In this document: positions 1 through 64,000 of the stretch, one piece after another
Numbering within the stretch: position 1 is the stretch's first letter
How the letters are laid out: each line of letters opens with the position of its first letter
Assembly (NCBI GenBank): GCA_038869735.1
Contig: JAWCQO010000004.1
Location: 12,455 to 76,454, forward strand
Origin: Candidatus Anstonellales archaeon
Lineage (GTDB): Archaea > Micrarchaeota > Micrarchaeia > Anstonellales > CG1-02-47-40
Direction of reading: 5' to 3'
Length of the DNA stretch: 64,000 nt
Translations under genes and position numbers: made by a program
The notes under the pieces: model-generated
What the model saw: the letters and a program-made list of their open reading frames with translations, nothing else
The model's database searches: none
What the model was told of the DNA's origin: nothing

Positions 1-28
1 GCCTGCGCACGGTGAGACACAACTCTTA

Positions 29-1261
29 GTGAGAATAAATTCAAAATATAGGTTCACGCGCTATGATAACAAAACATATGCAATAGTCGGCATCCAAAAA
101 AATGGCAGCGTTTTAGGAAGATATATCACAATAGACATAAGCTGGGGGAGCTATGAAAAATCCATTCGCGATATGATTCTCCACACAAATACCTATGCCC
201 TTCCTGTTCTTGGGATACTGATAATTATCTTGATAGCGATTCTTCTTGAGTTAGCATACCAGACCTCTTACAGCCCAGAATACACTCTCCGCACACTTTT
301 TTTTCCTAATATTAAAGGTAAGCCCATTCTGGAAAAAGCTGCAGAGATAATGACAGATCCACTTTTTTGGCTTTTTGAAGCGGCAGGTATTTCCATCCTA
401 TTAGTTTCAATCTATAATAATGTATCATCAAAAGTTGGATCAGAAGCGGCTTTCGAATTTCTTATCCTCTCTGGGATGGGTGCCCTCATACTTCCACTTG
501 CGTATCTTGTAATTGCACGTTTATCCGAAAAATATGAAAAAAAGCCAATAAGAGCTTTTTTTGGTCTTTTTATGTGGGGAAGCTTTTCAGCTTTTCTGTC
601 GTTTTTGCTAAGCTATCTTCAGTGGCCAATCTTCAAGGCAATTGGATTATCAACCTCAACAGTTTCTTTTTCTTTTTTTGTAGCTGCGTTACTTGCCCCC
701 TTTTTTGAAGAATTCACAAAAGGGCTTGGTATTCTAATATTCTCATCTCACCGAGAGTTTGATGATGCTCTTTCAGGACTTCTTTTTGGCTATACTGTTG
801 GCGTTGGATTTTCATTTATAGAAAACTGGTTTTATTTTACCTCTCGTACAAATCCATTTGAACTTGGTTTGATACCATGGGGTTCTCTTGTATTATATCG
901 TTCTTTCTTCAATTCAATAGCGCACGGGTGTTTTGCGGCTGCTACCGCTGTGACTATTGGCTATATCAAATCTCATCCTCGCGCTACAACTCTTGCTCAT
1001 TTTGGCGTATTACCAGGCTTTTTCGCTTCTGTTGTTCTTCACGTAATCTTTAACCTAAGCGCACTTATTGACGGATTTGTAATCTCAAATTATAATGTTC
1101 CTGTCTTTGTTTTTAATCCCCTTGTCGTCGTAGTAATAAGCATAATGTTTCTGTTTGTGTATATAAGCGCAACGCGCGAAGAGAAGATAAGATACCTCGG
1201 TCAGAAAGCCAAAGATATGATAGAAGAGTTGGGTTTAAATTTTGACAACACTAAAAAATAA
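29..1261 (+). CDS. Polytopic membrane protein, PrsW-like intramembrane protease family (putative)
   Basis: 410-aa ORF with more than 8 hydrophobic helices. Carries the motifs EEFTK (EExxK-like), FIENWFYF, and a His in NSIAHGCF. These resemble the conserved PrsW/M82-like protease motifs. The N-terminus may start upstream of the window. Confidence 0.45.
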   Translation: MRINSKYRFTRYDNKTYAIVGIQKNGSVLGRYITIDISWGSYEKSIRDMILHTNTYALPVLGILIIILIAILLELAYQTSYSPEYTLRTLFFPNIKGKPILEKAAEIMTDPLFWLFEAAGISILLVSIYNNVSSKVGSEAAFEFLILSGMGALILPLAYLVIARLSEKYEKKPIRAFFGLFMWGSFSAFLSFLLSYLQWPIFKAIGLSTSTVSFSFFVAALLAPFFEEFTKGLGILIFSSHREFDDALSGLLFGYTVGVGFSFIENWFYFTSRTNPFELGLIPWGSLVLYRSFFNSIAHGCFAAATAVTIGYIKSHPRATTLAHFGVLPGFFASVVLHVIFNLSALIDGFVISNYNVPVFVFNPLVVVVISIMFLFVYISATREEKIRYLGQKAKDMIEELGLNFDNTKK

Positions 1262-2183
1262 AGTGAAATCCATGGAAAGTAGCATTGATCCTGACCTTAC
1301 TGTAAACATATGCGGTGTCAGACTTTCCAATCCTCTAATATTAGCCTCCGGCATAAAAGGCAAGATGAGTGCTCCGCTACTTGCAAAATATTCAAAAGAT
1401 GCTGGAGCTATTACCACCAAATCTTGTAATCTCAAAGGAAGAAAAGGACATCCTCCCCCAACAATATGGATTGGAAAGCCAGCTATACTCAACGCAGCTG
1501 GTCTTCCTAATGATGGCGTTGATTCAGTAATCAAAGAAATAAGAGAATGCCGGAAGATATCGGATATTCCAATCATCGCGAGCGTATTTGAAAACTCTGT
1601 TGAAGGTTTTGGCGAGGTAGCATCCAGAATAAGTGAAGCAGAGCCGGACCTAATAGAGATAGATATGTCCTGTCCAAACGTTCAAGAAGAGCGGGTGATG
1701 TTTTCTGATTCTTGCCAAAGCGCTGGAGAAGTTATAAGAAAGATAAAAAAAGTTACCAAAATACCGATAATAGCAAAACTCTCTCCTGCTGTTTCAAACA
1801 TCGCCGAAATTGCGTTAGAGTGCGAGAGAGCAGGAGCAGATGCAATATGTGCCATAAACACCATGCCTGCGATGGAAATAGACCCCATCAAAAGAGCATT
1901 TGTGCTTTCAAATAAATTTGGAGGAATGTCCGGCCCTTGCCTAAAGCCGATTGCCCTTCGTTGTGTATATCAAATTCGCAAAGCAGTGAGGATTCCAATA
2001 ATTGGGACTGGCGGAATAGAAACAGGAGAGGACTGCGCTCGATTTTTCCTAGCAGGTGCAAATGCAGTTGGCATAGGCTCAGTCCTCTATTTCGATCAAG
2101 ACGCATTTTCAAGAATTAAAAATGAGCTTTCCACATATATGAAAAAGATGAATTTCACAAAAATTTCTGATATAAAAATGTAG
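1242..2183 (+). CDS. pyrD: Dihydroorotate dehydrogenase catalytic subunit (class 1)
   Basis: Family motifs: N-terminal substrate region VNICGVRLSNPLILASG, NTMPAMEIDP, and C-terminal IPIIGTGGIETGEDCARFFLAGANAVGIGS, typical of PyrD TIM-barrel flavoenzymes. Start may instead be the internal Met at 1272 (MESSIDP), which would avoid a 20-nt overlap with the upstream gene. Confidence 0.85.
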   Translation: MTTLKNKVKSMESSIDPDLTVNICGVRLSNPLILASGIKGKMSAPLLAKYSKDAGAITTKSCNLKGRKGHPPPTIWIGKPAILNAAGLPNDGVDSVIKEIRECRKISDIPIIASVFENSVEGFGEVASRISEAEPDLIEIDMSCPNVQEERVMFSDSCQSAGEVIRKIKKVTKIPIIAKLSPAVSNIAEIALECERAGADAICAINTMPAMEIDPIKRAFVLSNKFGGMSGPCLKPIALRCVYQIRKAVRIPIIGTGGIETGEDCARFFLAGANAVGIGSVLYFDQDAFSRIKNELSTYMKKMNFTKISDIKM

Positions 2184-2287
2184 AAAGATGGTGTTGGGGG
2201 ACGGATATAGCCAGAGACATGCTCACATGAGATGAACTAACAGAAACATAAAATATAATAGATAAATATAACAGCGGAGTTTTTCAG

Positions 2288-3547
2288 ATGCTTATCAAAA
2301 ATGCCAATGTAGTTTCAACGTCTGGAATTAGTCGCCTAGATATATTTGTAGACGGAGAGAAAATCAAAAAAGTAGGACGTAACTTAAATTCCCTATCTGA
2401 AGAAACACTTGATGCAACAGGTCTTTACGCATTCTTCGGTGCTACTGATATTCATGTCCACTTCCGTGTTCCTGGAGGAGAGAATAAAGAAGACTTTTAC
2501 ACCGGTTCTTGTTCAGCTATAGCTGGCGGCGTTACTGCCTTTTTGGATATGCCAAATACCTCACCTCCGACAACAACAGAGAGTAGACTTAAATCCAAAA
2601 TAGAGAAAGCTGCATGCACTTCAGTCTGCGATTTTGGCTTTCATTTTGGCGCAACAGATTACAATATAAATGAAGTCAAAAAAGTCTCACCAACCTCAAT
2701 CAAGATATATATGAGTTCAAGTACAGGAAATATGGGGATAAGTGAAAGAGGAATTAAACGTCATTTTCAAACGTTTCCGTCTAAAAAGCCGATATGCATC
2801 CATGCAGAAGACCAGCAGCTTATCAACAAGTACTCAAACGCTAAAAACATCAAGAGGCATGAACAAATAAGAAATCCTCTCGTAGCAGCTTCAGCAGTAT
2901 GTAAGGCAATATCCTTTGCATTTCCACTAAAGCGTAAAATACATTTTTGCCATTGTTCAACAGAAACCGAAATAACACTTGCAAAAACCTATCCTTTCTC
3001 AACAGTTGAGGTTGCGCCTCACCACCTATTCCTTTCTCACAAAGACATTAAGAGATTGGGCTTCCTCAAAAACGTAAATCCTCCGTTAAGAAGCTCAGAG
3101 GACGTTGCTTATCTTTGGAACTCCCTCTCATATGTAGATGTTATTGCATCTGACCATGCTCCACATACCATAGAAGATAAAAAAGAAGGAGCATCAGGAT
3201 TTCCCGGTGTCCAGACGACCTTCCCACTTTTGCTTGATGCTGCTGTTAAGGGAAGGTTACGTCTTGAGGATGTGGCTAGACTCCTTTGCGAAACTCCTCC
3301 TAGGCTCTTTGGTTTGAAAGAACGTGGAAAAATATGCGCTGGTAATATAGCCGATATAGTTTTAGTAGATTTGTCAGCACAGCACACTATCACTTCAGAG
3401 TCACTTTTTTCAAAATGCGGATGGAGTCCATATGAAAAAATGCGCCTCTCTGGCAAGATAGTGCGAGTTATAAGACGCGGCGAGATCGTTTTTGAAGATG
3501 GCCAACTTTTTGCCAAGAAAGGCACTGGAAGGTTGATCATGTGTTGA
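2288..3547 (+). CDS. pyrC: Dihydroorotase (cyclic amidohydrolase family)
   Basis: Metal-binding signature DIHVHFRVPGG, plus DMPNT and ASDHAPH, characteristic of dihydroorotase/allantoinase. Lies adjacent to pyrD, forming a pyrimidine biosynthesis pair. Confidence 0.8.
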   Translation: MLIKNANVVSTSGISRLDIFVDGEKIKKVGRNLNSLSEETLDATGLYAFFGATDIHVHFRVPGGENKEDFYTGSCSAIAGGVTAFLDMPNTSPPTTTESRLKSKIEKAACTSVCDFGFHFGATDYNINEVKKVSPTSIKIYMSSSTGNMGISERGIKRHFQTFPSKKPICIHAEDQQLINKYSNAKNIKRHEQIRNPLVAASAVCKAISFAFPLKRKIHFCHCSTETEITLAKTYPFSTVEVAPHHLFLSHKDIKRLGFLKNVNPPLRSSEDVAYLWNSLSYVDVIASDHAPHTIEDKKEGASGFPGVQTTFPLLLDAAVKGRLRLEDVARLLCETPPRLFGLKERGKICAGNIADIVLVDLSAQHTITSESLFSKCGWSPYEKMRLSGKIVRVIRRGEIVFEDGQLFAKKGTGRLIMC

Positions 3548-3549
3548 TT

Positions 3550-3990
3550 CTAAACAATCTCTAACACTACTATGGGCCTACCCTCATCATTTGTCTGAGA
3601 GCTTATCAAAAACCTATATGTCGCAGGGCCTCTTAGAACAATCGCAGTGCTTAGTATCTCCAGCTGATGGTGTGTGTTTTTCACTATATCCGTTTTTTTA
3701 TCATCTTCTCCCCATCTTAATACAATTTCATTTTTTGTTGTTCTTACCTCCGTCACTCCTGATGGAACTTTTATAGCTACGACTATTTTTGAACCTACTC
3801 CTGAGTAGCCAACGGAATCGGTTGCAGAAGCTAATTTTTCTGCACTCACATCAAGCTGAGATATTGCAAGGGAGTATTGAGCACTGGATAAGTCTAAAGA
3901 TACATCAACCAAGATGGGTATAAATAAGAGTGCTGCAAATCCGCTTATTATAAGCACTTCAAGACTAATTTGGCCTCTCATACATCTCAA
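3550..3990 (-). CDS. Archaeal type IV pilin-like protein with class III signal peptide
   Basis: N-terminus MRCMRGQISLEVLIISGFAALLFIPILV: basic residues, then a G|Q cleavage site with Glu at +5, then a hydrophobic helix. This is the prepilin-peptidase (PibD/FlaK) substrate signature. Confidence 0.5.
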   Translation of the reverse strand: MRCMRGQISLEVLIISGFAALLFIPILVDVSLDLSSAQYSLAISQLDVSAEKLASATDSVGYSGVGSKIVVAIKVPSGVTEVRTTKNEIVLRWGEDDKKTDIVKNTHHQLEILSTAIVLRGPATYRFLISSQTNDEGRPIVVLEIV

Positions 3991-5054
3991 CTTTTTCTGT
4001 CTATTATCTGTGTCCTTCTCTTTTCAATTTGTTTCTGAAGCTGACGCATAACTTCTGAAACTGCAGTTTTTAGATTCCAGTCGTTACTATGTGCAAGAAA
4101 TAAAACTCTTGAAATAAGGCGTCCTCTAACTGAATACATCTTCTTTGCTTTTTTAATATGAATGGAAAGAAATTCTACTGGCGCAAACTTTTCTATCCTC
4201 TCAACTACCTTCCTGCAATCTTCCATTATCTCATTGATAAGAATCCGGTCTTCCTCTTCCAGTCCCAAAACAAAAATCTTCTTAGTCGTTCCTCCTTCTC
4301 TTCTCATTGCAGTTTCAAATATGTCCTTGGATGTTATAACCCCAATTGCTTTCCCTCCATCAGCAACCACCACAGATGAAATCTCATTTTCAACCATCAT
4401 CCTTGCAGCTTCGCTTAGGGGCGCTGAAGGTGGAAGCAAGAAAACTTTCTTTCTCATATAAGAGCTTACCGGATAAATATCCGGGTTTTCCTTATCTCCA
4501 AACAGCGGCTTCTTTTCTCCAGCTAGGATAAGTACATGGCGCGTTATATCAAATGTAGTCAATATCCCTTCTATATACCCTTTTTTTGTTACTACTAAAC
4601 GTCTTACATTGTACTTTCTCATCATACCCTTTGCGTTTGCAAGGGTCGCATCAGCTTCAATACTCACAACTGGTGACGACATCACATCTTCGACTTTGTA
4701 TCCTGAAAGCGTTCCCTCTCTAAGTAACATTCTAGTTACCTCACTTCTAGTCAGAAGTCCTAAAATTTTTCCTTTCTCTATCACAGGGATTGCTTTCCAT
4801 TTCCCTGCAAAAAAGAGTTCGCATATCCTCTTGATTTCATAGTTTGGCCCTATGTATGGGGCAGGTTTGCATATATTCGCGCACTTTGTCTTGGAAATGT
4901 CATGTAATTTTTTTCTTATTTCTCTATCATCAATCAGTCCAAAATATTTCCCCTCTTTTGTAATGACTACTCCCAGTCCTGTTTGAGCTATCTCAGAAAC
5001 TGCCCGGCTTGCCGGCTCATCGGCATCAAGAATTAGTACAGGTTTTAGTTCCAT
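3987..5054 (-). CDS. CBS-domain protein (multiple CBS pairs)
   Basis: Repeated CBS-like segments (VITKEGKYFGLIDDREI, VVTKKGYIEGILTTFDI, VVADGGKAIGVITSKDI). Overlaps the downstream gene by 4 nt. Confidence 0.55.
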   Translation of the reverse strand: MELKPVLILDADEPASRAVSEIAQTGLGVVITKEGKYFGLIDDREIRKKLHDISKTKCANICKPAPYIGPNYEIKRICELFFAGKWKAIPVIEKGKILGLLTRSEVTRMLLREGTLSGYKVEDVMSSPVVSIEADATLANAKGMMRKYNVRRLVVTKKGYIEGILTTFDITRHVLILAGEKKPLFGDKENPDIYPVSSYMRKKVFLLPPSAPLSEAARMMVENEISSVVVADGGKAIGVITSKDIFETAMRREGGTTKKIFVLGLEEEDRILINEIMEDCRKVVERIEKFAPVEFLSIHIKKAKKMYSVRGRLISRVLFLAHSNDWNLKTAVSEVMRQLQKQIEKRRTQIIDRKS

Positions 5055-5124
5055 GGAAATGTCACCTACTCAACTTTATTCCTGATAGGTATAAAAAAGT
5101 AGTCACATAAACAATTAAGCTTAA

Positions 5125-5146
5125 AAAGTTCTATAAATAGAACTTT
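5125..5146. promoter_or_regulatory. Perfect 10-bp-arm palindrome AAAGTTCTAT-aa-ATAGAACTTT, putative operator of the downstream DtxR-family regulator, overlapping the promoter
   Basis: Seen directly in sequence. The palindrome ends 4 nt before the ATG at 5151. An AT box GTATAAAAAA at 5089-5098 lies about 30 nt upstream. This would place the palindrome at the predicted transcription start. Confidence 0.4.
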
Positions 5147-5150
5147 TATT

Positions 5151-5552
5151 ATGAAATATGATGTTCATGATTATCTTCGTGGCATATACTATCTTGGAGG
5201 CAATAATAACGATGGAGTCAGCTTATCTTCTCTTACAAGCAGGCTTGGCGTTTCAAAAAATACGGCTTCGCTAATGGTCTCTAAACTCAAAAAGAAAAAT
5301 TATGTAATTCACAAAAAGTACGGTAAAATTTTCCTTACAACCGAAGGAAGAAAAATTGCCAAGGAACTGACTCAACGGCACAGACTGATAGAATTGTTTT
5401 TGAATAAAAGTCTCGGTGTGGATGTTGAAGCCGTTCATGAAGAAGCCTGCAGACTTGAGCACTTTTTTAGCAAGCGCTCAATACTTGGGCTTAAAGCGTT
5501 GTTAAAAAATGAAAGATTTTGCCCTCACGGCAAACCAATAAGCGGAAGATGA
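5151..5552 (+). CDS. DtxR/MntR-family metal-dependent transcriptional repressor
   Basis: N-terminal HTH (HDYLRGIYYL...LSSLTSRLGVSKNTASLMVSKL) followed by a dimerisation/metal-binding region (RHRLIELFL...EEACRLEHF). Lies immediately upstream of the metal ABC transporter genes. Confidence 0.75.
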   Translation: MKYDVHDYLRGIYYLGGNNNDGVSLSSLTSRLGVSKNTASLMVSKLKKKNYVIHKKYGKIFLTTEGRKIAKELTQRHRLIELFLNKSLGVDVEAVHEEACRLEHFFSKRSILGLKALLKNERFCPHGKPISGR

Positions 5553-5555
5553 AAT

Positions 5556-6461
5556 ATGAAAAAGTCAGCTCTGCTCTTTTCTATTTTCATCATTATTGCA
5601 GGATGCACAGGAAACAGCGAAAATCTAAAAGAAAAGCAAAAACCCTTAGTTGTCGTCTCTCTCTACCCACTTTATGATTTTGCAAAAAATGTTGCGGGTG
5701 ACAAAGCCGATGTTCTTATACTCGTGCCTCCTGGATTAAATTCTCATCTCTATGAGCCAACACCTATGGACATTATACTTCTCCAGAAAGCAGATATCCT
5801 TTTTCTTAATGGTGCGGGTTTTGAGACTTGGGCACCAAAAACCATAGAGGGGCTCCAAAATCAAAATCTTCTGATAGTAGATTCTTCAAAACACATCACG
5901 CTAGAAAGAGTTCTAAATGGCTCAACAATTCTTATTGACCCCCATCTTTGGCTATCTCCAAAAAATGCAATGATACAAGTAAAGCTCATTGCAGACGCCC
6001 TTATCCAGAAAGACCCAGAAAATAAAAATTATTATCTACAAAATGCAGAAAAGTATATCCAAGAACTTAGTAAACTTGATTCAAGACTCACAAAAACTCT
6101 TTCGACATGCAAAAAAAGAGAAATGTTCGTTTCACATGCTGCGTTTGGCTATTTTGCCAGAGACTATGGGTTGAGGCAAATTCCTATAATACCCTACTTT
6201 GAACCGGTAGGTGAAGTAAGTCTTCGTGATATTGAATTATTGGTTCGTGCAGCTAAGGAGTATAATGCAACTCATATATTTTTTGAGGAGTTCATATCTC
6301 CCAAAGCTTCAGAAGTAATAGCAAAAGAGATAAATGGGCACACTGCCGTGTTTAGCCCCATGGAAGCTTACAGAAAAGAAGACATTGACCTCGGAAATGG
6401 CTATCTTTACTATATGGATAAAAATAGAGAAACTCTTGCACAAGCTCTCGGGTGCTCATAA
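5556..6461 (+). CDS. znuA: Metal (Zn/Mn) ABC transporter substrate-binding lipoprotein, ZnuA/TroA family
   Basis: Lipobox IIIAGCTG, VVVSLYPLYDFAKNVAG, and HLYEPTP and HAAFGYFA metal-binding His motifs typical of cluster A-I SBPs. Confidence 0.8.
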   Translation: MKKSALLFSIFIIIAGCTGNSENLKEKQKPLVVVSLYPLYDFAKNVAGDKADVLILVPPGLNSHLYEPTPMDIILLQKADILFLNGAGFETWAPKTIEGLQNQNLLIVDSSKHITLERVLNGSTILIDPHLWLSPKNAMIQVKLIADALIQKDPENKNYYLQNAEKYIQELSKLDSRLTKTLSTCKKREMFVSHAAFGYFARDYGLRQIPIIPYFEPVGEVSLRDIELLVRAAKEYNATHIFFEEFISPKASEVIAKEINGHTAVFSPMEAYRKEDIDLGNGYLYYMDKNRETLAQALGCS

Positions 6462-7181
6462 ATGGCAAATGCAATAAGTATCAAAAATCTTTGGTTTTCC
6501 TATGGAAGCACAAGCGTATTTGAGAATCTAAACTTTACGGTTAAGGAAAGCGAGTTTGTGGCCTTACTCGGACACAACGGCACTGGTAAAACCACTCTTT
6601 TAAAAATACTCTTAGGCTTCTTAAAGCCAAATAAGGGCGAGGTACTTCTTTTTGGTACCCCAGTTTCGCTATTTAGCGATTGGCATAAAATTGGCTATGT
6701 GCAACAAACATTTGAGAATTTTGACCTTACGTTTCCCTCAACTGTTGAGGAAGTCGTCTCAATGACGATATATTCGAAAAGAGCTTTCTTCTATAAATTA
6801 TCCAAGGAAGAGCAAGAGGCAGTCCAAGGCGCTATCAGAGTAGTTGGAATGGAAGAATTCAAAAATAGAAAAATAGGGGAGCTTTCAGGAGGTCAACAAC
6901 AGCGCGTCTTTCTTGCCCGTGCACTAGCATCAAGTCCGAAGCTTCTACTTTTGGACGAACCCACAACAGCAGTTGATTTTGCCTCCCAACAACGTTTTTA
7001 TTCCCTACTTAAACAACTGAATCAGGAGTTAGGCCTATCAATTCTTCTCATCTCCCACGATTTGGGTCAGATATTCCCAATCGTTGATAGAATCGCAGTT
7101 CTTAACAAAAGAATAGTCTTTGATGGCAGTCCAAAAACATTTACAAAAGAAAAAATAGTTGAGCTTATGGGGACGATATAG
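6462..7181 (+). CDS. znuC: Metal ABC transporter ATP-binding protein
   Basis: Walker A GHNGTGKTT, ABC signature LSGGQQQRV, Walker B LLLLDEPT, H-loop ISHDL. Confidence 0.85.
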   Translation: MANAISIKNLWFSYGSTSVFENLNFTVKESEFVALLGHNGTGKTTLLKILLGFLKPNKGEVLLFGTPVSLFSDWHKIGYVQQTFENFDLTFPSTVEEVVSMTIYSKRAFFYKLSKEEQEAVQGAIRVVGMEEFKNRKIGELSGGQQQRVFLARALASSPKLLLLDEPTTAVDFASQQRFYSLLKQLNQELGLSILLISHDLGQIFPIVDRIAVLNKRIVFDGSPKTFTKEKIVELMGTI

Positions 7182-7183
7182 GT

Positions 7184-7990
7184 ATGCTTGAACTTTTCTC
7201 TTATACATTTATGCAATATGCGCTTGTAGTTGGGGTCATAATAACCGTCATCTGTTCTACGCTAGGGCTTTTTCTTGTTTTGAGAAGAATGTCTCTCATA
7301 GGAGACGGCCTTTCCCACATAGCGTTCGGTGGAATTGCTCTCGGTCTCTTTCTAAATTGGATGCCGTATATAATGGCTCTCCTCTTCTCCATCTTTGCCT
7401 CATTGGGTATAATAAAGCTGAGAGAAAACGCAAGAATTTACGGAGATACTGCTATAGGGATAGTTTTTTCCTCAGCCCTAGCGTTTGGGGTTGTTTTAAT
7501 CAGCATCTCAAGCGGCTTTAAAGCAGACTGGCACACATTGCTCTTTGGAAATATAATTTCAGTTAATCTCGAAGATGTGCTAATAACCCTTTTGATAGGC
7601 AGTTTGGTTTTAGTCCTCGTCATGCGTTATTATCACCAATTTCTTTTTCTTTCATTTGACGAGAAGTCTGCCCAAGCATCTGGAATAAACACACGTAGAC
7701 TTAATGTGCTCTTGATAGTACTAACAGCAATAACAGTTGTAATATCAATCCGCATAGTAGGCATTCTACTAGTTTCGTCATTTTTAATAATCCCTCCGGC
7801 GACAGCCTTGCAGGTCGCACCATCCTTCCGACGCGCCCTTATTTATTCTATCCTTTTTGGACTCATCTCCCTTTTCGTTGGGCTCCTAGCTTCTTATTAT
7901 TTTGACATAGCATCGGGTGGTGCAATAGTCCTCGTTTCATCCATTCTTTTCTTTGGCGCTTTCCTTTACAGGTTTTTTTACCTCTCCTGA
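7184..7990 (+). CDS. znuB: Metal ABC transporter permease (ABC-3 family)
   Basis: 268 aa with 8-9 TM helices. Follows the ATPase with a 2-nt gap, giving the typical znuACB-type arrangement. Confidence 0.8.
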   Translation: MLELFSYTFMQYALVVGVIITVICSTLGLFLVLRRMSLIGDGLSHIAFGGIALGLFLNWMPYIMALLFSIFASLGIIKLRENARIYGDTAIGIVFSSALAFGVVLISISSGFKADWHTLLFGNIISVNLEDVLITLLIGSLVLVLVMRYYHQFLFLSFDEKSAQASGINTRRLNVLLIVLTAITVVISIRIVGILLVSSFLIIPPATALQVAPSFRRALIYSILFGLISLFVGLLASYYFDIASGGAIVLVSSILFFGAFLYRFFYLS

Positions 7991-8224
7991 TATCCTAATA
8001 AAATAATATTACTATGTTACGTCGATTAAGTTTTTTTCTAATGACGCTTTACGCTTGGCATTGCTTACTCTCTTTCATTACTCTCTCCCATTTTTGGTTA
8101 TTAGAAATTATCTCCCTTTCTGTTGAGAGGGGCAAAAAACAAACTTTTTTAAAGTTAAAAAAGAAAATAATCCCACCAGCCACTTCTAAAGCTTTAAACT
8201 CCTATATAAAAAAGGTGCAGAATT

Positions 8225-10768
8225 ATGGAAGACCAAACGGAAGAAAAAGAAGAAAAGCCTTCCTTCTTTAGAAGCCCACTTGTTATTCTAATGGCTGGAA
8301 TAGTAATTTTAGCTTCCATAGCTTATTTTCTTTCAACATTCCTACCCGATTTTTTTGGTTTAGCACAAACAAAACTTGAAGCACCAACACTCCTTAGAGC
8401 TGAGCCTATCTCTGGAGGTATAAAACTTTCCTGGAATGCAGCACCGGCTGTTCCCGACAAATACGTAATCTATAGAAGCACAACTCGTGGAGTTTTGGGC
8501 ACCAGAATTGGAGAAGTTCCATCAAGACTTACTTCATATATAGACCTCCAGGTTTCGCCCGGTAACACCTACTATTATGTAGTAAGATCCTCCCTTGCAA
8601 ACGGAAAAGAAGATGAAAACCTAAATCAGGCTTTTGCAACTTATTCCGGAACAGGTATGTTAGCAGCTCCTTCTTCACTTTCAATCTTAATAAATGGAGG
8701 AAAAACTCACACAAACTCATCTACTGTTATGCTATCCTTATCTGCTGTAAATGCAGATAAGTGCAGGTTCAAAAATGAAAAATCTGATTGGTCCAGCTGG
8801 GAGCAATTTTCATCCACCAAGCAATGGACGCTCTCTCCAGGTGACGGAGCAAAGCAGGTCTCTTTTCAGTGCATGAATCCCTTTGGTGCAGAATCCAAAG
8901 ACGTTTCTGCATACATTACGCTTGATACAGTTCCTCCAGCAATCAAAATATACAAATCAGAAAAAATTCAACGAACAAGAAAATTCAACTTAACCTTTTC
9001 TGTTAAAGACGACACTTCTACGAATCTTGTGTGTAAGGGTTATATAAATGGCTGGGAAACCGACATAAGAACCAAGCCAGAAGCAAATAATACTGTTATT
9101 TTTACGGCCCTCACACCCAAAAATTTAGTCTATGTAAGGTGTTATGATGAAGCAGAAAATTCAGTAGAAAGCCCAATCTCCATATTTGAGGTTGATCCCT
9201 CCCTCTTACAGAATGGGACCAGAATAAAGATAAATGAGGACATGCCTCAAACCAGAAGTATCGCAGTTGAGCTATCGTTATTCTCGCAGGATGCGTATGA
9301 GTGTAGACTGAAGAACTCAGGAGAAACTTTCATTGATTGGGAGCCATACAAGACAAAAAGAAGCTGGACTCTAACATACGGAAATGGAATAAAGGTTGTT
9401 TATTACCAATGCAGAGATATTTTCGGTCAATTGGTTGGCGAAGCACAGGACGACATAATACTATTAAGATCAAATGATGGCCCACGCGGCGGGGGTAGTA
9501 GAAGTGAAGAAGGAGGAGAGGTAGGAGGTACAAGAAGCTCAGGTAATTATACTATTACTATTCCCAATCCCTCTGACCGCCTTCTTTTATTCCTGATAAA
9601 TAATGGGGCCATTTACACCAACTCCAAAGAGGTTATTTTGAATCTTTATCCGAATCCAGTTAGGTATGCCTCTCTTCCACTTTACTGTAGATTCAAAAAC
9701 AACCACACAAACTCAGAATTCTCCTCGTGGTTACCATATACTTCTTCAATTAGATGGAATCTTGATTGGTCAGCCAACCGGAGCATTTTCCCCCAACAAC
9801 CACTTAATAATTACACGGTCCTATACGAGTGCGTCTGGGAATCCAACATAACTGAAAATGGCCAGGACTCAATAATCTATGACCCAAGCGTTCCACAACG
9901 ACCTACTAATCTTTCGGCTACATCTCTTCCTGGAGGCGATATATACCTTTCATGGAGTGGTAGTATACCCTCTTATTCCTTAAGTGGCGAGACACCTTCA
10001 CCAATCATAAAATACAACATTTACAGAAGAGAGTACTTCTCCTCTCGTCAGCCTTCTCCTCTCTTTAATCCCCCCATTTCAAATGCAATAACAAATATTG
10101 AGCAACTTATTAGAGGTTCAATTTTTGCTTTTGAAGAGAAAAAAACTGACGAGTACTTACCTCTTGGATTATTTTTCAAGATTGGTGAATCAAGTTCATT
10201 AGATTGGCTAGATTCAACCAAGTCAATGCAAAACCCTCCACTCAACGGACTTAAGTATGAGTATGTTGTAAAAGCAGAAAACCAAGCAGGAACCGAATCA
10301 GATGAAAGCAACATAGTAACTGCAATCTCAGATTCAACAGCACCAACCATTACTGTTTATTCACCTCAAAATGGTTATATCTATCAACCAGAAAGAGAAA
10401 ATATCGAGTTGCGTTTTAGAGCAACTGAGACGTCTTCACCACCAATATCGTGTGCATACACTCTATTGTCTCCTCCAATAAGAACTAAACCACCATGGCC
10501 GATGCTGAAAACCTATTCGCTGCCTCCTCTTCAATCAGGTAATGAATACCGCGAGTCTCTCAAAGAGAAATTGGAACTTCCTAAGCCCCTGAATTCTACT
10601 ATTACATATTATCTCTCATTAGAATGCAAAGACAGCATAGGTAATAAAATTAAAGAGGAGATAACTTTTCATGTGACTCCTTCAGACCGTACAAGAACCA
10701 AGGACTCAGGCAATTTCCCAACCACTGAAAAACTAACTGGACAAGAACCTGAAAAGCTTGCTTCGTAG
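8225..10768 (+). CDS. Large N-terminally anchored cell-surface protein with a fibronectin-III-like domain and a triplicated Cys-containing module
   Basis: 847 aa. N-terminal TM helix VILMAGIVILASIAYFLSTF. FN3-like segment (IKLSWNAAP...YVIYRS...GNTYYYVV). Three copies of a roughly 45-aa module, CRFKNEKSDWSSWEQF...WTL...QC / CRLKNSGETFIDWEPY...WTL...QC / CRFKNNHTNSEFSSWLPY...WNL...EC. Ribosome-binding site GGTG at 8213-8216. Confidence 0.6.
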   Translation: MEDQTEEKEEKPSFFRSPLVILMAGIVILASIAYFLSTFLPDFFGLAQTKLEAPTLLRAEPISGGIKLSWNAAPAVPDKYVIYRSTTRGVLGTRIGEVPSRLTSYIDLQVSPGNTYYYVVRSSLANGKEDENLNQAFATYSGTGMLAAPSSLSILINGGKTHTNSSTVMLSLSAVNADKCRFKNEKSDWSSWEQFSSTKQWTLSPGDGAKQVSFQCMNPFGAESKDVSAYITLDTVPPAIKIYKSEKIQRTRKFNLTFSVKDDTSTNLVCKGYINGWETDIRTKPEANNTVIFTALTPKNLVYVRCYDEAENSVESPISIFEVDPSLLQNGTRIKINEDMPQTRSIAVELSLFSQDAYECRLKNSGETFIDWEPYKTKRSWTLTYGNGIKVVYYQCRDIFGQLVGEAQDDIILLRSNDGPRGGGSRSEEGGEVGGTRSSGNYTITIPNPSDRLLLFLINNGAIYTNSKEVILNLYPNPVRYASLPLYCRFKNNHTNSEFSSWLPYTSSIRWNLDWSANRSIFPQQPLNNYTVLYECVWESNITENGQDSIIYDPSVPQRPTNLSATSLPGGDIYLSWSGSIPSYSLSGETPSPIIKYNIYRREYFSSRQPSPLFNPPISNAITNIEQLIRGSIFAFEEKKTDEYLPLGLFFKIGESSSLDWLDSTKSMQNPPLNGLKYEYVVKAENQAGTESDESNIVTAISDSTAPTITVYSPQNGYIYQPERENIELRFRATETSSPPISCAYTLLSPPIRTKPPWPMLKTYSLPPLQSGNEYRESLKEKLELPKPLNSTITYYLSLECKDSIGNKIKEEITFHVTPSDRTRTKDSGNFPTTEKLTGQEPEKLAS

Positions 10769-10969
10769 TTATGTTTTTGGAGCCTGTCCCTTCCTAACTT
10801 CCTAACATTTTTTGTTGTATGTGCCTGACGACTTGAGCGGCACAAGAAATAATCTAAAGGTTACGGCGTATCTTTCCTGCATGGTAGTATGTTAATTTCA
10901 GGACTTTTGCTTATTTCCAAAAAACGGAAGAAGCATCAAAGAACAAATCGAAACAAAGTTTACTTTGAG

Positions 10970-11743
10970 TTATTTCGAGGCAGCCATTTTCAGTTCATAA
11001 ATTTTTTTTCTTATATCCCTACCAACCAGTAAGCCTGTCCCTACCAAAATTGCGTCAGCACCTGCATCAATCAACCTTTTCACATCAGTTGGAGAGTTTA
11101 TACCACTTTCAGAAACAACAATCCTATCTGATTTTGTTTTCTCAAGAATCTTGATTGTTGTGTTGATATCTACTTCCATTGTAGCCAAATCTCTATTGTT
11201 TATTCCGATGATGTCTGCCTCTGTTTTTTTAGCTCTCTCAAACTCTTCTACATTGTGGACTTCCAATAAAACCTCTATTTTATCCTCGTGAGCATACGAA
11301 ATGAATTCGTCTGCATCCAAGCGACACAAATCTAATAGTCTTTGAATCAAAAGGACACAGTCACCACTTCCAATCTGTCGCCTATCAATGACAAAATCTT
11401 TCATTAGAACGGGTACTGCCCATTTCTCCTGCAGCAATAATATGTCCCCTTCAAAAATTTTTGGCTCAGTTAAAATTGAAAGCGCGCAAGCACCACCTCT
11501 TACAAATTCTTGAGCGTATCTTTTCATCTCCTCTTTTTTTATCAATCTCCCTTGTGTTGGAGAAAATGGCTTTACCTCTGCAATAATCGGCACTACGCCC
11601 CTTTCTTTTTCTTCTTCTATTGATTCGACAAAAGATTTTCTTTTTTCTTCTCTTAGATGTACATAATACCCAGAATCAACACTCTCTTTTACTTTTGGAA
11701 TAATCTCCTCCAAAAATCCCATAACTAACTCTTTGTAAAGCAA
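10970..11743 (-). CDS. trpC: Indole-3-glycerol phosphate synthase
   Basis: Motifs SILTEP, LMKDFVID, LLEVHNVEE, IIGINNRDL, SESGI and ILVGTGLL match the IGPS TIM-barrel. True start may be the internal Met (MGFLEE). Confidence 0.7.
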   Translation of the reverse strand: MLYKELVMGFLEEIIPKVKESVDSGYYVHLREEKRKSFVESIEEEKERGVVPIIAEVKPFSPTQGRLIKKEEMKRYAQEFVRGGACALSILTEPKIFEGDILLLQEKWAVPVLMKDFVIDRRQIGSGDCVLLIQRLLDLCRLDADEFISYAHEDKIEVLLEVHNVEEFERAKKTEADIIGINNRDLATMEVDINTTIKILEKTKSDRIVVSESGINSPTDVKRLIDAGADAILVGTGLLVGRDIRKKIYELKMAASK

Positions 11744-11769
11744 GAGTATAAAAATAAATTTCTCTTTTT

Positions 11770-12906
11770 TTGTTTTTCAAAGGCAACATTAAAGAAACAT
11801 TTTTAAATCTTTTAGTAGCATATGATGTTGGCGATCCAGTTATGGATAGTTTGATAAAATCGGTAATTGGTGAGCGAGAGCCCGCTCAAAACGAAGTATT
11901 CGGCTCTGACCAAATTAAAATTGTGACTGTAGGAGTTGGCGGTGCAGGAAATAACACGATAAACCGCCTTATACGTGCAGGCGTAAAAGGAACAGAACTC
12001 GTTGCTGTAAATACAGATCGACAGCACCTCAATCAAATACACGAAAAAGCACACAAAGTCCTTATTGGAAAAAGCATTACTAAGGGTTTGGGTGCAGGCG
12101 GATATCCAGAAACAGGTGCAAAAGCCGCAGAAGTTGATAGGGCACTTTTGGAGAAGGAACTTGAAGGTGCGCACTTAGTTTTCCTCTGCGCAGGAATGGG
12201 TGGCGGGACAGGAACAGGAGCAGCTCCGGTGATAGCTCAGATTGCAAAGGAACAGGGCGCAATCACCGTTGCAATGGTTACCTACCCATTTAACCTTGAA
12301 AGAGCACGAAAGCTTAAAGCTGACGAAGGAATTGCAAATCTAAGAAAAAACGTAGACTCTGTAATCATTCTTGACAATAATAGATTGGTAAAGCTAGTTC
12401 CCAATCTTCCAATGAACGAAGCTTTCTCAGTTGCAGATGAAATTCTTGCGAAAGCAATTGGAGGACTCGTATGGACAATTACGCAGCCTTCATTAATAAA
12501 CATAGATTTTGCAGATGTGCGTGCAATTGTTCAGGGAGGAGGAGTTGGATTTATTGCAGTTGGAGAAGGCAAAGGGACCGATAAGGTCAGAGGGGCTGCT
12601 GAGGGTGTGCTTCGCAATAAGCTGTTGGATGTAGATTACGAAGGCGCAAACGGAGCACTCATCCACATATCTGGAGGAGCAGACCTTACGCTTGGTGATG
12701 CGATAAAGGCAGGAGAGATAATAACAGAAAAGATGGACACGCAAGCCAACATAAAATGGGGAGCACGTTTGATACCTGGCTATGACGGAAAGTTAGAAAT
12801 AGTAGCTATAGTAACAGGAGTCAAGGGCGCCTCGGTGCTGGGCATGTCCTTTGAAGATGTCTCAGCAAAAAAGGTTACTTACGACGATATAGAAATAATC
12901 GGGTGA
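11770..12906 (+). CDS. ftsZ: Cell division GTPase FtsZ (paralog 1)
   Basis: Tubulin/FtsZ motifs [13 protein letters not shown] and [13 protein letters not shown] (T4 loop), plus NTD. Start may instead be the Met at 11842. An AT box TATAAAAA lies at 11749-11756. Confidence 0.9.
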
Positions 12907-12907
12907 G

Positions 12908-13978
12908 GTGACTATAATGCTTGAAGGATTTTTGCATTCTGCCCTTGAACACAACAACCCTCCAAACGAAGATGCAGTAGGAGACAATGACATAAGGATA
13001 GCAGTTGTAGGAGTCGGTGGTGGCGGTTGCAATACCATTCATCGCCTTATGCAATCAAACCTTAAAAGTGCAACCACAATTGCAGTTAACACAGATCATC
13101 TCCATCTACGAAGTATATCGGCTCACAAGAGAATCTTAATAGGCCAATCGATAACAAAGGGTCTTGGTGCTGGGGGTTTTCCAGAGGTAGGACAAAAGTG
13201 TGCAGAGATATCAAAAGACAAGCTTTCTGAAGTGCTATCCGAAAATGACCTTGTTTTCCTCTGCGCAGGAATGGGTGGCGGGACAGGAACAGGAGCAGCT
13301 CCTGTAGTAGCACAAGTTGCAAAGGAACAGGGCGCAATAGTAGTTGCTATTGTTACATACCCCTTCAATCTGGAGCGTATAAGAATACAAAAAGCCCAAT
13401 GGGGACTTTCCCATTTGACGAAGGTATGCGATACCGTTGTGGTAATTGACAATAACCGGCTAGTCCAATATGCACCAAATATTCCGATAAATGATGCATT
13501 TAATTTAGCAGATAACATTACTGGAAGAGCAGTTAAGGGAATCTGTGACACAATAATGTTTCCGTCTCTCATGAATATTGACTATGCAGACGTAAAATCA
13601 GTAATGGAGGAAGGCGGAGTTTCACTTATCTCTGTTGGCGAAGGAAAGGGACCGGATAGAGTTGAGAAAGTTGTAAAGAGTACTCTTGAACACCCTCTTC
13701 TTGATGTTGACTACGAAGGAGCAAGGGGAGCTCTTTTACATATCGGAGGCGGTTCCAGCCTAACACTCGGAGAAGCAATAGAGATTGGCGAAAAGCTAAC
13801 TGAAGCATTTGACAAAAATGCAAATGTCAAAATGGGAGCAAGACTGACTCCAGAATACGGGGAGGATGTTTCCGTGACGGCTATAGTCACAGGCCTAAAA
13901 CAGACTCCTTCAATATTCAGTCAGCAAACAACAGACGCCGACGAGGTAAAGGGATTAGAAGAGCTATCTCTCCTATAG
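12908..13978 (+). CDS. ftsZ: Cell division GTPase FtsZ (paralog 2)
   Basis: GVGGGGCNTIHRL and [13 protein letters not shown]. Follows paralog 1 by 1 nt. Likely ATG start at 12917, preceded by GGTGA at 12905-12911. Confidence 0.9.
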   Translation: MTIMLEGFLHSALEHNNPPNEDAVGDNDIRIAVVGVGGGGCNTIHRLMQSNLKSATTIAVNTDHLHLRSISAHKRILIGQSITKGLGAGGFPEVGQKCAEISKDKLSEVLSENDLVFLCAGMGGGTGTGAAPVVAQVAKEQGAIVVAIVTYPFNLERIRIQKAQWGLSHLTKVCDTVVVIDNNRLVQYAPNIPINDAFNLADNITGRAVKGICDTIMFPSLMNIDYADVKSVMEEGGVSLISVGEGKGPDRVEKVVKSTLEHPLLDVDYEGARGALLHIGGGSSLTLGEAIEIGEKLTEAFDKNANVKMGARLTPEYGEDVSVTAIVTGLKQTPSIFSQQTTDADEVKGLEELSLL

Positions 13979-14037
13979 GTTCTAGAATATGGTCCGTAAC
14001 TGGATTCCATAACTGGATCGATCATCTGACTCCCCTT

Positions 14038-14075
14038 CCTTTTTCTTTTCCTTTTTTTGTTGGTTTTTATCTTTA
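14038..14075 (+). terminator. T-rich tract downstream of ftsZ2 (putative archaeal oligo-T terminator)
   Basis: cctttttcttttcctttttttgttggttttt lies immediately after the stop codon. Confidence 0.3.
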
Positions 14076-14207
14076 AACAGAACCTATCTCAAAAAGAAGA
14101 AAAGATTTTTCGACTTCATCAAGAAATTCACAGTACTTGAACTTAGAGTATAACGCACTTTACAGTTAATGCACTTTTTACCTTTATCCTTTGAAATATA
14201 ATTAGTG

Positions 14208-14279
14208 TGGACGGAGAGGGATTTGAACCCTCGGCCTCTTCGTTGCGAACGAAGCGATCTACCTCTGATCTACCCGCCC
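14208..14279 (-). tRNA. tRNA-Ala (anticodon CGC)
   Basis: Folded by hand on the minus strand. Acceptor stem GGGCGGG/UCCGUCC with the G3:U70 Ala identity pair. D arm GAUC/GAUC. Anticodon loop UUCGCAA. T arm GAGGG-UUCAAAU-CCCUC. Discriminator A. No encoded CCA. Confidence 0.8.
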
Positions 14280-14334
14280 ACCTGTCCCCACATGTCATTT
14301 CATTTATATTTGATGGGGTTTAAATATTTCATTA

Positions 14335-14979
14335 ATGAAATCAGCAGTTCTTTTTTCTGGCGGTAAGGATTCAACTATGGCAGCTTTTTTCTCATTGTTT
14401 CAAGGATGGAATACAACTCTAATTTGCGTCCAATCAGAAGAGGATTCTTATATGTTTCATCATCCAAATACCGACTTTTGTAAATTACAAGCGCACTCAA
14501 TGGGCTTGCCTATACACTATATACGAACAAACAAGGCGCGCGAGTTGGCTGACCTTAAAGCTCATCTTGAAAAGATCAAAACAGATTGCATAGTATCTGG
14601 AGCTGTGGCTTCAGAATATCAAAAACAACGCATAGACGTTATAGCTGAAGAACTAAACATCCCTTCTTTTTCTCCGTTATGGCACAAGGGAACCCAAATT
14701 CTGGAGGAAATTGCCCAATATCTTGAAATCTACATCGTTCACGTAGCTGCCGATGGTTTAGGAAGTGAGCTGCTTGGAAAAAGGCTGACCCTTACCGAAA
14801 TATATAATCTTTCAAAACTAAACATCCATCCTTTTTTTGAAGGTGGAGAAGGAGAAACTTTTGTTTCAGATGCTCCGTTTTTTAGAGAACGATTGGAAGT
14901 ACTAGCGTGGGATTACCTTTGTGGTTCAACTCATTTCACCGCTAAGATATCAAAGATACGTGTTCATAAAAAATTCTAA
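14335..14979 (+). CDS. PP-loop ATP pyrophosphatase, diphthine-ammonia ligase (Dph6/MJ0570)-like
   Basis: N-terminal SGGKDS PP-loop at residues 8-13 and a 214-aa length typical of the archaeal DUF71/Dph6 N-domain. Confidence 0.6.
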   Translation: MKSAVLFSGGKDSTMAAFFSLFQGWNTTLICVQSEEDSYMFHHPNTDFCKLQAHSMGLPIHYIRTNKARELADLKAHLEKIKTDCIVSGAVASEYQKQRIDVIAEELNIPSFSPLWHKGTQILEEIAQYLEIYIVHVAADGLGSELLGKRLTLTEIYNLSKLNIHPFFEGGEGETFVSDAPFFRERLEVLAWDYLCGSTHFTAKISKIRVHKKF

Positions 14980-15671
14980 CTCACCCTTTCCAATCGATCT
15001 ATAATATCATCCAACTCGCTTCCATACATTTCCTTTATTTTGACAGTGGCTTGGACGTTAATGTTCACAGGTATCTCTTTTTTTATCTTTATCCCATATC
15101 TGCTTCCGTTTTGGGTGTCTACGAATATTTCCTGCCTAATTGGGAGAGTCTGTCCAAACTTAAACTCAGTAACCTGTCCTGTTGTGGAAATCGCAGTAAC
15201 CTTCTCAGGCAGCTTCAGATTAAATAAAACAGGAATCCTAAAATTTGGGGGGAATACTTCATCCAATGGTATCTCTTCTTCGATTTGCACAGTCGTTCTA
15301 ATGGGGGATGAAGATAAAATCACGTCCTTTGCCTGAAGCGCTTTTAAATCAGCAATTATCGCAGGAAGCTCAGACCTAATTTTTCCACTTCCTCCAATAT
15401 CAACGATGTTTAGTACAAGAGATATCAAGGCAAGTACAAAGGCTGCCCCAGCCAGGATTTCAGCTTTTTTCAAATTATCTTTGCTCTCTATTCTTTTTTC
15501 GCCATACTCCCTTTTGATAGGAGCAGAAAAATCGCTCTTACTGCCAGATAATGATTGGGGGATTTTTGCTACTCCTAACTTTTTATCAGTTGAGCTGTCT
15601 TTTCTTTTAGATTGTCCATACAATATGCCGGCAGGTTGATCCGAATATTCCTCCTCTGCCACAAACACCAC
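14976..15671 (-). CDS. Bitopic membrane protein; last gene of the paralog-array operon
   Basis: 231 aa. Acidic/basic disordered N-terminal region, a single TM helix (AEILAGAAFVLALISLVLNIV), and a C-terminal domain of roughly 130 aa. Lies 13 nt downstream of the preceding operon gene. Confidence 0.5.
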   Translation of the reverse strand: MVFVAEEEYSDQPAGILYGQSKRKDSSTDKKLGVAKIPQSLSGSKSDFSAPIKREYGEKRIESKDNLKKAEILAGAAFVLALISLVLNIVDIGGSGKIRSELPAIIADLKALQAKDVILSSSPIRTTVQIEEEIPLDEVFPPNFRIPVLFNLKLPEKVTAISTTGQVTEFKFGQTLPIRQEIFVDTQNGSRYGIKIKKEIPVNINVQATVKIKEMYGSELDDIIDRLERVS

Positions 15672-15684
15672 CTCAAAATCAAAA

Positions 15685-16683
15685 TCATATTAATTTTATA
15701 AGCCCTCTTCCAAGCTCAGCAAGATCTGCTGAAAATAAGGCAGACGTGCTTCTAATAAAGGTAAACGTAATTATCAATGCCACTACTGGAAAAAATGTTG
15801 ATTGAAGATACAAAATAGAAACGTTTTCGCCTATATGAAAGATAAGACTGGTCCAGCTTGGAAGATTCTGTCCAACGTCCCTTGCTATTAAATTGTAACC
15901 AGCGATATCATCGGGGCAAATTCTTCTATCATATATTTCAACGTTACCAATACTGGTACAGAACTCATCAGCGCTACCTTGAATCGCTACGAGAATAACA
16001 TAAGACATAGGGAAAACAAAGAAGCACCCTATAGCGAGGGCAATAAGAAAACCTCCCAATCCACGCGAGATTGGAAAGACTCTAAGTATAAGGCCTGCTG
16101 GAAGAAACAAGTTTAGCATTGAGACCTCAAAGAATACAAGTAGATTGTATATAATATATTGAAACATAATAATCCACAAAAGCTTCTTTGTAACGTAATC
16201 ACCGAGGCTTACAACAGACGAAATGACTGTTGAGGATAGATTCCATCCTTCTGCTCCAGAAGAATCCACAGAAAATGTTTCAAATGGTTTCACAAACAAC
16301 ATTATAGAATAAATACTCGAATATGCTAAAGTTTCACATTCAATAACGTTTCTAATATATCCTTTTGCTAAATCAAATGGCCCAGTAACGGGTCCGGGAT
16401 TAACGTTTCCTCCGGTTACAGAATAAATCACAATACCAGATATTTCGTATGAAATATTCCACAAAAATGATATTACCCCTATTATGCAAAAAACAATAAG
16501 AAACCCTACCAATACCTGAGAATACTCACTCTTTGCCCATTTCTTAACGTTTTGTAGGTTTAATCCTATTGAAATCATATAGATAACTGTAGTTATAAAA
16601 AATGTCACTAGCAAAGCAAGAATATTGATAACATACCAATCCTGGAAGAAAACCCGGTGAAATATCTCTATTGGATTTAGCAC
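15685..16683 (-). CDS. Polytopic membrane protein, paralog 1 of six (unassigned family)
   Basis: 332 aa, multi-TM. Shares the N-terminal block K.WAKSE, the core motif LPAGLILRVFPISRGLGGFLIALAIGCFFVFP, and a C-terminal ...GLIKLI tail with the five upstream genes. Confidence 0.6.
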   Translation of the reverse strand: MLNPIEIFHRVFFQDWYVINILALLVTFFITTVIYMISIGLNLQNVKKWAKSEYSQVLVGFLIVFCIIGVISFLWNISYEISGIVIYSVTGGNVNPGPVTGPFDLAKGYIRNVIECETLAYSSIYSIMLFVKPFETFSVDSSGAEGWNLSSTVISSVVSLGDYVTKKLLWIIMFQYIIYNLLVFFEVSMLNLFLPAGLILRVFPISRGLGGFLIALAIGCFFVFPMSYVILVAIQGSADEFCTSIGNVEIYDRRICPDDIAGYNLIARDVGQNLPSWTSLIFHIGENVSILYLQSTFFPVVALIITFTFIRSTSALFSADLAELGRGLIKLI

Positions 16684-17760
16684 TTATATCATCCTCAATA
16701 TAGTTGATAAATCCATTTCCTCTCCAAGAAGCATCGTAAAGTCCCGGATAAAAGGAATAAAAACAGCAAAATTTATTGCTGGAAGAAATACACTTGCAAT
16801 AAATATATAAAAAGCAAGGGACACTATATAAAATAGCTTTATTGATATACTTCCGCTATAGCGGTTTATATTTATGCCTTGATAACCATCTCTACTCAAG
16901 TTTTCTGCTTCCCCATAATTCCCTTGCGCAATTCTCCCTCCCTCTACTTCTTCCCATATCCCCCTGTATTCCTGACTGGTTTGAGGCTCATCTAATCTTT
17001 CAAATATCCCTGTCTGACTTCCGCGGATTATAAAGTCATTTATCACCAACATTGCAGGATAAATAAGAAAGACTCCAAATGAAAAAGCAATAAGTGAGCC
17101 CCCAAAAAGTCTAGTTGGCTCAAATGCGCGGAGCAAGACCCCGATTGGAAACAGATACGTAAGCGTAGCTATAGAGAGATACTCCAAAATCTTTATTTGC
17201 ATAATGACAAATAATAGAGAGGTAGCTATTCCTTGAGCTACAATCGAGAATATTTGAATTAATATGTTTAGACCAGCCGCCGGTCTTAGAGAAAAGCCCA
17301 TCCCCAAAGGGATGGCATTATGATGAACCCCCGCCATAGTTTGAAAAACCCAATACACAGCACCAACATATACTAAGGCTTGCAGATTCTTTTTTCTTAT
17401 GTATCCCAAGTAATCATATGTGAGGTCATAGAAATTCATATTTTGAAATCGAGCGTCATTGTATCTTTCTCCAAAGATTAACCCCATCTTAGACGGCTTT
17501 AATTCGCACATCAGACCGACTGTTCCAACAGCAACAACAGCAATTGCAGCTGTCACTAAAAGTTGAACGAGCTCTGCCCTACTCCAAACCTCAAGTTGCT
17601 GATTTCTAAAGAATTTTGATGCCATAAATATTAGCGAGAGAATCCCGCTAGATATTAAGACTGCAAGTGCAACGTTGACTCTCCAATCCTGCCAGAAAAA
17701 AGAATAAGTTGAAGCTATCTGCCCGCCTGTCATGCATACATTAAATACAAAATCCGCCAT
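16684..17760 (-). CDS. Polytopic membrane protein, paralog 2 of six
   Basis: 358 aa. Core motif FPIGVLLRAFEPTRLFGGSLIAFSFGVFLIYP. C-terminal tail ...LSTILRMI. Abuts paralog 1 with no gap. Confidence 0.6.
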   Translation of the reverse strand: MADFVFNVCMTGGQIASTYSFFWQDWRVNVALAVLISSGILSLIFMASKFFRNQQLEVWSRAELVQLLVTAAIAVVAVGTVGLMCELKPSKMGLIFGERYNDARFQNMNFYDLTYDYLGYIRKKNLQALVYVGAVYWVFQTMAGVHHNAIPLGMGFSLRPAAGLNILIQIFSIVAQGIATSLLFVIMQIKILEYLSIATLTYLFPIGVLLRAFEPTRLFGGSLIAFSFGVFLIYPAMLVINDFIIRGSQTGIFERLDEPQTSQEYRGIWEEVEGGRIAQGNYGEAENLSRDGYQGININRYSGSISIKLFYIVSLAFYIFIASVFLPAINFAVFIPFIRDFTMLLGEEMDLSTILRMI

Positions 17761-17763
17761 CGC

Positions 17764-18912
17764 TTATAACACCCTCAATATATCTCCTATATTAACGTCT
17801 GTTCCAAAGTGTCGCGCAAACTCCCTTATAGCAGTAAATGTTACGTATATAATCAGCACCGGAATCATAACTCCAACTATAAAAATAAAGTAGGCCGCAT
17901 TCTTGATAATTTCAATCAAAGCATTTAGAAGAACAAAAAATATCCCCACCCCTACAAATCCAACGTTCCCAAAAATAATGCTTCCAATCAAAGCTATAAT
18001 AGCTCCAGAAGAAAGTGTTAAAATAAGACGTTCGAAAAAATCACCCCCTAAATGGGTTCTAAAATAACTTACTCTGCCATCAGGCGTATCTATACTGCTT
18101 CTTTCATAATACCTTTCAACTGCGCTTGCAGAGACGTTTATCATAGCTGGATAGACTACATAAAATCCCAGTGCGATAGCAATAAGAGCTCCACCCAATG
18201 CCCTTGTAAAAGAAAAAGTCCGAAAAAATATACCAATAGGAAGTAAAAATGACATAAGATACTTCTTTGAAAAGCAAAGAACAAATAGATTCACAAACCA
18301 TATCCCCCACGTCGTTGTCATCATTCCCACAACCATGTTGAGCATATCAACAATCGGTTTTAGAACATAAGACATACTAAATGAAAAGCCACCCAGCAAT
18401 CCAATAGCGCTTCCAATTACTATTTGAGTACTAGATAACACTGTTACTAGAAAATTTACTATAGTGGCCACCATCAAATCAGCACTCAACGTTATCAAAA
18501 TTGCATTTGACAACTCAAGTGCCCTATCAATGTTATTTGTCTCATCCCCGACTCCGAAGCTCTTAGTGAGTATATCTACCCCTACGTTTGTTATAATCAA
18601 AAAGACGATAATTACACCAGAAAAGATAATTTGTTCAAGAGTATTTTTTGCCCATAAAATACTGGTTTGGTTATCCAGAAGATGCCCCCCCATGTAAACA
18701 AGGGCGCAGATAGAGAGAGAAATAGCAAGGGAGATTAATGTGATGACAGGCCATTCAACATTCGTAAACGCAATACAACTTTCTCTGCTTATCCCTACTT
18801 CTCTCAAATACCGCCTTGTCTGGTTCATCTGGTCCTCCCAAATGCCGGTAGAAGATCCTAAGCCTATAAGATATATGAGAAATAAAACTGTGATAATAGC
18901 CCTTATCTTCAT
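17764..18912 (-). CDS. Polytopic membrane protein, paralog 3 of six
   Basis: 382 aa. Core motif LPIGIFFRTFSFTRALGGALIAIALGFYVVYP. C-terminal tail DVNIGDILRVL. Confidence 0.6.
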   Translation of the reverse strand: MKIRAIITVLFLIYLIGLGSSTGIWEDQMNQTRRYLREVGISRESCIAFTNVEWPVITLISLAISLSICALVYMGGHLLDNQTSILWAKNTLEQIIFSGVIIVFLIITNVGVDILTKSFGVGDETNNIDRALELSNAILITLSADLMVATIVNFLVTVLSSTQIVIGSAIGLLGGFSFSMSYVLKPIVDMLNMVVGMMTTTWGIWFVNLFVLCFSKKYLMSFLLPIGIFFRTFSFTRALGGALIAIALGFYVVYPAMINVSASAVERYYERSSIDTPDGRVSYFRTHLGGDFFERLILTLSSGAIIALIGSIIFGNVGFVGVGIFFVLLNALIEIIKNAAYFIFIVGVMIPVLIIYVTFTAIREFARHFGTDVNIGDILRVL

Positions 18913-18913
18913 C

Positions 18914-20074
18914 TCATATCAACCTTGTAAGACCGGCAATCTCTACGTCTCCTCCAAGAAGAGGCGACAATATTTTTATACTGGCTATTGTAGACATAAT
19001 TGCGACAAAAGGCATGAATAGGGAAAAAATCATCATCCTAGCTACTGATTCAAAGACGCCCCCTTCACCAATTATCCATGCACTACCTCTATATGTCCTT
19101 AAAAAAGCGTGAGGGACGTCTACAAGAGACCTAAAAATTTCCAAAATGTGTTGAATCAATGACCTAAGAATTCGAAGATATCCTTCCATTGTTGGTTGAG
19201 ACTGTTCTCCAACCAAATTTATTCGAGTAGGTTCTATCTCAAAAAGTGATTCGGGAGTAGGCATACTTTCGCGCGTAATATTACCACCCCCTCCTATCTC
19301 AAAAGGATTGATTAATCCTAATCGGTCGATGTTTAAGGGATTAAGCGTTCTTCCACTATATCCAATGAGTATATATCCTGATAGCGCATACATAAATGGA
19401 TAAACAAAATAAAAACCAACGGCAATAGCAATCATGAGCCCCCCAAGTCTTCTTGTTAGAAAAAAGTTACGAAGGAAAAATCCAAATATAAGAAAAATAG
19501 GGAAAATAGTCTGCCATATAATATCCAGTAAATACTCCTGAAATCGTAAAGCAATCATCATTTTATATAAAATATCTATTGCTATTAGAAGAGCATCCGA
19601 AACCATTGACAATGCGGCAAATGGCTTAATTGAGAGATCTGACATAGGTATAATTGTCAGCCTTAAACCTACTCCTATATCTGAGAGAAACATAAACGTT
19701 GAATTTATCCAAATAATCTGCCCTGCCATCTGCTTTGAGGAATTGAAAATTATCCCCAAATAATTTTTAGCTAACGAGACTTGACACGGCTCGGTGTTCG
19801 TACAAACAACCGAAGATAAGGGATCAGCTGCCAATATAAGCCTGGCGTATCTATCTGCTCCACTATTAAACGCTTCAGCTGCAAATGTAATTAGTATCAA
19901 AATTATGACCGATAAAAACATATGAGCTATTTCACTTCTCGCATAAGCTTCCAACGACTCAATAGAAAGCATTTTGCTTATCGCATAAGCAATAGCAACA
20001 AGTGATATGGTTGAGACAATCGCAATACCAAGCAAAAACCAATATCTTCCAATCAGAATTTCGGCAATGAGCAT
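18914..20074 (-). CDS. Polytopic membrane protein, paralog 4 of six
   Basis: 386 aa. Core motif FPIFLIFGFFLRNFFLTRRLGGLMIAIAVGFYFVYP. C-terminal tail LGGDVEIAGLTRLI. Confidence 0.6.
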   Translation of the reverse strand: MLIAEILIGRYWFLLGIAIVSTISLVAIAYAISKMLSIESLEAYARSEIAHMFLSVIILILITFAAEAFNSGADRYARLILAADPLSSVVCTNTEPCQVSLAKNYLGIIFNSSKQMAGQIIWINSTFMFLSDIGVGLRLTIIPMSDLSIKPFAALSMVSDALLIAIDILYKMMIALRFQEYLLDIIWQTIFPIFLIFGFFLRNFFLTRRLGGLMIAIAVGFYFVYPFMYALSGYILIGYSGRTLNPLNIDRLGLINPFEIGGGGNITRESMPTPESLFEIEPTRINLVGEQSQPTMEGYLRILRSLIQHILEIFRSLVDVPHAFLRTYRGSAWIIGEGGVFESVARMMIFSLFMPFVAIMSTIASIKILSPLLGGDVEIAGLTRLI

Positions 20075-20077
20075 TTA

Positions 20078-21037
20078 CTACCCCATTTTTTGGCTTAGAA
20101 ATTTATTCATGCTCTTTATAAATGTCATCGTAATCAGCATTGATAGACCGGGAAGAAATATCCCCTGCATCAATATTACTGATAACTTTACAAATAGTTT
20201 CATTACTAACTCATAATTCCATAAAACCCTCTCGGTTATTCTTTGATGGTATTCCCCGTCTTGGTTTTCTTGAATGCTTTGTCTATAATCACTAATCCAA
20301 TCATACGGAGCAATTGTCTCTTGTCTGGGGTCTTGACCTGCTGGTGGAGGAAGAAAATCAATCACACCATCTCTTGCATCGATGTACCTCATTATGTTGT
20401 AATGCATGACATATGTAAGAGGAAATACGAAATAAAACCCAAAAGAAGCGGCAATGAGGAGTACCCCGGCATCCCTAGTGGGAGGGAAAATCCTAAGAAT
20501 TATACCTGCAGGCAAGACCAAAGTTAGGGTCGTTGCCTTTATTAACTGGAGACCAATACTTTGTGCTACCAGTGAAGAAGCAAAGGGTGAGATGACGAAC
20601 ACAACCCATTCAAAGATAGATGCTAAAAGCGATAAAAAACTCAACGGTTGGAACCTTATGCTCCAGCCACCCCCAGCTCCAAAGTGGAGCGCTGCCCCAC
20701 CCATCCATTCAAAAAGAATCACTAACCCCTCCATTTGAACAAGTGTCGGAATCGTAAGCTGAGAGATCATTATGTCAAGATATTTCAAGGCGATTTCAAA
20801 GTAATCCACCCCAAATATACTCATACTTACTCCGATTGCCATATTAGCAAGAAAATACGTCATAAGAAGCAAAACCACTGAAAAGAAAACCTGGTATGTC
20901 TCGAGAGTAGCAAAAGCTTCCAACTCAGATTTTCTAAATATCTGAGCTAACATATAAATAAGCGAAATCGAAGTGACCATAACTAATATACTTATTGCAA
21001 TCATCTCAAACTGGCTTCCTCCAATCTCCAAAGCCAT
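20078..21037 (-). CDS. Polytopic membrane protein, paralog 5 of six
   Basis: 319 aa. Core motif LPAGIILRIFPPTRDAGVLLIAASFGFYFVFP. The C-terminal tail diverges from the other five. Confidence 0.55.
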   Translation of the reverse strand: MALEIGGSQFEMIAISILVMVTSISLIYMLAQIFRKSELEAFATLETYQVFFSVVLLLMTYFLANMAIGVSMSIFGVDYFEIALKYLDIMISQLTIPTLVQMEGLVILFEWMGGAALHFGAGGGWSIRFQPLSFLSLLASIFEWVVFVISPFASSLVAQSIGLQLIKATTLTLVLPAGIILRIFPPTRDAGVLLIAASFGFYFVFPLTYVMHYNIMRYIDARDGVIDFLPPPAGQDPRQETIAPYDWISDYRQSIQENQDGEYHQRITERVLWNYELVMKLFVKLSVILMQGIFLPGLSMLITMTFIKSMNKFLSQKMG

Positions 21038-21051
21038 TAGTCAATCACCAC

Positions 21052-22317
21052 CTATACTAGCTTTGAAAGCCCAAATATCTCAACTTCTCCCCCAATTGAA
21101 GCCGCAATACTTCTGTAAGCTGTTACAGTTAAAATTATCTCTATAACTACCCCAACAAATACAAAAGATAGGCTCCACCCAATCTCATTCATCGTTTCTA
21201 CCGTTGCATAGTAAAAAATAACAGAACTCCTCCACAGGGACGCAAGGGAAGAGACGTATCTTAAAGTAAATCTTATATAATTCATTGATATATCGATGAG
21301 CTGTTCTGTTACTTCAACAACCGCGCTTAACAGTCGCCAAGCTCCACAAATTATTCTCCTAAAAAATCCCCAATTTTGAGGCTGCCCACTGCACCATCCG
21401 CCACTTTCATTACTTCTCTCATCCTCGTGATTTTGATAAATGCGTCTGCTTGCTTCTCTCCCTTCCTCAACAACCGTATTCATAAAATTCCCTGCTTGCG
21501 GGTTTGGTTCAATGGTAAGGGGGAATTCGTACTCTCTTATCTGAGGCATTTGGGTGTTAATATATAGTTCTTCGACTACTATCACGGAGAGTGGGAAAAC
21601 AAAATAAGCTGTAAAGGCAAAAGCTATAATACTAGAACCTATCCTCCTTGTTATAAAAAAAGCTCTTAAAAAAAGCCCAAGGGGAAGGAAGACGCTTAAC
21701 ATACTATCCTTAAAAAACAATAATAGCACTTTTTGAAGAGAAATAAGACCAATTGCACCTCCAACAAGGTCCGTGATCAAAATATTACCTTCTGCAACCG
21801 GTACGACTCCCACACCAGGTCCAAACGAAATAGAAAATCTCATTATCGAATGAGGAGGAAAAAAAAAGGTTGAGTGTAATGTGGATACCATGCCCAGCAC
21901 TATCTCGTTTAAATTCAGTGATATGTACTTACTAACTAGCATCCAGAACATAGAATCAAGAAAGATTGAAGGCCGCATATAAATGTCCGCGCTACCACCA
22001 ATAATCTGGCTTATCATTGAGAATAGGCCCAGGGTAAAAAAAGTGATTATTACTATAACTCCAGTTATAAAAACTTCATAAAGCTCCATCTTTGCCCATG
22101 ACTTAATATTTGGAACTGCTAAAAATTCAGACAACATATATGCTATTGCAGTGGCGCCTACCCCAATTAAAAGTGCGGCACCAATCGGAGCAGCAAATCC
22201 TTGGAATCTCCCAATAAAATCTTCAACATTTTCGTCAACGGTTTGTTGCGCATCTACGCTTTGGATCAACAACAAAGAAAACACAAAAAATAAAGACGCT
22301 AAGCTTCTAATCCTCAT
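21052..22317 (-). CDS. Polytopic membrane protein, paralog 6 of six (first gene of operon, has N-terminal signal peptide)
   Basis: 421 aa. Signal peptide MRIRSLASLFFVFSLLLIQSVDAQQ. Core motif LPLGLFLRAFFITRRIGSSIIAFAFTAYFVFP. C-terminal tail IGGEVEIFGLSKLV. Confidence 0.6.
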   Translation of the reverse strand: MRIRSLASLFFVFSLLLIQSVDAQQTVDENVEDFIGRFQGFAAPIGAALLIGVGATAIAYMLSEFLAVPNIKSWAKMELYEVFITGVIVIITFFTLGLFSMISQIIGGSADIYMRPSIFLDSMFWMLVSKYISLNLNEIVLGMVSTLHSTFFFPPHSIMRFSISFGPGVGVVPVAEGNILITDLVGGAIGLISLQKVLLLFFKDSMLSVFLPLGLFLRAFFITRRIGSSIIAFAFTAYFVFPLSVIVVEELYINTQMPQIREYEFPLTIEPNPQAGNFMNTVVEEGREASRRIYQNHEDERSNESGGWCSGQPQNWGFFRRIICGAWRLLSAVVEVTEQLIDISMNYIRFTLRYVSSLASLWRSSVIFYYATVETMNEIGWSLSFVFVGVVIEIILTVTAYRSIAASIGGEVEIFGLSKLV

Positions 22318-22385
22318 GTTTTTACCCCTTCTAGCTTAGTAACGAAGTTCTATTATTTAAAAACTAATGTCGCTACAATTTACTT

Positions 22386-25166
22386 ATGGATATTAATTAT
22401 GCCCATTGGCAATCCATCTGGGAGAAAAAAGGAGTTTATCAACCAACGGCTTATGATGGAAAAAAATTTTTCCTTACTGCAGCTTTTCCCTATCCAAACT
22501 CTCCTCAACACATAGGACACGCAAGAACATACACCACAGCAGATATATATGCAAGATACATGCGAATGAAGGGAAAAAATGTTCTTTTTCCAATGGGCTT
22601 CCATGTGACTGGCACGCCAATAATTTCGATGGCTAGTCGATTAGCCGAAGGAGACCCCGAAATACTAAGTATTTTTGAAGAAGTTTATCACATACCAAAA
22701 GAAAAAGCACTCCTTCTCAATGACCCAAAAAAGTTAGTTATGTACTTCTCAAAGGAAATAGAAATTGGAATGAGAATGATGGGTTTTTCGATTGACTGGA
22801 GGCGGAAATTTTATACGGATGAGCCCCATTTTAACAGATTTATTCAATGGCAGTTTCGCAAGTTAAGTGAATTAGGATACATAAAAAAAGGCATCCACCC
22901 TGTTCCATGGTGCCCAAAATGCGAAAATCCGCTTTCTGCTCATGATACCCATGGGGACATTGACCCTCATCTAGAAGAAGTTCTTGTAATCAAGTTTAAA
23001 AGCTCAGAAGGTTATTTCCCCACTGCAACATATCGACCTGAAACAATTTATGGTGTTACGAATCTTTGGGTCAAGCCAACAGCCACTTATGTTTTGTGCA
23101 AGATGGGTGAAGAGCATCTTTTTCTATCAAAAAAAGCGTACGAGAGCCTTTCCAATCAGTTGGATATTGAAAAAAAAGAAGAGTTACCCGGTTCTAAACT
23201 AGTAGGTAAAAAATGTACAAATCCCCTAAATGGTAAAGACGTTGAGGTTCTACCTGCTGCTTTTGTAGATGAAGAAGTTGGCACGGGTCTTGTTATGAGT
23301 GTGCCAGCCCACGCTCCTTATGACTATGTTGCCTTACGCGACCTCAACTCTAACCTAACCCCTATACCTGTCTTGGAAGTAGAAGGTTTTAGCTCCATAC
23401 CTGCAAAAGATATAGTAGAAAAACTCAAAATAGAAAATCAGCTGAGCGCCCAGTTGAAAGAAGCAACTGACATACTATACAAGAAGGAGGCACATCTTGG
23501 AAAGATGATTATTGGTGATTATAATGGTATGAGGGCAATAGAGGCAAAAGAAAAAATCTCCCTTGTTTTGCTTTCAAAAGGAGCAGCTTTTTTGATACAT
23601 GTGATTTCAAATTCCCCAATTTTTTGTAGATGTGGCACAAAATCAACAGTAAAAATAGTGAAAGACCAGTGGTTCATAGATTATGGAAATAAAGAATGGA
23701 AAGAAAGAACATTGAGACATCTAATGAAAATGAAAATAATCCCACAAAGCACAGTTCCTGATTATACGTATACTATAAACTGGCTAAAGGAAAAAGCCTG
23801 TACTAGATCACGAGGTCTTGGGACAAATTTTCCATTTGACGAATCTCAAATAATTGAAGCCTTATCTGATTCTACCATATACATGGCATTTTATACCATC
23901 TCACATCTCCTCCCCTCATACCCTCTTGACAAGATAAACGACTCCCTTTTTGATTATATTTTCCTTGGAAAAGTAACCGGCAATTTTAAGCCTGATTCGA
24001 AGGCAGAGGAAATGAGAAGAGAATTTCTTTATTGGTATCCACTTGATTCTCGCCACTCAGCCGTTGACCTAGTCCACAATCATCTTACATTTTTCATCTT
24101 TAATCACGTTGCTATTTTTGATGATGCACTTCTACCACAACAAATAGTTGCAAATGGTTTTGTAACAATGAATGGTAAAAAAATGAGCAAAAGCATGGGA
24201 AATATTCTCCCTCTTCAAGAGGCCATAAAGAAATGGGGCCCTGACGTAATTCGCTTTTCAGTGATAGCTGGCGCAGACATCGCTTCGGATACTGACTTTT
24301 CTGACTCACTTGCAAATGGCGTTTCAAGCAGATTAAGATATGCAGTTGAACTTGCGGAAAAATACCTCTCAAAAAATAACCAAAATCTCCCTGATGAACA
24401 AACAGAGCACGACCTACCCCACAAGTGGCTTTTATCTCGCCTTCATAGAAGAATAAAAAAGGCGCCATATCTTTATGAGAATTTTGCCTTGCGAGAGCTT
24501 GCACATGAATTGCTCTACGATTCCCTCAACGATGTCACCTGGTACCTAAAAAGAACAAAAAAGCCATCTCTTAAAGAATTTTTTGAATACTGGACACTTT
24601 TGATCTCTCCAATAATGCCGCACATCGCAGAGGAACTATCCTTTCGTTTTCTTGGAAGGGAAAAAAGCGTAGTTACTATGCCATTTCCACATCCGGACGA
24701 TTCAAAAATTAGTGATTCATTAGAGCTTGGAGAGGAGCTTCTAATAAATCTCATCGCCGATATAAAACAAATTATCAAAATAATAGGAAGGGGGGAGACC
24801 GCCCCCCCTAAAAAAATCTTTGTCTATGTAGCATCTAATTGGAAAAGAAAACTTCAGAAAATAGCGTATACAAATAAGCGCTTAGACCTAACTATGCGCG
24901 AGGCAACAGAAATTGAGGAATTAAAAGGAAGGCTTCAGGACGTTTCTTATCTTGCAAAAAAGTTTTGTTCAAATCTAAATTCTCTAACAGATAAAATGCT
25001 ATCCGCAGAAGAGGAGCTTTCATATTTTAAATCATGTCTTGATTTTCTCTCAACTGAATTTTCGTGTACGATCGAAATCTTACTCGATAAAGATGCGCCT
25101 TCTAAACATCAACAAAAGGCCTCATCGGCACTTCCTAACAGACCATCAATTTACATTGAATTGTAA
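22386..25166 (+). CDS. leuS: Leucyl-tRNA synthetase (archaeal/eukaryal type)
   Basis: HIGH motif ([10 protein letters not shown]) and KMSKS motif ([10 protein letters not shown]). Size 926 aa. Connective-peptide editing-domain region present. Confidence 0.95.
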
Positions 25167-25266
25167 ATGCTCCTATAATTGGGCTTTATAATTGGACTTT
25201 GTCCATTTCCAGAAGCCTTTAACAAAACCTTTTAAACAAAGAAAAATAAAAAAATAATAGATAAAC

Positions 25267-28200
25267 ATGAGATACAGAAGTATACTCATTTCAACACTTA
25301 CTCTATTACTTTTTTTATCTTCATTACCACTATCAGAAAAAAACATAACAAGACTCCAGGTTTATGTTGATGGACTTACTGTTCATGCTCAACTTACGAA
25401 AGTGGATATGGGCTCATCATTTCGGGTTTATCCTGAAGAATTGGAGAGACAGGTTAGGTCGTTTTTAAGTGAAAATAGACAAGAACAAAGACAGAACGAA
25501 CAGATCCCGTTTTTAGTTCAACGCACAGAACCACTTGCTGGACAAAGTCTTGATTTCTTTCTATATAACCGAGAAACCAGTGAGTATCAACCAGTTTTCG
25601 GATGTAGCGGTCTTCTTACAGATGAGCGCGGAATAGCGAATTGCACTGTAAGCGAGATTTCCGGTTCAAAAACGTGTTCTGTTATAAACGTGTCTTATTC
25701 GGGAACAACAGCCTATGAGCCGTCTACTACTACTGGAATAGTTTGTGATGAATCAAACAACGGCCTCTCTGCATTTGGTCTTGCTACTGAAAACTACCTT
25801 AGGAATAGGCAGACCTACATATGCCTACCCATCTTCCTAATTCTAGGGCTCCTCCTTGCTTCTCTCTACTATTCAGGAAAGAACCCCTTAAATATTTTTG
25901 ATATAACCACTCCGCGGCTTCCAAGACCAAAAAAACACCGCATCACTCCAATCATTATCCGCTCACACCTAATTAGCAATATGTTGATGAATATGAGTCT
26001 CCTTCGCAGAGCTCAACTGGATATCATCAACGCAGCCGATGCGATTGTCCGGATTCTTCCTTCTGATAATACTCTTCATAGCGACCTTCTACAAGCTTAT
26101 AGTGAAATACGATCTGCCAGACGTATCCCCCCCCATATTCGTTGTGCCGCCATCGCAGCGCTCTTTTCTTCTGGACCTCGAGCAGCAGAGACGATTCTAA
26201 GAAATGCATATCAAAGAGGTGCAGTTAGAAGCATACAATCTCTAAAAAAGAACGAAACAGATACATATCTTTCGAGTATACTCTCAAGATCCGGATTAGA
26301 TAAGGAAACCCAACAAACATTAATGCGCTTTCACAAATTTATTCAAGATCGTAGTAGTGCTGCGATAGTAACTTATGAGAAACACGAAAAGCTGAAAGAA
26401 ACGTATGGATATAGCGGTTCCATCGCCAAGTTACTCCTATCCCTTTCTTATAATAGTTACCGGTTAGACCGCACCTTGCCTCGAACAGTAGATAAAACTG
26501 TTCTAGCCACCGTAGGAAGAGTTCCGATTGTTGGCCCTCCATTAGCATCAGTTATTCGCAGCGCCGCTAAAGTTGCATTATTGCCTATAAGGACTCCCCT
26601 AAATTTTGCTATCCTTCCTCTTGAAGTTGTAGGACAGACTAAGATGGCTGTCAAATCAGCTAAAAGCATTCTAAACATTTTTTCAGGTTCTTTGGATAAC
26701 AAACGAGTGGGTAATTTTCATGATGCGCTTTCTCAAATCAAAAACATTTGCAGACATATAACACCAGAGACAGTCAGAGAAGAGGTTATCTCCTACGCAA
26801 TCAGAAAAATAAACGAAGCTTATTTTGGGAGTTCGATTGATGAAGAGACTAGAAACCGCCTTCTAAATATAGTGGGTGCACGGTTAGCGAGTCCCCTACG
26901 AAATGGCGACTACGATGAAGCGTATAGGAGAGCATTATTAATTATGGCTAGATATAATCTAGTTGATCAGCAAACTATTGACTCAATCAAGGCTGTTGTA
27001 CGCGATATAGATAGAAGGTATTATTCGTATATAGGAAATAGAGATAATAGTCTAGATGCGGGCATACACTACTTGAGTGATGTGCATGCTCTTATACGTA
27101 AATTTCAAACTTCCCACCCACAAGAGCAAGTATTCTTCCTAACAACAAGATTTTATGACCCTCAAAATCCGACCACAGAACGAGCAACTGCTGCATTCCA
27201 TTACTTCCTTAGTCTTCAGGCCATTCAACGTTTACGCTCTGGTATAGACACTAGAACTACATTTGCAGACATCTACACTGAATTACATAGAAGAGAGAGT
27301 CAGGAACTTGAAAGAGAAGCTAACTCTGTTGCACAAATAGTCGCAATTCGGTACACTCTTTCTCCTAACGCTCCACAAAGACGACAAACTCGAAACCCAC
27401 ATGATGAATTCCTTCATTTTCTTTTAAACCGAATTGAAATAAAAATCAACAGAATGCGTCCTGCAGAAGTTTATCGCGACTTTTCCCAAGTTCTCATGGA
27501 GAATGCTACAATTTTGAGGTTTTATCAAGACCACATTTTACCGTTACTAGCAAAGACTAGTTCCGGAGCAAACCTTTCAGAACAAGAGCTGTATCAAGAG
27601 TTGATGAAGCATGGGGTTGATTGGAGAACAGCTACAAGGCTTATTTATACTCCACCAAGCAACCTAACACAAAATAGCACGCCTGAGTCCGAAAGAATTG
27701 GGAGCGGAATTGTTCGAGGATGGATAGTAACTGGAGACGGCACCTTCAAACCACTTTTTATAGAGGGCATGTATCACACCTTTGTAACAACAATTTTTGG
27801 TTCGTCCTCTCCCCTATTGGATGAAGGCCTGACCAGGACAAACAGCCAAGGCCAACGTATATCTGTAATGGGAGCTTCAGATGCAGATAAAATAGTCTCC
27901 GTTTACAGCAGGGATAACAATGATTTGTTAGCAACACATGCTGGAGGACCCATAAGAAGACTGTTCTATCAAATTCAGCAGCCGTTTCTAGCCGGTGCAA
28001 AAGTTATCTTCGCAGCAAAAGAAGAGTTTGAAACAGTCTTTGCTCTCCAAGCCCTCGAAAGGAAAGCGTATAAGGATATAGAGCGAAATTACAACCTCGG
28101 AACGTATTTTTCTCAAGTGCCAACGCTCCGGCAGATCGAAGAACAGATAGCTAGCGAAAGTGACAAAACTATGCGCCGAAAGCTAGAAAGAAAACGTCAA

Positions 28201-29505
28201 GACATGATACTGGAAATCTTAAATAACCGAGATATTAGCAGGACATTTAAAGATGCCTATGAGGCCTCACTACTATACGACTTAGTATTTCTAAAAAACG
28301 AGGTAGCAAACTTTATGAGAGACCCGCGAGGAGGAAGTTCTTCCTATGGTATAAGACAAGCAATCCACACCGGATATCATACAGGTCAATCCTTTTTTGA
28401 ACCTGCAAGTTATTTTCTAACACGCGGATACGTTATAGGTGAAGACTACTTGCGTTCCCTCCTATGGTTGCCTGAAAGACTAGGCCGACTTATAACGTAC
28501 TTCTCCCGAGCCCCAATGGCACTGCAATCCGGCTATCCTTCTGTTTATGAAGGAACCCATGAACCTGTTCGCCCCATGCGAGGGCGGGCACTTATGGATT
28601 TTTTTTCACCTTGGAAAAATCTTGATCGTCTATCGAACATACGTCTCCCAGAAATACATCCGACAAGAGGCTTGACACCTGTCGGTTGGTCTTATTTCGA
28701 CGAATACAAAAGAACTCAAGCTCTTCGTTGGCTTGTGCCCGGAAGAACACTCCAGCAACGTCTTAACATACATGAATCTTATTGGGATAACTTTCAAAAC
28801 CTGTACGGTACTCAAGAGATGCATAACATCAACGAGATATTCAATAATATTGTTGGAGACACAACCATTGACTTATTTAGAAATGTACGTCAACAATCAA
28901 GGTGGTGGCATTGGTTCTTCCAAAGGGGGGAGAATGTCACCTTACAGCTCACCGGTTATCTGCTTGCCACCGGTCCTGAATCAGCCCTGAGGACACCCGA
29001 ACTCTATATCAATATTTATACTACTAATATATACAAAGCTTACCCTGTCGGGATGATGTATGTAGATGACGACCCATCAAAATTTACGACACAGCATCAT
29101 CTAAATGCGAGACTTGCAAATAGAATAATTCGTGATTATAATTACCTTGTAGACCTCTATCCAGATATCAAAGAAGATGCACTCAGAAACATATGGAGAC
29201 GGGATAAAATGTCAGCTGAGGAACTTGAATCAACCCGCAAACACGAATACAGTAATTATGAGTTTAGGATATTTTCTCCGTTTTTCCTTGCAAAATGGCT
29301 TGCTCCAAAAACCTATAATCAAGCTCTCGATAGTGCGGTTCTGAGAAGTATTGATGCAAGAACAGCGTATTACGAAAATATTAATCTCTATACTTCACTA
29401 TTATTCCCTCCCTTGCTCTTATCTATGGGAGCTGAAAACTTAGGATATTGGATACGTAATGTAGCAAGAAGAATACGAGCAAGAAGAACACACGCAGGAC
29501 CTTGA
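25267..29505 (+). CDS. Giant (1412 aa) membrane-anchored protein of unknown function
   Basis: Signal peptide MRYRSILISTLTLLLFLSSLPLS. Extracytoplasmic Cys- and sequon-bearing domain of roughly 150 aa. Single TM (YICLPIFLILGLLLASLYY) followed by basic residues. Arg- and Tyr-rich C-terminal region of roughly 1200 aa. I recognise no known catalytic motif (no HExxH, no Walker A). Composition is Arg > Lys, unlike neighbouring genes. Confidence 0.6.
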   Translation: MRYRSILISTLTLLLFLSSLPLSEKNITRLQVYVDGLTVHAQLTKVDMGSSFRVYPEELERQVRSFLSENRQEQRQNEQIPFLVQRTEPLAGQSLDFFLYNRETSEYQPVFGCSGLLTDERGIANCTVSEISGSKTCSVINVSYSGTTAYEPSTTTGIVCDESNNGLSAFGLATENYLRNRQTYICLPIFLILGLLLASLYYSGKNPLNIFDITTPRLPRPKKHRITPIIIRSHLISNMLMNMSLLRRAQLDIINAADAIVRILPSDNTLHSDLLQAYSEIRSARRIPPHIRCAAIAALFSSGPRAAETILRNAYQRGAVRSIQSLKKNETDTYLSSILSRSGLDKETQQTLMRFHKFIQDRSSAAIVTYEKHEKLKETYGYSGSIAKLLLSLSYNSYRLDRTLPRTVDKTVLATVGRVPIVGPPLASVIRSAAKVALLPIRTPLNFAILPLEVVGQTKMAVKSAKSILNIFSGSLDNKRVGNFHDALSQIKNICRHITPETVREEVISYAIRKINEAYFGSSIDEETRNRLLNIVGARLASPLRNGDYDEAYRRALLIMARYNLVDQQTIDSIKAVVRDIDRRYYSYIGNRDNSLDAGIHYLSDVHALIRKFQTSHPQEQVFFLTTRFYDPQNPTTERATAAFHYFLSLQAIQRLRSGIDTRTTFADIYTELHRRESQELEREANSVAQIVAIRYTLSPNAPQRRQTRNPHDEFLHFLLNRIEIKINRMRPAEVYRDFSQVLMENATILRFYQDHILPLLAKTSSGANLSEQELYQELMKHGVDWRTATRLIYTPPSNLTQNSTPESERIGSGIVRGWIVTGDGTFKPLFIEGMYHTFVTTIFGSSSPLLDEGLTRTNSQGQRISVMGASDADKIVSVYSRDNNDLLATHAGGPIRRLFYQIQQPFLAGAKVIFAAKEEFETVFALQALERKAYKDIERNYNLGTYFSQVPTLRQIEEQIASESDKTMRRKLERKRQDMILEILNNRDISRTFKDAYEASLLYDLVFLKNEVANFMRDPRGGSSSYGIRQAIHTGYHTGQSFFEPASYFLTRGYVIGEDYLRSLLWLPERLGRLITYFSRAPMALQSGYPSVYEGTHEPVRPMRGRALMDFFSPWKNLDRLSNIRLPEIHPTRGLTPVGWSYFDEYKRTQALRWLVPGRTLQQRLNIHESYWDNFQNLYGTQEMHNINEIFNNIVGDTTIDLFRNVRQQSRWWHWFFQRGENVTLQLTGYLLATGPESALRTPELYINIYTTNIYKAYPVGMMYVDDDPSKFTTQHHLNARLANRIIRDYNYLVDLYPDIKEDALRNIWRRDKMSAEELESTRKHEYSNYEFRIFSPFFLAKWLAPKTYNQALDSAVLRSIDARTAYYENINLYTSLLFPPLLLSMGAENLGYWIRNVARRIRARRTHAGP

Positions 29506-29549
29506 TAACCAAATTACATGACATGCATATATCTTAACTTTTCCACAGA

Positions 29550-31019
29550 ATGGGGGTTGGGGGAGAAGGGAAATTACTAAAAAATAATAAAAATGCGTTT
29601 ATGACTATTATCCTGCTATCAGAAATAATCGGTGATGTGGTGCAATTTAGAAGGATTTTGTTTTTGTTTTTGTTTTTGTTTTTCAGTCTTATAGGATGCA
29701 TCAGCCAGCAGAGTCAACCCCCGCCCGTTTTTAATCTAAATGAGATACTACAGCCATCAGATCAACAAAGACTTTGTCAGGAGCCAAGCGACCCACAAAA
29801 CCCTTGCAAATGCTACGTTTGTACGGTAAGTACTAATTCCAGCCCCAGCGCAATAACTGAAGCTTCTCTTGAAGGACAGCGGTGCTTATTTATTGGATGC
29901 AACGGAACACCGGAAAGCTACATCCGTCTATTAAATCCTCAACGCACATCTAATCCTATTTACGTCATAAATTTCTTTGCATTTGGGGGAGGACCAGATT
30001 TTGAGTCTTTTTCTGTGGCAAACAGATATTGTAATAACATGATGAATTTGCCTGCTATGTGGATCAATCCTAACACAATTAACTTTAGAAGCAACGACGA
30101 AATTGGCTTCGAACAACACGAACAAGTAGGTACGATTGACTCAAGAGATATCGAGGATTATGTAAAGTCATATCTACAAAACCATATAATCCCCATGTTC
30201 ATCCTCTATAGCGATAACGGAACAATCAACGACGCCAAACTAGAGGATTTTGCTTCCCTTCTTAATAGCACTGGCCCTGTCTACATTTCTACCCAACCTA
30301 CTATTATGACGAGCACAACTCCTGCTTTGTCCATTCGACATGCCCGGACTATAAAGAGATATTGCCAAAAATGCCTCGTAATACTTTCCTATTCCCCAGA
30401 TAATATGAATTACCTTAACTACTCCATCACCCCATCTGATAACGTTGATTTTCTTGGGATGGAAATAATAATAGACCCCAACGATATAGTTCCTCTTAAC
30501 TGCAATCTGAACTCAAAACTTATTCAATACATGTGGGGAGTAAGAGAGAATTTAGCTCGCTATAGAAAGCCAACTTTTTGGAGCATTTTTGCAATAAAAG
30601 AAGGAATATCAGATGACCGTAGGTGTGAGATAAGTTCGCAACAAGTTGGAGAGGCATATGACTTAATTTTTCAATCAGCACAGTCTCTTGCTGCATATGG
30701 GCTTTCAGGAATTTCGCTTCTCTCCTTCTCTGACAGACTCCCGCCATATCTCTCCGCCTATACTGGAGTAGGACTTTTTAGGTCTGATGGAAGTCAAAAG
30801 AATCCCCAACTAAACTTTTTCTTTGACTGGTGTAACTATTATTATACGAACAAACTTCCTGGGGGCTTTGAAAGTGAGGTTGACTATTCAAAAAACTTGA
30901 TAAGTCTTGTTTATCAGCCTGAGCTAAGCATACCTCATTGTGCCTTTGCCATGCAAACGAATCTACAGCGTAGAATTTCCCACTCAACCGGCCCTTATAC
31001 TCCACCCTCACTTAGATAA
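29550..31019 (+). CDS. Cys-rich secreted protein/lipoprotein of unknown function
   Basis: Probable true start at Met 29601 (MTIILL...). Hydrophobic leader FLFLFLFFSLIGCIS with a lipobox-like IGC. Cys cluster CQEPSDPQNPCKCYVC...CLFIGC. No recognisable enzyme motif. Confidence 0.5.
   Translation: MGVGGEGKLLKNNKNAFMTIILLSEIIGDVVQFRRILFLFLFLFFSLIGCISQQSQPPPVFNLNEILQPSDQQRLCQEPSDPQNPCKCYVCTVSTNSSPSAITEASLEGQRCLFIGCNGTPESYIRLLNPQRTSNPIYVINFFAFGGGPDFESFSVANRYCNNMMNLPAMWINPNTINFRSNDEIGFEQHEQVGTIDSRDIEDYVKSYLQNHIIPMFILYSDNGTINDAKLEDFASLLNSTGPVYISTQPTIMTSTTPALSIRHARTIKRYCQKCLVILSYSPDNMNYLNYSITPSDNVDFLGMEIIIDPNDIVPLNCNLNSKLIQYMWGVRENLARYRKPTFWSIFAIKEGISDDRRCEISSQQVGEAYDLIFQSAQSLAAYGLSGISLLSFSDRLPPYLSAYTGVGLFRSDGSQKNPQLNFFFDWCNYYYTNKLPGGFESEVDYSKNLISLVYQPELSIPHCAFAMQTNLQRRISHSTGPYTPPSLR
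29656..29683 (+). repeat. (TTTTTG)n hexanucleotide microsatellite, about 4.5 units, inside the signal-peptide coding region
   Basis: Seen directly: ttttg tttttg tttttg tttttg ttttt. Encodes the FLFLFLF stretch of the leader peptide. Confidence 0.7.
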
Positions 31020-31039
31020 CTCTCAGGTGCATTTAACGT

Positions 31040-32068
31040 ATGGCATACTTTCTAAAAGTTCCCCGCTCAGAAGGAGAGAAAATGAGAATTTTTCTCTCAT
31101 CCATATCTCTTCTTGATACCTCCACCGCCATAGAATCGAATTTAAACTATGTATATCTGCCGCTTTTATCATCAAAAAAAAGAATACCTCTCCATTATCC
31201 TATTGTGAAATTTGCAGGCCGCAAAATCAACAAAAAGCCGCGAAATATATATGAAGCACTCAAAAATACTTTATCAAAGAAGGAACTATCTTCTCTTGTC
31301 AAATCGTTTGATATAATCGGAGATGTAGCAGTTCTTGAAATACCCGATTCACTAAAAAAACATGAAAAAGCCATCTCAAAAGCTGTTATGGCTGTCCACC
31401 CGAATATTAAATGTGTCGTAAAGAAAATGAGCGGAATGGAAGGCGATTTTAGAGTACGAAAGATAAAAGTAATCGGCGGAAGAAGAAGGACGCAAACTTC
31501 ATACAAAGAAAGCGGCGTAAGAATGTTTGTCGACATTTCAAAGATGTATTTCTCCGTTCGACTTGCAACAGAAAGAAAAAGAATTGCATCCCTTGTAGGA
31601 GCCAATGAAAATATACTGGTCTTTTTTTCAGGATGTTGCCCATTCCCTCTTATAATCTCAAAATTTAATCCTACATGCAACATAGTAGCAATAGAACTTA
31701 ATCAGGCTGCCCACAATTATGCCCTAAAAAACATTGCACTAAACAAAATGCGGAACATAACTGCTATTCTGGGCGACGTTCGCGAAGTTGTTCCGAAAAA
31801 CTACTCGAACTTTGCAGACAGAATCGTTATGCCCCTCCCAAAAGGCGGTGAAAATTTCTTGGATGTGGCCTTTTTAGGTGCAAGAAAAGGATGTGTTGTT
31901 CATTTTTATGCTTTCGGACCTAAAGAAAACCCCTACAAAAAAGCCCTCGAGGCCATAAATAAAACTGCTAAGATGTTAAACAAAACCATCCGTATTTTAA
32001 ACAAAAAGGTGGTTAGACCCTATGCTCCCGGTATAGTCCAGGCAGTGATAGACTTTAAGATTCTCTAA
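31040..32068 (+). CDS. trm5: tRNA (guanine37-N1)-methyltransferase Trm5/Taw2-like class I SAM-dependent methyltransferase
   Basis: Trm5 architecture: D1-like N-terminal region, SFDIIGDVAVLEIPD, and a SAM-fold with VFFSGCCPFPL / NIVAIELNQ. Start may be the Met at 31082. Confidence 0.65.
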   Translation: MAYFLKVPRSEGEKMRIFLSSISLLDTSTAIESNLNYVYLPLLSSKKRIPLHYPIVKFAGRKINKKPRNIYEALKNTLSKKELSSLVKSFDIIGDVAVLEIPDSLKKHEKAISKAVMAVHPNIKCVVKKMSGMEGDFRVRKIKVIGGRRRTQTSYKESGVRMFVDISKMYFSVRLATERKRIASLVGANENILVFFSGCCPFPLIISKFNPTCNIVAIELNQAAHNYALKNIALNKMRNITAILGDVREVVPKNYSNFADRIVMPLPKGGENFLDVAFLGARKGCVVHFYAFGPKENPYKKALEAINKTAKMLNKTIRILNKKVVRPYAPGIVQAVIDFKIL

Positions 32069-32101
32069 ACTTTTATAAAATTCCTTTGCACAAGCTAGTC
32101 T

Positions 32102-32740
32102 ATGCTTGTATTAGAGATTTCTTCATATCTGCGGCGTTTTGGGGCTGACATCTTTTTGTCGTCCCTCCAATGTTTATCTTATGCTATCTTGATTTTTATC
32201 ATCCTTTTTTCTCTTCTAGCGCCAGAACAACAACCAATATCTAGTTTTTTTTATCAACCCCTCTTTCTCATACCCTATCTCGATGTCTTTCTTGCTTTGC
32301 TTACTTTTCTTTCTATTGAGGTTGTTTTTTATAAAACTGAAAATCTGCCTACTGAATATCTGACACGAAAAGCTTTGGCCATTCTCGTTCTTTTTCTTGT
32401 GGGATTGGGGAGTATCGCCTTCTTATATTATATCAATGAACAGTTCCTTCTTTATTTTTTCTTATTATCAGTTATAAAAGACGCCCAAACAATAATTTTT
32501 AGGGAAGAAATAGCTGACGCGCACACACTATACAAAAAAAATTATACAGCTCTGATTATTTTTACTTCCTTTTCTCTTTTTGTTTATTTTCTAATCACAA
32601 CCGCTGGAACGTATCTATTAGACATGACTTTAATTTCTGTATTTTTAACTCACTTTACAAATCTTTGGACTCTTCTGTGGCTTTTCGTGGCAATATATAT
32701 CCGTTTTCCTCTCAGGCTATCCCTTCCTCTGCACGGTTAG
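32102..32740 (+). CDS. Hypothetical polytopic membrane protein
   Basis: 212 aa, 5-6 hydrophobic helices. No recognised motif. Confidence 0.35.
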   Translation: MLVLEISSYLRRFGADIFLSSLQCLSYAILIFIILFSLLAPEQQPISSFFYQPLFLIPYLDVFLALLTFLSIEVVFYKTENLPTEYLTRKALAILVLFLVGLGSIAFLYYINEQFLLYFFLLSVIKDAQTIIFREEIADAHTLYKKNYTALIIFTSFSLFVYFLITTAGTYLLDMTLISVFLTHFTNLWTLLWLFVAIYIRFPLRLSLPLHG

Positions 32741-33172
32741 AGAAACCCTTTCAGTAGCCACCGTTAAGTTCTTGTCCATTACCTCCACAAAAATATCAAA
32801 CTTTGATTCAGATGCCGGAGAGAAAGCTGTGACATTAATCTTTCTAATTTGAACCTCACCCTTAAAATTCATTGGATAAAGCCACCATTCTTTTTCGGCT
32901 ATGCGGATGTAGTTTTCATCTATACTTTCTTCAGTCCTTATCTTTACTAGAGGCTGGGAAATTTCGTCTTTTTGATTTTCTATTCTTATAAATAGGGTGG
33001 CGGTTTGATTATCTGTTATAACTGATGGCTCAAATTCAGCCTTTAAAAAGATGCCGCTTGCATTTCCTACATTAAAAACGTTACCTGCACTAAAAATTAA
33101 CGCTATCACTGCTGCAAATAGTGATAAGACTATAACTGCTAGCAATATTTTTTGATTCTCAACTTTTGCCAT
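32717..33172 (-). CDS. Hypothetical signal-anchored extracytoplasmic protein
   Basis: 151 aa. N-terminal TM helix LLAVIVLSLFAAVIALIF followed by a beta-rich domain. Confidence 0.4.
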   Translation of the reverse strand: MAKVENQKILLAVIVLSLFAAVIALIFSAGNVFNVGNASGIFLKAEFEPSVITDNQTATLFIRIENQKDEISQPLVKIRTEESIDENYIRIAEKEWWLYPMNFKGEVQIRKINVTAFSPASESKFDIFVEVMDKNLTVATERVSLTVQRKG

Positions 33173-33269
33173 AGCTACTTCCTCTACAAATAAGATATTT
33201 TTAAATCTAACAGTAGCGTATGTCTTATTTTTTAAATTAAGTTTCCATCTAATACTTGCAGCTTTTGAT

Positions 33270-33368
33270 GCAGGGGTAGCAAAGCCTGGTCAAATGCGCA
33301 GGACTCAGAAAGAATCTTGGGATATCCTGTCGGTTAGCCGTTCGAGAGTTCAAATCTCTCCCCCTGCA
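33270..33368 (+). tRNA. tRNA-Leu (anticodon CAG) with a 14-nt intron in the anticodon loop
   Basis: Folded by hand. Acceptor GCAGGGG/CCCCUGC with discriminator A. Anticodon stem CAGGA/UCCUG. Loop CUCAGA|A interrupted by roughly 14 nt (about 33310-33323) at the canonical 37/38 position. Long variable arm UCGGUUAGCCGUUC. T arm GAGAG-UUCAAAU-CUCUC. Confidence 0.7.
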
Positions 33369-34013
33369 CTTAACCCTCGCCTAGTTCACTTTATCGCAGG
33401 GGAACGCGCAAATCCATACCTCAAGATGAACAGGACAAAATTGACTGCGCGCTCAAGCACTTCGCCGCGTTGGGCGACCTTGACTACCGCGTGGTTGATT
33501 CGTATGAAAACTTTAAGCAAACACTTCCGAGCTGACTTAATGGTTGATATCTAATGCAAAACGATTTATTCGGATATTGCAAAGAAATCTGTGCCTCCTT
33601 CTTGGTGCTAGTTTTTGTCCTTATCATCGCGTCCGCTTTGTTGAATGAAGCCAGCAAGCTAGCGCCAAATAACGCGGCAATTCAATCGTTGAAAGGAACT
33701 TACGAGTTTCTGGCGCGGCTGTTTATTGATTGGGGTTCTCCAGATCCAGCCCTTTGGATTGTCCGAATCCTTGTCGGAATCGTTGCGGCTTTCCGGATAT
33801 ACGCAAATTTTCAACGAAATAGCTGATAAGTTCCGCGGAAACGCCGTCTGTCCTTCGCTTTATAATCTCAGGCACTCAACGAGCTCGCCCTCGTCGCTAC
33901 GCCGTTTTCGGAACAGAGTTTATTAATGCCAAATGCGACACGATAGTGCGTGAAAGGGCATTTACGAGAGAGTTCTGCTCAGAGATGTGGACTTGCCTTG
34001 CTCCCCCTGCACT
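33369..34013. mobile_element. Putative remnant of a tRNA-Leu-integrated element: GC-rich insert of roughly 650 bp bounded by a 13-bp direct repeat of the tRNA 3' end
   Basis: CTCCCCCTGCACT occurs at 33358-33370 (tRNA T-stem/acceptor 3' end) and again at 34001-34013. The intervening DNA is clearly more GC-rich than the background, e.g. gcgcgctcaagcacttcgccgcgttgggcgacc. It encodes only small ORFs and no integrase. Confidence 0.35.
33554..33826 (+). CDS. Small hypothetical membrane protein inside the GC-rich insert
   Basis: 90 aa with one clear TM helix (ASFLVLVFVLIIASALL). Compositionally different from host genes. May be a decayed element gene. Confidence 0.25.
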   Translation: MQNDLFGYCKEICASFLVLVFVLIIASALLNEASKLAPNNAAIQSLKGTYEFLARLFIDWGSPDPALWIVRILVGIVAAFRIYANFQRNS

Positions 34014-34182
34014 AACATCCTCTGCAAAACCTTCCCATCACTTTTAGGAAATTAAATAAGCTTTTAGAAAGCTAGATAAATGTCTCAGAACAATACTTTA
34101 GAAAAAACTTAAGAAACAAAGATGACTTAAATATAAAGATATTCGTCTAACATATACTTAACAGCACAAATAAAACTATGCT

Positions 34183-35379
34183 ATGCGCAGGTACATGCTA
34201 ATGATACCCAACATATACGAAGGTAACTATAAGCGACTTGTGATTTTCCCTCTGATTTTAATATTAACATCCATTTTTTTTATACCGCAAATAAAACAAG
34301 GTGTGGACTTTAAGGGCGGAGTCTTAATCACCCTCCATACTTCTGCTCCAGTAAATATAAGTATAGCTGAATCCACTCTCCAAAGCGAGCTTAAAACAGC
34401 GGTAAGCATCAAGCAGATAGAGACAGCTATAGGCAACTCGATTGAAATAAGCTTCCCTCTTGATGAAAATATATCAAGAGCAGAAAAAATAAAGGAAGAA
34501 TTCTTTTCACTTGTTGACGACGCTTCGCGGCTTGAAGCTGATGCATCTGTTCTAGAGTCAGACCCAAACTCAACATCTACCGGAATTTCGCCCGATGCAA
34601 AAGAAAAGTATACAGAAGCTCGCGAAAGACTTAACTTGTATGCAGATGAACTATTTCTGTTAGCAGGACTTAATAAACAAGCTGCCAAAGCCAATAGCAC
34701 CAACGAGCTCCGCAGAATGGTTAGCGATGCGTATAACTCTATCAATAGTGATTATCAAACAAAAATAAGAAGCACAATAGAAAAACACATCCCTTACTCG
34801 TCAATATCCTTTGAGCTAGTCTCCTCAACGCTTTCAGAGAGATTCCTCTCCTCAGCATTATGGGTTATTCTGGTCTCATCGGCGCTTTCAATAGCAGTTG
34901 TTTTTTTTGTTTTTCGCACATTTATACCTAGTATTGCCGTACTGATTGGAGCGGCATCAGATATAATCATAGCATTGGGCGCAATGGGTCTTTTTGGAAT
35001 ACCACTTACTCTCGCTTCATTTGCAGCTCTACTTATGTTAATAGGTTTTTCCCTTGACACCGACATCCTTCTTACGATGCGCACCCTCAAGAGGTCGGAG
35101 GGAAGAGCCCGCGATAGAGCTTTTGAATCAATGAAAACGGGTTCAACTATGAGTATGGCAGCAATTACTGCGTTTGCATCCCTTCTCATCCTCTCACTCG
35201 CAACAAACATATCTACATATTACGAAATATCCTCAGTTGCTCTTGCCGGTCTTTTTGGTGATTTGTTTGCTACATGGGGACTTAACGCCGTTATCATTCT
35301 TTGGTATGCGGAAAAGAAAGAAAAGGAAGCAGAGGCAATAAAAACCCACTTCGCTTCTCTTTATGAAAGGAAGGAATAA
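34183..35379 (+). CDS. secF: Protein-export membrane protein SecF
   Basis: SecD/F fold: TM1, periplasmic domain, and the conserved C-terminal 5-TM bundle (LIGAASDIIIALGAMGLFGIPLTLASFAALLMLIGFSLDTDILL). Lies immediately upstream of the larger paralog, as in archaeal secF-secD pairs. Confidence 0.7.
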   Translation: MRRYMLMIPNIYEGNYKRLVIFPLILILTSIFFIPQIKQGVDFKGGVLITLHTSAPVNISIAESTLQSELKTAVSIKQIETAIGNSIEISFPLDENISRAEKIKEEFFSLVDDASRLEADASVLESDPNSTSTGISPDAKEKYTEARERLNLYADELFLLAGLNKQAAKANSTNELRRMVSDAYNSINSDYQTKIRSTIEKHIPYSSISFELVSSTLSERFLSSALWVILVSSALSIAVVFFVFRTFIPSIAVLIGAASDIIIALGAMGLFGIPLTLASFAALLMLIGFSLDTDILLTMRTLKRSEGRARDRAFESMKTGSTMSMAAITAFASLLILSLATNISTYYEISSVALAGLFGDLFATWGLNAVIILWYAEKKEKEAEAIKTHFASLYERKE

Positions 35380-35382
35380 CTA

Positions 35383-36975
35383 ATGAAAAATACTACCTTT
35401 TCGATATTGTCTGACAGGCGCATTTTGTTATTGGTGTTTCTTACCTTAGCTGCTCTTCTTTATTCGTTACTGAACGGGATAAAATTTGGAATAGATTTTT
35501 CAGGAGGAACACGCATACCTGTTGTTCTTGAAACGGGCGTCGATTCAGCAACGATGCTAGAAATGGTCGAATCCATAAAAACAAGAACAGCAACGCTCGG
35601 GTTGACCGAGGTAAAGGTAAGGGGAGTTGGCAACTCCCAGATTTATGTAGAAGTTCCAAGTTCTGATCCTGCACTCGTTTCTCAGGTCCAACATATACTT
35701 TCTCAGCAGGGAGTTTACGAAGGAATAATCGACGGACGTGTAGCAATTAAGGGAGATGATATATTTGCCGGAACCATAGTGCAGGTGTCTCCGCAGTTTC
35801 TTCAAGGAGGAGCTGATTGGGGCGTCTCATTTACAATAACTCAAAAGGGCGCATTGCGCTTTGCCCAAGTGGCAAAGGGAAAAGCAAACTATCCCCTCTT
35901 TATGTTTCTAGATAGACCAAAAGATTCCATTATTATAATGAAAAAGAAGTCATTTTTAGAACCAAGCTATACCTTATTCGGGGCATCCATAGTCGAAGAT
36001 GACCTAATAAAGGCAGCTGAGTTTGCCTTGAACTTATCTGAAGAAGAAGGCGGCTCGATCCAGCTTTATTTTGAAGAAGATTTCAACAGCTATAACCAGA
36101 CTTTATTTCCAAAGACCAACAAGACACGTGCTATTATTGAATCTAGCGTATCCAATGAAATAAAAGCAACTCTAACATCAAGAGGATTCCAGTTGGTTGA
36201 AAAGACAAGTCAAGAGATCGTACCAGAATTTGTAGTGCCAAACCAACCGTTCTCAAACTTTCGAGCCGTTGTTTCAAAATGGTCAGCAGTAGGTCTTCTC
36301 TCAAGTCCCTATTTGGTACCTTCTGTCACAACCGGAGCGCCTAGCTACTCCTATCAAATTACGGGACCTGGTGAAGGTACGGGTCAGCAGAGGGTTATTT
36401 CTGCAAGACAAAGGGCCAAAGAGATTGAATCAATATTGAAAGGAGGTGCATTTCCTGTTCAAATATCTCTTGGTTCCACCACTACGATACCTGCCCCTCT
36501 TGGAAGAGAGTTTCTTAAAATGAGCATAATCGGCGCTGCAATCGCGCTTGTGCTTATCTCATTACTCGTAGCATTAAGATATCGCAATCCCAGATTGGTC
36601 CTACCGGTTATCTTCATAAGCATTTCTGAAATGATAATTCTTGTCTCCTTTCTAGGAGCATTTTCAATAGACCTCGGTACAATGGCAGGTATAATCGCAG
36701 CAATTGGGGTTTCGGTTGATGCACAGGTTGTAGTTACCGACGAATTGCTAAAGCGTGGGTCTCAAACGACCCAAAAAAAACTCCAAAATGCATTTTCAAT
36801 CATTTTGACAAATGCCACTGTGGCAGTTATCGCGATGGTTCCTCTTCTCTTTTCAGGAATGGTCGAGATAATCGGATTTGCTACAGCTCACGTTTCTGGA
36901 TCCCTACTTGGTGTACTAATAAGCAGGCCGGCTTACAGCGCAATCGTTGAGAAGTTTATACATGTTGAAGAGTGA
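35383..36975 (+). CDS. secD: Protein-export membrane protein SecD
   Basis: 530 aa. Large periplasmic domain, then the conserved TM bundle (FISISEMIILVSFLGAFSIDLGTMAGIIAAIGVSVDAQVVVTDE). Confidence 0.7.
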   Translation: MKNTTFSILSDRRILLLVFLTLAALLYSLLNGIKFGIDFSGGTRIPVVLETGVDSATMLEMVESIKTRTATLGLTEVKVRGVGNSQIYVEVPSSDPALVSQVQHILSQQGVYEGIIDGRVAIKGDDIFAGTIVQVSPQFLQGGADWGVSFTITQKGALRFAQVAKGKANYPLFMFLDRPKDSIIIMKKKSFLEPSYTLFGASIVEDDLIKAAEFALNLSEEEGGSIQLYFEEDFNSYNQTLFPKTNKTRAIIESSVSNEIKATLTSRGFQLVEKTSQEIVPEFVVPNQPFSNFRAVVSKWSAVGLLSSPYLVPSVTTGAPSYSYQITGPGEGTGQQRVISARQRAKEIESILKGGAFPVQISLGSTTTIPAPLGREFLKMSIIGAAIALVLISLLVALRYRNPRLVLPVIFISISEMIILVSFLGAFSIDLGTMAGIIAAIGVSVDAQVVVTDELLKRGSQTTQKKLQNAFSIILTNATVAVIAMVPLLFSGMVEIIGFATAHVSGSLLGVLISRPAYSAIVEKFIHVEE

Positions 36976-37011
36976 GGTTATCTAGCGGTTTTTCTTTCAA
37001 AAAGGTTCGGT

Positions 37012-37533
37012 TCATTCCAAAAAAGTAAAGACTTCGTCTAATACCTTTTTTGGCGGAACTTCCGGTTTTTCCGCAGGGTAGCCCACTGGCACAATAGTTA
37101 TTGGACGAAGATGAGGAGGAATACTCAAAACCTCACGAACCTCTTCCTCATCAAATGCTCCAACCCAAACGGTCCCAAGACCAAGAGAGTAAGCTCTTAT
37201 ATGAAGATTCTCCACAGATGCTGCAACATCCATTATAGAATATAGTTCTACTCCTCTTTTTCCGTATTTTTTCTCTATCCGCCTGTCAGCGCATGCAACG
37301 ACGATAAGAGGGGCAGATGATATAAACTCCTCCTGCATTTCCCCACAGCATAAAGCAATTTTTTTTCTTAGGGCTTCATTCGTGACAAAATAAAAATTCC
37401 GGCTTTCCAGATTACCGCTTGAAGGTGCAAATCTCATTGCATCTACAAGTTCATCTATTATCTTCCTATCTATTTTTTTATTCAAATATGCTCTTATGGA
37501 CCGCCTTCCCAAAATTGCTTCTTTTACATCCAT
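37012..37533 (-). CDS. Nitroreductase-family flavoprotein
   Basis: AILGRRSIRAY...APSSGNLESRNFYFV...VWVGAFDE: the nitroreductase FMN-binding fold. Start chosen at the internal Met MDVKE; the ORF-track start at 37605 adds a non-conserved hydrophobic extension. Confidence 0.7.
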   Translation of the reverse strand: MDVKEAILGRRSIRAYLNKKIDRKIIDELVDAMRFAPSSGNLESRNFYFVTNEALRKKIALCCGEMQEEFISSAPLIVVACADRRIEKKYGKRGVELYSIMDVAASVENLHIRAYSLGLGTVWVGAFDEEEVREVLSIPPHLRPITIVPVGYPAEKPEVPPKKVLDEVFTFLE

Positions 37534-37670
37534 ATCCCTTTCCCTCTCGGAGTCATCTCTGTTTAAGATTAGCATATTTAAAGCTAAGTAAAAATAAAAA
37601 ATCATAACAGAAAAAAGAACTTTTCATAACGCTTTAAAATAAATTCTCAACATAATCCACCCTATAGCTT

Positions 37671-37742
37671 GCCCCGGTAGCTCAGTGGTAGAGCGGCTGG
37701 CTGTTAACCAGTAGGCCGCAAGTTCGAGTCTTGCCCGGGGCG
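37671..37742 (+). tRNA. tRNA-Asn (anticodon GTT)
   Basis: Acceptor GCCCCGG/CCGGGGC. D arm GCUC-AGUGGUA-GAGC. Anticodon loop CUGUUAA. T arm GCAAG-UUCGAGU-CUUGC. Discriminator G. Confidence 0.85.
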
Positions 37743-38039
37743 CTTGCAATCTGAAATTTTATCATCATCAGCAGCTTCTGGTAGCTGGCTTGTAACATCC
37801 TATAATCAGGCATTCAAAATGAATATCAAATAACAATCAAGATACAGATAGATAGTTAAATCATTACTGAAAGTTTCCTACAAAAAGAGCGGTTAGGTTG
37901 AAAGCAAATCGCAAAAGGTGATTACAACCCTATGATGAGAGTCCCATGAGAATCGAATATAATCTATTCATTTTTTTAGATTCAAAAGAGGCCCAACGCT
38001 CGCTCTTCTTAAGCTCCTTATATAGGCCGTATACACCAT

Positions 38040-38732
38040 TCATTTCTTACCTATAACATTTCCACCAACTTTGTTGTTTTTTTTCTTGTCTAGAGAAGGA
38101 GGCTTTCCTTTTGAAGCTAATCTGATGGAAATGGCCAATCCAAGCGACAATACGGCTATGAATAACAACGCCAAGCTCAATACAATCAAAAATAAAAGAA
38201 CCTCATAAAGAAAACCAAACGATTCTATCTCATTCAAAACAACCAATATAAGATCAGATAATAAACCAAAATGATTTGCTTGTTCACCTTTATTTTCGCA
38301 TTCTGGTTGATAGTACAGTCCAATTCCGATTATAATAATTGTTGATGTAGCAATACTTGTTGTTATCCCTAAAATTATATAATATCGCAGAGTCTCAAGA
38401 TAATGATATTCCTCCTCACCTAATGGTTCGCTTTCGGTATCGAGTATCTTCAGGCTTGCCTCCACAAGCAGACAGGAGACGAGTATTACCAAACCTGTGC
38501 ATATAATTAGAATAGAAAAAAAGATATACCGATTATACTGATCTGTACCAAATACACCAAACATGTTAGTATATAAGAATAACTCTAATATTACAACAAT
38601 CAATAGTGTAAGATATATTAGTTTATCTCTTTTTTTTATGTTTCCTATAAAAGAATCAAAGCATTTAAAAATTGAATTTAATCTCTGAGATTCCATAGTT
38701 ATTCTCTTTATACCGCATATATCTAAAATCAC
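38040..38732 (-). CDS. Hypothetical polytopic membrane protein
   Basis: 230 aa, at least 5 hydrophobic helices, basic C-terminus. No recognisable motif. Confidence 0.35.
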   Translation of the reverse strand: MILDICGIKRITMESQRLNSIFKCFDSFIGNIKKRDKLIYLTLLIVVILELFLYTNMFGVFGTDQYNRYIFFSILIICTGLVILVSCLLVEASLKILDTESEPLGEEEYHYLETLRYYIILGITTSIATSTIIIIGIGLYYQPECENKGEQANHFGLLSDLILVVLNEIESFGFLYEVLLFLIVLSLALLFIAVLSLGLAISIRLASKGKPPSLDKKKNNKVGGNVIGKK

Positions 38733-39254
38733 TTTGGGGATATAGTACCTTTTAAATATTACCTCTAATCGAACTTTAAGTAAACATTTGAAATTTTGAA
38801 CAGAACATCAACTCTTTTTAACCATCGGTTTGTCACCATTTAACAATTATAACTTCGTTTGTGCACAGCTTTAAAAATCATAAGAATTATTTTTTCTGTG
38901 TCGCTAATTTTCCAGCCAACTTCTAATCTTTCTAGTCTATGGTGCTTTTTCTCAATAACCTTAATTTATTTCCTAATAGCGCTTCTAATAGGATCTCTAA
39001 CAGAGGGACTTCAAACAGAGAATATTATGCTTCGCTGTGAGTTTCATCTCTAATGTATATGAATCAAAAACGCTTGCATAGAAGCTGACTCTACCAAACT
39101 AAGAAAGCCCCACCCAAAAAGTCAAATTGCCGCTTCTCTAGGATATCGACAATATTCACTTTAACTATATTACTTCACAACTAACTAAAGAAAACGAAAT
39201 TTCAGTGCCAAAACCCTTTCAGCCAGCCTTCCGTCCATCCTTATCATTTAGAAC

Positions 39255-40238
39255 TTATTTCCGCTTAAGCTCTTCCTTGACGGTTCTGACGATGTTTTCA
39301 AAGCAGAGTCCAAAGTGTTTTAACAGCTCCAGTCCTCTTCCTGTCTCTCCAAATTCCATCCTCATCCCTATTCTTTTAACTCTTACAGGCTGAATTTCAG
39401 AGGCCACTTCGCATATGGCGCTTCCAAGTCCTCCCTTTATTTGGTGTTCTTCAACAGTAACAAATAGAGAACATTTTTTTGCATATTTTTCTATGCAGCT
39501 TTGGTCGATTTCAACCAAATCATATACATTGAGAACAGCTGCGCTTATACCTTCTCTCTCAAGAATATCTGCGGCTAGTAGACTTTCATGTACCATTGAA
39601 CCGCACGCAAAAATAGTAACATCATCCCCATCCTTGTAAACCGAAATCTTTCCAGGTTCAAATGGGGTTTTTTCTGTTGTAAAAACAGGCATTTTCTCCC
39701 GCCCGCATCTTATATATACAGGACCTTCAATTTTTGCGGCTTCAAAGACAGCTTTTTTAGTTTGCTCGTAATCACAAGGGACAAATATCCTCATTTTTGG
39801 CAGGCTCCGCATAATGGCAATGTCCTCTAGCGCTTGGTGAGTCGCACCATCCTCCCCAACCGTTACTCCCGTATGTGATGAGACTATTTTTACGTTTGCC
39901 TCACCATAACAGATAGCAGTTCTAATCTGCTCCCAATTTCTTCCAGGGGAGAATATGCCAAAAGAAGTCATAAACGGTATTTTTCCCTCATATGCAAGTC
40001 CGCTAGAGACACATGCCATATTTTGTTCCGCAACTCCACACTGAAAAAATCTTTCAGGATACTTTTTTGCAAAATAGTGGGCCCTCACAGATTCTGCCAA
40101 ATCAGCAGTAAGCACAACAACATTCTTATTTATATTACCAAGTTCAAGGAGAGCCTTCCCAAAACCCTCACGTGTTGATTCGTGGATTAAGTCGGGTGAA
40201 AGCGGATCGAGGAGGTGCATTCCTTGGTTTAACTCCAT
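39255..40238 (-). CDS. tktB: Transketolase, C-terminal (pyrimidine-binding) subunit
   Basis: Split archaeal transketolase: GFGKALLELG, FFQCGVAEQNM, EDGATHQALEDIAIMRSLP. Start set at MELNQG (40238), 7 nt after the N-subunit stop with AGAG between. The ORF-track N-terminal extension overlaps the upstream gene and is rejected. Confidence 0.85.
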   Translation of the reverse strand: MELNQGMHLLDPLSPDLIHESTREGFGKALLELGNINKNVVVLTADLAESVRAHYFAKKYPERFFQCGVAEQNMACVSSGLAYEGKIPFMTSFGIFSPGRNWEQIRTAICYGEANVKIVSSHTGVTVGEDGATHQALEDIAIMRSLPKMRIFVPCDYEQTKKAVFEAAKIEGPVYIRCGREKMPVFTTEKTPFEPGKISVYKDGDDVTIFACGSMVHESLLAADILEREGISAAVLNVYDLVEIDQSCIEKYAKKCSLFVTVEEHQIKGGLGSAICEVASEIQPVRVKRIGMRMEFGETGRGLELLKHFGLCFENIVRTVKEELKRK

Positions 40239-40245
40239 CTCTAAT

Positions 40246-41103
40246 CTACTCCATCTCAATTCTTCTTCTTTCCGCTTCCAGTTCTGCGATGGCTCTTTTT
40301 GTCTCGTCCTCCTTTGGCGGAGTGCCGTGCCATCTATGATTTCTCTCCATAAAGGATACCCCCTTTCCTGGAACCGTTCTTGCAATTATCATCGTGGGTT
40401 TTCCTCCCGTCTTTTTTGCGTTGGCAAGAGCATCCTTTATCTCTACAATGTTGTTCCCATCAATCGAAATTACGTTCCAATTGAATGCTCTATACTTCTC
40501 TTCAATTGGCTCAAGAGGCATTATCTCTTCAGTGTTGCCATCTATTTGTATGTAGTTTCTATCCATTATAACCGTTAGGTTATCTAGTCCATATTTTGCT
40601 GCAAACAGCACAGCCTCCCATGTGCTTCCTTCCTGATGTTCACCATCAGATGTTATGCAATAAACTCTCGCATTCCTCCCATCCAGCCTCATCGCAAGTG
40701 CAATTCCACATGAGACCCCAAGTCCCTCTCCCAAAGGGCCTGAGGAGTTCTCTATGAATGCAAGATACTTTCTTGAAGGGTGGCCTTGTAGTGGCGAGCC
40801 AAGTTGCCTAAACCTATCAAGTTCATTTATAGGAAAATATCCTGCATGTGCCATTGCAGAATAGTAAGCCGCGCAGACATGACCATTCGACAATACAAAT
40901 CTATCCCTCTCCTCCCACCGAGGGTTTTTGACGTCGAAATTCATTTCTGAAAAGAATAGGACAGAAAATATTTCTGCAAGCCCCAACGCTCCAGCTACAT
41001 GTCCAGATTTAGCCATCCCTACCATCTTGACTACATCTTGTCTTATTGTATTGGCAATCAGTTTAAGCTCTTTGTCAGAATCAACCCGTTGCCTCCTAAC
41101 CAT
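40246..41103 (-). CDS. tktA: Transketolase, N-terminal (TPP-binding) subunit
   Basis: GHVAGALGLAEIFSVLFF, SNGHVCAAYYSAMAHAGY, GPLGEGLGVSCGIALA, ITSDGEHQEGSTWEA: the TPP-binding motifs. Confidence 0.85.
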   Translation of the reverse strand: MVRRQRVDSDKELKLIANTIRQDVVKMVGMAKSGHVAGALGLAEIFSVLFFSEMNFDVKNPRWEERDRFVLSNGHVCAAYYSAMAHAGYFPINELDRFRQLGSPLQGHPSRKYLAFIENSSGPLGEGLGVSCGIALAMRLDGRNARVYCITSDGEHQEGSTWEAVLFAAKYGLDNLTVIMDRNYIQIDGNTEEIMPLEPIEEKYRAFNWNVISIDGNNIVEIKDALANAKKTGGKPTMIIARTVPGKGVSFMERNHRWHGTPPKEDETKRAIAELEAERRRIEME

Positions 41104-41131
41104 GCCCCTCTCCTCGTCTCGTTATAGATTC

Positions 41132-41764
41132 TTATAAATGGCTTAAACTTTCAATTGCCTTTCTAATATTTTGACTTTCAAAGATTGCACTTGCAACGGC
41201 AAGTGCATTTGCACCTGCTCTTATTGCGCCCGGAGCAGTCTTTTCATTTACACCGCCATCCACTTCAATTCTTATACCTGGATTCCACCATCTTATTTTT
41301 CTGATTTTGGCTTCGACTGCCTTTATGTATTTTTGCCCCGAAAAGCCTGGGTAAACTGTCATCACAAGGACAGTATCAATTACGCTGTAGTCTACCAAAT
41401 CCTTGATTCTCTCTGCTGGAGTATCTGGGGAGATGGCAATCCCAACCCCCGAGCCCATTGCTCTTATTTTATGTGCCAACTTGCCTGACTGTTCTCCGCA
41501 GGATTCGTAATGAAATATGTAAGTTGCGTGCTTTTTTCCTATTCTTTTTATGTAACCCTCAGGATCCTTTACCATCAAGTGGTATTCTACCTCGGAGCCG
41601 GGAGGTGTTGGAGGCAATTCTTCCGGCTGAAGTGTTTTATTTGGCACGAATTCTCCGTCCATCAAATCAACTTGAACACGATTTACAAGCCCAGCAACTT
41701 CTCTTGCCTTTCTTTCGAAATCTTCTTGTGTTTTGGAAAGAATAGCAGGAACTATTTCAACCAT
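41132..41764 (-). CDS. rpe: Ribulose-phosphate 3-epimerase
   Basis: VQVDLMDGEFVPN, HLMV, IEVDGGVN: the RPE TIM-barrel metal-binding motifs. Forms a non-oxidative pentose-phosphate cluster with the transketolase genes. Confidence 0.85.
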   Translation of the reverse strand: MVEIVPAILSKTQEDFERKAREVAGLVNRVQVDLMDGEFVPNKTLQPEELPPTPPGSEVEYHLMVKDPEGYIKRIGKKHATYIFHYESCGEQSGKLAHKIRAMGSGVGIAISPDTPAERIKDLVDYSVIDTVLVMTVYPGFSGQKYIKAVEAKIRKIRWWNPGIRIEVDGGVNEKTAPGAIRAGANALAVASAIFESQNIRKAIESLSHL

Positions 41765-41890
41765 AATCCCTCCCCTAATTCTTGATACATTTAATATTTA
41801 AAACATCCGCATTCGACTTAAAAATCTACTCGTTATTGCGACAGAGAGAAGCATCAAAACAATTATAAAGAAAACTAACAAAATTCATAT

Positions 41891-42442
41891 GTGCCCATTT
41901 ATACTAAGGGAGGCGATGGGGGTAAAACGCGCCTATTATCCGGCGAGCTAGTTCAAAAGTTTAACCCCAGAATAGAAGCCTATGGCTCTGTAGATGAGCT
42001 AAGCTCATTCATAGGTGTTGCAAGAAGCATAAATAAGGATAAGTACCTTGACGCTCTTCTCAAAAGGATTCAATCAGACCTCTTTATTGTTTGTTCAGAG
42101 CTTGCAAGTACAAAGGAGATTTTAAGTAAAGAGCCAAACAAACGTATTAAAATCGAGGCTTCTCACATACACGAAATTGAGAAGGAAATAGATAAATTAG
42201 AAGCAGAGCTTCCGCGGATTTCAAGTTTTTTGTATCCCAGCGGAACAACTTTGGCAGCCATTTTTCACGTTTCTAGATCGGTTTGCCGAAGGTCAGAAAG
42301 AAGTGTTTGTAATCTAATGGAAAAGGAACCTCTAAACATGAACGTCCAAATATACTTAAACCGCTTATCCGACCTTCTTTTCTTGCTTGCAAGAAAATCA
42401 AACAAAGATAGAGGAGAAGATGAGGAACTATGGAAGATATAG
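41891..42442 (+). CDS. ATP:cob(I)alamin adenosyltransferase, PduO/MMAB type
   Basis: GTG start. N-terminal IYTKGGDGGKT matches the conserved PduO-type IYTRTGDKGET box. Helical bundle of 183 aa. Confidence 0.7.
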   Translation: MPIYTKGGDGGKTRLLSGELVQKFNPRIEAYGSVDELSSFIGVARSINKDKYLDALLKRIQSDLFIVCSELASTKEILSKEPNKRIKIEASHIHEIEKEIDKLEAELPRISSFLYPSGTTLAAIFHVSRSVCRRSERSVCNLMEKEPLNMNVQIYLNRLSDLLFLLARKSNKDRGEDEELWKI

Positions 42443-42489
42443 GTTCCAATAATATAAGTTTCAATAAGCCGTTAAACGGTTAACTGCTG

Positions 42490-42858
42490 TTGGTGTTGTT
42501 CGTGATTATAAAAAGTCAACTAAAAGAAAACGTTCAAAACTCTTATGACCTTGACCCCCGCGCCTCGCAAGAAGCTCTCCAGTCGCTGTATAGGTGTTAT
42601 CCCAATTTAAATCGCATCTTTATCCGTTCAGTCTTTCATAAACATCTGCTTAATCTTGATAAGAGCTCGCGGATAAAGAAGTACCTTCATATTTTTGCAA
42701 AAAAATTAGCTGACGAGGAGATCAAAGTCAAATCTGAAAATGAAAAAAATGATTATGGTAATTCAACAAATGATAACTCAGCAAATGAGGATAAAAAGGA
42801 GGAGGTATCCAAAATTAATCCAGCTTATACTGCCTCATCAAAACTCCTGCCTGTTTGA
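42490..42858 (+). CDS. Hypothetical protein (low confidence)
   Basis: 122-aa ORF with a low-complexity Asn/Lys-rich C-terminus. Overlaps the convergent downstream gene by 44 nt. Confidence 0.25.
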   Translation: MVLFVIIKSQLKENVQNSYDLDPRASQEALQSLYRCYPNLNRIFIRSVFHKHLLNLDKSSRIKKYLHIFAKKLADEEIKVKSENEKNDYGNSTNDNSANEDKKEEVSKINPAYTASSKLLPV

Positions 42859-43828
42859 ATAACTCGGAGGTTTCATTTGTCATTGGGTAATCTGCATTAT
42901 AAACTACCTCTCTAATCCCAGAGTTTATAATCATTCTTGCACACATGAGACATGGAGAGTAAGTTACGTAGATGGTTGAGCGAGCAACAGAAATTCCGTG
43001 ATATGCTGCCTGAGAAATCGCGTTTTCTTCTGCATGGGCGCAAACACATTCTGAGAGATTCTTACCGCTCTCTTCAAAAGAGTTGCACCTCTTGCATCCG
43101 CCCTCGTTACAGTTTATACATCCGCGCGGCGTCCCATTATACCCGGTAGAAATAATGCGTTTGTCCTTTACTATAACTGCTGCAACTTTTCGCTTTATAC
43201 AATTACTTCGAGAAGCGACTATTTTTGCTATGCTCATAAAATATTCGTCCCAGGAAGGTCTGTCAGGAACAAAATCCTTTGAAAGAGTTGCTAAGAGTCC
43301 ATCTATCAACATATAAAGATTTTTAAAATCAAGTTCGTTTTCGATCTTTTTGTCAGCCATCTGATAGGTAGCATGGGTATTCTGTTTTGTTTTTTCTTCA
43401 TTCTTTGCTTCTTCTTCCTCGATTTTCAAAAAAGCGTCAAAGGTATTTGGATCACCCTCCCTACCCCTTTTTCTCATCCTTTCAAACCTAACACGTTGAC
43501 TTGCAGTAACATATACTAATACAAAATCCTTTCTTTTTCTAAAAACCTCCACTTCTGCCGGATTTCTAAACGAATCTACCACAAAGTTTTTGTCAGGGTT
43601 GAGTTCTATTTTTTGCATAATCCTCTCTGCAAGTATCCCCGGACCATACTTATCTCGCAATTCATTTCCGCGTTTAATCAAGTTTTCTCTCGTAATACTC
43701 ATTCCGTTTTTTGCTAAATCCTCCCGAATGGCGTCTGACAAAGAGTAATAATAAAAGCTCCTTTTCGTGAGATATTCTGCAACAGTTCCTTTTCCTGCAC
43801 AATTTTCTCCTGTTAATCCTATAATCAT
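42815..43828 (-). CDS. Two-domain fusion: P-loop (d)NMP-kinase-like domain plus dCMP deaminase (ComEB/CDA family)
   Basis: N-terminal GLTGENCAGKGT Walker A with the NMP-kinase-like fold. C-terminal WDEYFM...HAEENAI...SPCLMCA zinc-deaminase signature. Continuous 337-aa frame. Confidence 0.7.
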   Translation of the reverse strand: MIIGLTGENCAGKGTVAEYLTKRSFYYYSLSDAIREDLAKNGMSITRENLIKRGNELRDKYGPGILAERIMQKIELNPDKNFVVDSFRNPAEVEVFRKRKDFVLVYVTASQRVRFERMRKRGREGDPNTFDAFLKIEEEEAKNEEKTKQNTHATYQMADKKIENELDFKNLYMLIDGLLATLSKDFVPDRPSWDEYFMSIAKIVASRSNCIKRKVAAVIVKDKRIISTGYNGTPRGCINCNEGGCKRCNSFEESGKNLSECVCAHAEENAISQAAYHGISVARSTIYVTYSPCLMCARMIINSGIREVVYNADYPMTNETSELFKQAGVLMRQYKLD

Positions 43829-43960
43829 AAAGCCGCCTCCATTCGCCTCCCAAACACAATCTTTACATGCAATTCATTAAAAAGCTTCTTAGCCCACTTC
43901 CCTTTTCCCCATTTACCCACCAAAAATCATTTAAACTTAGTTCGTTTAAATATAACAATA

Positions 43961-44890
43961 ATGATTACCACCAACGATGAAGTGACCGTGCAACAATTCA
44001 AAGACAAAGTAGCTAACCTAATTTTTTCTGGAAAGAACATTGATTTAGATGCTTTATCCATATCCAACATCCAAAGATATTTAAGAAAAACAACCACCAG
44101 ATTTCGAATTGTTAGTGCACACCTCAGACGACTTGAGGGTAGACATACCCCCTATGGTAGAAGAAAGAGGTCAGAACTTGCTTTAGAGTTAAAAGCCTTA
44201 GATGAGTTGCGCTCTCTTTTTGTTTCAAAACTACAATTAAAGAGAGAGCTATCAAAAAAACCACCTCTTTTGGATGAAACGCCAGAGCAACAAGTACATG
44301 CAAAAAAACCGAAAACCAAACCCAAATTATCAGCCAACTTTAAAAACGGAGAAAGCGTGAGCTTTGCTTCTAGTCAACGCAACGAAAGTACAGGCGGCAA
44401 TAAAACACAGAGTATCGCAAGTAAAGATAAAGAAAATACAGCTCTTTCGCCCATCGTAAAAAAAAATCGATTAAACGCCTACAAAAAGATTAAACGCCTA
44501 CAAAAAGAGCTTTTTGAAGTACGGAGAGCAATATCCTCATTGGGAGAATCTAATTCTAACCAAAATTCACCTATTCTTCACGATCTGTTAGCAAGAGAAA
44601 AAATATTGGAAATCCTAATAACTGAGATAATATTCAATTCTCAATTGAAAGGGGGAACTATAAACTCAACATTAACTATTGAAGATAAAAGAAGACGAAT
44701 TATTCAACTTGAAACGAATTTGAATATCGCAAAAAAGAGGATAGCGGAGCTAACAGATAAAGATAATCTTAACCCCGATGATCAGTATCTGTTATCATTC
44801 TTCAAACGTGAGGTCCAAAGAATAGAAAAATTACTATCATATACCTGGTCATTAAAACCTGTTGATAATCAATATCTAAAACAATATTAG
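43961..44890 (+). CDS. Hypothetical Lys-rich coiled-coil protein
   Basis: 309 aa, strongly basic, heptad-like segments. Contains a tandem 19-bp repeat at 44470-44507. Confidence 0.45.
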   Translation: MITTNDEVTVQQFKDKVANLIFSGKNIDLDALSISNIQRYLRKTTTRFRIVSAHLRRLEGRHTPYGRRKRSELALELKALDELRSLFVSKLQLKRELSKKPPLLDETPEQQVHAKKPKTKPKLSANFKNGESVSFASSQRNESTGGNKTQSIASKDKENTALSPIVKKNRLNAYKKIKRLQKELFEVRRAISSLGESNSNQNSPILHDLLAREKILEILITEIIFNSQLKGGTINSTLTIEDKRRRIIQLETNLNIAKKRIAELTDKDNLNPDDQYLLSFFKREVQRIEKLLSYTWSLKPVDNQYLKQY

Positions 44891-44906
44891 AATTTTTAAA
44901 AAGTTT

Positions 44907-45515
44907 GTGGAAAATATGAGAAACTTGCTAATTCCAAAAAATAGAGAGAAATTACACATCCTAGTGCGAGAAATAGAAAGCGAAAGGAACATGACACGAC
45001 TAGCTAGATTACTCTCAAAAGAAGAAATTCCAATTTTAGGTGTCCACATCCTCTATCCTGAAACTAATCCTCAGAGTTTCATTGCATCTTTTTCCCGCTA
45101 TCTTGAATATAAAGAAAGGCTGATTTCCTTTGTATCCGCTCTTCCAACAGAAGTTTGGAAAAGGACAATTCTCTTTGTGGAGTCTGAAAGCGGGGCAAAG
45201 GTCACTTCAAACTTTTTTTTCTCGATTCAGGCGCATTCTTATAGTCATAGTACTTATTTTATGTCAACAATAGGTGAGATAGAATCTCCATATGATGATG
45301 AAAAAGCATGGCGCAATCCACAAAAAACACAATTTAATATTATGTATGGAGGATATGACCGCATTCGCAAAGCCCTGAATGATTCTATTATCTTTGTTTT
45401 TGGATGTTACAAAGAGTCCTGCATCAGACGCGTAACAGCCGAGTTAAGAGCAATTGCTATGGAAAAAGGGAGGTATAACCTAAAAATCCCAATAAACTCA
45501 GATTTAATCTTGTAA
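44907..45515 (+). CDS. Hypothetical protein
   Basis: 202-aa ORF, 16 nt downstream of the previous gene. No recognised motif. Confidence 0.4.
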   Translation: MENMRNLLIPKNREKLHILVREIESERNMTRLARLLSKEEIPILGVHILYPETNPQSFIASFSRYLEYKERLISFVSALPTEVWKRTILFVESESGAKVTSNFFFSIQAHSYSHSTYFMSTIGEIESPYDDEKAWRNPQKTQFNIMYGGYDRIRKALNDSIIFVFGCYKESCIRRVTAELRAIAMEKGRYNLKIPINSDLIL

Positions 45516-45686
45516 GGTTTTTGTTCCTTTTGGGCTCATCTAAGGGGCAAAATAATACAACTTTTCAAACTTCACGAGAGAAAAATTTGCGAGTACTTAT
45601 ATTTTTTTAATCTAATTACAACTTTCCTGTTTCACTCCAATCAATTTTATATCTTTATAAAGTAAACCTAATAAATAAATAATTTA

Positions 45687-45853
45687 TTATAAAAGTAAAC
45701 CAAAACTTTTCGTAGCACTGCCTCTCTTCATTTTTGGTTTACTGTTAAAGTGTTGAGTGGTTATCTGTGATGGCAGAAGCGGGCTTCCAATTAAAAGATA
45801 GCTCAAAAAATGAAAAAATGCATCAAACTAACCAGTTTTGGTTTACTTATAAA
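45687..45853. repeat. Three copies of a 13-20-bp element (GTAAACCAAAAC / GTTTTGGTTTAC) in inverted orientation within an AT-rich intergenic region of roughly 800 bp
   Basis: ttataaaagtaaaccaaaactt at 45687-45708. Its near-perfect reverse complement cagttttggtttacttataaaa at 45832-45853. A third inverted copy tttttggtttact at 45731-45743, forming a hairpin with the first. Confidence 0.6.
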
Positions 45854-46333
45854 ATAAAAAAAGATTTAGGTTTATCTAAATAGTAAAATTTTTTATGCTA
45901 TACGAGTCATAGAACGCAGTTTATAGAGCCATATTATGGAGCATTTTAATTTCTGTTGCTTTATCCGATTTTCTTTTAGTTTTTCTAATATTTTTTTAGT
46001 TTTATATGCAAATACAGAGATTCTACGACTACACTTATAGACTAATGTCGAGTTGAAAGTTTACAAATCTCTATCAATTATCTACTTCGAATGGAAGACT
46101 CAAGAATAGATTCTGAAAAACAGCTCCCAGAAAATTGACTTGGAAGCCCTTTTCTCTTTCGAAACAATGATGTTTGATTCTCTATTTGCTGACTTTTCGC
46201 CAAAGCTGGGATTGGAGAACGGGCGTTAACCCACTAGATTAATCTACATTTCTCAAAGACAACCATCCTGTGGATATTAATACACTACCTAGGTGTCTTT
46301 AGCATCTTATTGGTAACTACGTTAAAACCACTT

Positions 46334-46642
46334 TTATGAGCCAACTACTTCAGAAGCTTTAGTTGTACATTTTAGTTGGTTTATATCATAATATTGAAAC
46401 TCGCATTTGCATGTTGGCGTTCCTACGTCGCTTACTGTATCATTTAAGAGCATTGCATAAAGTAAGTCCAAATTACAAACATAAGCTACTGTCTCACACA
46501 TTTCTGCGCAATAAATAAGCGGGTCTGTAGCGTTCTTGCAATTTGAACATAGAAACCCTATTTCTTTGTATGGTTTGGAGCTTGTGCTAATACAGCCACC
46601 AATAAAAAAAAGAAAAACGAATGCGAAAATAATCTTTTTCAT
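46334..46642 (-). CDS. Small Cys-rich secreted lipoprotein-like protein
   Basis: 102 aa. Leader MKKIIFAFVFLFFIGGCIS. 10 Cys in the mature part. Confidence 0.45.
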   Translation of the reverse strand: MKKIIFAFVFLFFIGGCISTSSKPYKEIGFLCSNCKNATDPLIYCAEMCETVAYVCNLDLLYAMLLNDTVSDVGTPTCKCEFQYYDINQLKCTTKASEVVGS

Positions 46643-46673
46643 AACAAATAGATGAAAGGTTAAATAAAAAAGC

Positions 46674-47900
46674 CTATCTCAGAAGCTGAGGAGCAAAGAG
46701 GAGGACAAGTCCGAGAATAAGCAACAATAAGCCGCCGATTATCTTACAATAGCCTGCATACTTTTCACCGATATAAATCTTTGAGATTGCAAAAGTAGCT
46801 AAAGAGAAGATAATTAGATCATCCAACATATAGAAAATGTCATAGAGGAGAATGTATCCGTAGTATTCTAAAAATGACAAGTTAGAAAGAGCGAGTATCT
46901 GGGTAAAAACAGCAGGAATTGCAGATGAGCAGATAAATTCAATTGAATTTACCGTAAAGGCTAAACCAACTATTGCAATAATTGTAGCGGTACTAAGCGG
47001 AGATGACGCTATAGTCTCGATGATGCCAGCTTTTTCTTTTTTTTCAGAGGGGTCATCTACTTTGCAAGTAACTCGCCCCCCAACCTCAACATACTCCTTA
47101 ATACTTAATATCCCCCCGCCTACTGCAACTACTCCAACAATTACAGTAATTAACCGTACATAACCTAAAATAAGAAAGAAGTTAAGCCAAGCGGTCATAA
47201 AAAGAAAATAGAGTACTCCAGATGCAAGTAAAAAAGTCCCCACTATAAGCCAACTTTTTTTTGGTTCGTTTAATGTTGCAACGACTCCAATTAAATACAC
47301 TAAAACCCACATTGCACAAGGATTAAAACCATCTATTAATCCAAGGATTACTGCAAGCATGGGAAGCGAATAGCGCTTTAAATCTATTTTTCCAATGAGA
47401 GGAGCTTCTATTTCATAGGACCTTTCAGCCGCAGCCCCTCTTTCATATACCTCCTCAAATCTGGTAGAACTCCTATTTTCAAGTTTTTGCTTTATGCACT
47501 GTTCAATATACGCCCCAGTCGTTTCTCTGGACTCCCATCCAACAGAATAGCAGTCTCCTATTACTGTTGTTGGAGTGCCAATTCGGGGAATCTTTAATCT
47601 CTCAACCGTTTCGAGATAAATGGTTGCTTCTCTTTCAATTTCAACGTCGTGGTATACCCACTGGACTTGTGGATATCTCTTCATAAGCTCCTCGTTGAAT
47701 GGTTTTTGAGCAGAACAATGCGGACAGGTTGGAGAATAGAAAAAGTGAACTTCAAACAATGGCTTTTCTACTTTTACTGTCTCGTACTGGCTGGTAAAAT
47801 ACACCAGCGAACCTAATGCAATCAGAAAAACAACCAGAAATCTGTTAAAATCATCCGATAGAAAACTTTTAATGCTAAAAAATATACTACCTATCATCAA
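46674..47900 (-). CDS. Thioredoxin-fold domain fused to a CcdA/DsbD-type thiol-disulfide transporter membrane domain
   Basis: N-terminal TM, then thioredoxin CxxC (FFYSPTCPHCSAQ). C-terminal 6-TM domain with LGLIDGFNPCAMWVL and a second Cys (EFICSS), typical of the DsbD beta / CcdA core. Confidence 0.7.
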   Translation of the reverse strand: MMIGSIFFSIKSFLSDDFNRFLVVFLIALGSLVYFTSQYETVKVEKPLFEVHFFYSPTCPHCSAQKPFNEELMKRYPQVQWVYHDVEIEREATIYLETVERLKIPRIGTPTTVIGDCYSVGWESRETTGAYIEQCIKQKLENRSSTRFEEVYERGAAAERSYEIEAPLIGKIDLKRYSLPMLAVILGLIDGFNPCAMWVLVYLIGVVATLNEPKKSWLIVGTFLLASGVLYFLFMTAWLNFFLILGYVRLITVIVGVVAVGGGILSIKEYVEVGGRVTCKVDDPSEKKEKAGIIETIASSPLSTATIIAIVGLAFTVNSIEFICSSAIPAVFTQILALSNLSFLEYYGYILLYDIFYMLDDLIIFSLATFAISKIYIGEKYAGYCKIIGGLLLLILGLVLLFAPQLLR

Positions 47901-47927
47901 CTTACCTTCAAAATGGAAGGTTGTTAT

Positions 47928-48728
47928 TTACGTCTTTTTATTTATAAAGTTTGTTTCTTCTTTTTTGAGTAAAAATTTTCTAATTTTGTCATGAAGCTTC
48001 CTGTTGCTTGCAAGAATTGTTGTTTTTTTATTCATACCAATCTCTTCACGCCTAACCTCTTCTACTAATCCTCCAGCCTCTTTCACAAGCAATTTTCCTG
48101 CAGCAAAGTCTCCGGGTTTTAAGTTTTGATGAAAGCATGCATCTATAGCTCCCTTGGCTAAAAGCGCATACGTATAACAGGCAGCTCCAAATATTCGAAG
48201 TTGAAAAAAGTTTTTTGAAAACGAAGAAAGGCTTTCATTAGAGCTTTTAACGGCGTCTAGGTGTGAAATGTCATCAAGAACAAAAACTGCATCTTTTAGC
48301 GTTCTTATTTTCGAAACATGCAATTTTTTACCATTGAGATATGCTCCCTTGTTCGCTTCTGCATAATAAAGTTCATTTTCCAGAGGAAAAAGCATTCCTC
48401 CTGCAACAGGTACGGCCCCTTTATATAACGCGAGTGAAATACCCCAAATTGGTATGCTTCTAAAATAATTGTTAGTACCGTCAATTGGGTCTATATACCA
48501 GCAGTATTCTGACTTTCTCTTTATTCTAATTTTTTCCTCGCTCCAAATCGAGTGAGTAGGAAAGCTCTTTTTTATCATCCCGGCAATTATTCTTTCTGAC
48601 TCATAATCAGCCCGCGTTACGACTTCCTGGACACTCTTATAAGAAACCGACAACTTCTTTCTACAATATCTGTTTGCTATTACACCTGCTCTTTTTAGAG
48701 TATCAGTTATAAATTGTTCAAATCTCAT
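47928..48728 (-). CDS. suhB: Inositol monophosphatase / fructose-1,6-bisphosphatase family (SuhB-like)
   Basis: WYIDPIDGTNNY metal-binding motif, EE motif in SEEKI, and C-terminal WDxxAG-like DFAAG. Confidence 0.8.
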   Translation of the reverse strand: MRFEQFITDTLKRAGVIANRYCRKKLSVSYKSVQEVVTRADYESERIIAGMIKKSFPTHSIWSEEKIRIKRKSEYCWYIDPIDGTNNYFRSIPIWGISLALYKGAVPVAGGMLFPLENELYYAEANKGAYLNGKKLHVSKIRTLKDAVFVLDDISHLDAVKSSNESLSSFSKNFFQLRIFGAACYTYALLAKGAIDACFHQNLKPGDFAAGKLLVKEAGGLVEEVRREEIGMNKKTTILASNRKLHDKIRKFLLKKEETNFINKKT

Positions 48729-48789
48729 TTCTATCTTCCTGTCAATATGGTATTAACATTTAAATATTCTCTTGTGCATATAACTAATC

Positions 48790-49266
48790 ATGGAAAATAA
48801 AATAAGGATTGATGTAGGAAAAAAGCGTTTCTACATAGATAATGTTCTATCTATAAATAGCGAGCTAGTAACTTTATGTAGAGGTATAAGACTGCTTTCA
48901 GAGAGAGATACGGGAGCTACTGCTGCCAAACTTATGCGTTATATAATGGAAATAGGCCCAAGTAAGGAAATCGGTTGTTCTGAGCTTTCAAGAATCTCAG
49001 GACTTAATCGTATTACATGTATACACCATATGAAAAGATTAGAAAGCGCCGGCATAGTCAAAAAAAAGGATTCAAAATATCGCCTTCTATTCAATAGCTA
49101 CGAGGAAATTGTAGAACAACTGAGAGAAAAAATGCTTGATGAAATGGAAGAATTTCTAAAAATTGCTCGTGAGCTTGACTTTCACATTAAATCAAAGAGA
49201 AAGGAGAATTTTCGGACTTCATCATCAAGAAGCTCAGAGAAATGGGTTAAAATTGAGGTCCAATAA
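48790..49266 (+). CDS. Winged-helix (ArsR-like) transcriptional regulator upstream of the dnaK operon
   Basis: HTH segment ELSRISGLNRITCIHHMKRLESAGIVKK. AT box cattTAAATAttc lies about 30 nt upstream of the ATG. Confidence 0.45.
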   Translation: MENKIRIDVGKKRFYIDNVLSINSELVTLCRGIRLLSERDTGATAAKLMRYIMEIGPSKEIGCSELSRISGLNRITCIHHMKRLESAGIVKKKDSKYRLLFNSYEEIVEQLREKMLDEMEEFLKIARELDFHIKSKRKENFRTSSSRSSEKWVKIEVQ

Positions 49267-49305
49267 ACCTTCATTTCACCGAACGTTAATATCTGGGTTG
49301 GGATA

Positions 49306-49812
49306 ATGGTATCAGAAACCGAGATAAACCAAGTCCCTGAAAAAAAGGGAGAACAGAAATCCGAAGAAGAAAGCGGAAGAGATGAACCAGCTTTAGAGAA
49401 ACCAAGTCCCATTGATGAATTAAAAGATAAATATTTGCGACTAGCAGCTGAGTTTGACAACTATAAAAAAAGGATGGAAAAGGAAAAGACGGAGCTTTTG
49501 CGTAGAGGTGAAGAAAAGATGATTCTGTCCCTCTTACCGGTGTTAGACGATTTAGAGGCCGCTGTAGACTCTGTCGAGGACGAACAAGCAAAGAAGGGTA
49601 TACTCCTAATAAAAGAGAAAATCTTTTCTTTGATGGAACGAGAAGGACTAGAGAAGATCAACACTGATGGAACTTTTGATGAATCAATCCACGAAGCAGT
49701 ACTTTTGGAAAAAGGCAATGAAGATGGAAGAATAATTCGTGTTATCTCTCCTGGTTACAAGTTCAAAGGTAAGGTAATCAGATATGCGAAGGTTGTAGTC
49801 AGCAAAAAGTAA
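49306..49812 (+). CDS. grpE: Nucleotide exchange factor GrpE
   Basis: LRLAAEFDNYKKRMEKE and the C-terminal beta-domain VISPGYKFKGKVIRYAKV. Confidence 0.85.
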   Translation: MVSETEINQVPEKKGEQKSEEESGRDEPALEKPSPIDELKDKYLRLAAEFDNYKKRMEKEKTELLRRGEEKMILSLLPVLDDLEAAVDSVEDEQAKKGILLIKEKIFSLMEREGLEKINTDGTFDESIHEAVLLEKGNEDGRIIRVISPGYKFKGKVIRYAKVVVSKK

Positions 49813-49828
49813 TAGAGAGGTGAATTAA

Positions 49829-51706
49829 ATGGTAAGTGAAAAAATTATCGGTATAGATTTAGGAACTTCAAATTCAGCTGCTGCTGTCCTTGAAGGAGGG
49901 AAACCTACAATTATTCCTTCTGCTGAAGGAACAACTCAATATGGAAAATCTTTTCCTTCCTATGTTGCATTTACAAAGGATGGAAAAAGGCTTGTAGGAG
50001 AACCGGCAAGAAGACAGGCAGTTACCAATCCTGAGGGCACTATTTATGCTGCAAAACGAAAGATGGGAACAGACTACAAATACAAAATATTCGGTAAAGA
50101 GTACACGCCGCAAGAAATATCGGCGTTCATCTTGCAAAAGATAAAACAAGATGCCGAGTCTTTTCTTGGAACGAAAGTAGAAAAGGCAGTAATTACAGTT
50201 CCAGCGTACTTTGACGACAATCAAAGGCAAGCCACAAAAGATGCGGGACGAATTGCTGGTTTGGACGTCGTCAGAATAATAAATGAACCTACTGCAGCTT
50301 CTTTGGCTTATGGATTAGACAAGGGTGATAGAGAAGAAAAAATCCTAGTTTTCGACTTGGGTGGGGGAACACTAGATGTCACTATAATGGAATTTGGAAA
50401 CAAAGTTTTTGAAGTGAAAGCAACCTCAGGAGATACCCAACTTGGTGGAACAGATATGGACAATGCAATCGTAGATTATCTTGTTTCGGAATTTCGCAGG
50501 CAGACAGGAGTTGACTTAGCTTCCGATAAACAGGCGCTAGCTCGACTTCGCGAGGCAGCAGAAAAAGCAAAGATAGAGTTATCTTCTGTATACGAATCTA
50601 CAATCAATCTACCATTCTTGAGTGCAAACGCTTCAGGCCCTCTACACTTTACATATACCTTAACACGAGCAAAACTAGAGGAACTTGTTTACCCAATAAT
50701 AGAAAGATGCAGAAAACCCGTTGAACGTGCTTTAGCTGATGCAAAAATGAATAGTAGCGACATAACCAAAGTAATTTTGGTTGGTGGACCTACCAGAATG
50801 CCAATCGTCCAGGAATTTGTCAAAAAGGTTGTTGGTAGAATGCCCGAGCGAGGGGTCGATCCTATGGAGTGCGTTGCAATTGGAGCAGCAATCCAGGGCG
50901 GAGTTTTGGCAGGAGAAGTAAAAGACTTACTTTTGCTTGACGTTACTCCACTCTCACTCGGAATAGAGACTTTGGGAGGCGTGTTTACGAAACTTATTGA
51001 GCGAAATACCACTATTCCTACCAGAAAATCACAAATTTTTACAACTGCAGCAGATAATCAGACATCAGTGGAAATCCACGTTCTGCAAGGCGAGAGAGCA
51101 ATGGCTAAGGATAATATTGAGCTTGGAAGATTCTCTCTCATTGGGATACCTCCCGCGCCGCGTGGCGTTCCACAAATTGAGGTTACCTTCGATATTGATG
51201 TAAACGGTATATTGCATGTAAGTGCAAAAGATTTGGGAACAGGAAAAGAACAAAAGATCCAGATTACAGCGCCGCATAAAATGAGTGAAGAAGAAATCAA
51301 GAAAAAAATGGAGGAAGCAGAAAAATATGCTGATGTAGACAAAAGATTAAAAGAGGAAGCAGAATTGAAGAATGACGCAGAAGCTCTTCTTTACACAGCA
51401 GAAAAGACAATATCTGAATTTAAGGACAAAATAAAACCGGAAGAAGGAAAGAAGATCAGTGAAGCTATTGAGGACTTAAAAGACGCCTTAAAGTCAAATA
51501 ACGTTGAAAGGATAAAAGAAAAAAGAGAGAATCTTTCAAGGGAACTTAATAAAATAGGGACAAAAATATATCAAGAAGCATCAGCACACCGGGCGGAATC
51601 TGAAAAAAGTGAAGACAGAACAGAAAATGAGAGAAAAAGCAAAAAAGAAGATGAAAGGGTTGTTGATGCGGATTACGAAAAAGTTGATGATAAAAAAAGT
51701 GGTTGA
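49829..51706 (+). CDS. dnaK: Chaperone DnaK (Hsp70)
   Basis: [22 protein letters not shown], and the full NBD+SBD with an acidic C-terminus. Confidence 0.95.
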
Positions 51707-51724
51707 GCAGGACGGCCTGAGTGA

Positions 51725-52843
51725 ATGTCATCTGTCAAGCGCGACTATTACGAGGTTTTGGGTATTCCCAAAAATGCCTCAAAAGAGGATATAAAAAAAG
51801 CCTACAGGAAACTTGCACTTGAATATCATCCAGATAGGAATAAGTCGCCTGATGCTGAAGAAAAGTTTAAGGAGATATCGGAAGCATATGCCGTATTATC
51901 TGATGACCACAAGAGAGCGGTATACGACCAGTATGGCCATGCTGGCTTTGACCAGCGTTTCTCACAGGAGGACATATTTAGAGGAGTTGATTTTGAGGAG
52001 ATATTTAGAGAGTTTGGATTTGGGAGAGGGTTTGACGACATTTTCTCCTCCTTTTTTGGAAGTCAAGGGAGAAAAAGAAGAGCGGATATCGGCGCTGATT
52101 TACAATACGACCTAGAAATAACGCTGGAGGAAGCAGCACAGGGTGTTAAGAAAAAGATATCATTTTCCAGGTCAACCCTCTGTTCTTACTGTGAGGGCAG
52201 CGGTGCGAGAACAAAAAGGGATATTCTAGATTGCAGCTCCTGTGGTGGGAAGGGCTATGTACAAAGCTTTAGGCAGATTGGTCCTTTTGGAAATATTGTA
52301 ACCACAACAACTTGTCAAAGATGCAGAGGTGAAGGAAGGGAAGTAACCTTTCCGTGCCAAAAATGCAACGGGAGAGGTACTCTGAAAAAAGATGAAGATC
52401 TGGAAGTATCAATTCCTAAGGGAATCGAAAGTGGGACACACCTTCGGCTGAGTAGGTTAGGCGAATTTGGAAAGGATGGGTATGGTGATCTCTACATTAC
52501 GGTCTATATAAAAGAGCATCCACTATTTAAGCGAGAAGGGAAGGACCTATATATGGATATACCAATCTCTTTCGCTCAGGCAGGACTGGGTGATATTATC
52601 CAAGTCCCGACGATCGGAGGCGGGAAGATGAAACTAAAAATCCCTCCGGGGACTCAGACCCATACTTTCTTTAGAATTAAAGGTGAAGGCATGCCTGAGT
52701 TAAAAGGAAACAGAAGAGGGGACTTATACGTAAGAGTTGTAGTCCAAACACCAACAAATCTAACTTCTGAAGAAAAGGAAGCTTTAAGAAAACTTGGAAG
52801 AGTGGAACCAAAGAAGAATTTCTTTGAAGCCATTTTTGGTTGA
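51725..52843 (+). CDS. dnaJ: Co-chaperone DnaJ (Hsp40, type I)
   Basis: J-domain with HPD (YHPDRN), G/F region, and four CxxCxGxG zinc-finger repeats. Confidence 0.95.
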
Positions 52844-52851
52844 TGATTTAA

Positions 52852-53727
52852 TTGATAAATAAAAACAGAGAGTATTATTCAAAAAAAGGGAAGAAGATTT
52901 ATGCGGATTTCCTAACCTTTGCGAGTTCCGATACGGCTATTGCAAAATGCACTGCAAAACATTTTTTGCAGAGTTTCAAAGCAAAGACAAAAAAATATTC
53001 AATAGCAGAATTTGGTGTTGGGAATGGAAATTTTGCATATCAGTTTTTGGATTATATTACCAAAAAGAGAGCAGACCTTGACATTTCATATTCCCTTTTT
53101 GACTTTTCTAAACAAATGTTAAAAGATGCACAAAAAAGGCTCCTTAGATTTAAAAAATTGTGTAATCTCATAGTTTTTGATGCCGAAAGGGATAAGCTAG
53201 AAAATTTCAAATTTGATTTTGTTGTAATGAACGAACTAATTTCCGATTTAAAAGTAGAGCTTCATTCCAAAAATTGTTTACCTCGAGATAGAAAAAAAAG
53301 AGAGATAGTCCTGAAGTTTCTTGATCGACTAGAAGATAACCGTAAAATACCATTTAATTTTAAAGCCTGTAATTTTTTGACCAATATTTTTGCAAATTTA
53401 AATTCAAATGGGTTCATCCACGTATTTGATTATGGCTTTTATCATCGCTCCGATATCTTAGATTGCGATATCGATATATGGAATTCATTTATTTGTAGGG
53501 AATACGGCCAGCAGATAACATGCGATGTCAATTTTCCTCTTCTGACTGCAATAATGAAGGCCCAGGGGGGGATATGTAAAATAGAGAAGCAACGCAGATT
53601 TATAGAAAGATTTATAGGTCATAACGTTAGAGTAAAAGAAAAAAAGGATGGGCTTTATTATATAAAATCTTATGACAATATTATTGAGGATGACGACTTT
53701 TATCATCTCCAAATAAAAAAACCATAG
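52852..53727 (+). CDS. Putative SAM-dependent methyltransferase (low confidence)
   Basis: EFGVGNGNF resembles methyltransferase motif I. Follows dnaJ by 8 nt. Confidence 0.35.
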   Translation: MINKNREYYSKKGKKIYADFLTFASSDTAIAKCTAKHFLQSFKAKTKKYSIAEFGVGNGNFAYQFLDYITKKRADLDISYSLFDFSKQMLKDAQKRLLRFKKLCNLIVFDAERDKLENFKFDFVVMNELISDLKVELHSKNCLPRDRKKREIVLKFLDRLEDNRKIPFNFKACNFLTNIFANLNSNGFIHVFDYGFYHRSDILDCDIDIWNSFICREYGQQITCDVNFPLLTAIMKAQGGICKIEKQRRFIERFIGHNVRVKEKKDGLYYIKSYDNIIEDDDFYHLQIKKP

Positions 53728-53757
53728 ATGCGTTGATGTCTTGATTGGTGTTACAAA

Positions 53758-54888
53758 ATGATCTCAAACTTTAGGATTCTTAAATTTCATACCTTCAATG
53801 TTATAGACTCTTTCTTAGTAGCAGCCTTTACTGTACTGGTGCCGCTTTCACTTAACGCAAGAAACATAGATCTCGTTTCGATAGGCTGGATAGTTGCATT
53901 ATTGCCTCTTATTTTTACAGTATCAAGAGTCATCTTTGCTTCAATTGCAGATGGAATCGGTACTAAACCATTTTTTATTTTCAATGCTGCAGCAGGCACG
54001 GTAGCCTCATTCTTGTATATGAATGCTACAAACATCGTATCTTATAGTGCAGGTCGAATTTTGGAAGGTCTCAGAGGAGGCGCCATTTGGGCAGTAAACC
54101 GACTCGAAGCGATGAAGCTTACCCAAGAGAAAAGGGTAGAAGATGAGTTTGCAAGACTCGCATCCACAAGGCTTTTTGCTTTTGGTGCAGGAACAATAAT
54201 ATCTGGATTCGTTGTTTTCTATATAGGTTTTGAGCTTACATTTATGTTTCTTGGTATCCTCTCGTTTATACTCTTTTTGTTAAGTTTTTCTCTAGGTACT
54301 AGCAGACTTTTCAGGGAAGATGTAAATAAAATTGTTGAAAGACTTGACTTGCGAAAAAAAAGTGCTAGACTATGGAAGATGGCTATCTATATGCTCCCGG
54401 CAATGCCCGCAACCTCACTTCCTTTAGGCTTTCTGCTACCACTTTACTTAAATAAAATGAACTTTAATTATAGCCAAATCGGAGTTTTGATTGGAGCTTA
54501 CTATTTAATTTCTTCTTTTGCTTTTCCTATTACAAAGAAAGCAGGATTACCCATAAAGCGATTAGCACTCTTATGCTTTGCTTTCTTTTCAGTTGGAGTA
54601 CTCTTACTTTCTTTTAAAAAAAGTATATGGCTTGGGGTCGGAATGATGGCTTTTGGTGATGGTCTAGGCTCCATTTTGTGGGAAAGATTTATAGTTAAAG
54701 GAACTTACCGATCAAAAACTGCTGCAACCGATGTTGGTCTTTTACATGTGCCTGCCCATCTTGCTACAACCTTTTTCCTTGCCGTTTCAGGTTATTTAGT
54801 CGAATCACTCGGTTTTATAAACAGTTTTTATATTTGTGCTCTACTTATGGGCATATACTGTTTTTTTGCTGCTAAAGAATTATACTAG
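53758..54888 (+). CDS. Polytopic membrane transporter, MFS-like (tentative)
   Basis: 376 aa with roughly 12 predicted helices in a 6+6 arrangement separated by a basic loop. Confidence 0.4.
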   Translation: MISNFRILKFHTFNVIDSFLVAAFTVLVPLSLNARNIDLVSIGWIVALLPLIFTVSRVIFASIADGIGTKPFFIFNAAAGTVASFLYMNATNIVSYSAGRILEGLRGGAIWAVNRLEAMKLTQEKRVEDEFARLASTRLFAFGAGTIISGFVVFYIGFELTFMFLGILSFILFLLSFSLGTSRLFREDVNKIVERLDLRKKSARLWKMAIYMLPAMPATSLPLGFLLPLYLNKMNFNYSQIGVLIGAYYLISSFAFPITKKAGLPIKRLALLCFAFFSVGVLLLSFKKSIWLGVGMMAFGDGLGSILWERFIVKGTYRSKTAATDVGLLHVPAHLATTFFLAVSGYLVESLGFINSFYICALLMGIYCFFAAKELY

Positions 54889-54900
54889 AAGGTATTCAGT

Positions 54901-55182
54901 ATGAGAGAACTTAGAAAGCTTACACGGTTTGAAAGGACGGTGTTGTTAGAATGCTTGAAGATACCGAAAGGTGAGGTTAGAACCTACATGGACATAGCCA
55001 AAAGTATCGGAAGAAATAAAGCATGCCGCGCTGTCGGAAATGCCTTATCTAAAAATCCCTTTCCCCTACTTATCCCCTGTCACCGCGTAATTAAATCTAA
55101 TGGCAAAGTTGGAGGGTACTTAGGAAAGAGTGATGAGACTCAAAAAAAGAGATTACTGAAAAAAGAGGGCTGGAGAGGATAA
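54901..55182 (+). CDS. ogt: Methylated-DNA-protein-cysteine methyltransferase DNA-binding/active-site domain (Ogt C-domain, standalone)
   Basis: PCHRVIKSNGKVGGY active-site box with the catalytic Cys retained. 93 aa, so only the C-terminal domain. Confidence 0.65.
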   Translation: MRELRKLTRFERTVLLECLKIPKGEVRTYMDIAKSIGRNKACRAVGNALSKNPFPLLIPCHRVIKSNGKVGGYLGKSDETQKKRLLKKEGWRG

Positions 55183-55195
55183 ATAATTTTAATTA

Positions 55196-57648
55196 TCAAA
55201 GCGTCTGATTCTGAAAAGAGTTATTTTTGCTGATTTCTGCTACTCCAACTACCTTTTCTCCTTCTTCCAAACGCATAATTCTTACACCTGCAGTATTTCT
55301 TCCAATTATTGGGATGTTAGAAACAGGAACTCGAATAACCTTCCCCCTTGAAGAGACAAGAATAATCTCATCTTCATCTGAAACTGTTCTTATATCTATG
55401 ACGTATCCGTTTCGTCCAGCTGTTTTGATATTAAATACCCCATAACCTCCTCGTTTTTGTAATCTATATTCTGAAACAAGTGTCCTTTTTCCATAACCAT
55501 TTTCTGTTACAGATAGGAGTGTTGGCTTGTCGTTTAATGCCATGCCGATTACTGCGTCATCTTTTTCAAGGCGTATTCCAATTACTCCCTGTCCTGTTCG
55601 CCCTATCTCCCTTATCTCATCTTCTACAAATCTTATTGCATAGCCCTTTTTTGTTCCAAGTATTATCTCAGCTTTTCCGTAAGTCTTTTTTGCTGATATT
55701 AGCTTATCCCCCTCTTTAAGGTTGATTGCTATTATCCCCCCTTTCCTTGGTTTGGAATAGTCCATTATATCGCTTCTTTTAACTATTCCTCTCTCTGTTA
55801 CCATAATAATATACTCGCCTTCCTTAAATTCTCGGACAGGCATACATGCAGTTGTTCTGTCATCCTCTATTTGAAGGAGGTTTACTATAGCACGCCCCAA
55901 AGAGTAACGGTTGCCTGAGGGTATTTTGTAAACCTTCAACCAGTGCACCATACCCTTTTTCGTAAAAAACAAAAGGTTGTCATGTGTTGATGCAATTATG
56001 ATATCCTTTACTATATCCTCCTCCTTCACTTCCACTCCAATTATCCCTTTCCCTCCCCGTTTCTGGAGTTTATACTCGGAGAGCGAAATTCGTTTGATGT
56101 AGTTCGAATTAGTTATTATTATTGCAACTTGTTCATCTGGAACAAGGTCTTCAATATCCAAATCGCCCTCAAACTCAACTATCTTAGTTCTTCGTACATC
56201 GCCATACTTTTTCTTCATATCTATTGATTCTTCTTTGACTATTTGTAAAATCTTTTTTTCATCTTCCAAAATTGAAGTCAACCAAGCTATGTTTTTCTGA
56301 AGTTCTAGATGCTCTTCAATAATTTTCTCATGTTCAAGTGAAGTGAGACGCGAAAGCTTCATTTCTAGTATTGCTTGAGCTTGTTTGTCGGAGAGATGAA
56401 ATTCTTTTTCAAGCAATTCCTTTGCTGATGTGGGGCTAGTTGATGACTTTATAATTTTGACAACTGAGTCTATATTCTCAATTGCCACTTTTAGTCCTTC
56501 CAATATATGTGTTCTTTCCTGAGCAGCTTTTAATTCAAAAGTAGACCTTTTTCTGATTACTTCTACACGATGAAGAATAAAACATTTGAGCATTTGCGGA
56601 ACTGAAAGCACTTCTGGTTTTCCATTTACCAAAGCAAGATTAATTGCTCCAAAAGTAGTTTCAAGAGAACTGTGAGCATAAAGATAGTTTAATACTATGC
56701 GAGGGTCAGCACTACGCTTTAACTCTATCTCGATACAAAGACCTTCTTTATCTGACCTGTCATATATACCTCCAATCCCCTCTATTTTCTTTTCGTTTAC
56801 TAGATTAGCTATCTCTTCTATAAGCTGAGCCTTTTGAATTTGATAAGGAATTTGAGTAATCTTGATTACACGCCTTCCATTTTTATCATCTTCAACTATG
56901 TCCGCCACTGCTCGTAATCGTATTAAACCTCTCCCAGTGGCAAATGAAGCTGCACAGCCGCCTCTTCCCAAAATTATTCCGCCTGTTGGAAAATCAGGTC
57001 CAGGTATAATCTGGATTAGTTCTTCGTTGGGTATATTAGGGTTGTCTATCAGTGCGCAGATTGCGTCTACAACCTCACACAGATTATATGGGGGAATGTT
57101 GGTAGCCATGCCGACAGCTATGCCCGAAGAACCGTTAATAAGAAGGTTAGGTATCTTTGCTGGAAGTACGGTTGGTTCTTTTAAGGTTGCATCAAAATTT
57201 GGCTGAAATAAGACTGTGTCTTTTTCTATGTCAGAAAGCATCTCCTCAGCTATTTTTGCCATTCTTGCTTCTGTATACCTCATTGCAGCCGCGTTATCGC
57301 CATCAATGCTTCCAAAGTTTCCTTGACCATCAATAAGTGGATATCTAAGATTGAAGTCTTGTGCCATACGAACTAAGGTTTCATATATCGCCACATCTCC
57401 ATGTGGATGGTATTTACCAAGAACTTCTCCTACAACGCGCGCTGATTTTTTATAGGGCTTATCATGAGTCATCCCGAGTTCATACATAGCATACAATATG
57501 CGCCTATGAACGGGTTTTAACCCATCTCTAATGTCAGGAAGAGCTCTACCCACGATTACGCTCATGGCATAATCCATATAAGACTCTTCCATTTCTTTTT
57601 CGATTGGGCGAACGCTAATTACATCTCCACTCATACCAATCCGACTCA

Positions 57649-57649
<1 letters not shown>
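55196..57649 (-). CDS. gyrA: DNA gyrase subunit A
   Basis: [27 protein letters not shown] with the active-site Tyr region, and the C-terminal beta-pinwheel repeats. Confidence 0.95.
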
Positions 57650-59580
<1,931 letters not shown>

Positions 59581-59901
59581 CTAATAATAGCTGTATGATT
59601 TTCAGATATATCATATCCCGTTTTTTTCTCCTGGTCGTTTTATCTCGTAAATCACTCAAAAATATTTCAAAGTTATAGTATATAAACTTACCTTTTTTCT
59701 TCAGTAATTTTAATGACCGCATCCCCCTAATGATGTTGTCTGAAAAGTTATAAAAACAGGTTATCCGGCCTTAAGCAAATATAACAGTGTACCGCCCGAA
59801 AAACAACAGAGGAGATGTTGGCGCCTGCCTTTTTCTTCTCCGTATCATTTATCTAAAAAGAGACTTAAGTATTTAAACAACAAATTAAACCAATCTAACG
59901 C

Positions 59902-60759
59902 ATGCTTCAAAACCAATTTAGTCTAAGGGACCCACAACCGAAATATGAAAAGATTAAAGAATATATCCTACGAGGTAGCTACAAAAAACCCAAAGCCGTT
60001 TTTCTTTTGACTCCTCATGCAAATGAGCAGAAAGCAGTTTTTCCTTTCAGAGACGCTTTGGCAACAGAATTAAGAAAAAGGGGCATCGTTGTAAAAAAGT
60101 TTTATAGCCTTGATACGATAACAAACCCCTGGAAAATAAGAAAAAGAATCGGAATGGCTACGGGCGACTCTATTTCCTATTGCAATTATATCCTTACTCT
60201 TCAAGATTATTATTCTCGCATTAAATTCTCGTATACGCTTCTTTACCGCACTCCCAAAAAATCAGCAATAGCGCTTGAACTTCATGCATATGACATAAAA
60301 AAAGCTGGCGAGATCTCTGGGGAGTTAGAGTGGGTAAGGCGTTTAAGAGACACACATGTATTTGCAATAAAAGATGCTTACCTTTTTCTGAAAGAACAGA
60401 CCAGAAAAGTAATTGACCTTATTGAGCAGAATATAAAAGAAGTAAGAAGAATAGCCTCGCTAGTGCCGATTAATGTTGACTCAATCATTCATTATCTTGA
60501 GAGGATCTTCCCACAACTCAAAAAATTTAATAGACATTTTTTGATCGTTGAAATACCAGCCACGACTGTTTTTTTGCTGAACAAAAATTCACCTTATCAT
60601 TCTTTTTTTATTGATGGTCATCGCTTAACTGACGTGTTAACTGAGTTTGAAAATAATTATTGCGTTTTTGATAGGCGAAGTATGGGTTTTACGGCCAAAG
60701 AAATAAAAGCTGTTGCTGATATACTTCTTCTTCCTGCACTAAGAATTAAAAGAGACTAA
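59902..60759 (+). CDS. Hypothetical protein (possible AstE/AspA-like zinc deacylase, very tentative)
   Basis: LTPHANEQ loosely resembles the HxNE zinc site of succinylglutamate desuccinylase/aspartoacylase. Otherwise unassigned. Confidence 0.3.
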   Translation: MLQNQFSLRDPQPKYEKIKEYILRGSYKKPKAVFLLTPHANEQKAVFPFRDALATELRKRGIVVKKFYSLDTITNPWKIRKRIGMATGDSISYCNYILTLQDYYSRIKFSYTLLYRTPKKSAIALELHAYDIKKAGEISGELEWVRRLRDTHVFAIKDAYLFLKEQTRKVIDLIEQNIKEVRRIASLVPINVDSIIHYLERIFPQLKKFNRHFLIVEIPATTVFLLNKNSPYHSFFIDGHRLTDVLTEFENNYCVFDRRSMGFTAKEIKAVADILLLPALRIKRD

Positions 60760-60780
60760 GTGAAGTAAATTGGGGGGAAC

Positions 60781-61662
60781 ATGATAAAAGGTTCAAGTCT
60801 CTTAAAGAGAGGTCTCGCTCAAATGCTAAAAGGCGGGGTAATAATGGATGTAGTCAGCGCAGAACAAGCAAAGATTGCTGAGAGTGCTGGCGCAGTCTCA
60901 GTTATGGCACTGGAACGTGTACCGGCCGATATAAGAGCTGAGGGCGGCGTTGCAAGGATGGCTGATCCCTTGAAAATCAAAGAGATTAAAAGCGCCGTTA
61001 CCATCCCTGTGATGGCAAAGGTGAGGATCGGGCATTTCGTTGAGGCACAAATCCTTGAAGCATTAGGAGTAGATTTTATAGATGAAAGTGAAGTTTTGAC
61101 ACCTGCGGATAATGAAAATCACATAGACAAGAAAAACTTTAGTGTTCCATTTGTATGCGGTGCAAGAAATTTAGGAGAAGCTCTTAGGCGCATTGAAGAG
61201 GGAGCGGCAATGATAAGAACAAAAGGCGAAGCTGGGACGGGCAATATCGTTGAAGCGGTTAAACATATTTTGACTATAAAAAAGGAAATATCACTGTTAA
61301 AAAATATGGATAAAGGTGAATTGGCAAAATACTCAAAAGAGGAGAATGTGAGTCTGGAATTAATTATGGAGACACGAGACTTAGGACGACTACCTGTAGT
61401 TAATTTTGCTGCAGGAGGAATCGCAACGCCGGCAGATGCAGCATTATGTATGCAATTAGGCTGTGATGGCGTATTTGTTGGAAGCGGAATCTTCAAATCT
61501 TCAGAACCAAAGAGGATGGCGGATGCAATTGTTGAGGCCGTTGCACATTTTGAAGATAAAGAATTACTTGCAAGAGTTTCTGAAGGGTTAGGAACACCAA
61601 TGAAGGGAATTGATATTGAAGAATTAGAGGGACATCAAAGAATGGCAACAAGAGGAATCTGA
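60781..61662 (+). CDS. pdxS: Pyridoxal 5'-phosphate synthase subunit PdxS (Pdx1/SNZ)
   Basis: GGVIMDVV...[23 protein letters not shown] and the C-terminal GSGIFKS. Full-length (beta/alpha)8 barrel. Confidence 0.9.
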
Positions 61663-61715
61663 ACCGAAACTTGTTTTTGCGGCTATAAGAAAAGGAAGAA
61701 CTATTTATCCTTTCA

Positions 61716-62768
61716 TCAGAACAGCGATATAATCAAATCAATCAGGTCAGATATCAAGGGAATGCGGAAATCTCTACTTTCAACATCGGCGGGCATAATT
61801 TTTTCTGAACCCTGTTCTCTTTCGGAGTTATTTTGATTGTTGCTCATCATAGTTCGGTTAGTCTCTTGAGCTGGAAGTGAGACTTGCTCCATTTTTTCAT
61901 TTGTTTCTTTGTAAGACTTGGATAGATTAAAGGTTCTACTTCTTCTTTTTGCTTCTTCTGCAATTTTCTCAACATGCTCATCGACTTCTATAATAGGCAA
62001 GCTCTCTATCTCGAATTTCTCAATAAGTCGCTTTGCTTTTATTAAAGAAACGATGTCATAATTCACAGGATGGCATATTTGATATACACTAAAAATGCCG
62101 TTTGTTGTTATGTTTGTTGCAACTCTATTTATCTCTAAAAGAATTGATTTAACAGCTAAGAAATTTTCTTTTGATTGGTTTTCTGAAAATCTTTCAATAA
62201 TCATCTCAGCATCTCGGGTTAGATATTCGAGGTTTTTAGTTCTATTTTCAAAATAAACAATAAGGTCTATAAATTCCCAGCCGACACCTTGAGCAAGTGG
62301 ACTACAAATCGGAGTAAAGCATGACTTAAAGCACGATTCCCGATCCGAACAGGGATAGAGATCAGTTCCAAGATATTTTTTGCATCTGGATTCGCCAGGC
62401 TCGCGGCTTTTTGAAAACGAGATGATGAACTCTTTAAGCTTTTGAGTTTCATTTGGTGGGATTTTTTTAAACCCTTTCAAAATATAATATTCAAATAAAA
62501 CATCCCTTATTTCGGATTCATTTTGTACAATTACGAAACTTGAAGGAGAATCTATTATCTTTTTGACAATCAAATTTTGTGTACCATTAATAACTACAAA
62601 ATAATAAACCGAATAATTCCTTGTTAATTTAAAATCCTCGATGCTGAAGAGCTCATTATCAGTGAGGTAACTAGCGATAAAAAGGTCTAGATATTCATCA
62701 CCTTTTGAAAACGCTAAAGCTGATGGTAATGATGCAGTAAGAAGTAAAATAAACATCAGATTAATCAT
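61716..62768 (-). CDS. Hypothetical secreted Cys-rich protein
   Basis: Signal peptide MINLMFILLLTASLPSALA. Cys cluster CKKYLGTDLYPCSDRESCFKSCFTPIC. Start overlaps the stop of the upstream gene (ATGA). Confidence 0.4.
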   Translation of the reverse strand: MINLMFILLLTASLPSALAFSKGDEYLDLFIASYLTDNELFSIEDFKLTRNYSVYYFVVINGTQNLIVKKIIDSPSSFVIVQNESEIRDVLFEYYILKGFKKIPPNETQKLKEFIISFSKSREPGESRCKKYLGTDLYPCSDRESCFKSCFTPICSPLAQGVGWEFIDLIVYFENRTKNLEYLTRDAEMIIERFSENQSKENFLAVKSILLEINRVATNITTNGIFSVYQICHPVNYDIVSLIKAKRLIEKFEIESLPIIEVDEHVEKIAEEAKRRSRTFNLSKSYKETNEKMEQVSLPAQETNRTMMSNNQNNSEREQGSEKIMPADVESRDFRIPLISDLIDLIISLF

Positions 62769-63994
62769 TTTGACCGCCGCCTTATCTTTCTTATTATAAT
62801 GACGTAGAGAATATAAGAAGTCCCTATAATTATTAATGCTCCACCTGCCAAATAATAAAGTAGTTCTAAATGAGATGAGAAGATAGATGGCTTATTAGTT
62901 TCTTTTATTTCCACAGTCCTAGCTTTATCACGGCTCTTATTGAGAGACTGCGTTTGTAGACGTGACATCTCGGGTTCTGGTACTTTAAATACCGTAACAT
63001 TGACCGGTTTGGCATTTTTCACACCCGGTGAATAAAATGTGTAGACCCCTGGATAAGTAGGCATATATTGTACCATGCCACTATTATCAGTCGTTAGATA
63101 CTCTGCTCTTCTAAGAGGAGAAACAACTACTATCGTTGCATCTGGTGCAGGACTACCATTACTCTTACTAACAAAAAGAGTTATCTTTTCGTTTAGAGCT
63201 GCAAGAGCCGGTGCATGTAAAAGTAACGTCTCGTTAATGGTCTTATTTTGGTCGTTGCTCAAAAGAATTATTTTAGAGGCAAAATCTCTTGTTTTATATA
63301 CTTTACCCAAAATGCTGTACTTTATTTCTATTGATTCTTGTGGAGAGAGAGTGAGAAACTTCCACTTTGCTATTATACTGCCATTCTCTATCACATCCGG
63401 CAATATGTCAAAATACACTTTTTCTTTGCTGTCGGCTGCTAGGGACGGTATAACCTCAACCACCTCAAAATTTTCAATCGGCTCTGTATCGTTGTTTTGG
63501 ATAAACAAAGAAAAATGTGTAATATTATTAAATGCGTCTACACTAGTCGAGCGCCTAAAATAATAGGTCTTTAACCCGCTGCTTATATTTTGAGATATAA
63601 ACGAAGCTCCGCTGCCACCGCTGGCCGAAGGACTACCTGCAGATGAACCTCCTATGCTACTGCCTCCCCCACCTCCACCACTACCGCTGCTTGATGACGA
63701 ACTTGGGGCATTCTCACACAAGTAAGTGTTTTGGCTACAAAAACCACTTACGCACGTCTGATTATAAAGACAGGAATAACCGTTCTGGACCTTTCCACCT
63801 ATTGTCCATTCTGAATATGAAGTTGTATTTATCCAGACATAATTATTATTAACGTCAACGCCAGCTACGGGTTCTTCGTATTTTATCCATGATGAGTTAA
63901 TGGTATTATATTTAAATGGTCTTAAAGTCGCCTCAGAGATTCCAAGACTATCCACTTCGGTCTGATTATATGATATCCGCAACTGAGAATCCAA
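62765..63994 (-). CDS. Cell-surface protein with Gly/Ser-rich linker and C-terminal TM anchor. The 5' end may extend beyond the window.
   Basis: GS-rich tract SSSSSGSGGGGGGSSIGGSS. C-terminal helix LAGGALIIIGTSYILYVIII followed by RKIRRRSK. Many N-x-S/T sequons. Confidence 0.45.
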   Translation of the reverse strand: MDSQLRISYNQTEVDSLGISEATLRPFKYNTINSSWIKYEEPVAGVDVNNNYVWINTTSYSEWTIGGKVQNGYSCLYNQTCVSGFCSQNTYLCENAPSSSSSSGSGGGGGGSSIGGSSAGSPSASGGSGASFISQNISSGLKTYYFRRSTSVDAFNNITHFSLFIQNNDTEPIENFEVVEVIPSLAADSKEKVYFDILPDVIENGSIIAKWKFLTLSPQESIEIKYSILGKVYKTRDFASKIILLSNDQNKTINETLLLHAPALAALNEKITLFVSKSNGSPAPDATIVVVSPLRRAEYLTTDNSGMVQYMPTYPGVYTFYSPGVKNAKPVNVTVFKVPEPEMSRLQTQSLNKSRDKARTVEIKETNKPSIFSSHLELLYYLAGGALIIIGTSYILYVIIIRKIRRRSK

Positions 63995-64000
63995 AAGTGA

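Follow-up and report, generated by a model that had tools for sequence, protein, structure and literature searches.

Six tandem membrane-protein paralogues of Micrarchaeota as a probable VirB6/CedA-type channel

The six-gene array and its conservation

Six similar membrane-protein genes follow one another in the genome of Candidatus Anstonellales archaeon (Micrarchaeota, DPANN), and the question that they raise is to which protein family they belong and which machine they could build. The stretch under study, here called the window, comprises 64 kb, and an earlier reading made from the sequence alone had described in it an operon of seven minus-strand genes at 14976-22317, six of them coding for 319-421 aa and spaced by 0-14 nt. 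All seven open reading frames were found there, with these sizes and gaps. Named by their position in the array, the six paralogues are g1 (21052-22317, 421 aa), g2 (20078-21037, 319 aa), g3 (18914-20074, 386 aa), g4 (17764-18912, 382 aa), g5 (16684-17760, 358 aa), and g6 (15685-16683, 332 aa), followed 13 nt downstream by g7 (14976-15671, 231 aa), all on the minus strand; the gaps from g1 to g7 are 14, 3, 1, 3, 0, and 13 nt. At NCBI the g1 protein has an identical entry, QXW70_01565, from a Candidatus Anstonellales archaeon. A divergent intergenic region of 68 nt (22318-22385, assigned to neither strand) separates g1 from the gene for leucyl-tRNA synthetase. As read from the sequence, its minus strand has two elements upstream of the g1 ATG, an A/T-rich TTTTTAAATAATA box at 34-46 nt and GGGG at 8-11 nt, which are candidates for the archaeal promoter and the ribosome-binding site of the operon. 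The array is flanked by housekeeping genes (LeuRS, Trm5, FtsZ, and diphthamide synthase). The GC content of the g1-g7 region, 0.37-0.40, resembles that of the window (2-kb values of 0.33-0.44, mostly 0.36-0.41), in agreement with the native origin proposed earlier. A mobile element was considered and rejected on these flanks and this composition.

When g1-g6 were compared by BLASTP, 15 of 15 pairs were aligned with 38-77 bits and 22-51% identity, usually over 150-415 residues, and g7 matched none of the six. Five columns are invariant among them (G214, R218, R224, G227, and P242 in g1 numbering); in the alignment of 123 family sequences G, R, G, and P are still invariant, and E48, R202, and G374 are conserved in at least 90%. 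Since polar or structural residues occupy the invariant columns, the paralogy goes beyond a common hydrophobicity, and g1-g6 are true paralogues. The six paralogous polytopic proteins with a common core block that the sequence-only reading had recognized are thus well founded, and its own objection, that the likeness might be low-complexity transmembrane similarity devoid of conserved polar positions, does not apply. Its other two shared blocks were upheld in part. In g1, g4, g5, and g6 the N-terminal W-A-K-x-E block is clear; g2 (AFATLE) and g3 (AYARSE) have degenerate forms of it, and within the block the Glu alone is near-invariant. The conserved C-terminal tail occurs in five of the six genes (with LGGDVEIAGLTRLI in g3, LGEEMDLSTILRMI in g5, and ADLAELGRGLIKLI in g6) and is absent from g2, which ends in ...KFLSQKMG; this pattern, with its exception, is kept across 65 loci, each position having a separate tail consensus. 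In g1 a signal-peptide-like N-terminus, MRIRSLASLFFVFSLLLIQSVDA, is followed by a TM1-SWAKMELYE-TM2 hairpin, the core loop with R218 and R224, and the tail IGGEVEIFGLSKLV. The signal peptide that had been assigned to the first gene is not exclusive to it, the N-terminus of g4 being also signal-peptide-like. In g3 the loop after TM2 has two Cys beside a PCHI motif, which is conserved in the g3 orthologues.

The family comprises 3,077 representative clusters. The comparison of loci covered about 80 from Micrarchaeota, 65 of them complete, and in these 65, all from other Micrarchaeota and each with a position-1 orthologue of g1, there were exactly six copies without exception. The order of the g1-g6 orthologues was kept in 54 of the 65, and the remaining 11 differ or are ambiguous at position 4 or 5 only; the median gap between array genes was 1 nt across loci. 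The ectodomains are hypervariable, with inserts that make single paralogues up to 1,464 aa long. Because copy number and order are constant, these results point to a fixed hetero-oligomer, and the hetero-oligomeric membrane machine suggested earlier is much strengthened. The seventh gene does not share this constancy. By hydropathy, g7 has a single transmembrane segment, at residues 72-90, between a charged N-terminal part of some 70 aa and an ectodomain of some 140 aa, so it is bitopic as had been said; no match to it was found in Pfam, NCBIfam, or PHROG, and among the loci examined its homologues occurred in L001, L003, and L016 only, all close relatives. It is an accessory gene specific to the close relatives of the window, and of the proposed seven-gene operon it is the six-gene core that stands.

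Family searches and predicted fold

Neither Pfam, NCBIfam, PHROGs, nor the PDB sequence profile gave a match of g1-g6 to a curated family, and where a database names these proteins they are "hypothetical protein". The earlier failure to recognize a family is in line with this, as no characterized family was clearly matched by all six. With regard to VirB6, none of the six proteins of the window matched PF04610 (TrbL/VirB6) with an E-value limit of 1, nor did one of the 123 family members when the limit was raised to 10, and it is present in every homologue retrieved of TrwI, the VirB6 protein of plasmid R388. The hhalign comparison of the family alignment with TrwI and 120 homologues yielded a probability of 0.35% over 16 columns, with a TrwI profile that is narrow (Neff 3.5, homologues all at least 51% identical). 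The Foldseek search gave no significant match, the best being TTYH2 (E 0.5), with VirB6 at rank 44 (E 2.9). The PF04610, hhalign, and Foldseek results count against a VirB6 relationship. In the fold search it was also seen that TrwI ranked first or second for two different paralogues, a weak match. VirB6 proteins have been described as diverging beyond sequence recognition (PMC12102498, PMC9905601).

The models gave about five membrane spans with long helices jutting beyond the membrane, not six simple spans. In the predicted topology the N-terminus is outside, TM2 is followed by a large external loop, and the C-terminus is inside. It was derived from hydropathy and from the helix lengths in two AlphaFold models, and further from the positively charged, Arg-rich TM3-TM4 loops, the extracytoplasmic Cys pairs in the loop after TM2, and the N-termini of g1, g4, and many g3 orthologues, where a signal peptide or lipobox-like sequence precedes TM1. 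Agrobacterium VirB6 has a matching topology, with about five spans, its N-terminus out and its C-terminus in, and a large external region following TM2.

Pilin and ATPase genes linked to the array

In five loci (L045, L052, L057, L061, and L079) two to four small proteins, each with a signal peptide and two helices, are encoded directly upstream of the array. One of them (L045:6421-6783) scored above the Pfam cut-offs for TrbC/VirB2 (PF04956, 32.1 vs 27.9 bits) and for T4SS_pilin (PF18895, 31.8 vs 26.6), and paralogues of it precede the array in the five loci. Pilin-like domains were also found fused to the N-terminus of array members in 17 loci, with domain E-values of 1e-5 to 1e-10: in 15 they are joined to the second gene (two tandem domains in 14, one in L049), and in L066 and L069 one domain is joined to the first. 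Moreover, all six position-specific profiles align their TM1-loop-TM2 region to the same pilin columns (hhalign, P 1.6e-6 to 1.9e-3; reversed-sequence controls, P at least 0.15). The hairpin of g4 is the most pilin-like and the only one reaching 90% probability (P 1.6e-6), and g4 is the only pilin-HMM match within the window. A free-standing pilin gene was found neither within the 64-kb window nor beside the ATPase module in L084. It has been reported that CedA/VirB6 has an N-terminal portion homologous to the cognate pilin CedA1/VirB2 (PMC9905601); judging by the profile alignments, the N-terminal hairpin of the present family appears homologous to its cognate pilin in the same way as in CedA/CedA1 and VirB6/VirB2.

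Downstream of the array, L052, L057, L061, and L079 have genes for two membrane proteins of 274 aa each and, on the same strand as the array, for an ATPase of 508 aa. The ATPase matches DUF87/HerA, AAA_10, P-loop_TraG, and TrwB_AAD_bind in Pfam, and its longest PDB alignment was to the VirB4-like protein 4ag5 (E 1.1e-8). There is no ATPase gene within the 64-kb window. In assembly GCA_038849675.1 a protein identical to g1 lies on one contig and an ATPase module on another, with the order 269 aa, ATPase P0311, 154 aa, 203 aa, and 845 aa, and this module is colinear with the genes that immediately follow the array in those four loci; the organism of the window thus encodes the module on a separate contig of the assembly that holds the g1-identical protein. 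In six further loci the gene for the 154-aa protein also lies just ahead of the array. Among the best 120 of 1,221 matches to the ATPase, identities were 60-95% and every named organism was a member of Micrarchaeota or an unclassified archaeon. About 30 of 80 loci, not all, showed pilin, ATPase, or module genes directly linked to the array. In related lineages, therefore, a VirB4/CedB-type ATPase and a VirB2/TrbC-type pilin are genetically linked to the channel gene.

On this basis, we consider it probable that the six paralogues are the channel and pilus-assembly platform, of VirB6/CedA type, of a chromosomal Ced/Ted-like machine related to type IV secretion systems (T4SS). The system called undescribed in the sequence-only reading is then probably not an entirely new kind of protein or system, since the fold search, the neighbourhood in other loci, the domain fusions, and the profile comparison all tie it to the VirB6/CedA-type channel family; a description of such a machine in Micrarchaeota was not found in the literature searched.

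Three other explanations were weighed. The first, which we judge unlikely, is a new hetero-hexameric envelope complex unrelated to T4SS, such as a platform on which the surface layer or large surface proteins are anchored or assembled, with a VirB6-like fold reached by convergence. The nearest non-housekeeping neighbours of the array agree with it, namely, a single-pass protein of 1,400-2,300 aa in 18 loci (25267-29505 in the window) and a Cys-rich secreted protein or lipoprotein of unknown family in 16 (29550-31019 in the window), and so do the hypervariable ectodomains with their long inserts in single paralogues. However, it leaves unexplained the above-cut-off pilin genes directly upstream of the array, the 17 loci with fused pilin domains, the six hairpins in register with pilin, the colinearity with the VirB4-like ATPase module, and the rank of TrwI for two paralogues. 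A FlaJ/PilC analogue, serving as membrane platform of a filament like the type IV pilus or the archaellum and powered by a FlaI/PilB-type ATPase, seems very improbable. The array is directly followed by a T2SSE-family ATPase gene (PF00437, E 7e-36) in L008, L010, and L012, and one lies nearby in L044, but these are only 4 of about 80 loci, and PF00437, the Pfam family "Type II/IV secretion system protein", also takes in VirB11 of type IV secretion systems, so that this neighbour fits a VirB6/CedA-type channel equally well; furthermore, no family member matched T2SSF/FlaJ in Pfam or NCBIfam, and the linked small proteins match VirB2/TrbC pilins in Pfam, with a signal peptide and a two-helix hairpin, unlike type IV pilins. 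Finally, we give hardly any credence to duplicated, diversifying solute transporters or channels, each acting alone on its own substrate (a rapidly diversifying transport family had been suggested earlier), for although the polytopic helical build, the conserved charge-bearing loop (Arg-x5-Arg, Gly-Gly), and the variability of the external regions would suit them, the copy number does not vary as in independent transporters, order is fixed and the genes are tightly coupled, no binding protein or ABC partner lies nearby, no transporter family is matched, and the conserved polar residues are at the predicted cytoplasmic surface instead of mid-membrane.

Proposed arrangement and related systems

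According to the VirB6/CedA-type model, each protein would begin outside the cell and enter the membrane with the pilin-like TM1-loop-TM2 hairpin, in whose loop lies the near-invariant Glu, followed by a helical ectodomain made of membrane-helix extensions. The TM3-loop-TM4 hairpin would come next, with a cytoplasmic loop bearing the near-invariant Arg202, the invariant Arg208 (g3 numbering), and Gly-Gly; then a hypervariable ectodomain, and at the end the last membrane helix, after which five of the six would carry the conserved acidic cytoplasmic tail. In the arrangement that we infer, for stoichiometry and ATPase docking as for cargo and direction of transfer, one copy of each paralogue would form a pseudo-symmetric ring, the conserved cytoplasmic face of which would dock the hexameric VirB4/CedB-like ATPase, presumably the one encoded with four conserved partner genes on another contig in this organism. 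The variable outer face may contact the envelope and a partner cell, and the machine would assemble the VirB2-type pilin and move macromolecules between cells, the likeliest cargo being DNA by analogy with Ced/Ted. The VirB6 of R388 is reportedly a homopentamer, according to its structure paper, so a six-membered hetero-ring is to our knowledge without precedent, which counts against this explanation. A further step, which we hold to be rather unlikely, is that the hetero-hexameric channel is matched one-to-one with the ATPase hexamer and serves as a conduit of exchange between Micrarchaeota and host for DNA and possibly lipids, nucleotides, and proteins; if true, it would be the apparatus long sought for transfer between DPANN archaea and their hosts, and would be indispensable to the symbiotic lifestyle.

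The array family resembles VirB6/TrbL (e.g., TrwI, PDB 7o3v) in being a polytopic inner-membrane protein and in lying, in related lineages, beside genes for a VirB2-type pilin and a VirB4-type ATPase. In contrast, it has no sequence or profile similarity to them, its conserved Arg-x5-Arg loop and acidic tail are its own, and there are six fixed paralogues in place of a single gene with a product said to be homopentameric. VirB6 is carried on plasmids, whereas the array is chromosomal, conserved across the phylum, and hosted, unlike VirB6, by an archaeon with a single membrane. The family was found throughout the Micrarchaeota sampled, and we read it as part of a domesticated, chromosomally fixed apparatus. 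The N-terminal hairpin is pilin-like in VirB6 and in the array family alike (PMC9905601).

In the DNA transfer systems Ced (Sulfolobales) and Ted (Thermoproteales), CedA/TedA are VirB6-like, CedA1/TedC are VirB2-like pilins, and CedB/TedB are VirB4-like ATPases (PMC9905601). By comparison with the published description of CedA/TedA, the N-terminus of the channel protein resembles a pilin in both cases; the Micrarchaeota ATPase is already labelled "DNA import protein CedB" by one database source; and the linked pilins, like TedC, have a cleavable-looking signal peptide. Unlike Ced/Ted, with one CedA/TedA gene, there are here six paralogues in set order and partners of 269, 154, 203, and 845 aa that have no assigned counterpart. 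Considering that the organism is a DPANN archaeon of reduced genome, the role may be host interaction instead of DNA repair. Another DPANN lineage, Nanohaloarchaeota, has a proposed T4SS-like apparatus acting on the host, with VirB4/TraG-like ATPase domains in giant surface proteins of SPEARE type; that proposal, unlike the present one, rests on an ATPase domain in a giant adhesin, and neither a VirB6-like array nor a VirB2-like pilin is reported there (PMC10266531).

The vir-homologue T4SS of Rickettsiales has tandem VirB6 paralogues, e.g., virB6-1 to -4 of Anaplasma phagocytophilum (PMC7648143, PMC3556328). These proteins are bacterial, recognizable as VirB6 by sequence, and present in about four copies instead of six, and their tandem arrangement is of independent origin. 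In common with the array, there are several tandem VirB6-like genes in a host-dependent organism of reduced genome, with system genes scattered over several loci, as in the organism of the window, and some copies carrying very large extensions, as in the array paralogues of up to 1,464 aa.

Genes, conserved residues and predicted topology

The ORF listing contains the seven successive minus-strand genes that the sequence-only reading had placed within 14976-22317, namely g1 (21052-22317, 421 aa), g2 (20078-21037, 319 aa), g3 (18914-20074, 386 aa), g4 (17764-18912, 382 aa), g5 (16684-17760, 358 aa), g6 (15685-16683, 332 aa), and g7 (14976-15671, 231 aa), with intergenic gaps from g1 to g7 of 14, 3, 1, 3, 0, and 13 nt. 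Their GC content (0.37-0.40) matches the background, as had also been noticed, since the window ranges from 0.33 to 0.44 and is mostly at 0.36-0.41. A "hypothetical protein" of Candidatus Anstonellales archaeon (Micrarchaeota, DPANN) matches the g1 product with 100% identity. Upstream of g1, a 68-nt region holds an A/T-rich TATA-like box and, immediately ahead of the ATG, a G-rich stretch; this candidate box fits a single promoter for the g1-g7 operon. The promoter and terminator scan that was run is of bacterial type and uninformative for an archaeon.

The genes lie among housekeeping functions, with a pair of FtsZ genes and a diphthamide-synthase-like gene on one side and leucyl-tRNA synthetase (LeuRS), two unannotated genes, Trm5, and SecF/SecD on the other. 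The FtsZ genes (11770-12906 and 12908-13978, both on the plus strand) are adjacent, with a single base between them; the first carries the Tubulin and FtsZ_C domains of Pfam, and both match, with E of about 1e-174, a flanking-gene cluster represented by two adjacent genes of ~356 aa in the related locus L008. In L001, a locus from a close relative, an extra 556-aa gene without Pfam match (8194-9864, plus strand) is found between LeuRS and the first paralogue, where the window has 68 nt.

Pairwise comparison showed that g1 to g6 are true paralogues, as had been proposed: 15 of 15 pairs align significantly (38-77 bits), and g7 aligns with none of them. Nine columns are invariant in the multiple alignment of the six, including G214, R218, R224, G227, and P242 (g1 numbering). 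Across a family alignment of 123 members the invariant residues are G198, R208, G211, and P226, and E48, R202, and G374 are conserved at 90% or more (g3 numbering). The three conserved blocks described from the sequence are thus real, with two corrections: the WAKxE segment is degenerate in g2 and g3, and the C-terminal tail is absent from g2. This tail is missing from g2 in all related loci, and every position has its own tail consensus.

Structural statements were drawn from the confidence values and secondary structure of monomer AlphaFold models. Hydropathy and two of these models indicate about five membrane spans per paralogue, with long helices that would run on beyond the membrane and make up a helical ectodomain; the region after TM4 is variable and modelled with low confidence. 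The predicted orientation is N-out, C-in, which is argued for by N-termini that resemble signal peptides or lipoboxes and precede TM1 (in g1, g4, and many g3 orthologues), by conserved Cys residues in the loop following TM2, and by the Arg-rich TM3-TM4 loops. With this orientation, the conserved Glu, two Arg, and the acidic tail would all be located at the cytoplasmic face.

A large family with fixed copy number and order in Micrarchaeota

Exhaustive profile searching of representative sequences revealed a family of 3,077 clusters at E up to 1e-3, 617 of them at E up to 1e-30; a word-indexed homologue search with the six paralogues gives 4 matches only. Where a source names the members, it calls them "hypothetical protein" from Micrarchaeota. 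No informative match was obtained in Pfam, NCBIfam, or PHROGs for the seven proteins, ten unusually long homologues, or the 123 alignment members, and a PDB sequence profile search gave no match. None of the scans returned GspF/TadC, FtsX, CAAX/PrsW, rhomboid, ABC-2, Mrp/Nuo, or EcfT, in agreement with the earlier failure to assign the proteins to these families. The family merits a Pfam/NCBIfam model and annotation.

When one genome per species was scanned, at least 194 species-level genomes had a relative of g3, and each of the best 80 of these 194 bears the label Micrarchaeota, unclassified archaeon or, in the case of three MAGs, "ainarchaeum sp." The locus survey was seeded with g3 orthologues only; ORFs were called mechanically and searched with the family HMM, and orthologues were assigned by best BLAST hits. 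In each of the 65 loci that do not run into a contig end there are exactly six tandem copies, and the order g1-g2-g3-g4-g5-g6 was found in 54 of these loci, the other 11 being ambiguous only at position 4 or 5. The median intergenic distance in the arrays is 1 nt. A six-fold duplication whose copy number and order have stayed constant across the sampled phylum is as expected of a hetero-oligomer with one copy per subunit, and not of transporters that are diversifying. The earlier suggestion of either a hetero-oligomeric machine or a diversifying transport family is therefore narrowed to the former.

Homologues of g7, which has no Pfam match, are conserved only in the three closest loci, so that the conserved unit consists of six genes and the claimed seven-gene operon stands only as a six-gene unit. 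The predicted layout of g7 (a short cytoplasmic N-terminus, one TM, and a ~140-aa ectodomain) resembles that of VirB8.

Lengths are highly variable at positions 1, 3, and 5, reaching 1,464 aa around a constant membrane core. Single paralogues at these positions are enlarged to 750-1,464 aa in L038, L062, L067, L068, and L080. In L038, L062, L067, and L080 the array is directly followed by genes for Cys-rich secreted proteins of ~660-1,160 aa, which are related to a 489-aa protein of the window.

Pilin and ATPase partners

In five related loci (L045, L052, L057, L061, and L079) 2-4 small genes immediately precede the array, whose products each have a signal peptide and a pair of hydrophobic helices with a short charged loop between them. 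One of these proteins scores above the gathering cut-offs of two Pfam families, TrbC/VirB2 pilin and T4SS_pilin, and the remaining ones match T4SS_pilin below the cut-off. Pilin-like domains are also fused to the N-terminus of array members in 17 loci. The second gene carries them in 15 of these, as a tandem pair in 14 and singly in L049; in L066 and L069 the first gene has a single such domain. The TM1-loop-TM2 segment of the paralogues itself aligns to the pilin helix-loop-helix in six of six positional profiles, in the same register, with P from 1.6e-6 to 1.9e-3, and the g4 hairpin reached a probability of 90% against the pilin profile; reversed-sequence controls gave P of at least 0.15. 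The same relationship was reported by Beltran et al. for CedA and the CedA1 pilin and for VirB6 and VirB2 (PMC9905601).

Downstream of the array and on its strand, L052, L057, L061, and L079 encode two membrane proteins of 274 aa each and an ATPase of 508 aa. This ATPase carries signatures of DUF87/HerA, AAA_10, P-loop_TraG, and TrwB_AAD_bind, and among solved structures it aligns over the greatest length with a VirB4-like protein. Among the best 120 of 1,221 matches, identity is 60-95%, the named organisms are all Micrarchaeota or unclassified archaeon, and the source labels are HerA, ATP-binding protein and, once, "DNA import protein CedB." A BLAST cluster that suggested an ATPase link to seven loci had merged MCM helicases (L021, L022, L025, L039, and L047) with the true VirB4-like ATPase of four loci, and only the links to MCM were discarded. 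One of the mis-clustered MCM genes, that of L021 (24-3176, plus strand), is split by an intein that bears a LAGLIDADG homing-endonuclease domain.

No ATPase, module gene, or free pilin gene was found in the 64-kb window. In the assembly GCA_038849675.1, a protein identical to g1 is encoded on contig JAWCMN010000004.1, while contig JAWCMN010000002.1 holds a VirB4/CedB-like ATPase (P0311) flanked by four genes. This five-gene module (L084:9181-15390) encodes, in order, proteins of 269 aa, the ATPase, 154 aa, 203 aa (with a faint CdvB_HTH match), and 845 aa. The genes that come straight after the array in the same four loci as the 508-aa ATPase are colinear with this module, and in six more loci the array is closely preceded by the gene for the 154-aa member. 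Taking into account that the same genes are contiguous elsewhere and on separate contigs here, the system is split over at least two loci in Anstonellales. The window also has an 847-aa ORF (8225-10768, plus strand) without Pfam match, which is not homologous to the similar-sized 845-aa protein of the module. At least one link to a pilin, ATPase, or the module was found in roughly 30 of 80 loci.

A putative type IV secretion-derived machine and its alternatives

The six paralogues in fixed order, the linkage and fusion to VirB2-type pilins, and the linkage to a VirB4/CedB-type ATPase module, together with variable ectodomains and a cytoplasmic face that is conserved under the predicted topology, probably describe a chromosomally fixed, domesticated type IV secretion-derived machine, built from a six-paralogue VirB6-like channel, a pilin, and a VirB4/CedB-type ATPase. 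A domesticated core function is more likely than a mobile conjugative element, considering that the array sits on the chromosome between housekeeping functions, that it is conserved throughout the phylum, and that conservation of the ATPase is very high. In the membrane the six paralogues, each present once, would form a pseudo-six-fold ring, whose Arg loop and acidic tails may engage the hexameric ATPase. The ring would then recruit pilin from the membrane and either extrude a conjugation-type pilus or form a mating channel, through which macromolecules would pass between cells. By analogy with the archaeal DNA-transfer systems Ced and Ted, DNA would be the likeliest cargo; host-derived material is an alternative and more exciting one.

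The similarity to VirB6 is weak but replicated at the level of fold, with scores in the grey zone, and by itself is only a lead. Foldseek against PDB gave no match below E 0.5, comparison by hhalign with the profile of TrwI (the VirB6 of plasmid R388, NC_028464), a narrow one, was negative, and membership in Pfam TrbL/VirB6 (PF04610) fails at the sequence level. Considering this failure and the weak fold scores, we call the proteins "VirB6-like," in the sense of working like VirB6/CedA and not as PF04610 members. The absent sequence similarity agrees with an envelope complex of a new kind that has no relation to type IV secretion, and so do two recurrent unannotated neighbours located beyond the LeuRS gene on the plus strand, a 1,412-aa single-pass protein (25267-29505) and the 489-aa Cys-rich lipoprotein-like protein (29550-31019). 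Of about 80 Micrarchaeota loci, 18 and 16, respectively, have homologues of these directly next to the array, for which reason both may be further parts of the system. Such a complex would leave the pilin and ATPase links unexplained, and we consider it unlikely. The 1,412-aa protein has a signal peptide, a ~180-aa Cys-containing ectodomain, one TM, and ~1,200 aa more; neither protein had a Pfam, PDB, or PHROG match.

An ATPase of the T2SSE family (VirB11/FlaI/PilB-type) is encoded directly downstream of the array in L008 (14596-15906), L010 (15205-16197), and L012 (14592-15905) and near it in L044 (14131-15702). The family is described in Pfam as "Type II/IV secretion system protein" and also contains VirB11, so that this neighbour suits the type IV secretion-derived machine equally well. 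Its presence in four loci would also suit a type IV pilus or archaellum platform; the type of pilin argues against this, and such a platform is very improbable. That the six proteins are independent transporters is hardly credible either, given their fixed copy number and order.

The closest known systems to the type IV secretion-derived machine proposed here include the VirB6/TrbL proteins and, by their published description, Ced and Ted of archaea (PMC9905601). In another DPANN group, a type IV secretion-like role was suggested from an ATPase domain alone (PMC10266531). A description of the array was not found in the literature on DPANN or Micrarchaeota with VirB6, VirB4, CedB, or conserved membrane-protein clusters. 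The class of machine is already known; what would be new is a six-paralogue channel within it and the presence of the array in every complete Micrarchaeota locus examined. A large family that the sources consulted leave unnamed or call only hypothetical is assigned with its partners to one coherent and conserved conjugation-related machine. If true, type IV secretion-derived machines in archaea reach beyond Ced and Ted, and a VirB6-type channel of six fixed paralogues would show, as a natural experiment, how a homo-oligomeric secretion pore is converted into a hetero-oligomer.

DPANN archaea lack most biosynthesis and obtain material from hosts, and we know of no dedicated apparatus for this purpose established in Micrarchaeota. 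The six channel genes, the pilins, the ATPase, and the four partner genes are handles for cryo-tomography, proteomics, and genetics in cultured Micrarchaeota.

For the tandem duplication, an analogue is offered by the VirB6 paralogues of Rickettsiales (PMC7648143 and PMC3556328). Among the retrieved TrwI homologues P0191-P0263, several Bartonella genomes also carry more than one distinct TrwI/VirB6 protein per chromosome; B. australis and B. harrusi, for instance, are each represented twice with contigs of equal length. Duplication of VirB6 thus occurs in these host-associated bacteria as well.

Follow-up and report, generated by a model that had tools for sequence, protein, structure and literature searches.

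Several very large proteins restricted to DPANN lineages have been described, and a role in host interaction is suspected for them. In the SPEARE proteins of Nanohaloarchaeum antarcticus, for instance, which lie largely outside the cell, protease, adhesion, and nuclease domains can be recognised, while other giant DPANN proteins have a predicted surface-exposed SLT domain; the latter occur in organisms without a murein of their own, and the walls of other cells have been proposed as their target. More generally, the lineage-specific protein families of DPANN archaea are mostly unannotated membrane or surface proteins (PMC8204110). A different kind of envelope system is represented by the bacterial type IV secretion systems (T4SS) and the Ced DNA import system of the Sulfolobales, whose channel proteins VirB6, CedA, and CedE have about five transmembrane (TM) helices and are encoded with other envelope components (PMC11868833, PMC9905601). 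CedE is described as having five TM helices and being structurally homologous to VirB6 (PMC11868833), and bacterial T4SS also have a specialised lytic transglycosylase, VirB1, such a gene being found beside the trw operon of R388.

The locus considered in this report lies within a stretch of 64 kb of micrarchaeal DNA, hereafter the window. Two ORFs on the forward strand, one for a giant protein of 1412 aa (25267-29505) and one for a lipoprotein of 489 aa, p489 (29550-31019), are flanked by leuS (22386-25166, forward strand) and trm5 (31040-32068). A first-pass annotation had singled out this pair as a giant protein and a Cys-rich lipoprotein; both ORFs are real and their coordinates were verified. 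Its suggestion that the pair could be a novel surface sensor or effector module was too narrow: the two genes form one arm of an eight-gene module, which had been missed since leuS separates its two halves in this genome. The other arm, on the reverse strand, comprises six paralogous membrane protein genes: m297 (paralogue 1, 15685-16683, whose start is probably GTG 16683, giving 332 aa and restoring the first TM helix), m358 (paralogue 2, 16684-17760, 358 aa), m382 (paralogue 3, 17764-18912, 382 aa), m386 (paralogue 4, 18914-20074, 386 aa), m319 (paralogue 5, 20078-21037, 319 aa, the best conserved of the six), and m421 (paralogue 6, 21052-22317, 421 aa, directly divergent from the giant gene in most relatives). 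The sole extra ORF beside the module (14976-15671) encodes one TM segment and has no relatives.

Each paralogue contains about five hydrophobic segments with a predicted N-out/C-in topology, and conservation is strongest at an LPxGxxLRxFxxTRxxGG loop at the membrane interface. Their order is fixed: when the 16 loci with six paralogues were compared with each other, all 96 proteins found their best match in the same positional slot. A Pfam search of 72 paralogues gave no recurrent match, and a fold search with the structure model of one of them (pLDDT 62) returned nothing significant.

The same arrangement, six paralogues divergent from the giant and then the lipoprotein gene, was seen in 38 non-redundant loci in addition to the window, with a short intergenic region between the divergent halves in most of them. 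Among 35 deduplicated loci, the upstream neighbour of the giant gene is paralogue 6 in 26, leuS in 4 (a tally that leaves out L004/L021 and the window, which also have leuS there), and paralogue 5 in 5, most of which look like an artefact of the ORF-overlap filter. Downstream, the lipoprotein gene directly follows in 25 of the 26 non-redundant loci with enough sequence on that side. The order leuS-giant-lipoprotein-trm5 recurs in L002/L007, L003/L020, and L004/L021, where LeuS identity is 49-61%, and relatives with this locus structure span 49-67% LeuS identity; leuS splits the module only within this sub-lineage, as a housekeeping gene that is no functional part of it. The outer flanks vary and are housekeeping genes (RtcB, PolB, CarB, leuS, trm5). 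At least 12 related loci have secF/secD right beside paralogue 1 and in its orientation, an adjacency that could be synteny without function; in the window, secF-secD are context genes at 34183-36975 (forward strand).

Homologues of the giant are rare: a search of 1.84 billion proteins gave just 34 representatives at E ≤ 1e-3, and in the ten family clusters looked up all named members are hypothetical proteins of Micrarchaeota type; identity between loci drops to 16-30%. Over this gene, the window and a 'Candidatus Anstonellales archaeon' MAG (Micrarchaeota, DPANN) are 100% identical. Searches of the eight module proteins against Pfam, NCBIfam, PHROGs, PADLOC, and PDB sequences gave no match other than the SLT domain of most lipoprotein orthologues. 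We propose, with moderate confidence, that the pair are native genes, passed on vertically as part of an eight-gene module specific to Micrarchaeota; the module may encode a lineage-specific membrane complex whose proteins are linked by gene co-localisation. The novelty lies in the families and the module, which are unlike anything described, and no claim of a new mechanism is made.

The giant protein begins with a hydrophobic leader (aa 5-23), either a signal peptide or a signal anchor, and contains just one TM segment besides it (aa 183-201). The leader and a small ectodomain with conserved C113, C126, C137, and C160 make up aa 1-182 (25267-25812, forward strand, as are all parts of this gene); the first 186 aa hold five of the seven Cys and three of the ten sequons, and the number of ectodomain Cys across the family is 3-7. 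The TM helix and a near-invariant juxtamembrane motif, YYSGKNPLxxFDITTPRLP, occupy aa 183-219 (25813-25923), followed by a basic region whose length varies and whose sequence is poorly conserved (aa 220-735, 25924-27471; residues 202-501 have a net charge of +23) and by a conserved C-terminal region (aa 736-1345, 27472-29301) in which aa 1012-1045 hold an invariant core, MRDPR ... GYHxGQ ... E, and aa 1089-1091 read GYP. Structure prediction returned a mostly helical C-terminal region at low confidence (pLDDT 33). Family members have a pI of 9.2-9.6 and a strongly positive C-side TM flank, and conservation is highest in the TM segment, the juxtamembrane FDITTP motif, and the C-terminal core. 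C-terminal zinc-ribbon-like motifs, within which most cytoplasmic-side Cys of the family appear to fall, are present in 19 of 26 members and absent from the window copy, the shortest of its family. The predicted topology is N-out/C-in, with an ectodomain of about 160 aa and about 1200 residues (∼85%) in the cytoplasm. Its single TM segment at aa 183-201, the positive C-side flank, the concentration of Cys in the N-terminal 186 aa, the C-terminal zinc ribbons of its relatives, and the lack of any Pfam domain set the giant apart from DPANN giant adhesins or effectors, which have an extracellular bulk with adhesion or enzymatic domains. Like the SPEARE proteins it is very large and lineage-restricted; unlike them, it pairs a 160-aa ectodomain with a cytoplasmic bulk in which no domain is recognisable.

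The 489-aa protein is predicted to be an archaeal lipoprotein. Its hydrophobic leader (aa 26-51) ends in FSLIGC, and G49-C50 is invariant in all 12 orthologues aligned, as are C86/C91 and C272-x-x-C275; the protein has 14 Cys. The codon of the lipobox Cys50 is at 29697-29699, and the true start is possibly ATG 29601. The leader ending in L-I-G-C and the invariant Gly-Cys are shared with archaeal lipobox lipoproteins, whereas the mature domain matches no family. The Pfam SLT lytic transglycosylase domain (PF01464) scored in 5 of the 12 orthologues (best E 2.5e-5), with an MRAIxxQES motif, and one orthologue has a GDSL domain. The SLT-bearing lipoproteins of relatives reach ∼720-980 aa; the window copy, in which only the conserved Cys-rich N-domain is present, ends before the domain and its catalytic Glu-Ser motif, and in it Gln stands in place of the Glu that most orthologues have in 'TTE'. 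In addition, the lipoprotein gene is not adjacent to the giant gene in the closest relative, L001, or in L026, and these absences, together with the missing SLT domain and the Gln for Glu, suggest that this sub-lineage has an outward arm that is degenerate or can be dispensed with. The module resembles the known DPANN giant proteins with SLT domains in being lineage-specific and in having a predicted surface-exposed SLT in organisms without their own murein, and differs from them in that the SLT is found on lipoprotein orthologues, the giant being without it and ∼85% cytoplasmic; moreover, the phylum is another, no sequence relationship was detected, and the window lipoprotein has no SLT.

Just past the leuS stop codon, the direct repeat TATAATTGG occurs twice (25174-25195, forward strand; copies at 25174-25182 and 25187-25195, with a period of 13 nt). 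These are exactly the two copies in the whole 64 kb, a count that is not unusual (two or more copies in 21 of 100 shuffles), and the locus of L001 lacks the repeat. The TATA-box-like TTTTAAAC (25230-25237, forward strand), about 30-37 nt 5′ of the giant ATG, has a counterpart in L001, gctttaaaagcc, ∼30 nt 5′ of the ATG, and is probably the promoter of a leaderless or short-leader mRNA. On these structural points the first-pass annotation was largely right: the leader, small Cys- and sequon-bearing ectodomain, and single TM helix that it described agree with the TM, Cys, and sequon positions, the giant has indeed no recognisable catalytic motif (searches of 26 family members gave no output domain), the lipobox-like leader and CxxC-containing Cys cluster of the 489-aa protein are borne out by the 12-orthologue alignment, and the upstream direct repeat exists, 2 nt away from where it had been placed.

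How these parts might work together can be sketched as follows. The six paralogues would assemble in the cytoplasmic membrane into a hetero-oligomeric core, onto whose conserved cytoplasmic loop or tail the giant would dock through its juxtamembrane motif. The ectodomain of the giant would be small and disulfide-bonded, and its basic variable region with the conserved C-terminal domain would serve as a cytoplasmic arm or scaffold, its anionic binding partner being either membrane phosphates or nucleic acid. The lipoprotein would be the outward-facing arm, equipped in most lineages with a glycan-strand-cleaving SLT module that was presumably lost in this genome. As a guess, the assembly may be a conduit or anchoring platform that moves or fixes material across the envelope, beside Sec export, a job that we favour over that of a sensor; neither the module nor the 64-kb window encodes an energising NTPase. 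In its fullest form this would be an undescribed envelope machine of Micrarchaeota, consisting of a hetero-oligomeric channel of six ancient 5-TM paralogues, a membrane-tethered basic giant for cargo on the cytoplasmic side, and a surface lipoprotein that cuts the glycan strands of a partner cell; through it these ultrasmall archaea would exchange metabolites, lipids, protein, or DNA with their hosts upon contact, a picture that we offer tentatively and regard as rather unlikely to be correct.

Other readings of the same genes have to be weighed. The eight genes could owe their proximity to inherited order alone. The giant and the lipoprotein would then be functionally unrelated to the paralogues and act, e.g., as a membrane-tethered cytoskeletal or nucleoid anchor and an independent surface hydrolase. 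Co-localisation is indeed the one link between the eight proteins, leuS sits between the halves without apparent harm, and the lipoprotein gene is missing beside the giant in two loci. However, adjacency has been kept while giant identity fell to 16-30% and the outer flanks were reshuffled, and in most loci the halves diverge from a short common intergenic region, which points to co-regulation; together these make inherited order by itself an unlikely explanation.

Distinctly unlikely, in our judgment, is a divergent machine, T4SS-like or Ced/Ted-like, that would transfer DNA or macromolecules and in which the paralogues would be a VirB6/CedA/CedE-like channel, the SLT lipoprotein a VirB1-like wall-opener, and the basic, zinc-ribbon giant a cytoplasmic handler of substrate or nucleic acid. 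The paralogues have a predicted N-out/C-in topology with five TM segments, the number described for CedE, the genes are likewise found with those of other envelope components, SLT domains occur in most lipoprotein orthologues, and the pI and zinc ribbons of the giant family agree with such a role. Additionally, 1 of 72 paralogues matches the NCBIfam CedE model (NF053657; E = 2.5e-4, a weak and unreplicated hit), and TrwI/VirB6 appears at rank 17 of the Foldseek list (E = 2.4, not significant, with the pLDDT 62 query model). Against this, hhalign of the 72-sequence paralogue profile with R388 TrwI/VirB6 gave a probability of 0.17%, the consensus of each of the six paralogue groups has no CedE or CedA match, and the 72 paralogues have no recurrent Pfam match. 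No VirB4/CedB/HerA-type ATPase was found in the module, the conserved flanks of the 38 loci, or the scanned window ORFs, nor was a VirB2/CedA1-like pilin found there or elsewhere in the 64-kb window, and no conserved small two-TM ORF lies in or beside the module, which is single-copy and chromosomal, amid housekeeping genes. T4SS and Ced systems also have one or two channel proteins, whereas six fixed paralogues are present here, and they have no counterpart of the giant cytoplasmic partner.

The giant could instead be a transmembrane receptor or signal transducer, whose ectodomain binds a ligand and whose cytoplasmic region relays the signal, with the lipoprotein as co-receptor. Its architecture is receptor-like, with an ectodomain, one TM helix, and a large cytoplasmic region, and the ectodomain has a conserved Cys framework. 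This reading is nevertheless very unlikely, as no kinase, cyclase, HAMP, PAS, DNA-binding, or other output domain was found in the 26 giant family members, conservation peaks away from the ectodomain surface, and strict linkage to six polytopic paralogues is atypical for a sensor.

There remains the composition of the pair, which had been taken to suggest foreign origin, such as element-derived cargo, or strongly different constraints. The giant is Arg-rich and Lys-poor (9.0% and 3.3%), as annotated, and so is the lipoprotein (4.5% and 2.9%), compared with the products of leuS (3.9% Arg, 9.0% Lys) and trm5 (5.8% and 11.4%). The accompanying statement that essentially all neighbours are Lys/Ile-rich was wrong: immediately upstream of leuS lie the six membrane protein genes, whose products have 1.4-2.7% Lys and an R/(R+K) of 0.50-0.77. 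The contrast in GC, eyeballed in several 60-nt samples at 45-48% against 37-38%, was overstated: the giant gene has 41.2% GC, the window mean is ∼38.8%, and about nine other window genes lie higher, e.g., two ftsZ genes at 44-45%. By codon position, its GC is 0.495, 0.410, and 0.331, so that the excess is confined to positions 1 and 2, GC3 being typical of the window; that of the 489-aa gene is 0.371, with window genes ranging over 0.27-0.40. The synonymous-usage fit of the giant gene is the most negative in the window (z = -2.9), but its per-codon shortfall is 0.034 nat, clearly native genes having 0.04-0.06 nat, and the tetranucleotide deviation at the pair (z 1.7-1.8) is below that of the 16-20 kb membrane cluster (2.3) and of 44-48 kb (2.5), neither deviation being larger than in other native genes. 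The compositional anomaly of the pair is at the amino-acid level only, in agreement with the unusual constraints suggested as the alternative, and the Arg-for-Lys bias may be a protein-level constraint that carries no signal of origin. Flanking repeats at the pair are short and at chance level, with none att-like, and no tRNA gene adjoins it, those closest lying at 14.2 kb, 33.3 kb, and 37.7 kb. The scanned window ORFs include no integrase, and no relatives were found in viral contigs, PHROGs and PADLOC being empty. The slightly raised GC, the odd Arg/Lys ratio, and the low synonymous z would speak for a foreign island, or the cargo of a mobile element, placed between leuS and trm5. This reading is extremely improbable and was rejected, since the synonymous composition is native and, rather than being patchily present, the module is kept across Micrarchaeota, with the pair in the same position in distant relatives.

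These findings bear on two matters. For genome scanning, they are a caution that a protein-level Arg/Lys bias can mimic foreign DNA if GC is eyeballed. For the biology of these archaea, hardly any candidate machinery has been described on the symbiont side for the attachment of DPANN cells to other cells and their trade in material with them; the module offers a concrete, phylum-wide set of eight co-inherited genes to seek in cryo-tomograms and proteomes of cultured Micrarchaeota and in co-culture transcriptomes.

The giant protein of 1412 aa (25267-29505, +) and the 489-aa lipoprotein that follows it on the same strand (29550-31019, +) are one arm of a phylum-wide, wholly unannotated eight-gene membrane module, which also comprises six membrane-protein ORFs located at 15685-22317 (-) and referred to here as paralogues 1-6. 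The first-pass annotation, which had singled out the giant and the lipoprotein and proposed for them either a foreign origin or strongly different constraints, is borne out in part. The pair lies between leuS (22386-25166; Pfam tRNA-synt_1, Anticodon_1 and editing domain) and trm5 (31040-32068; Pfam TRM5-TYW2_MTfase), and the remainder of the window is core chromosome, with two ftsZ genes, IGPS, diphthamide synthase, secF/secD, dnaK/dnaJ and gyrB/gyrA. In the homology search, a partial "hypothetical protein" from a "Candidatus Anstonellales archaeon" MAG matched the giant at 100% identity, and the window therefore belongs to a member of the Micrarchaeota (DPANN archaea).

Regarding the other genes of the window, the tandem FtsZ paralogues (11842-12906 and 12917-13978, +) have its highest GC (44-45%), while the genes at 55196-59568 (-), in this archaeal window, encode DNA gyrase subunits B and A according to Pfam. 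A second large unannotated protein, of 847 aa (8225-10768, +), has no Pfam or NCBIfam match. After trm5, the region 32102-33172 encodes a 212-aa polytopic and a 151-aa single-TM protein, both found at the same position in the related locus L003 (37% and 54% identity), and a 99-nt tRNA at 33270-33368 (+), found by Rfam (47 bits) and missed by ARAGORN, is probably an intron-containing archaeal tRNA.

The extent of the module became apparent from related loci, 16 of which came from a scan of one genome per GTDB species and 30 from a metagenome scan, giving 38 distinct loci once near-identical copies were removed. Almost all of the 16 are labelled Micrarchaeota or Micrarchaeia, and two carry only the label "archaeon" or "uncultured archaeon". 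A 3.4-kb contig with paralogue 6 and the giant gene (L016/L045) was deposited as "Patescibacteria group bacterium" and is probably misbinned. When the window proteins were compared with these loci by tblastn, the six ORFs, which are mutually paralogous, recurred in the same order in every locus. Moreover, in the 16 non-redundant loci with exactly six paralogue ORFs, the best match in another locus fell in the same positional slot for all 96 of 96 proteins, and the duplications are therefore older than the divergence of these genomes. The upstream neighbour of the giant scored as paralogue 6 in 26 of 35 loci and as paralogue 5 in five, the latter mostly reflecting an over-extended ORF call that masks paralogue 6; the last paralogue and the giant are direct divergent neighbours in most loci. 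The giant is followed by the lipoprotein in 25 of the 26 loci that extend far enough; the exceptions named are L001, where an unrelated 221-aa ORF takes the lipoprotein's place (hhalign probability 0.2%), and L026.

The surroundings of the module are less constant. The leuS gene stands between its two halves only in the window, L001, L002/L007, L003/L020, L004/L021 and L026, and the outer flanks vary from locus to locus and consist of housekeeping genes, such as those for RtcB, PolB and CarB; near one module, the RtcB tRNA ligase gene is interrupted by an intein (L049:22859-24769, equivalent to L009). At least 12 loci have secF and secD immediately next to paralogue 1 and in the same orientation; in the window, this gene pair is found 3 kb downstream of the lipoprotein. 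No ATPase or other conserved extra gene accompanies the module across the related loci. A 231-aa ORF with one TM segment beside paralogue 1 (14976-15671, -) was considered as a ninth component and discarded, as it has no relative in 48 related loci.

The proposal of a foreign origin does not survive these comparisons. It rested in part on a raised GC content, and the giant gene does reach 41.2% against ∼38.8% for the window; however, roughly nine other genes exceed it, and the excess is located in codon positions 1 (0.495) and 2 (0.410), with a GC3 of 0.331 that is typical for the window. In a leave-one-out test, the synonymous codon choice of the giant gives z = -2.9, mostly because of its length of 1412 codons; the shortfall per codon is 0.034 nat, below that of several plainly native genes. 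Likewise, the tetranucleotide distance of the flagged segment from the window mean (z 1.7-1.8) is exceeded at 16-20 kb (2.3) and 44-48 kb (2.5), so that neither measure marks the segment as atypical. The stretch at 44000-48000, which combines the largest tetranucleotide deviation (z 2.5) with the lowest GC of the window (0.32-0.36), is more atypical than the flagged segment. Nor is the pair missing from relatives: the order leuS-giant-lipoprotein-trm5 recurs in L002/L007, L003/L020 and L004/L021, whose LeuS proteins are only 49-61% identical to that of the window, and two homologues from the first search sit in contigs with matching local gene order. No att-like repeats bracket the segment, no tRNA adjoins it, no relatives of the three module protein families were found in a viral contig collection, and PHROGs and PADLOC gave no match for the eight window proteins. 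With uniform synonymous composition, and the same genes at the same locus through the lineage, a foreign origin is refuted.

The Arg/Lys bias fits instead the alternative of strongly different constraints. Arg and Lys amount to 9.0% and 3.3% in the giant and to 4.5% and 2.9% in the 489-aa protein, compared with 3.9% and 9.0% in leuS and 5.8% and 11.4% in trm5. The surroundings are not, as had been supposed, Lys/Ile-rich in essentially every protein, because Lys is only 1.4-2.7% in the six membrane proteins encoded just upstream of leuS. In this genome, R/(R+K) ranges from 0.50 to 0.77 over all eight module genes, compared with 0.31 for leuS and trm5 taken together, and the ABC-3 permease, another polytopic protein, reaches 0.79. 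Orthologous giants from other loci range from 0.37 to 0.69, yet R+K stays at ∼12-15%, which makes basicity a trait of the giant family. The preference for Arg over Lys is stronger in this genome than in any other locus examined, though its GC is the lowest among them.

Each paralogue has about five hydrophobic segments, and the six have the motif LPxGxxLRxFxxTRxxGGxLIAxAxGxYxVxP in common and end in a tail similar to GG(D/E)VEIxGLxxL(I/V). By the positive-inside rule, we infer that the Arg-rich loop and the tail would be cytoplasmic, with the two larger loops facing outward. Paralogue 1 (15685-16683, -) is 297 aa long if only ATG starts are allowed and 332 aa from the GTG at 16683; it probably starts at this GTG, which brings back its first TM helix and lies directly against the paralogue 2 stop codon. 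A structure model of a paralogue, built from an alignment limited to the window sequences and three database proteins, is mediocre (pLDDT 62) and found no significant neighbour in a fold search against the PDB. A SecE/Sec61-gamma match of paralogue 1 (E = 0.004, below cut-off) was dismissed, being seen in only 1 of 72 members.

Hydropathy and residue counts bear out the earlier description of the giant and the 489-aa protein, from leader, single TM helix, Cys residues and sequons to lipobox, CxxC and Arg/Lys bias. Besides its N-terminal leader (aa 5-23), the giant has a single TM helix (aa 183-201), and its first 186 residues hold 5 of the 7 Cys and 3 of the 10 sequons. Word-seeded homology searches, with the single sequence or with alignments of 3 and 13 sequences, found nothing beyond three homologous database proteins (P0001-P0003), whereas an exhaustive HMMER profile search, run with the C-terminal 713 aa against 1.84 billion cluster representatives, gave only 34 of them at E ≤ 1e-3. 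In length these nearly all fall between 1400 and 2300 aa, and the named members are all "hypothetical protein" from Micrarchaeota-type MAGs. Conservation peaks at the Cys framework of the ectodomain (3-7 Cys across the family), at the TM helix with the adjoining YYSGKNPLxxFDITTPRLP motif, and at a C-terminal core, E...MRDPR...GYHxGQ...E, beyond which come GYP and further scattered Arg, Gly and Tyr residues that are invariant; the stretch between the conserved parts is poorly conserved, and its length is the main source of the size differences. All members are basic (pI 9.2-9.6, net charge +26 to +66), and the window giant carries +23 over the first 300 residues past the membrane. One to three zinc-ribbon-like CxxC...CxxC motifs occur at the C-terminal end of 19 of 26 representatives and seem to contain the majority of the Cys found on this membrane side. 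The window giant, the shortest of the family, has no zinc ribbon, nor have its two nearest relatives. The N-terminal domain is predicted to lie outside and ∼1200 residues in the cytoplasm, judging by where the Cys fall, by the positively charged C-side flank and by the zinc ribbons; AlphaFold2 on the C-terminal 713 aa, with a 3-sequence alignment, gave an unusable model (pLDDT 33).

Upstream of the giant gene, the direct repeat already remarked on is present as two copies of TATAATTGG at 25174-25182 and 25187-25195, 13 nt apart; it occurs nowhere else in the window and is absent from L001. Closer to the giant gene, at 25230-25237 and thus 30-37 nt ahead of its ATG, there is a TATA-like TTTTAAAC, and L001 has gctttaaaagcc at the same distance, which suggests that the giant gene is transcribed from a promoter of its own, as a leaderless or short-leader mRNA.

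In the 489-aa protein, a hydrophobic leader ends in LIGC, and the 14 Cys include CxxC pairs. Its annotated start (29550) gives an unusually long N-region, and the aligned orthologues favour the internal ATG at 29601 (Met18) as the true start. Across 12 orthologues the Gly-Cys lipobox is invariant, about a dozen Cys are invariant or nearly so, and there is a shared N-domain of ∼430 aa, in which hydrophobic strand-like and helix-like segments alternate regularly; this pattern alone leads us to suspect a hydrolase fold of the alpha/beta barrel type. Most orthologues reach 720-980 aa through an additional C-terminal domain, recognized by Pfam as SLT (lytic transglycosylase) in 5 of the 12 (best E 2.5e-5), and the MRAIxxQES motif gives a weak alignment (E 0.3) to the catalytic region of a lytic transglycosylase of solved structure. 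In one orthologue (L014:13278-16007, 909 aa), the SLT region is followed by an additional GDSL lipase/esterase domain, a pairing that recalls the combination of an O-acetyl-peptidoglycan esterase with a lytic transglycosylase. The window protein ends before the SLT domain, as do the L002 and L004 copies, and has Gln where most orthologues keep a conserved Glu; it is therefore a reduced form.

Pfam and NCBIfam have no match for the eight window proteins, and scans of 26 giant, 12 lipoprotein and 72 paralogue sequences returned only SLT, the one GDSL and unrepeated weak matches. Sequence-profile searches of the PDB with five module alignments (A2, A3, A6, A7 and A8) were empty or insignificant, and no description of the module was found in the literature searched. 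The module is novel in being unclassifiable against current libraries, and its mechanism is one that we infer.

The co-inheritance of the eight genes, which keep a fixed arrangement over deep divergence, their predicted membrane or surface location and the basicity of the giant are demonstrated. That the products work together as a complex is, in our judgment, an evenly balanced proposition, and our committed reading is a trans-envelope conduit or anchoring platform, a conduit function specifically being possible but rather doubtful. It is improbable that the module is a system related to type IV secretion (T4SS) or Ced, although CedE of Saccharolobus is a five-TM VirB6 homologue that is needed both to import and to export DNA (PMC11868833), a single member among the 72 paralogues of alignment A8 (from L001-L018) matches the NCBIfam CedE model NF053657 (VirB6-like, Sulfolobales; E = 2.5e-4), and an SLT partner with a basic, zinc-ribbon-bearing giant would fit nucleic-acid transfer. 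The 72-sequence paralogue profile, however, reaches an hhalign probability of only 0.17% against R388 TrwI/VirB6, the consensus sequences of the six paralogue groups give no CedE match, and the module, its flanks and the window contain no VirB4/CedB-type ATPase or pilin-like ORF. The recurrent adjacency of SecDF and the lack of an NTPase favour a platform that cooperates with Sec export or uses the membrane potential over an ATP-driven secretion motor.

In such a conduit or platform, the six paralogues would form a hetero-oligomeric membrane core, beside which the giant would be tethered via its near-invariant juxtamembrane motif, reaching into the cytoplasm as a basic arm of variable length with a conserved domain at its end. 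The lipoprotein would be the outward arm, able in most lineages to cut glycan strands. Micrarchaeota are not known to make murein, and the target of the lipoprotein would therefore be the wall of another cell. Action on the walls of other cells has been proposed for other DPANN lineages (PMC8204110).

Follow-up and report, generated by a model that had tools for sequence, protein, structure and literature searches.

The 630-bp GC-rich insert that follows a tRNA-Leu(CAG) gene in the window (the whole 64-kb stretch of DNA analysed here) is best explained as an internally deleted, probably immobile remnant of a ~5-6 kb Micrarchaeota integrative element that used a ~400-aa zinc-ribbon tyrosine integrase at tRNA-Leu 3' ends. 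We put the probability of this reading at about 0.7. The window copy would be a fossil, because 95% of res (the type III restriction enzyme gene) has been lost along with the integrase and most of the left arm, while its intact relatives are small islands that carry an integrase plus defence cargo. Points against this reading include the following: the repeat that flanks the insert is short at 13 bp, the left arm is faint, and no empty site was found at this locus. By comparison of SecF, the host is a Candidatus Micrarchaeota MAG, whose closest genome shows 63% identity in that protein.

The integration target is a tRNA-Leu(CAG) gene at 33270-33368 (plus strand, as are all features of the window given below), which matches Rfam RF00005 over its full length at 47.2 bits. 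Its anticodon loop reads CUCAG and then a short intron (16 inserted nt), which identifies the gene as tRNA-Leu(CAG); because of this intron, ARAGORN makes no call at the position. The 13-mer CTCCCCCTGCACT is found at 33358-33370, taken as the attL core, and is matched exactly at 34001-34013, taken as the attR core and the displaced original tRNA 3' end. No further copies exist in the 64-kb window, even at one mismatch. The repeat comprises the final 3 nt of the T-stem, all 7 nt of the acceptor 3' strand, the discriminator A and 2 nt of trailer, and its identity ends abruptly at 13 bp on either side. The first-pass annotation, made from the letters of the sequence, had assigned the first copy to these same parts of a tRNA and had reported its exact recurrence; the Rfam match agrees with the former, and the search of the window confirms the latter. 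On the 3' side of attR the composition is back at host values, and the host flank continues with secF at 34183, where the SecF/SecD genes follow.

By itself the repeat is weak evidence, since 13-mer pairs are not rare: the window also holds five unrelated pairs of 13-mer direct repeats less than 2 kb apart, in addition to the repeats of two longer duplicated regions. It becomes significant because it coincides with a tRNA 3' end and a compositional boundary and, more than anything, because homologous loci elsewhere share this architecture. The same core, in the form CTCCCCCTGCA, bounds homologous elements in the contigs and loci that we label L141, L048, L060, L067 and L090. A second, partial tRNA gene had been named at the outset as a competing source of the repeat. 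This is now rejected, as are a split tRNA gene and any other known RNA, since Rfam at permissive thresholds detects nothing at the module that precedes the second copy, and the bases 5' of that core are, on inspection, unable to form a T-arm.

The 630 bp between the repeats have a GC content of 47.5%, versus a window mean of 38.8% (sd 3.0, for 630-bp windows), and the 0.24% of 630-bp windows that reach this value all overlap the insert. The observed/expected ratio of CpG is 1.38 for the insert versus 0.78. The insert is compositionally foreign to its host, as its conspicuous GC content had already suggested, and the raised GC and CpG content marks the DNA as recently foreign. A second copy of the insert, which the earlier note had proposed to look for, is not present within the window.

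At its left end the insert retains a degenerate left-arm remnant at 33371-33397, where weak similarity to the left ends of L141 and L049 extends over the first ~25 nt; the module profile detects no inverted module copy in this segment, although it does detect one at the left end of L141. Overlapping this remnant, at 33374-33535, is the 3'-terminal fragment of a res gene, recognized by phmmer, Pfam and PADLOC. It is a 53-codon open frame that lacks a start codon, ends with a stop at 33533-33535 and shows homology in residues 9-53. In an exhaustive phmmer search it matches best, at 76% identity and E 5e-15, an 894-aa protein with ResIII helicase and RE_endonuc domains, over residues 849-893 of the latter. 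A direct match to Pfam RE_endonuc (E 9e-5) covers profile positions 76-106 of 108, and PADLOC REase_III is matched at positions 946-983 of 989, while PDB sequences give no match. What the insert has kept is therefore the last 45 codons, or the last 5%, of res. A Res protein combines ResIII helicase and RE_endonuc in one polypeptide of ~900 aa, which the fragment does not; with just the last 45 residues present, it is a pseudogene fragment and not a member of the Res family. We also considered that the fragment might be the tail of a NucS-type nuclease, such as precedes the 90-aa gene in L141, L142 and L008, but tblastn shows no similarity and the tail is that of a type III Res instead.

Downstream of the res fragment, 33554-33826 is an intact gene whose 90-aa product has two hydrophobic helices and the conserved loop KLxPxNAAIQSLKGTYEFLxRLFIDWGSPDP. 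The short ORF with a TM helix noted in the first reading is thus real. Nine homologues are 53-70% identical to this protein, in which all residues invariant across the family are preserved; it matches no Pfam, PADLOC or NCBIfam family, and an exact look-up of its sequence returns no record. Homologues of the gene are found directly 3' of nuclease genes in L141, L142 and L008, and one adjoins a type IIG restriction-modification gene in L005. From these sequence contexts, it appears to be a conserved gene of the tRNA-Leu element family.

The remainder of the insert, 33827-34000, is a non-coding right arm of ~175 bp, the putative P-arm of a former attP, which is homologous to the right end of L141 and can be aligned with L141, L142, L005 and L090. 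Its last ~90 bp (33912-34000) form a conserved module, with an AT-rich, TATA-like box and the motif AGA....G.CT beside the core, that the nhmmer profile detects in the window at E 9e-17. A conserved single-strand or RNA structure is unsupported for this module: RNAalifold on eight modules yields 4 weak pairs (-0.6 kcal/mol) and no attC-like hairpin, and the single-strand folds of the modules are mostly no better than those of shuffles.

The decisive relative of the insert is L141, a 5158-bp metagenomic contig with an element of ~5 kb that was found through its homologue of the 90-aa protein. Window positions 33652-34009, which comprise the 3' part of the 90-aa gene and the whole right arm, align with L141 positions 4773-5137 at 77% identity over 365 bp. 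The order in L141 is the core CTCCCCCTGCA, an inverted module, the integrase, three small genes, a nuclease, the 86-aa homologue of the 90-aa protein, the right arm with its module, and CTCCCCCTG; the profile detects the inverted left module at E 4e-6 and the right one at E 1e-9. The integrase is a 401-aa tyrosine integrase with PF00589 and a zinc ribbon, and the nuclease (558 aa) is of the SduA/NucS type, Shedu-like. As the contig starts 32 nt before its core, its left junction is not demonstrable as a tRNA. The L141 integrase is 53-55% identical to those found directly behind tRNA-Leu in L017, L061, L137 and L140 (55% for L017). Searches by phmmer with XerD place tyrosine integrase genes directly behind the tRNA-Leu end in L017, L061 and L062. 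Furthermore, L140, from an NCBI Micrarchaeota MAG, shows a complete element of ~6 kb. Behind the tRNA-Leu end come the integrase, cargo that includes a reverse transcriptase with an Rfam RT-16 RNA, a hairpin and, ~6 kb downstream, an 11-bp repeat of the end of that same tRNA, which closes the element. The attL/attR geometry that had been proposed for the window is hence borne out by homology of the distal insert to the right end of an integrase-bearing element with the same core, and by the related L140.

These integrases belong to a family of ~400-aa proteins with a PF00589 domain and a C-terminal zinc ribbon. At E <= 1e-20 the family has 4421 homologues, and all of those with a named source are from Micrarchaeota lineages. 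A strict regular expression for tyrosine-recombinase motifs gave no match, and it was phmmer that found the family. In the insert and the 64-kb window, which is part of a contig of at least 547 kb, phmmer with XerD and three family integrases finds no integrase, in line with the original report that the gene is missing, and no frame of the insert shows integrase similarity. Since the integrase is missing from the window but present in the homologous L141 and L140, we class the window copy as a remnant and not as an intact member. The relationship between integrase and att sites is inferred from their co-occurrence; apart from the L057/L060 comparison, the family shows no recombination product in the form of a circle or an empty site.

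Several other kinds of integrase were considered. A partitioning integrase of the SSV type is rejected, as no frame of the insert has integrase similarity and the integrases of L141 and L140 are unsplit. An element that uses the housekeeping XerA at a dif site (IMEX-like) is rejected too: the NCBIfam XerA_Arch equivalog scores 105 bits against a cutoff of 220, and the genomic context of the integrase differs between genomes.

The first-pass annotation had also favoured a decayed virus or plasmid. The remnant part of that proposal stands, given the res tail, the missing integrase and the faint left arm; a viral or plasmid ancestor, in contrast, is indicated by nothing. The BLAST comparison of the insert with phage and plasmid collections, which that annotation had suggested, returned no match, and neither did a scan of viral contigs with the 90-aa family and the module pattern.

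The locus itself, by exact SecF look-up, occurs in four assemblies, namely GCA_038869615.1 (contig JAWCQU010000001.1) and the Logan assemblies SRR27730035, SRR27730037 and SRR27730040. The insert is identical in all four, with no presence/absence polymorphism. We predicted the empty site of the locus as TTCAAATCTCTCCCCCTGCACTAACATCCTCTGC, with the attB junction TTCAAATCTCTCCCCCTGCACTAACATCC and the host flank AACATCCTCTGC...secF directly behind tRNA-Leu(CAG); the predicted circle junction of the insert is GGACTTGCCTTGCTCCCCCTGCACTTAACCCTCG, also given as GTGGACTTGCCTTGCTCCCCCTGCACTTAACCCTCGCC. The metagenome collection does not contain this predicted empty-site sequence. An unoccupied tRNA-Leu(CAG)-secF site, the search for which in related genomes had likewise been advised, was found neither there nor in the four assemblies nor in the nearest genome relative (63% SecF identity), which has no tRNA upstream of secF.

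Insertion at a tRNA-Leu end is demonstrated for a relative, L060. A scan of metagenomes with the tRNA 3' 21-mer yielded 120 loci, and in several of these the core recurs downstream of the tRNA. Directly 5' of the recurring core, a module of ~90-100 bp homologous to 33912-34000 is found three times in L048, twice in L060, and in L067 and L090 as well, with nhmmer E values of 1e-12 to 1e-18; the profile also detects L141, and the pattern AGANNNNGNCTNNNNNYRCTCCCCCTGCA matches no loci beyond the module-bearing ones. Altogether, a ~100-bp module precedes the same core in nine other places, each of them either 3' of a tRNA-Leu gene or bounding an integrase element. The targets are the UAA isoacceptor in L048 and L060, CAA in L090 and CAG in the window, and these differing leucine isoacceptors point to independent insertions. 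L048, L060, L067 and L090 thus hold integrase-less cassettes with the module at tRNA-Leu genes, some of them as tandem arrays. The segments between cores are 0.6-1.8 kb long, contain no recombinase and encode, in either orientation, a methyltransferase, two glycosyltransferases, a Fic protein and hypothetical proteins.

L060 and L057 are collinear up to the tRNA end (76.6% over 4.7 kb), after which L060 has 3.0 kb of extra sequence; as collinearity resumes behind it, L057 represents the empty site. The cassettes of L060 lie precisely where, in L057, the tRNA end and the flank adjoin. As in the window, no integrase lies beside tRNA-Leu in L057. Another junction, at which the core differs by one base, splits the second segment of L060, and the cassette after this variant junction is 99% identical to the sequence behind the last core of L048; the neighbouring cassettes of L048 and L060 differ, and their host flanks are 86-94% identical. 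L049 and L054 are 100% identical to ten bases past tRNA-Leu(UAG) and unrelated beyond. In L005 the 90-aa gene and a type IIG restriction-modification gene lie on an integrase-less island of ~6 kb behind tRNA-Leu(CAG), which also has a related right arm and a diverged core; exact k-mers miss the direct repeat around its tRNA-Leu, and the diverged attR was found by alignment. Two related groups can be distinguished among the left ends behind the cores, and the integrase-bearing loci share one of them. The junctions within arrays consist of inverted arms around a 7-bp asymmetric centre, ...CTAAGCGCA|CTCCCCC|TGCACTTAG..., and form an imperfect palindrome. Core sites of tyrosine recombinases are usually built in this way, with an asymmetric 7-bp spacer and inverted arms.

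From the geometry of the locus and the known mechanism of tyrosine integrases, we infer that the integrase first recombined an attP, made up of the core CTCCCCCTGCA(CT) between the arms of the element, with the end of the tRNA gene. The core copy of the element now completes the tRNA, whose match is still full-scoring, and the original end has been displaced 643 bp downstream as attR. The element carried defence cargo, here in the form of a type III restriction system, together with the 90-aa membrane-protein gene beside the ~175-bp right arm, an outline that the present contents of the insert still display. A later internal deletion would then have taken the integrase gene, the greater part of the left arm and all of res except its last 45 codons, which would leave the order core, left-arm stub, res tail, intact 90-aa gene, right arm and core.

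The alternative that survives best is that the insert is a functional, non-autonomous cassette of the CIME or MITE kind, moved at tRNA-Leu ends by an integrase encoded elsewhere in the genome or by a co-resident element. In favour of such a cassette are its two perfect core copies, a well-conserved right arm and an intact 90-aa gene, together with the integrase-less, partly tandem module cassettes at tRNA-Leu in L048, L060, L067 and L090. The cassette common to L048 and L060, 99% identical within differing arrays whose host flanks are 86-94% identical, and the abrupt divergence of L049 and L054 at the tRNA end are further points in favour of this alternative. However, the window copy opens with a truncated res pseudogene and, in contrast to mobile-looking cassettes elsewhere, whose left ends are conserved, has no recognizable left arm. 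With its left arm weakly similar over ~25 nt, it does not have two complete sites in the way that a CIME does, and the recent mobility evident for the L048/L060 relatives is not seen in its four identical assemblies. The lack of a detectable integrase in the 64-kb window and of an empty site in the metagenomes likewise speaks against a cassette that still moves. A miniature element mobilised in trans, which the first-pass annotation had offered as its second option, is hence real for relatives in other contigs, but for the window copy we regard it as a minority possibility, and the deletion remnant remains the preferred reading.

A wider form of this idea concerns Micrarchaeota as a whole. Single-gene, integrase-less cassettes might be captured at the 3' ends of several tRNA-Leu isoacceptor genes, stacked there and exchanged by a zinc-ribbon tyrosine integrase that acts in trans and is widespread in the phylum, in a cassette economy resembling that of integrons or CIMEs. 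Each cassette may end in a ~100-bp module plus the tRNA-Leu 3' core and may carry defence, glycosyltransferase, methyltransferase or Fic genes. If this were true, the window insert would be a one-cassette array that could still be mobilised. The idea is drawn from the arrays in L048 and L060, not from the window, and we consider it speculative and rather unlikely.

Much less probable still is that a transposase-type enzyme such as a casposase placed the insert, with the repeat as a target-site duplication and the ends as terminal inverted repeats. Methanosarcina casposons do use tRNA-Leu genes, generate 14-bp duplications and form tandem arrays with one shared duplication (PMC4779613). The imperfect palindrome around CTCCCCC at the array junctions and the inverted module copy at the left end of L141 could be read in the same way. 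Nevertheless, the called genes of L141 and L140 include no Cas1, PolB or transposase domain, the sole recombinase being PF00589; a casposon-type origin is unlikely because these intact relatives encode only a tyrosine integrase. The asymmetric 7-bp spacer is the normal tyrosine-recombinase layout, and the repeat varies between 9 and 13 bp in length, unlike a fixed duplication. Inverted end similarity exists in L141 at the level of the profile and, by direct alignment, in one of eight cassettes (31 bp in L048), and there is none in the window.

Finally, that the repeat is a chance 13-mer and the GC-rich stretch native intergenic DNA or an unrelated gene fragment, as the five other 13-mer pairs might suggest, is effectively refuted by the module that the second copy shares with nine other places and by the homology to the right end of L141. 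The shuffles, in which 0.02 matches are expected for the tRNA-end 13-mer CTCCCCCTGCACT, and the outlying composition also speak against it.

Within the window itself, a dead remnant accounts for both the GC anomaly and an orphan small gene. As a kind of scar it is ordinary, tRNA-targeted islands being well known. The Micrarchaeota family to which it belongs, with its short core, right-arm module, zinc-ribbon integrase, very small size and defence cargo, appears undescribed in the literature that we found. In DPANN archaea, whose genomes are tiny, few mobile elements have been characterised. The scar ties a Micrarchaeota chromosome to a family of very small tRNA-Leu elements whose defence cargo comprises restriction systems of types III and IIG, Shedu-like nucleases, Fic and a reverse transcriptase of the retron type. 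Such elements can be mined for by way of their core, their right-arm module and their integrase. Furthermore, the 90-aa membrane protein, which travels with nuclease genes, may be a new component of a defence system.

Among known systems, the casposons of Methanosarcina resemble these elements in being archaeal, in their use of the 3' part of tRNA-Leu with a short flanking duplication, and in having solo ends as remnants and arrays with one shared repeat (PMC4779613). They differ in that the intact relatives described here encode a tyrosine integrase with no Cas1 or PolB seen, and the CGCA...AT-rich 14-bp duplication of the M. mazei casposons is unrelated to the present core. The cassettes of L048 and L060 are like those of integrons in being promoter-less or single-gene, recombinase-free and stacked, with a conserved end module and one cassette common to both arrays. 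Unlike integron cassettes, they have no attC-like hairpin (RNAalifold on eight modules) and carry genes in both orientations; the family integrase, at 48 bits against a cutoff of 265, is far below the integron-integrase models and is not consistently beside the arrays, and an integron is therefore rejected.

The CIMEs of the Streptococcus ICE/IME systems are integrase-less, att-bounded segments that occur in tandem with related elements and derive by deletion from integrase-bearing ones. Integrase-less att-bounded segments and tandem accretion at one site are found in the Micrarchaeota loci as well, although CIMEs are bacterial and depend on conjugation, whereas the host here is a DPANN archaeon and the window copy is without one arm. 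The tycheposons of Prochlorococcus use tyrosine recombinases and tRNA genes, leave partial tRNA repeats, and through stacking and degenerate remnants build variable islands in a streamlined genome (bioRxiv 10.1101/2020.12.28.424599). Small cargo elements stacked at one tRNA, with remnants left behind, are common to both; the archaeal elements belong to another domain of life, use another integrase family, show no replication module and may form cassettes of single genes, ~0.7-1.2 kb in size.

The closest parallel is with tRNA islands, both those of the Islander type and those of the archaeal, non-partitioned integrases of the pNOB8 type. In each case insertion is at a tRNA 3' end, the tRNA is regenerated, and the displaced end forms a direct repeat; such islands leave partial tRNA repeats (PMC4383910). 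Integrase loss and decay following integration, as well as tandem integration, are known for archaeal elements from a review of archaeal tyrosine recombinases that makes no mention of DPANN, Micrarchaeota or zinc (PMC8371274). Measured against this class, the window copy has the 13-bp tRNA-end repeat next to an intact tRNA and a foreign composition and cargo (GC, CpG and the res pseudogene), while the integrase that an island carries is found inside L141 and L140 and not in the window. Their very short core (9-13 bp), small size (0.6-6 kb) and zinc-ribbon integrase of ~400 aa set the Micrarchaeota elements apart; what they share with tRNA islands is that the intact relatives have an integrase beside attL and a cargo of defence genes.

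Integrase-less cassettes, each a segment between copies of the core (the short tRNA-Leu 3'-end repeat), were found in tandem arrays in two of the compared contigs. In L048 (1-3701) and in L060 (7308-10278, reverse strand), at least three cassettes lie directly 3' of tRNA-Leu(UAA), and every one of them terminates in the conserved module of the right arm followed by the core. A cassette with a 167-aa ORF is common to both arrays at 99% identity, while the adjoining cassettes differ between them. The empty-site version of the L060 locus is seen in L057.

The comparison of L049 (784-1679, reverse strand) with L054 (2572-3912) shows strain-level turnover at one shared site: identity is 100% up to the end of tRNA-Leu(UAG) and for a further 10 nt, and beyond this point the contigs are wholly unlike each other. 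Past the divergence point, L049 carries an inverted end resembling the module, 34 codons left from the N-terminal part of the family integrase, and the gene for a type I HsdM. For the window's own site, a Logan contig of the same population (L004 1-95, matching the window from 33276 onwards) begins within tRNA-Leu, six bases past its 5' end; this start probably reflects an assembly break at sequence common to other tRNA-Leu genes and does not indicate polymorphism.

Integrase-less inserts of ~1.5 kb were also observed at the same tRNA-Leu 3' end in two other archaeal contigs, L081 (9165-10693, reverse strand) and L086 (25-1503, reverse strand), where they are bounded by a diverged tRNA-end repeat and lack the module. 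Judged by sequence, the two ORFs of the former (201 and 263 aa) looked like a candidate AbiE-type toxin-antitoxin pair, and a 411-aa ORF of the latter looked like a candidate ATPase.

In two integrase-bearing loci, L144 and L145 (9880-10000 in each), two core copies in reverse orientation, TGCAGGGGGAA and TGCAGGGAGCA, lie upstream of the integrase gene, and an inverted module follows each of them. Therefore, either the integrase can occupy the opposite end of an element or the att sites have been inverted. The right arm itself contains a conserved BRE/TATA-like box, GCAGAGCTTATAAAC, present in the window as TTTATTAA (33925-33945) and in the aligned columns of L141, L142 and L090. It is located ~90 nt before the core and faces outward to attR and secF, and the region has no match to known RNA families. 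The box might act as a promoter directed outward, or as an AT-rich site for a recombinase or for bending.

Elsewhere in the window, two long exact direct repeats of 50 and 22 bp, spaced 1075 bp apart (12178-12263 and 13253-13338), fall within the neighbouring ORFs 11770-12906 and 12908-13978, which look like tandem paralogous genes. They lie in the only part of the window, apart from the insert, with a GC content approaching the insert's. At 44469-44508, the 21-bp GATTAAACGCCTACAAAAAGA is tandemly repeated with a period of 19 in AT-rich surroundings.

Two Micrarchaeota sequences provided side observations. On contig L137, three fluoride riboswitch aptamers occur inside 4 kb (13092-13164, 14864-14933 and 17066-17138), upstream of genes for an enolase, an MFS transporter and a prenyltransferase-domain protein (289 aa). 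In the integrase-bearing element of the MAG L140, an RVT_1 reverse transcriptase adjoins an Rfam RT-16 RNA (83.6 bits; 12777-14228), so that this DPANN archaeon carries a retron-like unit.

The two-helix, 90-aa membrane protein encoded by the insert has no PADLOC model. In L141 (2997-4950), L142 (81-2491) and L008 (27-1363), a gene of its family is each time found 4-20 nt 3' of a PD-(D/E)xK nuclease gene of the NucS_C type, with SduA/Shedu domains close by. Its constant position just downstream of the nuclease gene suggests that the two constitute an undescribed two-gene defence module.
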